Made by a program: the position numbers and the translations under genes. Of a stretch of DNA of 14,566 nucleotides, positions 1 through 14,566 are shown in pieces. A model generated the notes under the pieces. That model saw only the letters and a list, made by a program, of their open reading frames with translations. It was not told the DNA's origin and made no database searches. This DNA is from Elusimicrobiota bacterium (GTDB lineage: Bacteria > Elusimicrobiota > Elusimicrobia > JACQJN01). The DNA lies in contig JACQJN010000215.1 of NCBI GenBank assembly GCA_016205085.1, positions 1 through 14,566 of the forward strand, in the 5' to 3' direction. Position 1 is the first letter of the stretch, and every line of letters starts with the position of its first letter.

Positions 1-53
1 CTGTACATCCTCTTCCTGAGTCGTCGGTATAGAACACTTCCTCTCCAGTTCCA

Positions 54-2027
54 TCAGGCCCATCCCAAAAAAATAAGAATTTGATTGACAGCCGCCGCGA
101 TCCCCAAAGCATAGAACAGCACAAACCCGCTGATGAGGAGGGTCGCCTTCATCCCTCTTTCCTTAACGGACATAAGCCATTGTGCGATGCAGGGCATAAA
201 CAGAGCGATGGCCACCATGCTCACCGCGCTTTGCCGGAGGCTGAGGAGCCCATCCCTCTGCATCTGGTAGAACCCCGCGGCTCCGTAGTCTCTCCTGAAA
301 AATCCCACCCAAAAGGCCTCGGTGGCTTTCTCGGGAAGCCCCAAAAATCCGGTCACAACCGGAGAAGACCAGCGCCCGATGATTTTCAAGAGGCCGAAAG
401 CATCCAAAAAATAGAGCGCCATCGTCCCATAGATGAACAGGGGCACCACCTCCCGCAGGTACCATTTCAGACGCGAGGCCACCTTCCGGATAAGGTTTCC
501 CATCTGGGGAAGGCGCATGGGCGGGATCTCCAGCAAGAAAGGGGAAGGCGCTCCCGGCAAAACCTTTGAAGCGGCCCAGCCCGTCCCTAGCAAACTTCCT
601 ACCACCACAAAAAGCCATATCCCAAAAACGGAGAGCGGCAGCCCAGAGCCCATGGCCATCAAGACCCCCAACTGCGCCGAACACGGAACCGCCAATGCCA
701 GGAGAAAACTCATCAGAATCTTCTCCTTCTTGGTATCCAAAATCCGAGTGGTCAGCATCGCCATGCTCCCGCAGCCTAAGCCCAAAATCATGGGAAACAC
801 CGCCTTGCCGTTTAACCCTATGAGTCTGAAAAACCGGTTCAACAAGACAGATAGGCGGGGCAGATAACCCGTATCCTCCAAAAAACCCAAAGCCAAAAAG
901 AATGTGGTCACGATGGGAAGAATCAGAGCGAAGGCATACGTCAGGGCCATGGTAAAAACCCCATATTCCCCCACCAAAATATCCTGCAGCCACCGCCACG
1001 GCAAGAGGTTCTGCACCGCCTGGGATACCATCGGATTAATAAAATTCCCGAACACTGTTTCCTCCAAAAAATCCACAAGGGTCTGGGCCCCCAACACCCC
1101 TACGAACTCATACATTCCCCACAAAACAAATCCGGCGATGAGATATCCCGGCCAAGGCCTCAAACTCCAGGTGCCCAAGATCCCCAACCATCGTGCCAGA
1201 CGGGTAGGATTTCCCTGGGAGGGCCGGCTCCACACCTCCGCCCCCAAGAGGTCCGCCTGCTCCCGCCGACAAGCCATCAGGATGCCCGAGAGTGGCCTTT
1301 CAAATTTCCGGCGCGCCGCTTCTACCTTCTCCATGATCTCTTGCGAAAGAAATCTTTTAAGTCCCAAAATTTCCTCCGAAGCCAAATGGTTCTGCAAAAG
1401 CAGCGGAAACAAGCCGCACATCTCCCTGGAGAGGTACGGTTCCACATCCCTGCGCGCCGCCTCAATCTTGGAAGGATAAACCATCCGGAAGGAAGGGGCG
1501 GTCGCCCTCAAAAGGGACTGCCTTAAATCCTGCAGGCCTTCACGGGTGGTGGCCACCGTTTCCACCACCGGAATTCCCAAAATTCTGGAAAGCCTGTGGG
1601 AATCGACATGAAAGCCTCGGCTCAACGCCTCGTCCTTCATGTTCAGGCATAATACCATGGCAATTTGAAGGTCTGTCAGTTCCAGAGTCAGCGCCAAAAC
1701 CCCGTGCAGATTTTTGGAATCCGCCACCTGCACCACAATATCTGGCCGGTCCAAGAGGAGTCTCCGCGTGACCCTTTCCTCATCGCTGTGCGCCACCAAA
1801 GAATAGATGCCGGGGCTGTCCACAAACTCAAACAAATGACCGCCCACCTCTCCTAATCCCTTGGCCACATCCACAGTCGTGCCGGGATAGTTGGAAACCA
1901 TGACGTACTTCCCGGTGAGGGCATTAAACAGAACCGATTTCCCCACGTTGGGATGGCCCACAAGCACCACCCGTTTGAGAGCCACCTGCTTGTGTTCCGG
2001 AAGATCTAGTGAAGATGAGTTATGCAT
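54..2027 (-). CDS. feoB: Ferrous iron transport protein B (FeoB): N-terminal small GTPase domain plus polytopic membrane domain
   Basis: G1 P-loop GHPNVGKS near the N-terminus. G2 PGTTV, G3 DSPG and G4 NMKD follow in canonical order. A long multi-TM hydrophobic C-terminal domain is present. The ATG sits at 2025-2027 and no feoA is adjacent. Confidence 0.88.
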   Translation of the reverse strand: MHNSSSLDLPEHKQVALKRVVLVGHPNVGKSVLFNALTGKYVMVSNYPGTTVDVAKGLGEVGGHLFEFVDSPGIYSLVAHSDEERVTRRLLLDRPDIVVQVADSKNLHGVLALTLELTDLQIAMVLCLNMKDEALSRGFHVDSHRLSRILGIPVVETVATTREGLQDLRQSLLRATAPSFRMVYPSKIEAARRDVEPYLSREMCGLFPLLLQNHLASEEILGLKRFLSQEIMEKVEAARRKFERPLSGILMACRREQADLLGAEVWSRPSQGNPTRLARWLGILGTWSLRPWPGYLIAGFVLWGMYEFVGVLGAQTLVDFLEETVFGNFINPMVSQAVQNLLPWRWLQDILVGEYGVFTMALTYAFALILPIVTTFFLALGFLEDTGYLPRLSVLLNRFFRLIGLNGKAVFPMILGLGCGSMAMLTTRILDTKKEKILMSFLLALAVPCSAQLGVLMAMGSGLPLSVFGIWLFVVVGSLLGTGWAASKVLPGAPSPFLLEIPPMRLPQMGNLIRKVASRLKWYLREVVPLFIYGTMALYFLDAFGLLKIIGRWSSPVVTGFLGLPEKATEAFWVGFFRRDYGAAGFYQMQRDGLLSLRQSAVSMVAIALFMPCIAQWLMSVKERGMKATLLISGFVLFYALGIAAAVNQILIFLGWA

Positions 2028-2162
2028 CGGCCACAGAATGCAAAACGTCGATTTTCCGCATAATATCTTTCGCTTTTAAACCCATTGCCTTCGTCCCAAT
2101 TACACCTTCCTTTGATAAATTCTAGTGCAACAAAATAGCCAGATAGCACTCTTCGTGGAACG
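2028..2162 (-). promoter_or_regulatory. 135-nt spacer between ccsA and feoB, a candidate feoB promoter/iron-responsive operator region
   Basis: This is the non-coding gap directly upstream of feoB. It contains an AT-rich stretch and a weak Fur-box-like half-site (tgataaattctag, 2113-2125). There is no convincing Shine-Dalgarno for feoB. Confidence 0.2.
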
Positions 2163-2933
2163 CTAGGCGTAGGCGTGCAGGCCGCTCAAGAGGTAGTTGA
2201 CGCCGAAGTAGGTAAAAACCACAAATACAAATCCAGCGATCGCCAGCCACGCAAATCGCTCATTTTTCCAACCTCGAGTGCGTCTCAAATGAATGGCTAT
2301 CGCGTAGAATAACCAGGTCACCAGGGCCCATGTTTCTTTAGGATCCCAGGACCAGTACGTTCCCCAGGCCGAGTTGGCCCAGACAGCCCCGGTGATGATC
2401 CCCAATGCCAAAAACCAAAATCCCACCTGTATGGCCCGATACAGAAACTCATCCAAATGGGCTCCTCGAAATTTCCAATAAACGACCCCTCCCAGAAACC
2501 CCAGGGATAGAGCCGCGTAGCCTATCATGGTTGTGATCACATGGATGAGAAGCCAGTTGGATTGAAGCGCAGGGACCAGAGGAGCCACCCCCGAATCCAG
2601 AAAAGAGGTCACCCCTAAACTCAAAACGAGAAATAAGGAAAGCGCGGGGACCAACCCCTGAAGAGGAAATTTAGAAAAAAAATAGAACAAGACAAACAGG
2701 GTGAGCACGGTCCACAGAAGAAACATCATGGACTCATACTGATTAGAGAGAGGCGCGTGCCCGGAGGCCCGCCAAAGCAAAAGCAGGTGCAGGGATATCT
2801 CCAGCCAGCTTAAAAAAAGAGCAACGAAGACCCAGCGGTTGAAGGAGGGTTTTTTCAAAAGATAACCCGCCACATAGGTTCCCAAGGCCAATAGGGAAAA
2901 TCCAAAAGCAAATTGAAATGCAATTTGTATCAT
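2163..2933 (-). CDS. ccsA: Cytochrome c biogenesis System II heme-handling protein CcsA/ResC (WWD-domain family)
   Basis: Tryptophan-rich WWD signature WGTYWSWDPKETWALVTWLFYAIAIH with flanking conserved His residues and a C-terminal SGLHAY. The protein is polytopic. I placed the start at the internal Met (ATG 2931-2933) because it forms an ATGA overlap with the ccsB stop. The longest ORF extends to 2993 and would overlap ccsB by 64 nt. Confidence 0.8.
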   Translation of the reverse strand: MIQIAFQFAFGFSLLALGTYVAGYLLKKPSFNRWVFVALFLSWLEISLHLLLLWRASGHAPLSNQYESMMFLLWTVLTLFVLFYFFSKFPLQGLVPALSLFLVLSLGVTSFLDSGVAPLVPALQSNWLLIHVITTMIGYAALSLGFLGGVVYWKFRGAHLDEFLYRAIQVGFWFLALGIITGAVWANSAWGTYWSWDPKETWALVTWLFYAIAIHLRRTRGWKNERFAWLAIAGFVFVVFTYFGVNYLLSGLHAYA

Positions 2934-3952
2934 CGCCAAAAAGACCAAGCCAACCCCAGCATGAGAAGAATAAATCCCGTGTATATCACCCAAACACTGG
3001 GATCCTTCACTATCTGAATGCTGGAAAAATTCATATTTTTAGGGTCATACCCCGACTGGTAAAGCCGGTAGCCCTGATAACTCATGGGGGAGTTGACCGA
3101 AATGGTCTGCTTCGTTCCCGGCCCCTGGGTATCTGTGATTTCCAAATCGCTCTCAAACTGGCGGACACGCCCCGGAACGTACTCATAGACCAGACGAAAG
3201 GGCCGTCCCACATCTCCGTGAAAGTCCGGAAATCTGGAAAACACGAACTGCCGCACCGATCCATGTCCATTTTGGACGGACAGCTCCCAGGCCGGGTTCT
3301 CCCGGGCCTCGCTGCGTGATACGGGAGACTTTCCCTCCAAAGCAAACTCGGGATAAAACCGAATCGGCAACACCTTCAAATTTAGGAATTTAAACTCCGC
3401 GATTTGATTCTGAACTAACTCCGCCGATGCATGCTGCCCTGGAGAATCTCCATAAACCACATGCAAAATATGCTTCTCCTGTTCCCAGTAATGGATGCGA
3501 AACGCCTTCAGTTTTATGGAAAAGGGAAGCGAAATCTCCTCATAGCCGTCATTGATATACCCGGACCATACCTGGTCCACATTCATAGGCAAATGGCCCT
3601 TTTGCCCATAGACCCCCCGGATGATGCCCCCCGCAAACAAAAGCAGAATTGCGGCGTGGGAAATAAAAACCCCAGGTCTGACTAAAAGCGCTTTATACCG
3701 CTTTAGAGAGCAAGCCAATAGATTGATTCCGGACAAACCCAACAGCCCCAAAAACCAATAGCTTTTAAAAAGATTATTCCATCCCAAACTCAGGATGAAT
3801 GAAGCCACGGTGCGACCATACGTCTGATGGTATTCTTCCGGGGATTCCCCCTGAGGAACAATCCCCCCTAAAGCACAGGCCAGAAGCAAGCATCCTGCAC
3901 AGATGAAGAAAAATCGGATGGAGGCTAGTTGATCCAGCAGCTTTCTTGCCAT
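2930..3952 (-). CDS. ccsB: Cytochrome c biogenesis System II protein CcsB/ResB family (compact, 340 aa)
   Basis: ResB-like N-terminus (LASIRFFFICAGCLLLACALGGIVPQG) followed by TM helices with a His (FISHAAILLLFAGG). A large hydrophilic periplasmic domain and a C-terminal TM (VWVIYTGFILLMLGLAWSFW) complete the ResB layout. It lies immediately upstream of ccsA with an ATGA stop/start overlap. Confidence 0.72.
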   Translation of the reverse strand: MARKLLDQLASIRFFFICAGCLLLACALGGIVPQGESPEEYHQTYGRTVASFILSLGWNNLFKSYWFLGLLGLSGINLLACSLKRYKALLVRPGVFISHAAILLLFAGGIIRGVYGQKGHLPMNVDQVWSGYINDGYEEISLPFSIKLKAFRIHYWEQEKHILHVVYGDSPGQHASAELVQNQIAEFKFLNLKVLPIRFYPEFALEGKSPVSRSEARENPAWELSVQNGHGSVRQFVFSRFPDFHGDVGRPFRLVYEYVPGRVRQFESDLEITDTQGPGTKQTISVNSPMSYQGYRLYQSGYDPKNMNFSSIQIVKDPSVWVIYTGFILLMLGLAWSFWR

Positions 3953-3956
3953 AAAT

Positions 3957-4421
3957 CTATTTTAATGTGACCTCCTCAAACAATTTCTTCAGTTTCTGCT
4001 GCTGAATCTGGAATTCCTCTTTTTTCATGGCTTTTCTGATCTCGGAATCATAGACCAGAAACTCGATGATATGATCTTCATCCAACTTTTCCAAAGTTAT
4101 TCCACGACCTTCCATTTTAAGGTGCATCCTGTGGACGAACCGCCTCCAGGCGGATTCTTCTATGATGGGAGAATTCAATGCGCGAGCCGGGGCGTGGCAA
4201 GCACCGCAAGCCGTCAGGAAGAGCTTATAGTTTTCCTGCTGTCTTTGGGGATAGCCAGATACGTCCACCGTAGAAGCACCTAAGTCATAAAAAAACCTAG
4301 GGGCCGGACTGGCTGGGCCTTCTCTGCCAGACTCCATCGGAACCGGTGCTTTTCCATTACTAGAACATCCCTCCAGAACCCCCGCAATCATAAAAGCCGA
4401 TAGAAGATGCCGGATTTTCAT
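3957..4421 (-). CDS. Monoheme c-type cytochrome, probably a lipoprotein (ActE-like position in the CISM/ACIII-like module)
   Basis: Start placed at the internal Met (MKIRHLLSAFMIAGVLEGCSS...), which gives a signal peptide ending in a Cys (lipobox-like LEGC). There is a single CGACH heme-binding motif. The ATG at 4419-4421 overlaps the stop of the upstream NrfD-like gene as ATGA. The longer ORF to 4760 has a low-complexity N-terminus and would overlap the upstream gene by 343 nt. Confidence 0.6.
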   Translation of the reverse strand: MKIRHLLSAFMIAGVLEGCSSNGKAPVPMESGREGPASPAPRFFYDLGASTVDVSGYPQRQQENYKLFLTACGACHAPARALNSPIIEESAWRRFVHRMHLKMEGRGITLEKLDEDHIIEFLVYDSEIRKAMKKEEFQIQQQKLKKLFEEVTLK

Positions 4422-5992
4422 GATGCTGGAAAATAGGTCCGGATTCTTTCCGAAACCTCCTCCTCTGCATGCTCTTTTCCCTCCCTCACCTCCCAAATGG
4501 AAACGATGGGGAAAAGCCTCGTAAAAACTGTGTAAAGCAGGGCAAAAGCTGCCAAGCATCCTGCAAAAAGAGAAATCTCCACCCAACTCGGTGAGTAGGA
4601 GCCGACCGTGTAGGGCAGACGAGGCCGAACCAATGTGGGAACTACAATCAGAAACCTCTCCAACCACATCCCCACACACACAAAAGCGGAGGCGGCAACC
4701 GTTCCTCCCACCGTTTTTCCCAGACGCGACGCTAAAACCAGAAAGGGAAAGACAAAACAAGTCAGTGCCATGGTCCAGAAGTGAAAAGAATATCTTCCGG
4801 AAAGCTTGGAAAAGAAGATCAGCATATGGTCCGGCTCATGGCCGTACCAGACCGTAATATACTCGCAAAACGTGAAATAAAGCCACAAACAGCTCATCAC
4901 CAGCAAAAGAGTGCCCAGGTACTGGAAATGGATGGGCCTTAGATATTCTTGGAGACCGTAGGCCTTTCTCAAGACGGCCATAGCGATGATCAGGGCGGCA
5001 ATCCCGGAAAATATGGCTCCCACCACGAAATATGGACCAAATATCGTTGAATGCCACATCGGCTGGACCGTCATGCTGAACACATACGAAACCACCGTGT
5101 GCACTGAAATGGCGACGGGGATGACGACGATCGCCATGATGGCAATACACTTTTCCAAAATCCGCACCTCCTCCGGAGCGCCCGTCCAGCCCAGGGAAAG
5201 CAGTTCATAGAAATCCCTGCGCCAGCCCTGGACATGGTCCCGGAGAATAGCTATGTCCGGAATAAGGGGAATGTACAGGTAGATGCTGCTGGCCGTCAGG
5301 TAGGCGGTGATGCTGCAAACGTCCCAGAGAAGGGGGGATTCATATCTCCCATATAAGAACACATTCAACATCCGGTCGGGGCGGCCCAGATCGAGAAGAA
5401 TATTGGCCGCCCCGAAGAAAAGGACCATCACCGTAATCACCTCGGCCGAGCGGGTAATCGGCCTGCGCCACTCGGCATTGGCAATTCTTAATATGGCTGA
5501 GATCAAAGTCCCCGCATGAGAAATGCCTATGAAAAAGACAAAATTGGTGATGTAAAATCCCCAGAAGACCGGGTTGCCCAACCCAGTGACCTGAAGACCC
5601 CGAAAGACCTGTTGACTCCAGGCAAAAAGCGCCCAGAGGGAGACGGAAACCAGAATTCCCACAAACAACAGAAATCCTTTTCCAGGAGGATTGAGAATGG
5701 GCGCGATCAGAGCGGACTCCGTCTTCGAGATCGGGACAGGCTCGGTAACCCCTGCCTTTTTTTCTTTGACGGCCACGGTATAAAAAAGGAATGTGAGAAC
5801 GGCTGAAAAGAGGATAAAGAGGGGGCCCACAAGGCACCCGATGACTGCTCCGGCCATCCAGTTGTCTCCTAAATCACGAAGTTTTTGAATGCGCCACAGA
5901 AACCAGCCGTTGACCGCAAGAGTAAAAGCGTAGAAGGCCAGGAGACCGCAGACTTGAACATAAAACGCCCAACCCTTTCTTTTCATGGTCAC
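4418..5992 (-). CDS. NrfD/PsrC/ActC-family integral membrane quinone-interacting subunit (about 12 predicted TM helices)
   Basis: I count about 12 hydrophobic helices by eye: a 10-TM NrfD-like core with motifs such as HAGTLISAIL...ANAEWRRP, plus two extra N-terminal helices. The GTG at 5990-5992 overlaps the FeS-subunit stop (GTGA). An ATG two codons downstream (5984-5986) sits 10 nt after a GGGAGGGGG Shine-Dalgarno and is an equally plausible start. Confidence 0.8.
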   Translation of the reverse strand: MTMKRKGWAFYVQVCGLLAFYAFTLAVNGWFLWRIQKLRDLGDNWMAGAVIGCLVGPLFILFSAVLTFLFYTVAVKEKKAGVTEPVPISKTESALIAPILNPPGKGFLLFVGILVSVSLWALFAWSQQVFRGLQVTGLGNPVFWGFYITNFVFFIGISHAGTLISAILRIANAEWRRPITRSAEVITVMVLFFGAANILLDLGRPDRMLNVFLYGRYESPLLWDVCSITAYLTASSIYLYIPLIPDIAILRDHVQGWRRDFYELLSLGWTGAPEEVRILEKCIAIMAIVVIPVAISVHTVVSYVFSMTVQPMWHSTIFGPYFVVGAIFSGIAALIIAMAVLRKAYGLQEYLRPIHFQYLGTLLLVMSCLWLYFTFCEYITVWYGHEPDHMLIFFSKLSGRYSFHFWTMALTCFVFPFLVLASRLGKTVGGTVAASAFVCVGMWLERFLIVVPTLVRPRLPYTVGSYSPSWVEISLFAGCLAAFALLYTVFTRLFPIVSIWEVREGKEHAEEEVSERIRTYFPAS

Positions 5993-6696
5993 ACCCCCTC
6001 CCTTAGATAGGTGACCTTGGGCTCGGTGCCCAATTCCTCCAAAAGGTGAAACGCGCGAGGGTCTTTGCAGAGCCTTGAGACGTCACTTTCGGAATCGTTC
6101 AGATCGCCGAACACAATCGCCTTGGCAGGGCAAACCTCCGCGCATGCCGGCTGGTAATCCCCCTCCTGTAGGTTCCGCCCCTGCGCCACAGCTTCTTCCT
6201 TGGCGCGTTGAAGGCGGTGATGGCAGAAAAGGCATTTTTCAACGACCCCATTCGGCCTTACCGAAACGCTGGGATTGAACGAAGATCGCATTTCATCGGG
6301 CCAGAGTGGCTTCTTCCAGTTGAAGAATTTGCAGGTGTAGGGACAGGCATTCAAGCAATACCGGCATCCGATGCATCGCGAGTACACCTGACCCACAATA
6401 CCCTCCTCGTTTTTGAAGGTGGCATAGACGGGACAGACCTTGATACAGGGAGGATTTTCACACTGCTGGCAAGGCATGGGGATCAAGTTCTGACGCACAT
6501 GCGAACCCTCCACCTCCGTTTTGGGAAGAATCTTCAACCAACGGATGACCCTGCCCATCGCAGCTTCCTCAGGGCTCCCCAGCATCTGGTTGTTCTCGAC
6601 CGAGCAGGCCACCACGCAAGCACCGCACCCCGTGCATTTGTCGAGATCCACAACCATTCCCCAGCGGTGCTGCCCCTTTCTGCGACTCTCTTCCAT
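5989..6696 (-). CDS. Four-cluster 4Fe-4S ferredoxin-type electron-transfer subunit (PsrB/NrfC/HybA/ActB2-like)
   Basis: N-terminus WGMVVDLDKCTGCGACVVAC. Four Cys clusters are present: CxxCxxCxxxC, CQQCENPPCIKVCP, CIGCRYCLNACP and CLFCHH...CAEVCP. It has no signal peptide of its own, consistent with TAT hitch-hiking on the adjacent MopB subunit. It starts 4 nt after the MopB stop. Confidence 0.85.
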   Translation of the reverse strand: MEESRRKGQHRWGMVVDLDKCTGCGACVVACSVENNQMLGSPEEAAMGRVIRWLKILPKTEVEGSHVRQNLIPMPCQQCENPPCIKVCPVYATFKNEEGIVGQVYSRCIGCRYCLNACPYTCKFFNWKKPLWPDEMRSSFNPSVSVRPNGVVEKCLFCHHRLQRAKEEAVAQGRNLQEGDYQPACAEVCPAKAIVFGDLNDSESDVSRLCKDPRAFHLLEELGTEPKVTYLREGV

Positions 6697-6700
6697 GGCG

Positions 6701-8710
6701 TTATGCTTTCATGAGACGACACCTGCCGCCGCGAAATTGCGGATCGACCCCGTCTCCCTCGGCGATCTCCAAGGGGTTGGCTCCCAATCCCTTGGCCCAT
6801 CTCCCATAAGCCGTGTGCCCCAACCCCACCGGAACACTCACCACATCCGGCATGGTCCAGGGTACGAGGCGCGCCTTGACCTGAATTTTTCCTCTCCTGG
6901 ACTCCACCCATACCCTGTCTCCATCGACGATGCCGTATTTTCGGGCGGTGTCAGGATGAATTTCCGCCCATGTTCCCCACGTTTCCTGAGCCTGCGGTCC
7001 CGCGACGCTTTGGAGATAGGGAAGATGGGCTCCCTCTCCGCGGAAAAAAGCAAGGGGGGTGAAGAGATATAGGAAAAGCGGAAATTCCGCGTCCCCTTTC
7101 AGCTCCGGCACCCGATGTTTAAGAGCATCCACCAAGGGGCTGAATCTAAATCGTTCCAACATCTTCCCGCTCTTCGGGATCTCCATCCACCGGACTTCCC
7201 CCTCCGGTTCCAGAAGACTCTCACCCTTGAGCTCTTTCGCCCTGATCTTATGATAGGATTGGAATTCACCCAGGGCCGGAGCCGCTCCTTCAACAACTCG
7301 TTTTAATAGAAGGAAAATTTCTCCAGGATCCTTCGTGTCGTAGAGAGGCTCCACGGCCCGTGGGCTGGCATTTAAAACGGATTTTCCATCTATTGTGGAA
7401 TGCTGGGACAGGTGGAGCTGCTCTAAAGGCGTATGGCAAGGAAGTACAATGTCCGAAATCTCGGCTGTCTCGGTCATGTGGGGCGAAACAGTGACGATGA
7501 ACGGCACATTTTCCAGTACGGACTTCCACTGGCCCGACCCAAAAAAAACGGGATTTACACGATCCACAATCATCACTTGAGGCGCCGCTTTCCTGAACCG
7601 CTCCGCGCTCTCCTCCCGTTTCTCCAAGCCGCCCACCGTCCAAACCGTTTCTTCGCTTCCCATGCTGCCCAGAATCATATTCAGGGCGGAAACCGCCATT
7701 CGGTTGAAAATAAAATCAGACCCCATAATGGCTGCGGCCGGTTTCAAATGAATAAATTTCAGAAGGAGAAGCTTGATCTCTTTCTCCGGAATTTGAGTCC
7801 ATCGGGACACCCGTTCCAGAGACAACATTTCCACAGCTCTTTTAAATTCCTCGAACCCATCCGTATGGCCTTGGATATAAGCCTTGCCGTAACTTCCGTT
7901 CACAATGAGCTCCCGCGCCAGCCACAAAGCCAGTACTCCTTCCGTCCCGGGCCGGATGGGCATCCACTCATCCGCCTTGGCGGCCGTCACGGAAAACCGC
8001 GGCTCGATCTGAACGACGTGGGTTCGTTGCCTGCCGGGCCACCGCCGAAGTTTGGCAAAAGCCCTCTGAGCCTCCACGGGTGAAGGATGAGTCTGGAGCC
8101 AATCGAATCCAAAAGAAACAAGAAGTCGGATCCGGTCCAAATCCCAAAATGTCCGCGGGCTAGACTCCAAGGTCACAAAATTCCCCTCACCCACTGAACC
8201 GGCCAGCCCCTTTAAAGCTTCCTGATGCACGTCCTTGGGTTCTCCGGGAGTCAGGAGCGCCAAAGGCCGTTTCACTTTTTCTAGATTTGCCTTGGATATC
8301 CTTCCCGCGATCCGGCGCACAGCTTCCTCCCAAGAGATCGCAGTCCACCTCCCCGCGCCCCGAGGACCTTCGCGCACCAGCGGGCCACGAAGACGGTCCG
8401 GATGGTACAACTCCTGAAGGACGGCGGCTCCTTTAGGACAAAGGCTTCCTTGATTGATAGGATGATCCTGAGTCCCTGAAATTCCCACCGCGCGGCCATC
8501 CATCTTGCGTACGCGGATGCCGCAGCCGGCCGGACACATGCCGCATATCCCCTGAACGAATGTCTCCTTGCCTGGTTGAGGCAATGGTGTCTCTCTGGGC
8601 TTAAGGACAGTTTCCCTGGCCCAGGAAGGCAGCACAGAGCCCGCTCCCAATAGGCCGGCCAACTTCAGAAAGGCTCGTCTCGATATCTCCATATTACAGG
8701 TGGCACGCAA
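6701..8710 (-). CDS. TAT-exported molybdopterin-oxidoreductase (Mo-bisPGD/MopB) family catalytic-type subunit, PsrA/PhsA/ActB1/QrcB-like (669 aa)
   Basis: Twin-arginine signal (MEISRRAFLKLAGLLGAGSVLPSWA). A canonical FS0 [4Fe-4S] motif CGMCPAGCG-x27-CPKG (CX2CX3CX27C) is present. The MopB core signature VVQIEPRFSVTAAKADEWMPIRPGTEGVLALWLAREL is also present. The alternative start MEISRR... at 8692 would leave a 1-nt gap to the upstream gene instead of a 17-nt overlap. Confidence 0.8.
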   Translation of the reverse strand: MRATCNMEISRRAFLKLAGLLGAGSVLPSWARETVLKPRETPLPQPGKETFVQGICGMCPAGCGIRVRKMDGRAVGISGTQDHPINQGSLCPKGAAVLQELYHPDRLRGPLVREGPRGAGRWTAISWEEAVRRIAGRISKANLEKVKRPLALLTPGEPKDVHQEALKGLAGSVGEGNFVTLESSPRTFWDLDRIRLLVSFGFDWLQTHPSPVEAQRAFAKLRRWPGRQRTHVVQIEPRFSVTAAKADEWMPIRPGTEGVLALWLARELIVNGSYGKAYIQGHTDGFEEFKRAVEMLSLERVSRWTQIPEKEIKLLLLKFIHLKPAAAIMGSDFIFNRMAVSALNMILGSMGSEETVWTVGGLEKREESAERFRKAAPQVMIVDRVNPVFFGSGQWKSVLENVPFIVTVSPHMTETAEISDIVLPCHTPLEQLHLSQHSTIDGKSVLNASPRAVEPLYDTKDPGEIFLLLKRVVEGAAPALGEFQSYHKIRAKELKGESLLEPEGEVRWMEIPKSGKMLERFRFSPLVDALKHRVPELKGDAEFPLFLYLFTPLAFFRGEGAHLPYLQSVAGPQAQETWGTWAEIHPDTARKYGIVDGDRVWVESRRGKIQVKARLVPWTMPDVVSVPVGLGHTAYGRWAKGLGANPLEIAEGDGVDPQFRGGRCRLMKA

Positions 8711-9194
8711 GACAATCGTTTGTGACTTTCCTTCTCCTATGACAATCCATACAACGCTCCATCTTGATGGGAATCACCTGACGGGTGACGGGAACCTCCC
8801 TTTTGGACATATCCCCGTGGCATACGGCGCAATCGAGCTTGGCGATACCCACATGGCGCCTATGGGAAAAGTAGACGTGCTGCGGAACACGGTAAATCTG
8901 GTTCCAAGGTATCTCTCTATTTTCCAGGATGTAGGCCTGGACGACTTTTAATTTGGGATTGTCCGTATCCTGGTTGTGGCAGGAAGCGCAGGTTTCCAAG
9001 GGCGGGAGAGTCGCATGAACACCTCCCTCCGCAATACCGGCATGACAATTGGCGCACTCCAGGCCCAGTTCGATGTGTTTTTTATGGTTATACGGGACGG
9101 GCTGCTTCTTGGAGTCTGACTGGTGCCAGGCCAAAAGGAACCAGACTGAACCAAGCAAAACAAGGGATAAAACGGCTGCCGCAAGATCTTTCAT
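8694..9194 (-). CDS. Membrane-anchored pentaheme c-type cytochrome (ActA/QrcA-like electron entry/exit subunit)
   Basis: N-terminal hydrophobic signal-anchor (AAAVLSLVLLGSVWFLLAW). Five CxxCH motifs (CANCH, CASCH, CAVCH, CMDCH, CLACH) lie within 166 aa. GGGGAGGAG sits immediately upstream of the ATG. Confidence 0.75.
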   Translation of the reverse strand: MKDLAAAVLSLVLLGSVWFLLAWHQSDSKKQPVPYNHKKHIELGLECANCHAGIAEGGVHATLPPLETCASCHNQDTDNPKLKVVQAYILENREIPWNQIYRVPQHVYFSHRRHVGIAKLDCAVCHGDMSKREVPVTRQVIPIKMERCMDCHRRRKVTNDCLACHL

Positions 9195-9215
9195 CTCCTC
9201 CCCGTAGGGTCAGAT

Positions 9216-10097
9216 TTACTTCTGCGGGGTTTTGGGCGGCGCACCCGCAAATTCCTTTGCCAAGGCTGTGACGCCGGACATCGCTCCCAAACCCATGGTC
9301 TCCACGGCGCTGGAGGGAACGATCACGATGGTGGAATTTTGCCGCATTCCTTCCAGTAGAATATTCATCGCACGCAAATGCAGAGCAATGGGACTATTCA
9401 CGTAGGCCTTAGAAGATTCTTCGAACACCTGTGAAACCTGCCGTTCTGAATCTGCCAGGATCACCCTTGCCTGACGCTCCCTCTCCGCCTGCGCCTGCAT
9501 GGACATGGCATTCTGAAGGCCGGCCGGTATTTTCACGTCGCGGATCTCCACAGAAATGGCTTTAATGCCCCAGGCTTCCGTCCGTTGATCAATCATAGCG
9601 CAAAGATCCTTATCGATCTTCTCCCGGCCTCTGAGCATTTCCGAGAGATCGGTTCTTCCGATCACATCCCGCAGAGCGGTTTGACTGGACCATGTAATAG
9701 CCTGCCGGTAATCCTCCACTTCCACAGCTGCCTTCTTCGAATCCACGACCCGCCAGAAGAGAACCGCATCCACATCCACAGGCACGCTGTCTTTGGTGAG
9801 GGTCTGCTCCGCAGTGAAGGGAGTCGTTATCGTACGCAGATCTATCCAATAAGGGATGGTGTCCACGAAAGGAATGACGCCAAAAACTCCTGGACCCTTC
9901 AAATCAAGATATTTTCCAAGCCGAAGAATCACCGCTTTTTGCCATTGGCGTGCAACGCGGATGGCCAGAACGAATAAGACAGCCAAGGCTGAGACTGCAA
10001 CTCCAAGGGCTGGATTCTCAAGCTTGACGCCCAAGAAGCCTCCTGCGGTCATCATCACGACAAACACCACCGCTGTCACAGGATGAATTCCCATCAT
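9216..10097 (-). CDS. SPFH/band-7 (stomatin/prohibitin-like, slipin) membrane scaffold protein
   Basis: N-terminal TM helix followed by a PHB-domain-like sequence (AVILRLGKYLDLKGPGVFGVIPFVDTIPYWIDLRTITTPF...AVLFWRVVD...). A coiled-coil-like AQAERERQARVILADSERQ segment follows. A GGAGG RBS lies 4-7 nt upstream of the ATG. Confidence 0.85.
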   Translation of the reverse strand: MMGIHPVTAVVFVVMMTAGGFLGVKLENPALGVAVSALAVLFVLAIRVARQWQKAVILRLGKYLDLKGPGVFGVIPFVDTIPYWIDLRTITTPFTAEQTLTKDSVPVDVDAVLFWRVVDSKKAAVEVEDYRQAITWSSQTALRDVIGRTDLSEMLRGREKIDKDLCAMIDQRTEAWGIKAISVEIRDVKIPAGLQNAMSMQAQAERERQARVILADSERQVSQVFEESSKAYVNSPIALHLRAMNILLEGMRQNSTIVIVPSSAVETMGLGAMSGVTALAKEFAGAPPKTPQK

Positions 10098-10197
10098 TTT
10101 CTTGCCTCCTTTTTAAATCAACCAATATATCGCTTCAATTATCTTTACTAAGGGCAACGAATCTGCCAGGGAAATACTAAGAAGTAATTCGGTGGGC
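10098..10197 (-). promoter_or_regulatory. 100-nt AT-rich intergenic spacer between the bc-complex genes and the SPFH gene, a candidate internal promoter/regulatory region that contains the SPFH RBS
   Basis: This is the only non-trivial gap inside the cluster apart from the one upstream of feoB. It is AT-rich relative to its flanks (ttaaatcaaccaatatatcgcttcaattatctttacta). I could not place a confident -35/-10 pair. Confidence 0.25.
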
Positions 10198-11433
10198 TTA
10201 TTTTTTCACGGCTAGAGACAATATATAGGCCGTCAACGCGTGAATCTCATCGTCCCGAAGCTCCAGTTTGGGCATTGTGGAACCCGGGCTTACCATTTGA
10301 GGATCTCGGAAATGTTTAGTAAGCCACTCCTCCGCTTTCTCGCCGGCCACCTTATCCAAAGCGGGTCCAACCGCACCCCCCTTTCCATTGATCTTATGAC
10401 AATAGCCACAATTTAAGTTGCGGTACAATCTCCGACCCGTAAAAACTACCGGGTTCTTTTCAGCGACAGAAGTCAAGGGCGAACCAGTGTATTTCTGAGC
10501 GGTGATGTAGCGGGCGATATCCTCTATCTGCGTGTCGGTCAACTGGCCTTTATACCCCGGCATCGTAGAGGACGAGTTGAGTTGGGAAGGATCCAGAATA
10601 TATTTTTTGATGTAGGCTTTGTCGCGGGCCGAACCGATGAGGGAAAGATCAGGCCCCACATCCCCACCTTCCCCACCTATACGGTGACAAGCCGTACAGT
10701 TAGCCGCAAAAAGCTTAGGTGCCTCGCCGGTGAAGGGTCCTCCCGCCAAAGACTTCATGTAGGCCGCCAGGGCTTGAATCTCATCTTCCAAAAGATTAAG
10801 TTTAGGCATATCCGACCCCGGGCGGGGGTCTCTAAGATGGCCGATGAGCCACTCCTCCGTTTCCTCACCCACAACCTTATCGAGTTCAGGGCCGATGGAG
10901 CCGCCCTTTCCCGCAATCTTGTGACAGTAAGCGCAATTCAAACTCCTATACAGCCTGTGCCCCGCCAGGACCAGAGGGTCCTTCTCAATGACAGGATTGG
11001 TGAGAGGGCTCTTGTAGCCCGCCCAGGTGAGATAGGTGATGCCGGCCAGAGCCAAAACTCCCAAACCGGTCCAGAGAGGCCGGTCCAAAGGATGGCGCCT
11101 GGAATCTTTATCCAAAAAGGGCAAAAGAAGCAGAAAAGAGACGGCCAACCCCGGAAGTAGGATGGCCGCGACGGCTTCCAGATGGCCGGGAAAGAACTTG
11201 AGCGCCTGAAAAAGAAACAAAAAGTACCACTCCGGACGGGGATTATAGGTCGTATCCGTGGGATCGGCCAATTCCTCAAGTTTCACCCCAAACTTGTATG
11301 CCAGGAATGAAAGAGCGCACAGGATAAGAAAAGTAACCAACGTGTCCTTGAAGACCGCATAGGGGAAAAATGGTTTGCCCTCCTCCTTCAAACGAATGTA
11401 GCGCTTCTTATATTCCTCGTACCAATTTTGCAT
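10198..11433 (-). CDS. qcrC: bc-complex subunit IV (PetD-like, 3 TM, PEWYFLFLFQ motif) fused to three tandem class-I cytochrome c domains (QcrC-like triheme variant)
   Basis: PEWYF motif and three TM helices are followed by three CxxCH domains (CAYCHKIAGKGGSIGP, CTACHRIGGEGGDVGP, CGYCHKINGKGGAVGP). Start chosen at the internal Met (MQNWYEEY...; ATG 11431-11433), 2 nt after the cytochrome b6 stop. The longer ORF to 11679 would overlap cytochrome b by 244 nt. Confidence 0.75.
   Translation of the reverse strand: MQNWYEEYKKRYIRLKEEGKPFFPYAVFKDTLVTFLILCALSFLAYKFGVKLEELADPTDTTYNPRPEWYFLFLFQALKFFPGHLEAVAAILLPGLAVSFLLLLPFLDKDSRRHPLDRPLWTGLGVLALAGITYLTWAGYKSPLTNPVIEKDPLVLAGHRLYRSLNCAYCHKIAGKGGSIGPELDKVVGEETEEWLIGHLRDPRPGSDMPKLNLLEDEIQALAAYMKSLAGGPFTGEAPKLFAANCTACHRIGGEGGDVGPDLSLIGSARDKAYIKKYILDPSQLNSSSTMPGYKGQLTDTQIEDIARYITAQKYTGSPLTSVAEKNPVVFTGRRLYRNLNCGYCHKINGKGGAVGPALDKVAGEKAEEWLTKHFRDPQMVSPGSTMPKLELRDDEIHALTAYILSLAVKK
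10207..10974 (-). repeat. Intragenic duplication: cytochrome c domain 1 (about 10744-10974) and domain 3 (about 10207-10449) of the subunit-IV-triheme fusion are close paralogous copies
   Basis: The protein segments align at about 60% identity by eye (GHRLYRSLNCAYCHKIAGKGGSIGPELDKV.../GRRLYRNLNCGYCHKINGKGGAVGPALDKV...). Shared DNA strings are visible, including tgaatctcatc, agccactcctccg and ccaccttatc. The middle domain is more divergent. Confidence 0.5.
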
Positions 11434-11435
11434 TT

Positions 11436-12104
11436 CTAACGCTTTTTTTGAGGAACCTCTGAAATCCCATGCCATACCACAAGAAAAAGATGCGCTCCTA
11501 TCAAAAGACCGATCACCATTGGCAAAACTAAAACGTGCAGCGCATAAAACCGGGTCAGAGTAGCCGCTCCCATATCCTCCCCACCTATAAGGATCTTGGA
11601 AATATAAGCCCCCAAAATCGGTGTTTGGCCCGCGATGTTGGCCCCCACCATGGTGGCCCAGTAAGCCTTCTGATCCCAAGGCAATAGATACCCTGTAAAA
11701 CTAAATCCCATCACCAATAAAAATAAAAAGACCCCGACGATCCATGTGGCTTCACGTGGATACTTATACGCCCCCATAAAGTACACCCTCAGCATATGCA
11801 GGGATACCAATACCACCATGAACGTGGCTCCCCAGTGATGCAATCCGCGAATCAGCCACCCCAATAGAACTTGCTCGCTGATGAACCGCACGGAATCATA
11901 GGCATGATCCGGGGAAGGAACATAGTTCATGGCCAAGAGCGCTCCCGTCACCGCCTGAACCATAAATACGAAAAGGGACGCGCTCCCCAATGTATAAAAC
12001 CAGGCAACAGGACCCTTGGCTTCGGGAATGTGCCGGGCAAAGAGAGCCTGCCACACCTTCTGGAATCCGGTCCTCTCATCCAGCCAAGCAAGAATGTTCT
12101 TCAT
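11436..12104 (-). CDS. qcrB: Cytochrome b6-type (split cytochrome b, N-terminal 4-helix heme-b-binding half)
   Basis: Strong cytochrome b6 signatures: GWLIRGLHHWGA, LPWDQKAYWA, TLTRFYALH and C-terminal WHGISEVP. Start placed at the internal Met MKNILAWLDERTGF (ATG 12102-12104), which forms an ATGA overlap with the Rieske stop. Confidence 0.85.
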   Translation of the reverse strand: MKNILAWLDERTGFQKVWQALFARHIPEAKGPVAWFYTLGSASLFVFMVQAVTGALLAMNYVPSPDHAYDSVRFISEQVLLGWLIRGLHHWGATFMVVLVSLHMLRVYFMGAYKYPREATWIVGVFLFLLVMGFSFTGYLLPWDQKAYWATMVGANIAGQTPILGAYISKILIGGEDMGAATLTRFYALHVLVLPMVIGLLIGAHLFLVVWHGISEVPQKKR

Positions 12105-12607
12105 GCTTTCTCCTGATGCACGGGCTGAGGTAAAATCAAAAGCTGCCCTCCCACCACTTTTACCAGAAAGCGGTCCAAAGGCCTGGGTGGCGGGCCACTC
12201 ACCACCTTCCCATCCACATCGAAGACGGCGGTATGACAGGGACAAAGAAACTGCTTCTTCTGTTCATCCCAGCGGTAAGGGCAGCCTAGGTGGGTGCAAC
12301 GAGGATCGAAGACGATAAAATCCTTCCCGTTAGAGGTGAGAATCCAGGCCGAGGACCTGCGCTCCGTTGTCACCCAGGCATCCCGTTTGCGCTCCACAAA
12401 CTCCACTTTTATGGGAAGCCCCGGCTTAAAATTGTCGGCCCGCCCGATATCCAACCAGCCTTCCTCCTTTTTCTTGAAAGCCGGAGATATGAAATAACCC
12501 AGGCCGGCACCCCCCAGAATGGCGCCGATGAGGCCGCCCAGTCCGAATATGGCCCACTGCAGAAAAGAACGCCTGGAAATCGTGCTGTCAGGGCTGGGGT
12601 GTTCCAT
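12101..12607 (-). CDS. qcrA: Rieske [2Fe-2S] iron-sulfur protein with TAT signal
   Basis: TAT motif SRRSFLQ plus a TM anchor. Rieske box I CTHLGC and box II CPCH are separated by about 15 residues. Confidence 0.85.
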   Translation of the reverse strand: MEHPSPDSTISRRSFLQWAIFGLGGLIGAILGGAGLGYFISPAFKKKEEGWLDIGRADNFKPGLPIKVEFVERKRDAWVTTERRSSAWILTSNGKDFIVFDPRCTHLGCPYRWDEQKKQFLCPCHTAVFDVDGKVVSGPPPRPLDRFLVKVVGGQLLILPQPVHQEKA

Positions 12608-13346
12608 GCTTTTGCAGTTCCTTAATTTGAAGCTCGTTGAGGATATCGACAGAACGCCGGGTGACTTCTTGAGCCGCCTTCAGCACCTCCATCATTTTGA
12701 ATGTGTGCCAATCCTCCAGGGTGTGCCGGTACATTCCCATGATTTTCTGATAATCCTGTCCCTGCCGTGAAATATCCGCTTTCTGTCCATGACTTTCCTG
12801 AAGAGTTTTTTCCAATCTCTTGAAAGTCTCTCCGGCATTGTTGAGCGCCATGAGCGTGGCGTAAGCCTGGGTGGGACGCCTATGGCAGACCGTACAGGTC
12901 ATCTCCAATTCTCTAGGGGCCAGGACATGATTGGCCATGGAGCCGTGACAGGTGACACAGTTGGGACCCCTTCCCGAACTCTGCAGATCCCTATAATGAG
13001 CGCTTCTCTTAAACGCCTTAAACTCCGCCTGATGGCAAGTCCCACAGGTTGCAGGAATACGCGTGTAGTATACGAGACTCTTGGAATTTGTCGAAGGCAT
13101 CATGCCTTTATGCGCCGCTCTCTTTTCTCCTTCGGAAGGATTCCCTCCGTGGCAGGTCTCACACCGAATCCCCGCCCTGGCATGGACTGATTTCTCCCAA
13201 TCTGAAAAGTTGTGTTCAAGATAGGAAACCCCTCCCACGCCTCTGTGACAAGCGACGCAAGAATTTTCCTGCTGAGTCTCGCCCCTCAGGAGAGAACATG
13301 ATAGCACTAAAAATAAAATACCGGCAACAGGATTAAAAAAATTCAT
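12588..13346 (-). CDS. Periplasmic pentaheme c-type cytochrome
   Basis: Start at MNFFNPVAGILFLVLSCSLLRG (signal peptide), preceded by GGAGG at 9-nt spacing. Five CxxCH motifs are present (CVACH, CETCH, CGTCH, CVTCH, CTVCH). The C-terminal region is helical and Lys/Glu-rich. Confidence 0.75.
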   Translation of the reverse strand: MNFFNPVAGILFLVLSCSLLRGETQQENSCVACHRGVGGVSYLEHNFSDWEKSVHARAGIRCETCHGGNPSEGEKRAAHKGMMPSTNSKSLVYYTRIPATCGTCHQAEFKAFKRSAHYRDLQSSGRGPNCVTCHGSMANHVLAPRELEMTCTVCHRRPTQAYATLMALNNAGETFKRLEKTLQESHGQKADISRQGQDYQKIMGMYRHTLEDWHTFKMMEVLKAAQEVTRRSVDILNELQIKELQKHGTPQP

Positions 13347-13365
13347 TTTAAAACCTCCTGCCACC

Positions 13366-14566
13366 CTAAGGATGGCATCCCGCACAAACAGATTGCACCT
13401 GCTTACGAAGAGGCACTTTCTTGTGCGCTCCTATCTCGTGGCATTTCACGCACCCCATCATCTCCATATGAGCCCTGTGCGGCATCGTCTTTCCGGACAT
13501 TGGACCCAGCTCCGGACTGGAAGTCTCCACAGTTTCGGGAGGGACCTGAACGCCAATTTTAGAATGGCACAGGGTGGCGCAAAAACCTCCCGACAAAAGG
13601 GGCAGAGAGGAGAGGTCTTGAGTCTGTGCTTGAATCCTCTCTCCTATCTCCGAAAGAATTTCATCCTCCCGGCGCAAAGCCAGAGAAGCCAGATAGATAT
13701 TGTGCTCCCCCCGGGAAGCGTGGACGAAGTGATGCCAGTGCTCCGCCCGGGCCGCCTTCTTTTCGATCTCCCGGCGCTCCTGTCCCGCCAAATGGGACGC
13801 CGCTATCGCGGAGCGGATCTGATCGAGTTTTCGTTCCAGCTGAGCCAAACCTTCTTCCAGCTCCGATTTTGTCTCCTGCCAGATTCCTTCAAATTTTGAA
13901 CCGTGGCACTTGACACAGGCCTGGGTGGAGGCTCTGTACGTTTTGCCTCGAAACTCTTCCTCCTGAACATCCTTTTTCTCGCTGTAGTGACACCCCACGC
14001 AATCCACTTGGGCCAGATACATGGGACTGGGCATCTCCGGAAGCCCCAGCGCAGAAACTTTGCCCGAATACATCTCCAACTGGCCCGTGTGCTTGTTCTG
14101 ATGGCAGTAGGAACAATCAAATGTAAGAGTAGGAGACCGGCCCGACACCCCAACAGTAGAGAGCGCAAGAAGAGGCTCTCCCAATCGGACAATGCGAGAA
14201 TCATCCTGTGATTCAAAACCATGGCGGATCTCTTGATGGCAGCGGAAACAGGCCACGTGATGCTTGGTCACGTGATTCTCATGCAAAAATGGAATATCTC
14301 CATACCGCTTAAGTTTTTCCGGCTGATTGTGGCAGGTGAAGCACCGGTCCTCGGGAGCCTTCCCTTCCCCACGAACCACATCCAGATGGCAGTTTTGACA
14401 CGCCAGCCCCTGCTTGACCACAAAATCTTTGTGATTGTAAGTCATGTTGGCAATCTGAAATGATTTTTGAGGAATGTCATGACATCCCAGACAGCCTCCA
14501 ATGGGCCGGAGTTCTCTGCCGGCTCCCTTTCCCTTAAAATGGCACAGGTAGCAGGTGTCGTAAGCC
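13366..14566 (-). CDS. Large multiheme c-type cytochrome, 5' end truncated by the window edge (at least 10 CxxCH motifs plus one CxxxCH in window)
   Basis: The reading frame stays open upstream of the listed Met all the way to the window end. My hand translation of the rc of 14446-14566 gives ...CYLCHFKGKGAGRELRPIGGCLGCHDIPQKSFQIANMTYNHKD. This is low-confidence: its first CxxCH (CYLCH) is placed after re-cutting the trailing nucleotides of the window. From the Met the track protein carries CQNCH, CFTCH, CFRCH, CSYCH, CVGCH, CVKCH, CATLCH (CX3CH), CVKCH and CAGCH. A central coiled-coil and His-rich segment (HWHHFVHASRGEH) is present. Confidence 0.7.
   Translation of the reverse strand, partial: AYDTCYLCHFKGKGAGRELRPIGGCLGCHDIPQKSFQIANMTYNHKDFVVKQGLACQNCHLDVVRGEGKAPEDRCFTCHNQPEKLKRYGDIPFLHENHVTKHHVACFRCHQEIRHGFESQDDSRIVRLGEPLLALSTVGVSGRSPTLTFDCSYCHQNKHTGQLEMYSGKVSALGLPEMPSPMYLAQVDCVGCHYSEKKDVQEEEFRGKTYRASTQACVKCHGSKFEGIWQETKSELEEGLAQLERKLDQIRSAIAASHLAGQERREIEKKAARAEHWHHFVHASRGEHNIYLASLALRREDEILSEIGERIQAQTQDLSSLPLLSGGFCATLCHSKIGVQVPPETVETSSPELGPMSGKTMPHRAHMEMMGCVKCHEIGAHKKVPLRKQVQSVCAGCHP

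Follow-up and report, generated by a model that had tools for sequence, protein, structure and literature searches.

An Elusimicrobia gene cluster for a probable quinone-linked complex of the alternative complex III/Qrc lineage with an FS0 motif and four predicted [4Fe-4S] clusters

Alternative complex III (ACIII), for which the ActABCDEF[G] complexes of Rhodothermus marinus, Flavobacterium johnsoniae, Roseiflexus and Chloroflexus serve as reference (PDB 6F0K, 6BTM, 6LOD, 8K9E), and QrcABCD, the menaquinone reductase of Desulfovibrio vulgaris, are understood to derive from molybdoenzymes. Their characterized examples are end-points, with an empty B1 subunit, [3Fe-4S] in place of [4Fe-4S] and added membrane subunits. 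The solved ActB1 contains no cofactor (PMC5928083), and QrcB has been reported to lack redox cofactors (PMC13059093). The splitting of ActB into B1 and B2 is a documented variant (PMC4643136, PMC9386147). In the actAB1B2CDEF clusters of neutrophilic iron oxidizers, actB1 and actB2 are separate and ActB1 carries a CX2CX3CX27C motif (Kato et al. 2015, PMC4643136). The Nitrospirales clusters are of the type actAB1B2CDE, split and lacking ActF and ActG (PMC12342949, citing Refojo 2013). A study of other groundwater Elusimicrobia genomes annotated ACIII in lineage IV on the basis of a DMSO-reductase tree (10.1101/765248).

The window analysed here is a contig of 14,566 nt in its entirety (JACQJN010000215.1), from the metagenome-assembled genome (MAG) of an uncultured groundwater Elusimicrobia bacterium. 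Its positions 3957–9194 hold five closely packed genes, all on the minus strand, that form the module of a respiratory complex. Open reading frames, motifs and profile searches bore out the order proposed earlier from the sequence: pentaheme cytochrome c, MopB, FeS subunit, NrfD-family subunit and monoheme cytochrome c. The intergenic junctions are, in this order, 1, 4, -4 (GTGA) and -4 (ATGA) nt, a spacing consistent with translational coupling. The same gene order was found in other MAGs among the loci compared (L numbers below), which excludes a chance arrangement. Synteny is kept across Elusimicrobia; the unfused module also occurs in Acidobacteria, Planctomycetota and Chloroflexi and was seen in at least four phyla, and the clade has more than 1000 relatives in public data. 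The probable product of the five genes is an ACIII/Qrc-lineage complex that is anchored in the membrane, faces the periplasm and would carry electrons between the (mena)quinone pool and c-type cytochromes of the periplasm. Judged by homology, the clade is a widespread variant of a known family and plausibly an evolutionary intermediate.

The first gene (8694–9194, minus strand) encodes an ActA/QrcA-like pentaheme cytochrome c of 166 aa that is anchored in the membrane by one N-terminal TM helix and has five CXXCH motifs (9042–9056, 8976–8990, 8817–8831, 8739–8753 and 8700–8714). Its best PDB matches are the ActA chains (82–100 bits), led by 6lod_A (100 bits, E 1e-27), with 6f0k_A at 89.5 bits. 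In the loci compared, across four phyla, the pentaheme gene invariably lies directly upstream of that for MopB.

The ORF for the ActB1-like MopB subunit spans 8710–6701 (669 aa). A start at Met7 (8692), giving a protein of 663 aa (6701–8692, minus strand), is favoured by the gene spacing and by the public record MBI4051971.1, which begins at that residue. The Pfam domains Molybdop_Fe4S4 (PF04879), Molybdopterin (PF00384) and Molydop_binding (PF01568) are present, and the AF2 model (pLDDT 87.4) predicts a complete MopB fold. The Pfam TAT_signal profile recognized the twin-arginine motif SRRAFLK (8663–8683) weakly (E 0.01); the RRxFLK consensus is kept in the alignment of relatives. The FS0 [4Fe-4S] motif, C56GMC59PAGC63-x27-C91 followed by P-K-G (8438–8545), is intact, as the earlier note had read it. 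None of its four Cys varies among 57 aligned relatives, and they are present in every full-length protein among the best 120 matches, the apparent exceptions in that set being truncated proteins, mis-called starts and one protein with a longer spacer. The note took ActB1 and QrcB to have lost FS0, which agrees with its absence from the four structurally solved ActBs and, according to PMC13059093, from D. vulgaris QrcB. It had added that retention there would make the feature uninformative; this is the case in part, since FS0 does occur in seven uncharacterized fused ActBs from canonical loci, while the four solved ones have no Cys at the site.

The molybdenum site has almost certainly been lost from MopB. 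Alignments with relatives placed the junction of a missing 16-residue segment after residue 182 (8159–8170); in the relatives this segment carries the Mo-ligand Cys and its helix. At this point L035 has SICADGSPIAHYLTQG and Arr/Psr-like enzymes have (A/S)(L/I)CAEAEKFG, whereas the query has nothing; the nearest homolog, from L031, has FPKSEFPSDAYERMHG. Across the query clade the region is Cys-less and variable, and the alignment held no conserved Cys, Ser or Asp that might replace the ligand, so the check for a Mo-coordinating residue suggested earlier gave a negative answer. Outside FS0, the only Cys are C5 (before Met7), C425 and C664. About 100 more residues of catalytic relatives are missing as well. 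The contig has no Moco biosynthesis genes. A maturation chaperone of the TorD/NarJ type is common, though not universal, in Mo-enzyme operons. No match to one was found in the window (E≤1), none occurs in nine loci of the MopB-tree group holding the query clade, and no PF02613 gene is listed inside the module in L038–L041; such a gene adjoins the Cys-bearing relatives and L037. In a neighbour-joining tree, the deep nodes of which are weak (bootstrap 11–39), the query clade and the B1 part of the seven fused ActBs formed one clade (bootstrap 100), with the Cys-bearing enzymes outside it.

One alternative offered earlier was a true molybdoenzyme, that is, a Mo/W-bisPGD reductase or oxidase (Psr/Phs/Ttr/Arr-like) with recruited cytochromes, its MopB being catalytic and FS0 feeding the metal site. 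It would fit the retention of the FS0 Cys and of the pterin-lining motifs invariant in the family (ADxW..PGT[DE], D-x-VLP..LE, GH, and the Lys after the fourth FS0 Cys). By sequence and fold, MopB is also marginally nearer ArrA and PsrA, its best PDB matches, than the solved ActB1, and the four [4Fe-4S] sites of the FeS subunit resemble those of true CISM enzymes. Related proteins of ∼800 aa with the same pentaheme partner have a TorD-type chaperone (L037), and L035 keeps the ligand Cys. Arsenite oxidase contains a Mo-bisPGD without a protein ligand, and a ligand-less Mo/W-bisPGD of this kind would be compatible with the kept pterin motifs. However, the deletion of the ligand loop and helix, the Cys-less, variable region of the clade, the further missing residues, the absence of a chaperone from the window and clade loci, and the grouping with the cofactor-free ActB1 all argue against a catalytic MopB, which is quite unlikely.

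The ActB2/QrcC-like FeS subunit (235 aa; 5989–6696, minus strand) has no signal peptide. Its 16 Cys form four Cys4 groups and are predicted to carry four [4Fe-4S] clusters. The best PDB match was the ActB2 domain of 6f0k_B (residues 795–1023; 198 bits), with ArrB at 131 and PsrB at 92 bits. At the proximal cluster site, R. marinus and all fused ACIII have the Thr of their [3Fe-4S] site where the query has C111 (codon at 6364–6366); the motif is CIGCRYC (CCCC) in the query and C(I/V)GT(R/K)YC (CTCC) in those proteins. The MopB and FeS genes are separated by a 4-nt gap and are thus unfused, as the earlier note had stated.

The fourth gene (4418–5992, minus strand) encodes an ActC-like NrfD-family quinone/proton subunit of 524 aa with ∼12 TM helices; it matched the PDB chains 6f0k_C (241 bits, E 3e-70) and 6btm_C (235 bits), and by sequence it has the fold of ActC. 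A hydropathy scan indicated 11–12 helices, ten of them ActC-like and two extra at the N-terminus. Alignment placed the latter in an extension of ∼95 residues (5708–5992) that is missing from ActC and occurs only in the closest clade (query, L031 and L032); the NrfD homologs in L039 and L040 have 522–523 aa. Of the residues listed for the ActC proton half-channels (PMC8076601, Table 2), all 13 on the N-side and four of the six on the P-side are identical in NrfD. The N-side signature amounted to 5/13 in the L035 NrfD, 2–3/13 in PsrC types and 3–4/13 in ActF. The quinone site reads D201/S219/D224/V304, against H139/S164/D169/D253 in ActC; two of four ACIII quinol-site residues conserved at >95% are therefore replaced clade-wide (His by Asp, Asp by Val/Ile). 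The Asp/Ser/Asp/(Val/Ile) site is common to the query and L035. The spacing of its Asp/Ser/Asp (18 and 5) is that of DsrP1 Asp106/Ser124/Asp129, while the QrcD triad Asp120/Ser138/Glu142 has spacings of 18 and 4.

These comparisons bear on whether the locus might be an ordinary PsrABC/PhsABC operon flanked by cytochrome genes that are unrelated bystanders. The NCBIfam PhsA profile did match MopB (201 bits), and the public annotation of the contig is generic only. That score, however, lies far under the cut-off (694) and below the QrcB score; the pentaheme is an ActA homolog and an obligate neighbour of MopB; the membrane subunit belongs to the ActC rather than the PsrC type (23–25% identity to the latter); and the ligand Cys is absent. 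An ordinary Psr/Phs operon is refuted by these features and has next to no probability. By its sequence, MopB is not an ordinary PsrA or PhsA. The homology of three subunits to ActA, ActB2 and ActC is clear (100, 198 and 241 bits with chains of the solved ACIII structures), in agreement with the ACIII/Qrc logic proposed for the module. All four Qrc equivalog cut-offs were missed (QrcA on the pentaheme, 91.8 bits against 180; QrcB on MopB, 225 against 440; QrcC on the FeS subunit, 289 against 400; QrcD on NrfD, 43 against 570), HMM scores being the sole basis for placement relative to Qrc.

The last gene (3957–4421, minus strand) encodes a clade-specific monoheme c-type cytochrome of 154 aa, a probable lipoprotein, with one CGACH motif (4194–4208) and an LEGC signal (4365–4376) that is slightly atypical as a lipobox and fits the family. 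The start is the ATG at 4421, which overlaps the nrfD stop codon (ATGA), rather than that of a 267-aa ORF. The family has 17 members, every named one from Elusimicrobia MAGs, with CxxCH and Met99 invariant; homologs adjoin the module in L031, L036, L001 and L040. No PDB sequence or fold neighbour of the protein was found, ActE included. The module includes a monoheme probable lipoprotein, much as the earlier note read it, that shows no homology to ActE.

Upstream of the module lies a gene for an SPFH/Band-7 (stomatin-like) membrane protein (9216–10097, minus strand; Pfam Band_7, E 1.7e-35), a recurrent neighbour that adjoins or sits inside the module cluster in L031, L036, L037, L039 and L041. 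Outside the module, at 10198–12607 on the same strand, Pfam and NCBIfam identified a Rieske/cytochrome b6-type/subunit IV-tri-cytochrome c complex, with the Rieske motif CTHLGC-x14-CPCH. The adjacency noted earlier was confirmed; its placement in a single transcript is inferred from spacing, and the linkage recurs in only one of eight other clade loci examined (L031). Genes for ResB/CcsA system II cytochrome c maturation (2163–3952, minus strand; Pfam ResB and Cytochrom_C_asm) follow directly downstream, 4 nt beyond the monoheme gene, and in L031 and L037, too, ResB comes after the module cluster. Frequent neighbours of the module are dedicated quinol oxidisers, namely Rieske/cyt b, true ACIII, NapC/NrfH and NarI. 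The window contains a single NrfD gene, with no second paralog, and L032 probes gave no match to ActD or ActF in it (E≤1e-4), in agreement with the single membrane subunit described earlier. The three features by which the earlier note set the module apart are not new: a split ActB with FS0 has been published for the iron oxidizers and an ActF/ActG-less form for Nitrospirales (PMC12342949), and FS0 persists in the seven fused ActBs.

The locus might also encode a reduced ACIII that works exactly like the characterized ones and side by side with Rieske/cyt b, with menaquinol oxidised at the ActC-like subunit and the electrons delivered by ActA and the monoheme to either cytochrome c or a terminal reductase. 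The strong ActA, ActB2 and ActC homology, the complete N-side half-channel, the published split and ActF-less variants, the ACIII annotation in lineage IV and the L039 locus, where narGHJI and a cytochrome c gene follow closely after the module, would agree with this. However, two positions of the quinol site carry other residues throughout the clade, a [4Fe-4S] site stands where ACIII has its hallmark [3Fe-4S], and the monoheme is not an ActE homolog. ActF is absent, as is ActD, which has the conserved Glu122 partner of Asp169. In L032 the module stands next to a complete ACIII, which argues against redundant function. A reduced ACIII is therefore possible, though doubtful.

In the preferred ACIII/Qrc-lineage complex, quinone or quinol would react at the P-side pocket of NrfD (Asp201/Ser219/Asp224), with protons moving through the N-side channel, so that turnover would be electrogenic. 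Electrons would pass between this pocket and the proximal [4Fe-4S], and from this cluster to the pentaheme, then to the monoheme lipoprotein and to further multiheme cytochromes of the periplasm. MopB would act as a Mo-free scaffold, Tat-exported with the signal-less FeS subunit as passenger, and FS0 would lengthen the [4Fe-4S] side branch to five clusters. As to direction, Qrc-like transfer from cytochrome c to menaquinone is slightly preferred over ACIII-like quinol oxidation because the quinone site is of the DsrP/QrcD type and dedicated quinol oxidisers are frequent neighbours; the cluster type is uninformative here, since QrcC and ActB2 both carry [3Fe-4S]. It is improbable that the clade is a functionally distinct class with two electron outlets, a heme wire and an FeS wire of five clusters that ends at FS0; MopB would then either still harbour a redox site, such as a ligand-less Mo/W-pterin, or bind a periplasmic partner. 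Such a class would be a living intermediate from catalytic CISM to cofactor-less quinone:cytochrome c machines, and could explain the ‘dead-end’ FeS wire in ACIII structures.

The distribution of character states fits the alternative of an evolutionary intermediate raised earlier: the clade appears to keep ancestral CISM characters (FS0, all-[4Fe-4S] clusters, unfused subunits, one membrane subunit) beside the derived ActA and ActC channel of ACIII. This union of ancestral clusters with a DsrP/QrcD-type quinone site and a complete ActC proton half-channel makes three questions approachable by experiment, namely the purpose of the ACIII FeS side-wire, the residues that set quinone direction in NrfD-type subunits and the order in which ACIII characters arose. 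Since such genes are annotated just as ‘molybdopterin-dependent oxidoreductase’, reconstructions from groundwater MAGs can misread them as sulfur, arsenic or nitrate reductases.

In the literature searched, no report was found of the proximal [4Fe-4S], the two-helix extension, the clade-specific monoheme or the linked SPFH gene, nor of a DsrP/QrcD-like Asp-Ser-Asp site joined to a 13/13 ActC-type half-channel. Like ACIII, the module has a membrane-anchored ActA-type pentaheme, a Tat-exported periplasmic unit of a MopB-like and an ActB2-type four-cluster FeS subunit, a 10-TMH ActC-type subunit with N- and P-side half-channels and, by analogy, a monoheme partner that is a probable lipoprotein. 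Unlike ACIII, it has separate B1 and B2 genes, the FS0 Cys missing from the four solved ActBs, a proximal site of Cys4 instead of Cys3 plus Thr, an Asp/Ser/Asp/Val instead of a His/Ser/Asp/Asp quinone site, two extra NrfD helices and a monoheme not homologous to ActE, and it lacks ActD, ActF and ActG. The published split clusters, set apart here by their descriptions, keep ActD and ActE, those of the iron oxidizers (FeOB) also ActF.

With Qrc, its best NCBIfam match for three subunits, the module shares a multiheme cytochrome c, a MopB-like and an FeS subunit, a single 10-TMH NrfD, an Asp...Ser...acidic quinone triad and a periplasmic quinone site with N-side proton uptake. Unlike QrcB as described in PMC13059093, the query MopB strictly conserves FS0. 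Qrc reportedly has a [3Fe-4S] cluster and a hexaheme QrcA, whereas the present module has four Cys4 sites and five hemes. The CISM enzymes PsrABC and ArrAB (PDB 2VPW, 6CZ7) and the L035 system likewise have a Tat-exported MopB with FS0, an unfused 4x[4Fe-4S] subunit and one NrfD-family anchor. Unlike these, the module has no Mo-ligand segment and no chaperone, includes obligate pentaheme and monoheme partners, and has an ActC-type proton channel that sets it apart from PsrC types and L035.

An exact-sequence match showed the window to be the whole of a 14,566-bp contig from an Elusimicrobia metagenome-assembled genome (MAG; locus tags HY400_), with all its long ORFs on the minus strand. Read 5′ to 3′ on that strand, the genes begin with a multiheme cytochrome cut by the contig end (13366-14566), followed by a pentaheme cytochrome, a Rieske protein and a cytochrome b in split form, its C-terminal part continuing into three cytochrome c domains. 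Between the cytochrome b genes and the five-gene module (3957-9194) lies an SPFH/Band-7 protein (9216-10097), and ResB, CcsA and then FeoB are found 3′ of the module. The frame of the multiheme cytochrome is open upstream of the listed ATG, which adds two heme motifs (CYLCH and CLGCH) and brings the total to at least 11; its homolog in L031, the nearest related locus retrieved from the databases, has 583 aa and 13 CXXCH motifs. In the fusion of C-terminal cytochrome b with cytochrome c (10198-11433, minus strand), the cytochrome b part is subunit IV-like and the three cytochrome c domains are monoheme, an architecture shared with L031.

Public annotation of the module proteins is generic (‘cytochrome c3 family protein’, ‘molybdopterin-dependent oxidoreductase’, ‘4Fe-4S dicluster domain-containing protein’, ‘hypothetical protein’). 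The earlier note had described five contiguous redox genes, and all the features it listed were present, with junctions of 1, 4, -4 (GTGA) and -4 (ATGA) nt. Five CXXCH motifs and a single N-terminal helix characterize the pentaheme cytochrome (166 aa). The MopB protein carries SRRAFLK and the FS0 motif C56-x2-C59-x3-C63-x27-C91; its most likely start is Met7 (ATG at 8692, 663 aa), one base past the pentaheme stop codon and in agreement with the public record. The FeS protein has 16 Cys in four groups, the NrfD protein about 12 predicted helices, and the monoheme protein (ATG at 4421; 154 aa) one CGACH motif and a signal peptide with LEGC at its end. Neither ActD, ActF nor a second NrfD gene was found in the window. 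A promoter and terminator scan of the window gave counts at chance level and so speaks neither for nor against internal boundaries of the transcript; it is from gene spacing that co-transcription of the module is inferred.

Every subunit was compared by sequence with all solved structures. The membrane subunit matched ActC (241 bits, E 3e-70, for 6f0k_C; 235 bits for 6btm_C) far better than ActF (29-58 bits), the FeS subunit matched the ActB2 domain (198 bits) better than ArrB (131) or PsrB (92), and the pentaheme cytochrome matched ActA (100 bits). MopB was the exception, with ArrA (120 bits) and PsrA (114) as top matches and solved ActBs at 30-41 bits. Its confident AlphaFold (AF2) model (pLDDT 87.4) shows a complete four-domain MopB fold. 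In the profile and structural classification that the earlier note had proposed for this subunit, QrcB ranked first in NCBIfam but under its cut-off, and ArrA, PsrA and ActB matched the fold about equally in Foldseek (TM 0.77, 0.76 and 0.69-0.72), so structure does not classify MopB. QrcA and QrcC likewise ranked first for two other subunits, all three scores being well under the cut-offs, while for the membrane subunit DsrP (118 bits) outscored QrcD (43 bits). No Pfam, NCBIfam or PDB relative of the monoheme protein was detected by sequence or fold search, and the fold search for likeness to ActE gave no significant neighbour. Its family has 17 members, in which the CxxCH and one Met are invariant, and all named members come from Elusimicrobia MAGs; the label ‘ActE’ is one of analogy, not homology.

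The position of MopB was examined in a neighbour-joining tree (699 columns, 100 bootstraps) that was built without solved ActB1 and QrcB and had Arr/Psr-like enzymes as the outgroup. The query paired with its L031 homolog (bootstrap 94) within an Elusimicrobia clade (bootstrap 100). This clade belonged to a larger group, also with a bootstrap of 100, which took in the B1 parts of the seven fused ActBs without exception, as well as one acidobacterial and one Geobacter-type protein and the unfused Chloroflexi type. The proteins of L037, a planctomycete locus linked to a chaperone gene, and of L035, which bears the Mo-ligand Cys, branched outside this group at weakly supported nodes. Placement together with fused ActB1 rules out an ordinary PsrA/PhsA, the position that the earlier note had named as counting against its reading. 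Desulfobacterota loci from a genome scan were considered as genuine Qrc and rejected, being Cys-bearing, chaperone-linked MopB-FeS-NrfD enzymes without QrcA. The query MopB’s own database entry was missing from the matches of the first homolog search, its 90% cluster being represented by a 341-aa fragment (P0139); the best match of 52% therefore understates the relatives in the collection.

The earlier note had left room for a true molybdoenzyme that had recruited cytochrome c partners, and had suggested looking for a Mo-coordinating Cys, Ser or Asp. MopB was aligned with its relatives from 41 fetched loci and with 120 database homologs. The Mo-ligand Cys segment reads HSSICADGSPIAHYLTQG in the alphaproteobacterial L035 and SHS(A/S)(L/I)CAEAEKFG in Arr/Psr-like Desulfobacterota enzymes. 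In the query’s clade the aligned segment is variable and lacks the Cys, and no conserved Cys, Ser or Asp was found in the region in a 57-sequence alignment. A 16-residue stretch of the segment is absent from the query, although its nearest homolog, that of L031 (52% identical), retains a version of it. The query is also short of about 100 further residues present in catalytic relatives, and its only Cys beyond FS0 are C5 (before Met7), C425 and C664. TorD/NarJ-type chaperone genes adjoin all Cys-bearing relatives and the ~790-aa planctomycete relative in L037; trimmed probes detected none in the window at a threshold as loose as E≤1, and chaperone probes none in nine related ligand-Cys-less loci. 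A weak TorD match in the window disappeared with trimmed probes and probably reflects alternative-frame translation of homologous nrfD 3′ ends. With the ligand stretch missing, no conserved substitute and no chaperone, a true molybdoenzyme is unlikely. Several pterin-lining motifs of real enzymes stay invariant across the MopB family, and because of them the chance of a retained Mo/W-pterin, judged small from the sequences, is put above zero. In L037 the chaperone gene (10436-11122) follows the NrfD gene, and its MopB, with the same pentaheme partner, has GNGSAGSDG in place of the ligand Cys; this locus may represent a state between catalytic and Mo-free forms.

The statement in the earlier note that ActB1 and QrcB have lost FS0 holds for the systems characterized so far: no FS0 position is occupied by Cys in the four solved ActBs, B1 has no prosthetic group in the Rhodothermus marinus ACIII structure (PMC5928083), and Desulfovibrio vulgaris QrcB was described as lacking redox cofactors (PMC13059093). 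A literature search found no paper treating FS0 in QrcB. In iron oxidizers, however, Kato et al. (2015; PMC4643136) reported actAB1B2CDEF clusters whose split actB1 has exactly CX2CX3CX27C. All four FS0 Cys are also kept in seven fused ActBs (L002, L007, L009, L020, L027, L029 and L030), whose loci have canonical ACIII content (ActC and a second NrfD paralog in all, ActA and ActD detected in most); judging from these sequences, ACIII is thus not characterized in general by loss of FS0. FS0 was kept by every full-length relative examined, in loci fetched by similarity to the query, such that FS0 proportions are not population estimates; P0036, a seemingly FS0-less near relative, has a mis-called start. 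FS0 retention is thus neither unique nor unreported. Split ActB is also on record (PMC9386147), as is loss of ActF/G, in a passage of PMC12342949 citing Refojo 2013. The three differences from known complexes stressed in the earlier note (separate MopB and FeS genes, no ActD/F/G, and FS0) are real, but each had been known before as a variation.

Every fused ACIII, and the unfused Chloroflexi type, has Thr at the second Cys position of FeS group III, the [3Fe-4S] site. The Cys is kept in the query’s clade, L006, L037, L035 and catalytic enzymes, and four [4Fe-4S] clusters in addition to FS0 are therefore predicted for the complex. The predicted proximal [4Fe-4S] differs from the [3Fe-4S] of both ACIII and Qrc, the latter reportedly described by Venceslau in 2010. 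Since both systems have a [3Fe-4S], cluster type is not diagnostic of direction. When the NrfD protein was compared with the ActC residues that are >95% conserved in 521 sequences (Calisto and Pereira; PMC8076601), the N-side half-channel was identical at 13/13 positions (L035 NrfD, 5/13; PsrC types, 2-3/13; ActF, 3-4/13) and the P-side at 4/6. Two of the four quinol-site residues were changed clade-wide (His139 to Asp201, Asp253 to Val304). The spacing of Asp201-Ser219-Asp224 is that of Asp106-Ser124-Asp129 in DsrP1, and is near that of Asp120-Ser138-Glu142 in QrcD. An N-terminal extension of the NrfD protein, of ~95 residues and two helices, is conserved in the closest clade only; it was rejected as a fused ActD, showing no sequence similarity and no membrane-embedded Glu like ActD Glu122.

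The sequences show a MopB that is exported by Tat, conserves the FS0 site and is devoid of the ligand segment; its FeS partner has no signal peptide and carries four Cys4 sites. The membrane subunit is of ActC type, its N-side proton path intact, and the pentaheme is an anchored ActA-type protein. Quinone chemistry would take place at a periplasmic-side pocket of the membrane subunit with protons exchanged with the cytoplasm, which would make turnover electrogenic. The proximal [4Fe-4S] would exchange electrons with the heme wire, and these would go on to periplasmic cytochromes. MopB would have a scaffolding role, its FS0 making the FeS side branch longer; in ACIII, Sousa et al. (PMC5928083) noted that the branch comes to an end close to the surface and could serve a partner outside the complex. 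The quinone-site pattern and the frequent neighbouring dedicated quinol oxidisers make Qrc-like quinone reduction slightly the more likely direction. A quinol oxidiser accompanies the module in the window, L031 and L032 but not in L036 or L041, and this pairing tips the balance only a little.

The unfused pentaheme-MopB-FeS-NrfD unit was found in loci of Elusimicrobia, Chloroflexi/Anaerolineae, Acidobacteria and Planctomycetota. MopB relatives number >1,000, and those named also come, as protein matches alone, from Omnitrophica, Rokubacteria and Armatimonadetes MAGs. The module’s neighbours vary: the Rieske/cytochrome b linkage recurs in L031, a complete fused ACIII lies near the module in L032, and NapC/NrfH-type and multiheme cytochromes do so in L040. 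The suggestion of two quinone/cytochrome c links in one transcript accordingly fits this contig and L031 but not the family, with co-transcription deduced from spacing. In L039 (1644-3205 and 14589-21980), from an Elusimicrobia MAG, the module is immediately followed by a cytochrome c gene and narGHJI, MobA-like and MoaC/MoCF genes lie at a distance of a few kb, and a link to nitrate or nitrite metabolism is possible there. One or two extra cytochrome-FeS-NrfD modules without MopB occur in tandem in L031 (1-3797, 13033-16671), L039 (6598-9378) and L041 (2350-4832, 6701-9466); close relatives thus stack several NrfD-type quinone modules per island. The Geobacter-type L034 (5478-9493) has an ActA-like pentaheme, a 732-aa FS0-bearing MopB (JGI label, QrcB-like) and a 410-aa cytochrome, with no FeS or NrfD gene, and may have branched off from the family as a soluble form or one with another kind of anchor. 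In Elusimicrobia and Planctomycetota, an SPFH/Band-7 (stomatin-like) gene adjoins or sits inside the cluster (L031, 6565-7458; L036, 6528-7430; L037, 11119-12093; L039, 5701-6591; L041, 5761-6693; the window copy being on the minus strand). This recurrence suggests that the gene encodes a partner of the complex, for scaffolding or quality control, and is not just a spacer.

Of the interpretations offered in the earlier note, an ACIII/Qrc-like complex distinct from ordinary Psr and an evolutionary intermediate both hold; a true molybdoenzyme is unlikely. The combined character states provide a useful handle on the evolution and working of the family, although a specialist would not be astonished by them. 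Compared with known systems, the module departs from ACIII in its predicted proximal cluster, its quinol site, the absence of ActD/F and a B1 that does not appear cofactor-less; from Qrc, in scoring below all four equivalog cut-offs; and from catalytic CISM enzymes, in having no Mo ligand. Since it falls outside the defining tests for all three, it is classed here as an uncharacterized variant of the ACIII/Qrc lineage and as a member of neither ACIII, Qrc nor the catalytic CISM enzymes.

What the first reader, a model, noticed from the sequence alone, without database searches (positions are those of the whole stretch)
6701..8710. Compact TAT-MopB subunit: FS0 motif present but no obvious Cys Mo-ligand in the expected segment
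The protein has the CX2CX3CX27C FS0 motif and the conserved ...RFSVTAAKADEWMPIRPGTEG... core, as seen directly in the translation. The roughly 150-residue stretch between these two landmarks is shorter than usual and contains no cysteine at all. Polysulfide/thiosulfate-reductase-type enzymes use a Cys Mo ligand in that stretch. At 669 aa the protein is also small for a catalytic subunit. It could use a Ser or Asp ligand, be cofactor-less with a retained FeS cluster, or belong to an undescribed clade.
Basis: partly seen in the sequence, partly recalled or inferred. Interest (0 to 1): 0.6.

Follow-up and report, generated by a model that had tools for sequence, protein, structure and literature searches.

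The report
Molybdenum-free scaffold subunit of respiratory complex
This gene encodes a protein shaped like the catalytic subunit of a molybdenum enzyme but missing the loop that holds the metal; it sits in a five-gene respiratory operon of a type (alternative complex III / Qrc) where such inactive subunits are already known, so it is an unusual variant rather than a new kind of enzyme.

Summary
The gene (minus strand, 6701-8692 from its ATG) encodes a TAT-exported MopB-fold protein. It has an intact CX2CX3CX27C FS0 motif, and there is no Cys in the 146 residues up to the EPRFSVTAAKADEW motif. That stretch is short because about 15-16 residues are deleted exactly where ArrA, PsrA and close Cys-bearing homologues carry the Mo-ligand loop (HSSxC).

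The gene is the second in a tightly packed operon:
- a pentahaem membrane-anchored cytochrome c;
- the MopB-like protein;
- a protein with four [4Fe-4S] motifs and no signal peptide;
- an NrfD-type membrane subunit;
- a monohaem lipoprotein.

Among solved structures, three subunits match alternative complex III best (ActA, ActB2, ActC). The MopB-like subunit matches ArrA and PsrA best.

All 80 related genome loci, from at least seven phyla, have the same four-gene core. None has the ligand Cys, and nearly all keep FS0.

The best reading is a non-catalytic, Mo-free B1-type subunit that carries the FeS partner through TAT and keeps FS0. Inactive MopB subunits are known (ActB1, QrcB). A split ActB1 with this same FS0 motif has been described in iron oxidisers. 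This is therefore a new variant of a known kind, of modest interest.

The parts
6701..8692 (-). MopB-like (ActB1/QrcB-like) subunit, 663 aa from the ATG at 8692. The mechanical ORF extends to a TTG at 8710.
8618..8692 (-). Twin-arginine (TAT) signal peptide, MEISRRAFLKLAGLLGAGSVLPSWA.
   Evidence: The SRRAFLK motif is visible in the translation. The Pfam TAT_signal hit covers residues 8-28 of the 669-aa form, below its cut-off. Conserved in homologues.
8438..8545 (-). FS0 [4Fe-4S] motif CGMCPAGC...(27)...C, followed by PKG (Lys two residues after the fourth Cys).
   Evidence: Invariant in 22 of 22 close relatives and read as CCCC+K/R in most of 80 loci.
8165..8170 (-). Junction of the in-frame deletion of about 15-16 residues that removes the Mo-ligand loop (the position of HSSxC in ArrA and Cys-bearing homologues).
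   Evidence: MAFFT. BLASTP against P0003. phmmer alignment to ArrA puts a Pro opposite Cys193.
7937..8005 (-). EPRFSVTAAKADEWMPIRPGTEG, the conserved MopB domain II/III motif (canonical DPR...AD.W...PGTD).
7688..7720 (-). Segment where three residues that are nearly invariant in the family are replaced in this protein: R325S (equivalent of PsrA Arg332), Q331R and H335S.
   Evidence: Leave-one-out conservation. Alignment to PsrA/ArrA.
8694..9194 (-). Pentahaem cytochrome c with an N-terminal membrane anchor (ActA/QrcA-like).
   Evidence: Five CxxCH motifs and one predicted TM helix. NCBIfam QrcA 92 bits, below the cut-off of 180. Best PDB sequence hits are ActA 6lod_A (1e-27) and 6f0k_A (2e-24).
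5989..6696 (-). Iron-sulfur subunit with four complete Cys motifs (4 x [4Fe-4S]) and no signal peptide (ActB2/QrcC/PsrB-like).
   Evidence: Cys positions. The CIGCRYC motif contrasts with CVGTRYC in ActB2. PDB: ActB B2 domain 2e-57, ArrB 5e-37, PsrB 3e-25. NCBIfam QrcC 289 bits, below the cut-off of 400.
4418..5992 (-). NrfD-type integral membrane subunit (ActC-like core plus an N-terminal extension with two predicted TM helices).
   Evidence: Pfam NrfD. PDB: ActC 6f0k_C at 3e-70; no PsrC hit at E <= 1e-3. Residue mapping. TM prediction.
3957..4421 (-). Monohaem cytochrome c lipoprotein (154 aa from the ATG at 4421; lipobox LEGC; CGACH). It holds the ActE position but has no detectable sequence similarity to ActE.
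   Evidence: motifs. (ATGA overlap with the NrfD stop). (no significant PDB hit). Conserved after NrfD in Elusimicrobia loci.

Best explanation
The protein is the non-catalytic, molybdenum-free 'B1' subunit of a periplasm-facing, quinone-interacting membrane complex. The complex is related to alternative complex III and Qrc. It consists of a pentahaem cytochrome c, the MopB-like subunit, a four-cluster FeS subunit, an ActC-like NrfD subunit and a monohaem lipoprotein cytochrome.

Shown:
- The MopB fold, the TAT signal and the FS0 Cys motif are intact.
- The Mo-ligand loop is deleted.
- The mapped ArrA/PsrA active-site residues are gone.
- The operon architecture is conserved in 80 loci from many phyla, none of which has the ligand Cys.

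Inferred:
- The subunit no longer binds Mo-bisPGD or turns over a substrate.
- It is kept because it carries the only TAT signal for the signal-less FeS partner (hitch-hiker export), and because it is the structural cap of the FeS subunit.
- FS0 is still assembled, extending the FeS chain to five clusters. It is either a structural relic (like cluster N7 in complex I subunit NuoG/Nqo3, from my own knowledge) or the end of a side branch.
- Electrons pass between the quinone site in the NrfD subunit and periplasmic cytochromes through the FeS cluster nearest the membrane and the haems, as in ACIII and Qrc.
- The direction of flow (quinol oxidation or quinone reduction) is not determined.
For: Observation and loop:
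- The FS0 motif is present and there is no Cys from residue 92 to 424.
- About 15-16 residues are deleted at the ligand loop. The stretch is 146 residues against about 160 in all comparison groups.
- Cys-bearing homologues have GHSSIC(A/E/S)DG at that point.
- ArrA Cys193 and PsrA Cys173 fall in the same loop region as that motif in the alignments.

Active site:
- The positions of ArrA R165, Y166, H189, S190, C193 and Y210, and of PsrA H145, are lost in the window and in all Cys-less groups.
- The equivalent of PsrA R332 is kept in the family but is Ser here.

Operon:
- The genes are tightly coupled.
- The FeS subunit has no signal peptide, while the MopB-like subunit has SRRAFLK.
- All 14 residues listed for the cytoplasmic proton half-channel of ActC are conserved in the NrfD subunit.

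Comparative:
- All 80 genome loci carry cytA-MopB-FeS-NrfD. None has the ligand Cys, and most keep the four FS0 Cys.
- The two Cys-bearing homologue operons examined lack the cytochrome and carry a NarJ/TorD-type chaperone gene. The window, L001 and L002 have no such gene in the module.
- The MopB-like subunit is less conserved than its three core partner subunits: 52% identity to L005/L010 against 79% (FeS), 69% (NrfD) and 67% (cytochrome).
- It is nevertheless under selection, keeping 92.7% of family-invariant positions.

Precedent:
- QrcB and ActB1 are cofactor-less (PMC13059093; PMC6303296; PMC5928083; PMC7439408).
- A split ActB1 with CX2CX3CX27C occurs in iron oxidisers (PMC4643136).
Against: - Absence of the pterin cofactor is inferred from sequence only.
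- Overall the protein keeps 50% of the positions that are invariant in Cys-bearing homologues plus ArrA. That is not far below the 64% kept by PsrA, a true Mo enzyme at similar divergence, and well above the 27% kept by ActB1, which is proven cofactor-free.
- Several dinucleotide-fold motifs (EPR...AD.W, TETA..D.VLP, NP) and the Lys after the fourth FS0 Cys are retained.
- Arsenite oxidase shows that a MopB enzyme can hold Mo with no protein ligand (table in PMC10100899).
- The family has strongly conserved motifs of its own (YHPDR, SFGxDWLQ, GEGAHLPYLQ, GLGHTAYGRWA) whose role I could not assign.
- The chaperone argument rests on a few loci. My own HMM for such chaperones failed its positive control.
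- No bona fide QrcB sequence could be obtained for a direct comparison.
Confidence: 0.7

Rival explanations
1. It is still a working Mo/W-bisPGD enzyme whose metal has no protein ligand (as in arsenite oxidase) or takes a ligand from elsewhere. It would act on an unknown periplasmic substrate, with the cytochrome as an extra electron route.
For: - It retains about half of the canonical invariant positions, against 64% for PsrA.
- FS0 and the following Lys, which in true enzymes link the cluster to the pterin, are retained.
- The closest fold matches are real enzymes, ArrA and PsrA.
- A ligand-free Mo site is a precedent (AioA entry in PMC10100899).
- A Planctomycetota relative without the Cys still has a chaperone gene next to the module.
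Against: - The ligand loop is not substituted but deleted. Its length and sequence vary freely among relatives.
- All mapped substrate and Mo-proximal residues of ArrA and PsrA are lost.
- This protein has additionally lost the family-conserved Arg, Gln and His of the R-G-x4-Q...H-A-L-N segment.
- No chaperone gene is present in the operon.
- The subunit evolves faster than its core partner subunits.
- The partner subunits are ACIII-like, not Psr/Arr-like.
Confidence: 0.12
2. It is simply an orthologue of QrcB, and the operon is a QrcABCD complex working as a periplasmic cytochrome c : menaquinone oxidoreductase, as in sulfate reducers.
For: - The gene order (cytochrome, MopB-like, FeS, NrfD) is that of qrcABCD.
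- The best NCBIfam hits of the first three products are QrcA, QrcB and QrcC.
- JGI annotates some related 732-aa proteins as the menaquinone reductase molybdopterin-binding-like subunit.
Against: - All three scores are far below the curated cut-offs: 92/180, 225/440 and 289/400. For the membrane subunit QrcD scores only 43/570, and DsrP scores higher.
- Even a Cys-bearing Arr-like homologue scores 333 bits on the QrcB model, so that model does not discriminate.
- QrcB is described as having no redox cofactor at all (PMC13059093), whereas FS0 is intact here.
- The context is a Rieske/cytochrome b cluster in a relative of groundwater Elusimicrobia, not a sulfate-reduction setting.
Confidence: 0.15
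3. It is a decaying gene (a recent pseudogene or dispensable relic) with no role in the complex.
For: - It has a lineage-specific deletion and has lost three family-invariant residues.
- It has the lowest QrcB-model score of the module-associated MopB-like proteins tested.
Against: - The reading frame is intact at 663 codons, and the gene is translationally coupled to both neighbours.
- It keeps 92.7% of family-invariant positions, within the family range of 88.7-98.5%.
- It carries the only TAT signal available to the FeS subunit.
- The gene is present in all 80 related loci.
Confidence: 0.03

Closest known systems
Alternative complex III, subunit ActB (B1 domain), including the split ActB1 of iron-oxidising Beta- and Zetaproteobacteria
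   Same: - TAT-exported MopB fold without a Mo ligand.
- Partner subunits are the closest solved relatives of this operon's products: ActA 1e-27, ActB2 2e-57, ActC 3e-70.
- The iron-oxidiser ActB1 is a separate polypeptide with the same CX2CX3CX27C motif (PMC4643136).
- A fused ActB in an Elusimicrobia MAG also keeps the motif.
- The residues of the ActC cytoplasmic proton half-channel are conserved.
   Different: - The B1 sequence is much closer to ArrA/PsrA (1e-33) than to solved ActB1 (1e-6 to 1e-9).
- The solved ActB1 domains have no FS0 Cys and no prosthetic group.
- The FeS subunit has CIGCRYC, a full [4Fe-4S] motif, where ActB2 has CVGTRYC, its only incomplete motif and therefore the presumed [3Fe-4S] site.
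- No ActD or ActF gene is present.
- The monohaem lipoprotein shows no similarity to ActE.
- Only 1 of the 3 charged quinol-site residues of ActC is kept: His139 is Asp and Asp253 is Val.
QrcB of the QrcABCD menaquinone reductase (Desulfobacterota)
   Same: - Same gene order.
- A separate MopB-like polypeptide next to a multihaem cytochrome, an FeS protein and an NrfD protein.
- It is the best NCBIfam hit.
- It lacks the Mo-pterin cofactor.
   Different: - The score is about half the family cut-off.
- QrcB is reported to have no redox cofactor, whereas FS0 is intact here.
- This cytochrome has five haems. Hexahaem for QrcA is from my own knowledge; PMC6303296 speaks of a 'penta/hexaheme' QrcA/ActA.
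- The membrane subunit resembles ActC/DsrP more than QrcD.
- No solved Qrc structure or reference sequence was available to me.
ArrA / PsrA-PhsA clade of Cys-ligated Mo-bisPGD reductases
   Same: - Best sequence and fold matches.
- TAT signal, FS0 motif, the (D/E)PR...AD.W...PG motif and the C-terminal G-x-G-H-x-x-Y-G-R motif are shared.
- The B subunit has four [4Fe-4S] motifs, as in PsrB/ArrB.
   Different: - The ligand Cys loop is deleted and the active-site residues are lost.
- The protein is 100-190 residues shorter.
- The operon has an added pentahaem cytochrome and no chaperone gene, unlike the Cys-bearing homologues.
- The membrane subunit is of the ActC type, not the PsrC type.
NuoG/Nqo3 of respiratory complex I (C-terminal MopB-like domain)
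   Same: - A MopB-derived domain that has lost Mo-bisPGD (table in PMC10100899).
- In some species it keeps an FS0-equivalent cluster (N7) off the main electron path (my own knowledge).
- Weak sequence match over the FS0 region, 2fug_3 at 1.4e-5.
   Different: - It is cytoplasmic, fused to other FeS domains, and part of an unrelated complex.

Membership tests
Cys-ligated Mo/W-bisPGD catalytic subunits (Psr/Phs/Arr clade) | Four-domain MopB fold with an N-terminal FS0 [4Fe-4S] motif | tested here: met
Cys-ligated Mo/W-bisPGD catalytic subunits (Psr/Phs/Arr clade) | Cys (or Sec, Ser, Asp) Mo ligand in the loop after the first Rossmann-like strand (ArrA Cys193, PsrA Cys173) | tested here: not met
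   The loop is deleted and there is no Cys from residue 92 to 424. The ArrA alignment puts a Pro opposite Cys193.
Cys-ligated Mo/W-bisPGD catalytic subunits (Psr/Phs/Arr clade) | Active-site residues around Mo (ArrA R165, Y166, H189, S190, K198, Y210; PsrA H145, R332). The residue names are from my own knowledge. Their identities were checked against the 6cz7 and 2vpw sequences. | tested here: not met
   All are replaced or deleted in the window protein.
Cys-ligated Mo/W-bisPGD catalytic subunits (Psr/Phs/Arr clade) | Bound Mo/W and two MGD cofactors | not testable with these tools
   This needs metal and pterin analysis or a structure. The sequence proxy is ambiguous: 50% of canonical invariant positions are kept, against 64% for PsrA and 27% for ActB1.
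Cys-ligated Mo/W-bisPGD catalytic subunits (Psr/Phs/Arr clade) | Operon-encoded NarJ/TorD/DmsD-type maturation chaperone. This is common but not universal. | tested here: not met
   None of the window's products matches PF02613 or any NarJ/TorD/DmsD-type NCBIfam model (ten products scanned against Pfam, eight against NCBIfam; FeoB was recognised only from its sequence). The Cys-bearing homologues P0100 and P0074 have one. This is a weak test, because a chaperone could be encoded elsewhere.
QrcB (NCBIfam NF041783, menaquinone reductase molybdopterin-binding-like subunit) | Score at or above the curated equivalog cut-off (440 bits) | tested here: not met
   225 bits. Relatives score 248-345 bits, and a Cys-bearing Arr-like protein scores 333.
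QrcB (NCBIfam NF041783, menaquinone reductase molybdopterin-binding-like subunit) | Gene order: multihaem cytochrome, MopB-like, FeS, NrfD | tested here: met
QrcB (NCBIfam NF041783, menaquinone reductase molybdopterin-binding-like subunit) | No redox cofactor in the B subunit (PMC13059093) | tested here: not met
   All four FS0 Cys and the following Lys are present and conserved in the family. Whether the cluster is actually assembled was not tested.
Alternative complex III (ActABCDEF) | ActA-, ActB2- and ActC-type partner subunits | tested here: met
   Best solved-structure hits are ActA 1e-27, the ActB B2 domain 2e-57 and ActC 3e-70.
Alternative complex III (ActABCDEF) | A [3Fe-4S] cluster in B2. 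I assign it to CxxxxxCxxxCP, the only incomplete motif in ActB2. | tested here: not met
   The window has CIGCRYCLNACP, and all four motifs are complete. ActB2 has CVGTRYCANNCP. Relatives split into two types on this feature.
Alternative complex III (ActABCDEF) | ActD and a second NrfD-like subunit, ActF | tested here: not met
   There is only one NrfD gene and no ActD domain in the window. The N-terminal extension of the NrfD subunit shows no similarity to ActD.
Alternative complex III (ActABCDEF) | ActE monohaem lipoprotein cytochrome | tested here: inconclusive
   A monohaem lipoprotein is encoded right after the NrfD gene, but it has no significant sequence match to ActE or to any other solved chain.
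Alternative complex III (ActABCDEF) | Quinol-site residues of ActC (His139, Asp169, Asp253; PMC5928083) | tested here: not met
   Only Asp169 is kept (D224). His139 is Asp201 and Asp253 is Val304. The hydrophobic pocket residues are kept at 5 of 6 positions, and the cytoplasmic proton half-channel at 14 of 14.

The most novel reading that the evidence does not exclude
The five-cluster FeS chain (FS4 to FS0) may be live rather than a relic. With the Mo-pterin gone and the ligand loop deleted, the vestigial substrate funnel of the MopB shell would expose FS0 as a second electron entry or exit port, for a soluble redox partner or a small redox-active substrate. The complex would then be a branched quinone/cytochrome/FeS junction. 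The family would also be a living intermediate between Psr/Arr-type molybdoenzymes and ACIII/Qrc. It could show what the so-called dead-end [4Fe-4S] wire of ACIII was, or still is, for.
Probability: 0.15. Interest if true: 0.6.

Novelty: new variant of a known kind. Interest (0 to 1): 0.35.

Why it matters
(1) Annotation. Proteins of this family are deposited as 'molybdopterin-dependent oxidoreductase' or 'anaerobic selenocysteine-containing dehydrogenase'. By similarity they would be read as polysulfide, thiosulfate or arsenate reductases. The missing ligand loop and the ACIII-like partners show that such metabolic calls in MAGs of Elusimicrobia, Nitrospirota, Acidobacteriota, Chloroflexota and Geobacterales would be wrong.

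(2) Evolution. The loci form a graded series:
- a Cys-bearing enzyme with a chaperone gene and no cytochrome;
- a Cys-less protein with a cytochrome and still a chaperone gene;
- a Cys-less protein with FS0 and four [4Fe-4S] motifs (this window);
- a version with a [3Fe-4S]-type B2 subunit;
- versions that have lost FS0 (some Chloroflexota; ActB1 and QrcB).

This is a concrete, testable path for how ACIII/Qrc-type complexes arose from molybdoenzymes.

(3) Mechanism. The purpose of the [4Fe-4S] wire that ends blindly in ACIII is an acknowledged open point (PMC7439408). A version that still carries FS0 is a natural object on which to test it.

Tried and rejected
- Source of the window. It is not in the protein collection or in the GTDB genome contigs; the best match is 52-53% identity. 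L043 has the same length as the window (14566 bases) but is unrelated DNA.
- Papers. The original Qrc paper (PMC2906268) and the sulfate-reducer genome review (PMC3119410) are not held. The statement that QrcB has no cofactor therefore rests on two later papers. A literature search for 'ActB1/ActB2' returned only zebrafish actin papers. The G. metallireducens and P. carbinolicus genome papers gave nothing on the related Geobacter-type module.
- Chaperone HMM. A three-sequence HMM for NarJ/TorD-type chaperones found none in the 80 loci. It also missed the known NarJ of L001, so I discard that negative result. I rely only on the Pfam/NCBIfam scans of the window and the precomputed Pfam of L001/L002.
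- Lipoprotein as ActE. No sequence support.
- N-terminal two-helix extension of the NrfD subunit as a fused ActD. No similarity.
- A Cys present in the stretch in some relatives (the (S/F)CDP motif). I rejected it as a hidden ligand. It aligns with a Tyr of the canonical Y-D-W segment, not with the ligand, and is Trp, Phe or Leu in other members, including the window.
- Tree. A neighbour-joining tree puts the window family beside the Cys-bearing/ArrA/PsrA group, and the [3Fe-4S]-type groups nearer ActB1. It has no support values and an arbitrary root, so I use it only as a hint.
- Coordinates.
Full report
**Observation**

The feature is a single ORF on the minus strand. The ORF listing reports 6701..8710 (669 aa from a TTG). 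All homologues begin MEI(S/T)RR, and the ATG at 8692 lies one base after the stop codon of the upstream cytochrome gene. I therefore take 6701..8692 (663 aa) as the gene.

The FS0 motif is C56-x2-C59-x3-C63-x27-C91, RFSVTAAKADEW starts at residue 238, and no Cys lies between 92 and 424. Pfam finds the Fe4S4, Molybdopterin and Molydop_binding domains above threshold. The N-terminus carries a textbook SRRAFLK twin-arginine motif.

The stretch from the fourth FS0 Cys to the Arg of the (D/E)PR motif is 146 residues. It is about 158-161 in every comparison group, including ArrA and PsrA.

**Why the stretch is short and Cys-free**

Alignment with 120 database homologues shows that those resembling true enzymes carry G-H-S-S-I-C-(A/E/S)-D-G at this point. 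One of them, P0051, aligns end to end with arsenate reductase ArrA (421 bits) and with PsrA. In those alignments its Cys falls in the loop that carries ArrA Cys193 and PsrA Cys173. The ligand identities are from my own knowledge; the residues are present at those positions in the 6cz7 and 2vpw sequences.

The window protein has an in-frame gap of about 15-16 residues exactly there. The gap appears in MAFFT and in BLASTP against its nearest relative. The relatives that keep the loop have variable, Cys-free sequences such as GFPLSEFP, WNWPLAEA and YELLGPDW.

The positions of ArrA R165, Y166, H189, S190, Y210 and PsrA H145 are also lost. The equivalent of PsrA R332 is conserved in the close family. 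In this protein it is Ser, and two neighbouring family-invariant residues are replaced as well (Q331R, H335S).

The protein is not a pseudogene. It keeps 92.7% of family-invariant positions, within the family range of 88.7-98.5%. Its gene is translationally coupled to both neighbours.

**Operon**

The gene is second in a tightly packed minus-strand operon.
- **8694-9194:** a cytochrome c with five CxxCH motifs and an N-terminal membrane anchor.
- **6701-8692:** the MopB-like gene.
- **5989-6696:** a protein with four complete Cys motifs (four [4Fe-4S]) and no signal peptide.
- **4418-5992:** an NrfD-type membrane protein with about 11-12 predicted helices.
- **3957-4421:** a monohaem lipoprotein whose ATG overlaps the NrfD stop.

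NCBIfam ranks QrcA, QrcB and QrcC first for the first three products, but all fall far below their cut-offs (92/180, 225/440, 289/400). For the membrane subunit, DsrP ranks above QrcD.

Mapped onto R. marinus ActC, all 14 listed residues of the cytoplasmic proton half-channel are conserved. Only one of the three charged quinol-site residues is kept: His139 is Asp and Asp253 is Val.

**Distribution**

A scan of one genome per species returned 80 loci, from Elusimicrobia, Nitrospirota, Geobacteraceae/Desulfuromonadales, Terriglobia, Chloroflexota, Armatimonadota, Omnitrophica and others. Where the contig reaches far enough, every locus has the cytochrome, MopB-like, FeS and NrfD genes in this order. 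None has a Cys at the ligand column. About 70 keep all four FS0 Cys plus a Lys or Arg; a few Dehalococcoidia have lost FS0.

Two Elusimicrobia MAG loci (L005, L010) share nearly the whole window synteny: multihaem cytochrome, Rieske, cytochrome b, SPFH, the module, ResB and CcsA. Identities to the window are 67% (cytochrome), 52-53% (MopB-like), 79% (FeS), 69% (NrfD) and 83-84% (SPFH). The MopB-like subunit is therefore the fastest-evolving of the four core subunits.

The window itself is not in the collections, and its G+C (52.7%) is lower than that of those loci (about 59-60%).

The FeS subunits fall into two types. The first has CIGCRYC, a full [4Fe-4S] motif; it occurs in the window, Elusimicrobia and Terriglobia. 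The second has CVGTRYC, as in ActB2, where one cluster is a [3Fe-4S]; it occurs in Geobacterales, Nitrospirota and Chloroflexota.

The two Cys-bearing homologues examined sit in MopB-FeS-NrfD operons with a NarJ/TorD-type chaperone gene and no cytochrome. A Planctomycetota relative without the Cys has both the cytochrome and the chaperone gene. The window, L001 and L002 have the cytochrome and no chaperone gene.

**How degenerate is the protein?**

I took the columns that are invariant in twelve Cys-bearing homologues plus ArrA. PsrA, a true enzyme at comparable divergence, keeps 64% of them. The window keeps 50%, its family 54-61%, and the structurally proven cofactor-free ActB1 27%.

The losses are concentrated at the ligand loop, the active-site residues and the start of domain IV. 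Several dinucleotide-fold motifs survive. So the catalytic site is clearly gone, but sequence alone cannot exclude residual binding of a pterin or nucleotide. This is the main uncertainty. It is why I give 0.12 to a non-canonical Mo enzyme, with arsenite oxidase as the precedent for a Mo site without a protein ligand.

**Mechanism proposed**

*Shown:*
- an intact MopB shell with a TAT signal and the FS0 motif;
- no Mo ligand or active site;
- an FeS partner that has no signal peptide;
- ACIII-type cytochrome and membrane partners;
- a conserved module across phyla.

*Inferred:*
- The subunit is a Mo-free B1-type scaffold.
- It takes the folded FeS subunit across the membrane by TAT hitch-hiking and caps it in the assembled complex.
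- FS0 is still built. It is either a structural relic (compare cluster N7 of NuoG/Nqo3, from my own knowledge) or the terminus of a side branch.
- Quinone chemistry at the ActC-like subunit is coupled to periplasmic cytochromes through the membrane-proximal FeS cluster and the five haems.
- The conserved proton half-channel argues for energy coupling.
- Direction of electron flow is open.

**Comparison with what is known**

Cofactor-less MopB subunits are established for QrcB (PMC13059093, PMC6303296). They are also established for ActB1 in three cryo-EM studies. A split ActB1 carrying exactly CX2CX3CX27C is described in the ACIII-like clusters of iron-oxidising bacteria (PMC4643136). I also found that a fused ActB in an Elusimicrobia MAG retains the motif.

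The protein fails the membership tests for a Cys-ligated Mo enzyme, because the ligand and active site are missing. It fails those for QrcB, because the score is below the cut-off and FS0 is present. It fails those for canonical ACIII, because there is no [3Fe-4S] signature, no ActD or ActF, and no similarity of the lipoprotein to ActE. It works like the B1 subunit of that assemblage. I therefore file it as a new variant of a known kind: a five-gene ACIII/Qrc-like module whose B1 is still close to ArrA/PsrA, keeps FS0, and pairs with an all-[4Fe-4S] B2.

**Verdict**

Interest is modest (0.35). A specialist would not be surprised by a dead MopB subunit. The graded series of loci does give a testable route from molybdoenzyme to ACIII/Qrc, and it warns against reading these genes as sulfur or arsenic reductases. 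The most novel reading not excluded is that FS0 is a functional second redox port (probability about 0.15).

Noticed in passing
window 9216-10097 (-): An SPFH/Band_7 (stomatin-like) gene lies 21 nt upstream of the cytochrome gene, with a good ribosome-binding site between them. The same neighbour sits directly upstream of the module in many Elusimicrobia loci and in the Omnitrophica locus L031, and just downstream of the module in the Planctomycetota locus L087. It may be a dedicated membrane scaffold for the complex.
   Followed up: partly
window 10198-14445 (-); also L032, L048, L059, L061, L062, L065, L073: A Rieske / split cytochrome b cluster lies next to the module. Its cytochrome b C-terminal part is fused to three CxxCH cytochrome c domains, and it comes with two multihaem cytochromes (5 CxxCH; 8 CxxCH plus one CxxxxCH). 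A Rieske-cytochrome b-multihaem cluster is also found beside the related modules of Desulfuromonadales and Nitrospirota, suggesting a functional link between two quinone-interacting complexes.
   Followed up: partly
window 5680-5992 (-), residues 1-105 of the NrfD subunit: The ActC-like subunit has an N-terminal extension of about 100 residues with two predicted transmembrane helices. It is conserved at 39-64% identity in the Elusimicrobia relatives and is absent from solved ActC. It shows no similarity to ActD, the two-helix subunit that is missing from this operon.
   Followed up: partly
L002:1-2865 (+) (Elusimicrobia MAG, fused ActB of a canonical ACIII operon): This fused ActB retains a complete CxxCxxxC...C FS0 motif (wyastCagCaaaCgv...gglCarg), whereas all four solved ActB proteins lack these Cys. 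The same genome carries the window-type module a few kb away, so the two complexes coexist.
   Followed up: partly
FeS subunits of loci L001-L083: The modules split cleanly into two types by one motif of the FeS subunit. CIGCRYC (all [4Fe-4S]) occurs in Elusimicrobia, Terriglobia, Armatimonadota and the window. CVGTRYC (the [3Fe-4S] signature of ActB2) occurs in Geobacterales, Nitrospirota and Chloroflexota.
   Followed up: partly
L087:4480-10122 (Planctomycetota contig): A possible evolutionary intermediate. It has a cytochrome c7-like gene, a MopB protein without the ligand Cys (loop NGSAGSDG), FeS and NrfD genes, still a NarJ/TorD-type chaperone gene, and then a Band_7 gene.
   Followed up: no
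window 2163-3952 (-) and 54-2027 (-): System II cytochrome c maturation genes (ResB-like and CcsA-like, which overlap if the upstream TTG start of CcsA is used) and FeoB follow the module. ResB/CcsA also follow the module, after a few intervening genes, in L005 and L014, and FeoB follows it in L013.
   Followed up: no
L078, L079, L081 and L074, L075, L077, L080 (Dehalococcoidia): Some Chloroflexota versions of the MopB-like subunit have lost two or all four FS0 Cys (patterns CCES and ASET/ANES), while keeping the four-gene module and gaining a second NrfD-like gene. They resemble fully cofactor-less ActB1/QrcB.
   Followed up: no

Follow-up and report, generated by a model that had tools for sequence, protein, structure and literature searches.

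A groundwater Elusimicrobia genome encodes a complete split respiratory Rieske/cytochrome b6/subunit IV complex directly downstream of two multihaem cytochrome c genes, and we give about even chances to the reading that this region specifies, in the cytoplasmic membrane, the hub of a network of multihaem proteins that exchange electrons. The pairing of a trihaem subunit IV with two uncharacterised multihaem cytochromes is a rare variant of a known cluster. Similar clusters have already been noted in Zixibacteria RBG-1 and in Geobacter (ExtMNOPQS), and the kind is biochemically uncharacterised.

Organization of the locus

The window analysed is the entire 14,566-bp contig of the metagenome-assembled genome (HY400_05690, 'partial'). 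Open reading frame calls and translations place five genes, g1 to g5, on the minus strand of 10198-14566, where a first-pass annotation had counted six. These genes, the domains of g5 and the downstream neighbours are:

14566..13366, minus strand: g1, large multihaem cytochrome c, 3' 399 codons
12588..13346, minus strand: g2, pentahaem cytochrome c, 252 aa, 5 CXXCH
12101..12607, minus strand: g3, Rieske [2Fe-2S] protein, 168 aa; PF00355, E=5e-11
11436..12104, minus strand: g4, four-helix cytochrome b6, 222 aa; PF00033, E=6e-50
11433..10198, minus strand: g5, subunit IV with three class-I cytochrome c domains, 411 aa; PF00032, PF00034
10999..11433, minus strand: N-terminal part of g5, subunit IV; PF00032 at aa 56-143
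10468..10998, minus strand: g5 D1+D2, dihaem class-I c module; CAYCH/MPK and CTACH/TMPG
10201..10467, minus strand: g5 D3, extra C-terminal class-I c domain; CGYCH/TMPK
9216..10097, minus strand: g6, SPFH/band-7 membrane scaffold protein; PF01145, E=2e-35
3957..9194, minus strand: g7-g11, Qrc/alternative-complex-III-like quinone module; Pfam matches, NCBIfam below cut-off

The g1/g2 gap of 19 nt and the g2/g3 overlap of 20 nt are as originally described; g3 and g4 share an ATGA overlap, and g4 and g5 are separated by 2 nt. CXXCH motifs number 10, 5 and 3 in g1, g2 and g5, against means of 0.08, 0.02 and 0.003 in composition-preserving shuffles, and the remaining four reading frames of the region contain no haem motifs. 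Within its at least 399 residues, g1 also has one CX3CH motif (CATLCH), bringing it to 11 haem motifs; the claim that two multihaem cytochromes precede the Rieske gene thus holds, with 5 motifs in g2 and 11 in the 5'-truncated g1. Because the contig ends inside g1, this gene lacks approximately 170 N-terminal residues and nothing further upstream is readable.

The Rieske/b6/subunit IV trio

By their sequences, g3, g4 and g5 constitute a complete split Rieske/b6/subunit IV quinol:cytochrome c oxidoreductase without haem ci. All four histidines that ligate the b haems are present, as are the Qo motif PEWY and a Rieske protein with a TAT export signal. The g3 protein has a twin-arginine signal (RRSFL), the cluster motifs CTHLGC...CPCH and a box II of the 'AF' type (CPCHTAVF), and scores below cut-off on the NCBIfam b6f and bc1 Rieske models. 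In g4, the histidine pairs are Hx13H in helix B (aa 89-103) and, in helix D (aa 190-205), Hx14H, where 14 intervening residues are typical of b6; the protein scores 240 bits on the NCBIfam cytochrome b6 model and 233 bits on ExtP. The haem-ci cysteine of the CxGG motif is absent from g4, which reads YTLGS at this position, while relatives have TLGS or VFGS. TLGS has been reported from the short cytochromes b of Rubrobacter and Conexibacter (PMC5600118).

The Qo motif lies at aa 67-70 of g5 and is PEWY or PDWY in the relatives listed. A 19-residue hydropathy scan finds two helices in the subunit IV part, with a third read by eye, and this part matches cytochrome b C-terminal halves in the PDB at E=2e-11. 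Three PF00034 stretches follow in the same reading frame as PF00032, with CXXCH at aa 167, 246 and 342, each accompanied by a Met-Pro ligand motif. Both the split b6 with a subunit IV-cytochrome c fusion in QcrABC-like order and the three appended class-I domains, as first proposed, are therefore borne out. D1+D2 reach 76 bits on the NCBIfam actinobacterial QcrC model (cut-off 200) and E~1e-5 against solved QcrC chains. Cytochrome b is split between separate reading frames (g4 and g5) in the window, as in b6f and Bacillus 'green-clade' complexes, and re-fused in family members L006 and L081. Alignment with six dihaem orthologues identifies D3 as a diverged copy of D1 (56/86 residues identical). 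This duplication is rare in the family and shared with one other Elusimicrobia contig (L169/L170).

The trio is part of a dihaem family with a wide distribution, most of whose members occur by themselves. Of 80 genome relatives of the trio, 75 are dihaem, and most of the 80 (Bryobacterales/Solibacter) show no gene for a multihaem protein within 6 kb; two c domains are the family norm in the length distribution of the best 120 matches. Some 70 acidobacterial genomes, among them that of the cultured Paludibaculum fermentans, have the dihaem trio without such company. In the closest relative, L169, whose subunit IV is likewise trihaem, no pentahaem gene separates g1 from the Rieske gene. A g2 homologue does lie directly upstream of the Rieske gene in five of six contexts (the window, L006, L081, L166 and L168), and 2.4 kb upstream of it in L167; the g2 homologues of these contexts are 36-59% identical. 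The first-pass annotation took the multihaem proteins for likely subunits or dedicated partners, a view to be abandoned if their genes were missing from orthologous operons and varied independently. They are missing beside most orthologous trios, and g2 from the corresponding place in L169, which goes part of the way to refuting this view.

These distributions bear on a rival explanation, which we consider unlikely: that the trio is an ordinary complex III. As the organism's menaquinol:cytochrome c reductase, it would supply a terminal oxidase, or reductases of nitrogen oxides, via its c4/CcoP-like c domains, and the multihaem genes would be mere neighbours within an island of respiratory genes. 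The solitary acidobacterial trios and the missing g2 of L169 fit this explanation, as do the c domains of g5, which score on CcoO/CcoP/c4/c6 and actinobacterial QcrC models. The same island also carries a Qrc/alternative-complex-III-like complex and cytochrome c maturation genes. Oxygen- or nitrogen-compound respiratory chains have been reported in groundwater Elusimicrobia (bioRxiv 10.1101/765248), which agrees with it as well. Against it stand the 20-nt overlap of g2 with the Rieske gene and the recurrence of their order in five loci despite a g2 identity of only 36-59%. Mere adjacency also sits poorly with a cytochrome b6 homologue at 81% of g1-family loci, when by our rough estimate only about 1% of random 20-kb stretches would have one.

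The pentahaem cytochrome

The g2 protein is hydrophobic in a segment near its N-terminus and folds into a bundle of three helices at its C-terminus. Besides its five CXXCH motifs, it retains five further invariant histidines and Met137, giving each haem a conserved candidate for the sixth ligand. By hhalign, the haem domain matches the N-terminal, NapC/NirT-like part of the g1 family (probability 95.5%, E=1.4e-8), and on the ExtM model g2 scores 33 bits over the first 88 of 599 positions (cut-off 800). The translational coupling of g2 to the Rieske gene suggests a direct association of the two proteins. None of its 270 homologues has an informative name, most being unnamed and the NCBI records reading 'hypothetical protein'. 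Some JGI records of g2 homologues carry an automatic nitrite-reductase label.

The multihaem genes contain no CXXCK catalytic-haem signature. NrfA gives no Pfam match at the curated cut-off, and no HAO family appears among the matches listed. Foldseek against the PDB returns nothing significant (best E 1.7; NrfA E=1.9), and the AlphaFold2 models are too poor or too novel for classification.

The large cytochrome

The family of g1, assessed from 240 homologues, comprises proteins of about 550-610 residues (typically ~570) with approximately 15 haem motifs. Its N-terminus consists of a transmembrane helix and a tetrahaem, NrfH-like NapC/NirT domain (PF03264). Where homologues are full-length, the helix and this domain, with CXXCHXM at haem 1, show a conservation of 90% or more; the window copy is truncated before this part. 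The aligned family motif is FCNSCHIM, and NrfH carries FCTSCHIM at the matching position. The family scores 67.8 bits on the NCBIfam NrfH model (cut-off 134), has no ExtM match in NCBIfam and matches NrfH (2j7a_C) and OcwA (6i5b_A) in the PDB. The first-pass annotation asked for the large cytochrome to be classified against families such as HAO, NrfA, MtrA and OmcS; on these homologue, NCBIfam and PDB comparisons it belongs to none of these four types and is probably an NrfH-like, membrane-anchored fusion. As such a fusion, g1 would be at least as likely to act as a parallel gate to the quinone pool as to be a subunit of the bc complex. For Elusimicrobia, Zhong & Shi 2018 list two CbcL homologues and none of ImcH or CymA.

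We regard as very improbable a periplasmic oxyanion or nitrogen-oxide reductase chain, in which the multihaem proteins are, or feed, a soluble-substrate reductase. Its models are the selenite/tellurite link proposed for Geobacter Ext and the bc complexes of anammox bacteria, whose octahaem subunits are catalytic. The 233 bits of g4 on ExtP and 64 bits of g5 on ExtS, which NCBIfam assigns to a 'selenite/tellurite reduction operon', would fit such a chain, as would the resemblance of part of the g1 family to OcwA, a relative of NrfA-type enzymes, and the nitrite reductase subunit labels on some JGI g2 homologues. However, the Ext equivalog cut-offs are missed, neither CXXCK nor another catalytic-haem signature is present, and every g2 haem has its sixth-ligand candidate; the NrfA and HAO searches described above also argue against it.

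Genomic neighbourhood

Of 27 metagenome loci that extend 5 kb or more to either side of the g1-family gene, 22 (81%) carry a cytochrome b6 homologue. Among 35 g1-family metagenome loci of at least 12 kb, a CbcL-like gene is found near g1 in 30, and MtrB is within reach in only 2. Many contigs carry both g1- and g2-family members.

Genes for an MtrB_PioB beta-barrel and a decahaem MtrA-like cytochrome occur in relatives L002, L006, L007, L163, L164 and L166-L168. In L166 and L168, they head a single-strand string with short gaps: MtrA-like, MtrB_PioB, monohaem c, g2, Rieske, b6, dihaem subunit IV fusion (subunit IV-cc), monohaem c and CbcL-like. L167 has the same genes in looser order, and in L163, L164 and L006 g1 is accompanied by genes of the MtrAB-like and CbcL-like kinds. 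L166-L168 show no extracellular cytochrome resembling MtrC.

Downstream in the window, g6 is syntenic and 69-84% identical in L003, L169 and L170, and its place beside the trio is conserved in Elusimicrobia. Genes g7-g11, syntenic in L169, encode a pentahaem cytochrome c, a TAT molybdopterin-like protein, a 4Fe-4S protein, an NrfD-type membrane subunit and a 155-aa monohaem protein; their NCBIfam matches are to QrcA/B/C and DsrP/QrcD, all below cut-off. By tblastn, the window has no MtrB, MtrA or CbcL homologues, the contig ending inside g1, and the contig has no oxidase or carbon-fixation genes. The proposal of a periplasmic haem wire for extracellular transfer accordingly draws indirect support from relatives, whose clusters lie beside MtrA/MtrB_PioB and CbcL-like genes, and finds none of these partners in the window.

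Proposed mechanism

In the hub reading, the trio would oxidise menaquinol by a Q cycle, this substrate being suggested by the low-potential 'AF' Rieske box. Electrons would pass from the three periplasmic His/Met haems of the trio to g2, which, given its coupling to the Rieske gene and five putatively six-coordinate haems, would be a wire rather than a catalyst. The membrane-anchored, approximately 15-haem g1 may provide a second, non-Q-cycle gate through an NrfH-type quinol site, linking the quinone pool to the same periplasmic haem network as the trio. As synteny in relatives suggests, this network may extend to cytochromes of the CbcL-like kind and, in the lineages nearest to this one, to an MtrAB/MtoAB-type outer-membrane conduit. 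Flow could run either way, from quinol to the outside or from extracellular Fe(II) or an electrode to quinone with the bc complex reversed. Outward flow is our default for the sole reason that complexes of this type normally catalyse in that direction; since the potentials of bis-His multihaem cytochromes usually lie below those of the Rieske/class-I c chain, outward transfer would be uphill.

A better fit to typical haem potentials would be offered by an electron-uptake redox loop, which we nevertheless doubt. Here menaquinone would be reduced by g1, by the Qrc-like complex and, in relatives, by CbcL-like proteins, with electrons from donors of low potential in the periplasm or outside the cell, for instance Fe(II) by way of an MtoAB-like conduit. 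Either the Rieske/b6 complex would drain the pool to high-potential class-I cytochromes and an oxidase, or it would run reversed; its connection to the multihaem proteins would be only via the quinone pool or small cytochromes. The MtrA, MtrB, monohaem c and NapC-like g2 series of L166-L168 mirrors mtoA-mtoB-mtoD-cymA of Sideroxydans ES-1, and the lack of an MtrC-like extracellular cytochrome there is consistent with uptake. For the Mtr-PetAB genes of RBG-1, Castelle et al. 2013 preferred a role in Fe(II) oxidation (PMC3903129), a preference that favours the loop, and g7-g9 score best on the QrcA/B/C models, a complex named 'menaquinone reductase' in NCBIfam. However, the Qrc and NrfH scores all fall below equivalog cut-offs, and metal reducers use the same families (CymA, CbcL and Geobacter Ext). 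The contig lacks oxidase and carbon-fixation genes, and the g2/Rieske coupling suggests direct association.

The boldest form of the hub reading, a rather remote prospect in our estimation, joins g1, g2 and the Rieske/b6/trihaem complex into one membrane supercomplex with approximately 23 c-type haems per protomer, in which one haem wire to an outer-membrane MtrAB-type conduit would serve both the Q-cycle complex and a quinol site of the NrfH type. If true, extracellular electron transfer would have an inner-membrane gate that is reversible and coupled to the proton-motive force, distinct from the CymA, ImcH, CbcL and bc1/ACIII models, in uncultured phyla (Elusimicrobia, Zixibacteria-like lineages, 'Deltaproteobacteria' MAGs and Omnitrophota).

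Comparison with known systems

Bacillus subtilis QcrABC comprises a Rieske protein of the low-potential, menaquinol type, a four-helix b6 with the haem-ci CxGG motif and a subunit IV with one c haem. The window shares its gene order, the c domain on the C-terminus of subunit IV and the low-potential menaquinol-type Rieske protein, and differs in having three c domains instead of one, TLGS in place of the haem-ci cysteine and upstream-coupled multihaem genes. The D1+D2 dihaem class-I module resembles that of actinobacterial QcrCAB (bc-aa3 supercomplex), whereas its fusion to subunit IV, the split cytochrome b and the third domain do not. Like NrfH and CymA, the g1 family has a transmembrane helix, PF03264 and, in the form FCNSCHIM, the CXXCHXM motif; unlike them, it extends to ~570 aa with approximately 11 more haems, and the window copy lacks the NrfH-like part.

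Anammox Rieske/cytochrome b complexes have multihaem subunits, and genes for multihaem cytochromes are part of the Rieske/cyt b operon (PMC12954380), as here. In contrast to these complexes, the locus has no HAO-like octahaem protein and no NAD(P)-oxidoreductase subunit, and its b6 belongs to a subfamily without CxGG.

[quoted passage not shown] The window likewise has two multihaem genes followed by Rieske, b6 and subunit IV, yet stays below the equivalog cut-offs (ExtP, 233 < 290; ExtS, 64 < 100). ExtQ and ExtS are separate genes in Geobacter, where the window has the fused g5, and ExtM and ExtN are 12- and 10-haem proteins.

Sideroxydans lithotrophicus ES-1 has the order mtoA-mtoB-mtoD-cymA (PMC4412085). 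L166-L168 similarly have a decahaem cytochrome, porin and monohaem c, then NapC/NirT-like g2, although their string includes a bc complex, and g2 differs from CymA in being pentahaem, with a helical C-terminal bundle and without CXXCHXM.

The Mtr-PetAB cluster of Zixibacteria RBG-1 contains MtrA/MtrB homologues, two monohaem and several multihaem cytochromes, and cytochrome b/Rieske (PMC3903129). The window differs in lacking MtrAB, and its trihaem subunit IV and NrfH-like 15-haem protein are not described there; compared by description only, the composition of the RBG-1 cluster matches that of L166-L168.

Gene organization of the cytochrome cluster

All long ORFs of the window lie on the minus strand. 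The region 10198-14566 contains five genes, one fewer than the six counted in the first-pass annotation.

Genes of the region 10198-14566, in gene order

14566..13366, minus strand: g1, large multihaem cytochrome, open to the window end; 399 residues with ten CXXCH motifs and one CX3CH
13346..12588, minus strand: g2, pentahaem cytochrome c; 252 aa with five CXXCH motifs
12607..12101, minus strand: g3, Rieske protein; twin-arginine signal, CTHLGC...CPCH, Pfam Rieske 5e-11
12104..11436, minus strand: g4, four-helix cytochrome b6; 222 aa, Pfam Cytochrome_B 6e-50
11433..10198, minus strand: g5, subunit IV followed by three class-I c domains; 411 aa, Cytochrom_B_C 4e-10 and three Cytochrom_C stretches

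From g1 to g5, successive genes are 19 nt apart, overlap by 20 nt, overlap at an ATGA and are 2 nt apart; the first two junctions are exactly as originally described. ORFs, Pfam matches and motifs confirm the proposed Rieske/b6 complex with three class-I c domains on subunit IV, as well as the pentahaem cytochrome and the large cytochrome with at least ten motifs upstream of it. The 10, 5 and 3 haem motifs observed are far above chance (shuffle means 0.08, 0.02 and 0.003), and no haem motif occurs in the other reading frames of the region. Because the window spans the entire contig, some 170 N-terminal residues of g1 are missing and the DNA upstream of it is not readable; an NCBI protein from an Elusimicrobia MAG, labelled as partial, is identical in sequence to the g1 fragment. 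An exact-sequence search of the contig index with g2 and g3 returned no other copy, and an Rfam scan of the window found no RNA family. Scans for promoters and terminators yielded about as many candidates as expected from shuffled sequence and no terminator between genes, so the operon limits are not defined by these scans.

An SPFH/band-7 (stomatin/flotillin-like) gene at 9216-10097 lies directly downstream of the bc trio (g3-g5). Its position is kept in the related loci L003, L169 and L170 (69-84% identity), and its product may be a membrane-scaffold partner of the bc complex. A second quinone-reactive complex is encoded at 3957-9194, comprising a pentahaem cytochrome c, a TAT molybdopterin-like subunit in which an N-terminal Fe4S4 motif is still present, a 4Fe-4S subunit, a 524-aa NrfD subunit that has two additional helices at its N-terminus, and a monohaem protein of 155 aa that matches no family. 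Its best NCBIfam matches, QrcA/B/C and DsrP, are all below cut-off; the complex is syntenic in L169, and in L009 and L073 it is found close to bc trios. The cluster further includes, at 2163-3952, the System II genes for cytochrome c maturation, ResB/CcsB and CcsA; L164 has them as well, and tblastn matches both more weakly in L087 and L134.

The bc core and the subunit IV-c fusion

Together, g3-g5 constitute a complete, Q-cycle-competent Rieske/b6 complex with periplasmic His/Met haems on subunit IV. The histidine spacing of g4 is b6-type (Hx13H in helix B, Hx14H in helix D), and the Qo motif of g5 is PEWY. Two helices of g5 are predicted by a hydropathy scan and a third was read by eye; with three helices, the c domains would be periplasmic. 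Box II of the Rieske protein reads CPCHTAVF ('AF' type). A correlation cited by Baymann et al. (PMC3509893), in which the 'AF' type itself is absent, assigns low potentials to Rieske types that lack these two hydroxyls, of Ser and of Tyr, and a menaquinol-type potential would be expected for g3.

The haem-ci cysteine is missing from g4, which has YTLGS at the CxGG position of b6f and Bacillus. This TLGS site falls at about residues 44-48 of the split b6 (gene 11436-12104); acidobacterial orthologues have VFGS, and the TLGS replacement is also found in short cytochromes b of Rubrobacter and Conexibacter (Dibrova et al., PMC5600118). In L006 and L081, the b6, subunit IV and c domains of the same family are re-fused into one ORF of 536-537 aa. 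A split b6 without haem ci, along with independent re-fusions, makes this family relevant to the split-versus-fused cytochrome b debate. Directly downstream of the fused gene, L006 (10933-12282) encodes a protein of 449 aa that combines two class-I c domains with an ethylbenzene-dehydrogenase-like (EB_dh) haem-b domain.

A genome scan recovered more than 539 relatives of g5, and the Rieske-b6-subunit IV/c trio is kept at every such locus with enough flank. These loci span Elusimicrobia, 'Deltaproteobacteria' MAGs, Chloroflexota, Lindowbacteria and dozens of Bryobacterales/Solibacter, and include cultured Paludibaculum fermentans. The fusion is dihaem and ~320-345 aa long in 75 of 80 genome loci. 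The third c domain is rare and lineage-specific, extending what is a dihaem family. When g5 is aligned with six orthologues, this domain, D3 (g5 residues 323-411; 10201-10467), proves to be a C-terminal addition, and it is a diverged duplicate of the first domain, D1 (56 of 86 residues identical). An assembly artefact was rejected as its origin, given the protein identity to D1 of only 65% and the presence of D3 in L169 and L170. Among the best 120 hits from 5.8 billion proteins searched, only P0242 (412 aa, 74% identical to g5, from another Elusimicrobia contig, L169) matches the g5 architecture. Two longer relatives of 491 and 499 aa indicate that family members differ in how many c domains subunit IV carries; nearly all remaining hits are ~318 aa, and two are longer by a fused-on b6.

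The multihaem cytochromes g1 and g2

Database relatives of g1 number 240 and are mostly 550-610 aa long. Full-length members have one N-terminal TM helix and a NapC/NirT domain (PF03264), and carry 13 CXXCH motifs, one CX3CH and one CX4CH in total. The sequence FCNSCHIM, at least 90% conserved among them, presumably corresponds to the CXXCHXM haem-1 motif of NrfH. The family scores 67.8 bits against the NCBIfam NrfH model, below the cut-off of 134, and in a PDB search it matches NrfH (2j7a_C) over residues 31-88 and 6i5b_A over residues 241-483. We take the latter to be the OcwA structure, in line with the citation of 6I5B by the paper characterising OcwA of Thermincola. Based on the TM helix, the NapC/NirT domain and the NrfH matches, g1 is a predicted NrfH-like, membrane-anchored module of the quinol-dehydrogenase type with about eleven extra haems. 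It belongs to none of the HAO, NrfA, MtrA and OmcS families against which its classification had been proposed, and a catalytic NrfA/HAO-like role for it was rejected.

The g2 family comprises 270 relatives of ~250 aa, none of which bears an informative name: most are unnamed, NCBI records read 'hypothetical protein', and some JGI entries are automatically labelled 'formate-dependent nitrite reductase'. Five CXXCH motifs, five more histidines and one methionine are invariant, so every g2 haem can be six-coordinate, a pattern that fits a wire rather than an enzyme. In an hhalign comparison (probability 95.5%, E=1.4e-8), the haem region of g2 matches the NapC/NirT-like N-terminal part of g1 family members but lacks the Met of CXXCHXM. 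In an AlphaFold2 model of g2 (mean pLDDT 77), the C-terminal three-helix bundle is confident and the haem-binding part moderate; Foldseek found nothing significant for it in the PDB (best E=1.7; NrfA E=1.9). This result and the invariant histidines for all haems led to the rejection of a catalytic NrfA/HAO-like role for g2.

Linkage of the multihaem genes to bc complexes

The multihaem proteins had been proposed as subunits or dedicated partners of the bc complex, a reading that finds support from the cytochrome side but, for the most part, not from the bc side. A cytochrome b6 homologue is present in 45 of 80 metagenome loci recovered with the g1 family and in 22 of the 27 that have at least 5 kb on both sides, usually 2-5 kb from the g1 homologue and on the same strand. 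CbcL-like genes, in which a multihaem c is joined to a membrane domain of the dihaem b type, occur in 30 of 35 g1-family loci of at least 12 kb. Homologues of g2 (36-59% identical) lie directly upstream of the Rieske gene in L006, L081, L166 and L168, and 2.4 kb upstream of it in L167. Most bc trios, however, lack a multihaem neighbour: no haem-motif ORF was found within 6 kb of the Bryobacterales/Solibacter trios, and in the Elusimicrobia loci L002 and L004 the Rieske gene is preceded by a monohaem ORF in place of a multihaem one. In the closest relative, L169, g1, Rieske, b6, subunit IV-c3, SPFH and Qrc-like genes follow one another as in the window, but g2 is absent between g1 and Rieske, and only a 31%-identical paralogue lies further downstream. 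Absence from orthologous bc operons, named beforehand as evidence against partnership, is seen for most trios but not in the lineages that retain g2.

Two electron-transfer multihaem families are therefore genomically tied to Rieske/b6 complexes. The bc trio needs neither g1 nor g2, whereas the g1 and g2 families rarely occur without a Rieske/cytochrome b module. This pattern, which is genomic linkage and not proof of subunit status, is consistent with an accessory module that can be added to bc complexes.

Further modules occur up- or downstream of Elusimicrobia g1 homologues (L169, 1-5471; L082 and L164, 11700-14250), comprising a small multihaem c, a 4Fe-4S protein and NrfD, plus a cytochrome b561-type gene. 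With these, four or five different quinone-reactive modules are possible per locus.

Possible relation to extracellular electron transfer

Related loci L166 and L168 encode, on one strand with short gaps, an MtrA-like decahaem cytochrome, an MtrB_PioB porin, a monohaem c, g2, Rieske, b6, subunit IV-cc, a monohaem c and a CbcL-like protein. All parts of this arrangement recur in L167, in a looser order and with a NapC/NirT multihaem gene in addition, and L163, whose g1 is 61% identical, has in succession MtrA-like, MtrB_PioB, CbcL-like, g1 and g2-like genes. Elusimicrobia L164 and 'Deltaproteobacteria' L006 also combine these genes (MtrB_PioB E=1e-98 in L006). The first-pass suggestion of an extracellular electron-transfer wire is thus supported by the loci of relatives but not by the window, which has no MtrA-like, MtrB_PioB or CbcL-like gene. 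Because of this, and because MtrB is within reach in only 2 of 35 long g1-family loci, the outer-membrane conduit link, which holds for close relatives, is one we infer for the window's organism. Judging from relatives, a CbcL-like gene is predicted upstream of g1, perhaps together with an MHC-FeS-NrfD module and MtrAB.

A gene for the ferrous-iron transporter FeoB (window 54-2027) recurs beside cytochrome clusters: a copy in L166 (10558-12138) is 57% identical, both FeoA and FeoB occur in L165 (5421-7528), and further hits come from L106 and L111. This recurrence suggests a possible iron connection.

The observation itself is confirmed, and its original interpretation is partly supported. In the proposed mechanism, menaquinol would be the substrate of the Rieske/b6 complex, g2 would dock onto the c domains of g5, g1 may form a second gate to the quinone pool, and the haem network would extend to an outer-membrane conduit. 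Outward electron flow is the usual catalytic direction. Electron uptake or a redox loop is about as likely, considering the Mto-like gene order in relatives, the sub-threshold best matches of g7-g9 in the second quinone-reactive complex to QrcA/B/C ('menaquinone reductase' in NCBIfam), and the usually low potentials of bis-His haems.

The inner-membrane step is the least understood part of extracellular electron transfer beyond Shewanella and Geobacter, and whether energy is conserved there is unclear. CymA-type dehydrogenases are neither an energy-conserving nor a reversible gate; a Q-cycle complex genetically joined to multihaem cytochromes, with a porin-cytochrome conduit added in relatives, would be one or the other. 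The g1 and g2 families, with 240 and 270 relatives that are mostly unnamed or 'hypothetical' and in some cases carry generic cytochrome labels, provide concrete and widespread candidates for testing. To our knowledge, only fermentation or the respiration of oxygen and nitrogen compounds has so far been ascribed to groundwater Elusimicrobia, a metabolic range that would be extended if the link holds.

Comparison with known systems

A survey of groundwater Elusimicrobia (bioRxiv 10.1101/765248) makes no mention of multihaem cytochromes, iron or Rieske proteins, and the top-ranked literature on Elusimicrobia and Mtr/Mto or porin-cytochrome systems does not describe this cluster. A precedent exists in Zixibacteria RBG-1, whose Mtr cluster includes a cytochrome b/Rieske complex, two monohaem cytochromes and several multihaem cytochromes, and for which Castelle et al. 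2013 preferred Fe(II) oxidation (PMC3903129). The order of MtrA, MtrB, monohaem and NapC-like genes in relatives mirrors mtoA-mtoB-mtoD-cymA of Sideroxydans ES-1 (PMC4412085). Geobacter ExtMNOPQS encodes, in order, a 12-haem and a 10-haem cytochrome, Rieske, b6-like and subunit-IV-like proteins and a cytochrome c lipoprotein, and adjoins outer-membrane genes (PMC5877670). Against the ExtP model, g4 scores 233 bits, just below the cut-off, and equivalog membership in Ext was rejected, as was an anammox-type complex. The cluster type, never characterised biochemically, has already been noted in genomes, and the window carries a rare trihaem variant of it with an NrfH-like 15-haem neighbour.

What the first reader, a model, noticed from the sequence alone, without database searches (positions are those of the whole stretch)
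13366..14566. Truncated giant multiheme cytochrome with an atypical CX3CH motif, a His-rich patch and an internal coiled coil
Besides at least 10 canonical CxxCH motifs in window (one more, CYLCH, is claimed only from my low-confidence reading of the window-edge extension), the sequence FCATLCHS is a CxxxCH spacing. Such non-standard motifs often mark a special heme with unusual ligation or a catalytic heme. A long Glu/Arg/Leu-rich helical segment (ELEEGLAQLERKLDQIRSAIAASHLAGQERREIEKKAARAEHWHHFVHASRGEH) interrupts the heme-packed regions. This resembles the long helices of the NrfA/HAO/ONR superfamily more than compact MtrA/c3-type wires, hinting at a catalytic multiheme enzyme rather than a pure wire. 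The 5' end lies outside the window.
Basis: seen in the sequence. Interest (0 to 1): 0.55.

Follow-up and report, generated by a model that had tools for sequence, protein, structure and literature searches.

The report
Truncated 15-heme membrane-anchored quinol cytochrome
The window ends inside the gene for a roughly 575-residue, 15-heme membrane-anchored cytochrome from a widespread but unstudied family; it joins a quinol-oxidising NrfH-type module to a nitrite-reductase-like heme scaffold, and its odd CX3CH motif is most likely an ordinary heme site.

Summary
The sequence facts hold. On the minus strand, 13366-14565 encodes the last 399 residues of a c-type cytochrome cut by the contig end. 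It has 10 CxxCH motifs plus CATLCH, and all 22 cysteines lie in these motifs.

The protein is not giant. Full-length relatives (43-68% identical) are 550-610 aa with 15 heme motifs. Their order is: one transmembrane helix, an NrfH/NapC-type tetraheme module, three hemes, a five-heme module with a three-helix bundle, then a c7-like triheme.

The five-heme module plus bundle is homologous to OcwA (profile E 2e-12), and NrfA, ONR and MccA are structural hits.

The idea of a special CX3CH heme is not supported. The motif is kept in 118 of 119 close relatives, but one has CxxCH there. In the wider superfamily the site is CX3CH in 54 and CxxCH in 46 of 148 representatives, and it sits in a c3/c7-like domain.

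The His patch is not conserved. No CxxCK is present, and OcwA's distal non-bonding His is not conserved. The genes lie in heme-rich respiratory islands, often directly after a CbcL-like gene.

My best reading is a quinol-linked electron-transfer hub. A catalytic site cannot be excluded.

The parts
13366..14565 (-). 3' part (399 codons plus TAG stop) of a multiheme c-type cytochrome gene. The 5' end, about 175-200 codons, is lost at the contig end.
   Evidence: 100% identical to an NCBI partial protein on a 14,566-nt contig. Full-length homologs are 550-610 aa.
14386..14565 (-). Residues 1-60: three CxxCH hemes (CYLCH, CLGCH, CQNCH). These are hemes 5-7 of the full protein and link the missing NrfH-like module to the NrfA-like module.
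   Evidence: coordinates. Pfam Cytochrome_C7 and c3_2 hits. Motifs and H45 are invariant in 111 sequences.
13885..14382 (-). Residues 62-227: NrfA/OcwA-like five-heme module (CFTCH, CFRCH, CSYCH, CVGCH, CVKCH) with invariant H115, H159 and M182. It contains a variable, low-confidence linker at residues 116-147 (14125-14220).
   Evidence: Profile versus PDB: OcwA E 1.9e-12. MAFFT aligns all five motifs with OcwA hemes 5-9. Conservation. pLDDT below 50 at residues 121-125 and 135-142.
14329..14343 (-). CFTCH (residues 75-79): the counterpart of OcwA heme 5 and NrfA heme 1, and so the only candidate for an open or catalytic heme.
   Evidence: Aligned with OcwA CLKCH. OcwA heme 5 is five-coordinate (PMC6703420). 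Its status here is unknown.
14089..14091 (-). H159, invariant. It aligns with OcwA H380, the first His of the HH pair above heme 5. The next residue, which corresponds to OcwA H381, is variable.
14020..14022 (-). M182 (PSPMY), invariant. It aligns with a Met in OcwA and is a candidate axial ligand for a His/Met heme. This is an inference.
   Evidence: OcwA heme 9 is His/Met, but the paper text I read gives no residue number.
13636..13884 (-). Residues 228-310: antiparallel three-helix bundle. It contains invariant H288-N289 (GEHN, 13699-13710) and the non-conserved HWHHFVH (13720-13740).
13564..13581 (-). CATLCH (residues 329-334): the CX3CH heme-attachment motif, heme 13 of 15.
   Evidence: Kept in 118 of 119 close homologs, with CAMCH in P0079. 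In the wider superfamily it is CX3CH in 54 and CX2CH in 46 of 148. It is predicted helical at residues 328-334.
13369..13602 (-). Residues 322-399: C-terminal triheme module (CATLCH, CVKCH, CAGCH) with conserved H363, H366 and H381. It has a cytochrome c7-like 'xxHxxH...CxxCH' pattern.
   Evidence: phmmer versus PDB: cytochrome c7 1kwj/1ehj, E 0.002-0.003 over residues 41-80 of the 81-residue query. Conservation. The module is absent from 12-heme relatives that end after the bundle.
12588..13346 (-). Next gene in the operon: a 252-aa secreted pentaheme cytochrome with a helical C-terminal part. Its ATG lies 19 nt after the target's stop and is preceded by AGGAGG.
   Evidence: Weak hits to MccA, the nine-heme cytochrome and NrfA.
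10198..12607 (-). Rieske protein (12101-12607), cytochrome b6-like N-terminal part (11436-12104), and a subunit-IV-like part fused to three monoheme c domains (10198-11433). Together these make a bc-type complex downstream of the target.
   Evidence: Pfam and NCBIfam. The same order, target then Rieske then cyt b, occurs in L070 and L018.

Best explanation
The fragment is the periplasmic C-terminal two thirds of a cytoplasmic-membrane-anchored, 15-heme c-type cytochrome.

Shown for full-length homologs, and inferred for this truncated copy: an N-terminal transmembrane helix is followed by an NrfH/NapC-type tetraheme module that keeps the menaquinol-site signature. That signature is CxxCHxM at heme 1, the equivalent of Lys82, and Gln in place of NrfH Asp89.

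Shown in the window:
- three linker hemes;
- a five-heme module plus three-helix bundle homologous to OcwA hemes 5-9, that is, the NrfA-type module of the octaheme family;
- a c7-like triheme whose first heme is attached through CATLCH.

Inferred mechanism: quinol is oxidised (or quinone reduced) at heme 1 on the periplasmic face of the membrane. Electrons then run along a closely packed 15-heme chain to or from soluble or membrane partners in a heme-rich respiratory island. Those partners include a CbcL-like b/c cytochrome, a multiheme-FeS-NrfD complex, and a Rieske/cyt b complex.

The CX3CH is a one-residue-expanded but otherwise ordinary heme site, probably bis-His. The bundle is an inherited structural scaffold that supplies H288 as a probable axial ligand. 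I think the chain is mainly an electron-transfer hub rather than an enzyme, but that step is the weakest.
For: Architecture:
- Homologs of 550-610 aa carry PF03264 plus c3/c7 domains.
- The heme pattern is 13 CxxCH + 1 Cx3CH + 1 Cx4CH in 95 of 108, and 14 + 1 + 0 in 11 of 108.
- The NrfH alignment covers the TM helix, CHIM, Lys82 and Asp89->Gln (conservation).
- OcwA profile hit at E 1.9e-12, NrfH at 5e-11, NrfA at 5e-3.
- All five heme motifs are in register with OcwA.
- AF2 models have pLDDT 85.6 and 86.4, each with three long helices.
- The C-terminal part is c7-like.

CX3CH is an ordinary site:
- P0079 has CAMCH at that position.
- The split is 54 CX3CH to 46 CX2CH across superfamily representatives.
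- Expanded motifs are routine in c3-type cytochromes (established knowledge; listed in PMC11492766).

Non-catalytic leaning:
- There is no CxxCK.
- The OcwA H381 counterpart is variable.
- Ten conserved non-motif His (nine at >=99%, H102 at 90%) plus M182 (100%) and M361 (97%) are enough to six-coordinate all 11 hemes of the fragment.

Context:
- A CbcL-like gene sits directly upstream on the same strand in 41 of 73 loci, and within 10 kb in 64 of 86.
- Start and stop overlaps with neighbours occur in L001, L005 and L070.
- The median 20-kb locus has 4 multiheme genes and 34 CxxCH motifs.
- Rieske/cyt b and FeS/NrfD each occur in about 28 of 86 loci.
- A porin-cytochrome set is present in L004, and FeoAB in L003 and L005.
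Against: - The N-terminal quinol module is not in the window and is only inferred from homologs of up to 68% identity.
- No member of the family has been studied experimentally, as far as my literature searches show.
- Enough conserved His does not prove six-coordination. OcwA also has enough His, yet it carries two five-coordinate hemes.
- H159 sits where OcwA has a distal-pocket His, so an open site at the CFTCH heme remains possible.
- The direction of electron flow and the physiological partners are inferred from gene neighbourhood only.
Confidence: 0.6

Rival explanations
1. The protein is a self-contained quinol-dependent reductase, effectively an NrfH-NrfA/ONR-type fusion. The CFTCH heme, the counterpart of NrfA heme 1 and OcwA heme 5, would be five-coordinate with H159 in its distal pocket. 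It would reduce a small substrate such as nitrite, NO, hydroxylamine, sulfite or a metal chelate, and the other hemes would feed it electrons from quinol.
For: - The module is homologous to the NrfA-like (heme 5-9) module of OcwA, whose heme 5 is an open putative active site.
- Every characterised member of that group shows nitrite or NO reductase activity in vitro (PMC9250108).
- OcwA's active heme also uses CxxCH, not CxxCK.
- Invariant H159 aligns with OcwA H380 by two methods.
- NrfH and NrfA form a physical complex in nature, so a fusion is plausible (established knowledge; 2j7a hit).
Against: - There is no CxxCK.
- The NrfA Tyr/His/Arg triad could not be aligned.
- Neighbouring genes are quinone-interacting complexes and multiheme cytochromes. 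No nitrogen- or sulfur-cycle enzyme recurs in the five annotated loci: nar-like genes appear only in L002, on the other strand, and I did not survey the other loci for such genes.
- The number of conserved His and Met is sufficient for full six-coordination.
Confidence: 0.25
2. The same protein works mainly in reverse, as a quinone reductase. It would take electrons from extracellular or periplasmic donors such as Fe(II), a cathode or reduced humics into the quinone pool, in lithotrophic groundwater bacteria.
For: - The family is found almost only in MAGs, many of them from groundwater or sediment metagenomes: Elusimicrobia, NC10, Omnitrophota, Riflebacteria and others.
- The neighbouring CbcL/MtoC-type cytochromes occur in both Fe(III) reducers and Fe(II) oxidisers (PMC6295460).
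- FeoB or FeoAB lies nearby in the window and in L003 and L005.
- The downstream bc complex carries cbb3-type monoheme c domains, which suggests a high-potential branch.
Against: - Nothing in the sequence fixes the direction of flow.
- The characterised NrfH/NapC-type relatives read here (NrfH, ImcH, CymA) oxidise quinol.
- There is no Cyc2 or MtoA marker in the window.
Confidence: 0.15
3. One reading: the CX3CH motif marks an unusually ligated or catalytic heme in a giant enzyme.
For: The motif is strictly kept in the close family, 118 of 119. Some non-standard motifs do mark special hemes, for example NrfA CxxCK (established knowledge).
Against: - The site is canonical CxxCH in P0079 and in 46 of 148 superfamily representatives.
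- It lies in a c7-like triheme with exactly three conserved spare His (H363, H366, H381) for three hemes.
- The whole triheme is absent from the 12-heme relatives.
- The protein is about 575 aa, not giant.
Confidence: 0.05

Closest known systems
OcwA (Thermincola potens nonaheme cell-surface reductase, PDB 6I5B) and OmhA
   Different: OcwA is a soluble, cell-wall protein of Gram-positive bacteria with a c554-like N-terminal module, 9 hemes and nothing after the bundle. This protein is membrane anchored through an NrfH-like module, has 15 hemes and carries a triheme after the bundle. It keeps only the first His of OcwA's HH380/381 pair.
NrfH / NapC / NirT / CymA quinol dehydrogenases (PF03264; PDB 2J7A chain C)
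   Same: Homologs have a single TM helix, CxxCHxM at heme 1, the Lys82 equivalent and four hemes. PF03264 scores 54 bits against a cut-off of 24.1.
   Different: Eleven further hemes are fused on. The NrfH equivalog model scores 69.6 against a cut-off of 134.2. Asp89 is replaced by Gln, and heme 3 is usually Cx4CH. This part is missing from the window.
ImcH (Geobacter inner-membrane heptaheme quinol oxidase)
   Same: It is an NrfH-like module extended by extra hemes and works as a quinol oxidase for extracellular electron transfer. Both have one CX3CH motif, and ImcH has a predicted Gln near heme 1.
   Different: ImcH has three TM helices and 7 hemes, and its CX3CH is the first motif, next to the membrane. 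Here there is one TM helix and 15 hemes, the first motif is CxxCHxM, and CX3CH is motif 13. ImcH is not reported to contain an NrfA-like module or a bundle.
NrfA / octaheme nitrite reductase (ONR) / MccA
   Different: There is no CxxCK, no recognisable Tyr/His/Arg triad and no PF02335 hit. Hemes follow the bundle, and the protein is fused to its own quinol module.
Cytochrome c7 / c3
   Same: The C-terminal 40 residues match c7 residues 13-53, including the HxxH distal ligands. Expanded Cys spacing is typical of c3.
   Different: Here it is one module of a large fusion, and the first heme precedes the c7-like segment rather than following it.

Membership tests
NapC/NirT/NrfH family (PF03264) | An N-terminal transmembrane helix followed by a tetraheme domain that matches the family model | not testable with these tools
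   The N-terminus is lost at the contig end. In homologs the test is met: P0002 scores PF03264 at 54 bits (cut-off 24.1), and NrfH 2j7a_C matches at E 3.4e-8 over the TM helix and hemes 1-3.
NapC/NirT/NrfH family (PF03264) | An NrfH-type quinol site: CxxCHxM, Lys82 and Asp89 | tested here: inconclusive
   This was tested in homologs only. CHIM and a Lys at the Lys82 position are at least 90% conserved, but Asp89 is replaced by a conserved Gln.
NrfH equivalog (TIGR03153) | A score above the curated cut-off of 134.2 bits | tested here: not met
   P0002 scores 69.6 bits and the window fragment 12.8 bits.
NrfA pentaheme nitrite reductase (PF02335) | A CxxCK active-site heme and a match to the family model | tested here: not met
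   There is no CxxCK and no PF02335 hit. Only weak profile similarity to NrfA chain positions 242-365 is seen (hits 2rf7 242-355 and 4wjy 252-365; E 5e-3).
NrfA/ONR/MccA/OcwA homologous group (as defined in PMC9250108) | The C-terminal-module heme motifs in register, plus the three-helix bundle | tested here: met
OcwA/OmhA | Non-bonding distal His residues (H282, H381) above two five-coordinate hemes, and a cell-surface location | tested here: not met
   The H381 counterpart is variable, and only the H380 counterpart (H159) is invariant. The H282 region is not alignable. Homologs have an N-terminal membrane anchor.
ImcH | Three TM helices, CX3CH as the first motif next to the membrane, and 6-10 heme-binding motifs in all (5-9 CX2CH plus the CX3CH) | tested here: not met
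   Homologs have one predicted TM helix (residues 28-47 of P0002). The first motif is CNSCHIM, CX3CH is motif 13, and there are 15 hemes. ImcH features are taken from PMC6295460.
MtrA/DmsE decaheme wires (TIGR03508) | A match to the family model | tested here: not met
   The target and P0002 give no hit. PF22113, the MtrC/MtrF domain II/IV model (a different Mtr protein), scores 28.6 for the window fragment (below the cut-off of 30) but 46.2 for the full-length homolog P0002 (above it).
Cytochrome c7/c3 (C-terminal module only) | An HxxH...CxxCH...CxxCH pattern that matches solved c7 structures | tested here: met
   E is 0.002-0.003 to 1kwj/1ehj over 40 residues. H363, H366 and H381 are at least 99% conserved. 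The match is weak and covers only two of the three hemes.

The most novel reading that the evidence does not exclude
This may be a fourth, phylogenetically widespread class of inner-membrane quinol:cytochrome oxidoreductase for periplasmic or extracellular electron transfer, alongside CymA, CbcL/MtoC and ImcH.

It would have been made by fusing NrfH to an octaheme nitrite-reductase-type scaffold, and it would grow by adding C-terminal triheme modules (12, 15, 18, 21... hemes). It is usually co-transcribed with a CbcL-like b/c cytochrome, with which it may form a two-entry quinone module. It may also keep a substrate-accessible heme inherited from its enzyme ancestor.
Probability: 0.3. Interest if true: 0.65.

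Novelty: new variant of a known kind. Interest (0 to 1): 0.4.

Why it matters
Which proteins link the quinone pool to multiheme electron conduits is a central question in work on metal respiration and iron oxidation. Only three families are recognised so far: CymA, CbcL/MtoC and ImcH. All three were defined in Proteobacteria or Geobacter.

The family found here occurs in at least 586 species-level genomes. The 80 best-matching loci, the only ones listed, are nearly all labelled as metagenome-assembled genomes, and none names a cultured strain. It forms 473 clusters at 50% identity with E <= 1e-30. In 41 of 73 loci it sits directly beside a CbcL-like gene.

It also shows the NrfA/ONR enzyme scaffold fused to its own quinol dehydrogenase and apparently reused as a wire. 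[quoted passage not shown]

For the specific claim I was given, the practical lesson is negative. A CX3CH spacing on its own does not flag a catalytic heme.

Tried and rejected
1. Extending the contig. An exact-sequence look-up of the neighbouring Rieske protein found no other contig. The window is the whole contig, so the N-terminus could only be inferred from homologs.
2. AFDB50 fold search. The library was not available.
3. Deciding heme ligation from the AF2 models. The tools return no coordinates (one search shows only FASTA files), so I could only count conserved His and Met residues. That count is not decisive.
4. A quick regex classification of the motif after the bundle was wrong, because it picked up 'AKHN' upstream. 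I replaced it with an hmmalign-based column read-out.
6. The HMMER alignment to OcwA mis-paired CSYCH with a non-heme stretch. L-INS-i restored all five motifs in register. H159 aligned with OcwA H380 in both.
7. Literature searches for this architecture (CX3CH; Elusimicrobia + multiheme + NapC/CbcL; 'pentadecaheme' / '15 heme') found no description of it.
8. ImcH membership was considered because of its CX3CH and NapC-like module. I rejected it on the number of TM helices, the position of the motif and the heme count.
9. Paralogy between the target and the downstream pentaheme gene is only marginal (BLASTP E 0.001 over 82 residues).
Full report
**What is in the window**

On the minus strand an open frame runs from the window edge (14565) to a TAG stop at 13366-13368 and encodes 399 residues. 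The protein is identical to an NCBI entry, 'hypothetical protein HY400_05690, partial [Elusimicrobia bacterium]', whose contig is 14,566 nt long. The window is therefore the entire contig, and the gene is cut by the assembly.

The fragment has ten CxxCH motifs and one CX3CH (CATLCH, 13564-13581). All 22 cysteines belong to these motifs. Shuffling the residues gives 0.06 CxxCH on average.

CYLCH lies inside the window (14539-14553), so the canonical count is ten, not ten plus one. The gene is also not 'giant'.

**Size and architecture**

A search of 5.8 billion proteins returned 240 relatives. The 119 best are 43-68% identical over the whole fragment, and when complete they are 550-610 aa long. 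They are annotated only as 'NapC/NirT family cytochrome c' or 'cytochrome c3 family protein'.

Alignments of 26 and 111 sequences and motif counts give a fixed plan of 15 hemes: 13 CxxCH + 1 Cx3CH + 1 Cx4CH in 95 of 108 full-length proteins, and 14 + 1 + 0 in 11.

The missing N-terminal 175-200 residues form one transmembrane helix and an NrfH/NapC-type tetraheme.
- Pfam PF03264 scores 54 bits against a cut-off of 24.1.
- The solved NrfH structure (2j7a_C) aligns over the helix and hemes 1-3.
- The CxxCHxM methionine and the Lys82 position are conserved, and Gln replaces Asp89 (conservation).
- The NrfH equivalog model itself is not reached: 69.6 bits against 134.2.

**The helices and the NrfA-type module**

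A profile of the family hits the solved structure of OcwA (6I5B) at E 1.9e-12. The match covers profile positions 248-494 against chain 268-498. The same profile hits NrfH at 5e-11 and E. coli NrfA at 5e-3.

OcwA is a nonaheme cytochrome. Its hemes 5-9 superimpose on NrfA, and its C-terminus is a three-helix bundle 'reminiscent of NrfA, HAO and MccA' (PMC6703420).

A local L-INS-i alignment puts all five motifs of the window protein in register with OcwA hemes 5-9:

| Window motif | OcwA motif |
|---|---|
| CFTCH | CLKCH |
| CFRCH | CQVCH |
| CSYCH | CTQCH |
| CVGCH | CVDCH |
| CVKCH | CSSCH |

Four other conserved residues align as well: H115, H159, M182 and H288.

AlphaFold2 models of a full-length homolog (pLDDT 85.6) and of the window fragment itself (pLDDT 86.4) both predict three long antiparallel helices. 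In the window protein these are residues 228-256, 261-283 and 286-310.

**The CX3CH motif**

In the close family the motif is present in 118 of 119 proteins that cover the site, mostly as CATLCH or CATMCH. The one exception, P0079, has the canonical CAMCH at exactly that position.

I then ran a profile search of 1.84 billion 50%-identity representatives. It found 3,610 relatives, 473 of them at E <= 1e-30. Aligning the 148 newly returned representatives among the best 150 to the family HMM gave the following at the homologous site:
- 54 have CX3CH;
- 46 have canonical CX2CH;
- 40 lack the region, typically because they end after the bundle as 12-heme proteins such as P0135 and P0140;
- 8 are ambiguous.

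The motif sits in a predicted helix (residues 328-334). It lies at the start of a C-terminal triheme whose last 40 residues match cytochrome c7, including the HxxH distal-ligand pair (E 0.002). The three spare histidines of that module (H363, H366, H381) are at least 99% conserved, one for each heme.

Expanded Cys spacings are routine in c3-type cytochromes. The family also has a Cx4CH in its NrfH-like heme 3 that alternates with CxxCH. I conclude that CATLCH binds a heme, but there is no sign that this heme is special.

**The His-rich patch**

HWHHFVH is shared with the closest homolog. Across 111 sequences, however, those columns are His in only 7-14% of cases, and Arg, Lys, Tyr or Leu are commoner. 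Only H288-N289 (GEHN) is invariant. It aligns with GVHN in OcwA, so H288 is probably an axial ligand donated by the bundle. That last point is an inference.

**Is there a catalytic heme?**

The only serious candidate is CFTCH. It corresponds to OcwA heme 5 and NrfA heme 1, which are five-coordinate active sites.

Against a catalytic site:
- There is no CxxCK.
- The fragment has ten conserved non-motif His (nine at >=99%, H102 at 90%) plus M182 (100%) and M361 (97%) for eleven hemes. This is enough for full six-coordination.

For a catalytic site:
- Invariant H159 aligns with OcwA H380 by both HMMER and MAFFT.
- OcwA itself has enough His for bis-His ligation of every heme, yet it keeps two open hemes.

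I could not read model coordinates, so this question stays open. I put the wire reading at about 0.6 and the enzyme reading at about 0.25.

**Genomic setting**

In the window the gene is followed, on the same strand, by these genes:
- a secreted pentaheme cytochrome, starting 19 nt after the stop with an AGGAGG ribosome-binding site;
- a Rieske protein;
- a split cytochrome b whose second half is fused to three monoheme c domains;
- an SPFH protein;
- a QrcABCD-like set;
- a monoheme lipoprotein;
- ResB/CcsA;
- FeoB.

A scan of one genome per species found relatives in at least 586 genomes. The 80 best loci are nearly all labelled as metagenome-assembled genomes and none names a cultured strain. 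Most are Elusimicrobia. Others are RIF Deltaproteobacteria, Riflebacteria, Eisenbacteria, Omnitrophota, Planctomycetota, Firestonebacteria, NC10/Methylomirabilis and Acidobacteriota.

Across 86 loci the most constant neighbour is a CbcL/MtoC-like protein, which has a multiheme c domain plus a dihaem-b membrane domain. It lies directly upstream on the same strand in 41 of 73 loci that have enough upstream DNA, and within 10 kb in 64 of 86. In L001 and L005 it overlaps the target's start codon.

Rieske/cyt b and FeS/NrfD modules each occur in about 28 of 86 loci. The loci closest in gene order (L070, L018) repeat the window's order. L070 also shows what probably lies beyond the contig end: CbcL-like, then a multiheme cytochrome, FeS protein and NrfD protein, then the target.

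A typical 20-kb locus holds four multiheme genes and 34 CxxCH motifs. L004 adds a porin-cytochrome set.

This is the signature of a respiratory or extracellular-electron-transfer island, not of a nitrogen- or sulfur-cycle enzyme operon.

**Comparison with known systems**

The protein works like an NrfH/CymA/ImcH-type quinol dehydrogenase with a long built-in wire. It is not a member of any named family below the level of 'NapC/NirT-like' and 'NrfA/ONR/MccA/OcwA homologous group'.
- ImcH differs in having three TM helices and seven hemes, with its CX3CH next to the membrane.
- OcwA differs in location, in its N-terminal module, in heme number and in its distal His pair.
- NrfA differs in its CxxCK motif and catalytic triad.

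I found no paper that describes this architecture.

**Verdict**

The NrfA-like hunch is right, and the 'special CX3CH heme in a giant enzyme' idea is not.

What is there is a truncated member of a large, uncharacterised, modular family of membrane-anchored multiheme cytochromes. It is a new variant of known kinds, of moderate interest mainly to people who work on electron transfer in uncultured anaerobes.

Noticed in passing
P0121-P0268 (representatives); no window coordinates: Heme-motif counts in the wider superfamily cluster at 12 (35 proteins), 15 (11), 18 (59), 21 (9), 24 (3) and 27 (4), that is, in steps of three (one search counts). Longer members such as P0121, P0134 and P0141 repeat a unit of three to four hemes plus a helical bundle carrying a 'G.HN' His. 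The family seems to grow by C-terminal triheme and bundle modules. The window protein is the 12 + 3 form.
   Followed up: partly
P0200, P0228, P0242: Three representatives of 1,321-1,441 aa carry an N-terminal polytopic membrane domain of about 870 residues with many hydrophobic helices. It is fused in front of the NrfH-like and NrfA-like cytochrome part. The membrane domain was not identified.
   Followed up: no
Homologs, NrfH-like module (outside the window); P0002 residues 58-108: The NrfH quinol-site Asp89 is replaced by a Gln that is at least 90% conserved, while CxxCHxM and the Lys82 position are kept. A His/Gln-coordinated heme 1 has been predicted for ImcH (bioRxiv 10.1101/2023.05.03.539133). 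Heme 3 of this module is Cx4CH (CLRSGCH) in most members and CxxCH in 11 of 108.
   Followed up: partly
window 12588-13346 (-): A 252-aa secreted pentaheme cytochrome directly downstream also ends in a long helical region. It gives weak hits to MccA (E 2e-4), to the nine-heme cytochrome and to NrfA. It may be a second, small member of the same broad group. Similarity to the target is marginal.
   Followed up: partly
window 10198-12607 (-): This is a Rieske/cytochrome b complex with a split cytochrome b. The subunit-IV-like half is fused to three monoheme c domains of the cbb3 FixO/FixP and SoxX type. The b6-like half is closest to Geobacter ExtP of the selenite/tellurite 'ext' operon, at 232 bits, below the cut-off of 290.
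   Followed up: partly
window 9216-10097 (-): An SPFH/band-7 gene sits between the bc-type genes and the Qrc-like genes. It keeps this position in the syntenic loci L070 (84% identity) and L018 (66%), which suggests it belongs to the respiratory island.
   Followed up: no
window 4418-9194 (-): This is a QrcABCD/ACIII-like set: a five-heme QrcA-like protein, a TAT-exported molybdopterin-type subunit with the N-terminal 4Fe-4S Cys motif, an FeS subunit, and an unusually long (524-aa) NrfD-type membrane subunit. All score below the NCBIfam equivalog cut-offs, so the substrate or quinone function is unassigned.
   Followed up: no
window 3957-4421 (-): This is a small predicted lipoprotein (154 aa from MKIRHLL..., lipobox LEGC) with a single CGACH heme motif. 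It has no Pfam or NCBIfam match and starts right at the stop of the NrfD-like gene.
   Followed up: no
window 54-3952 (-): System II cytochrome c maturation genes (ResB 2930-3952, CcsA 2163-2993) and FeoB (54-2027) close the island. CcsA-like genes lie within 10 kb of the target's relatives in 19 of 86 loci, and FeoAB is next to them in L003 and L005. I did not examine whether a dedicated CcsBA is needed for the CX3CH and CX4CH sites.
   Followed up: no
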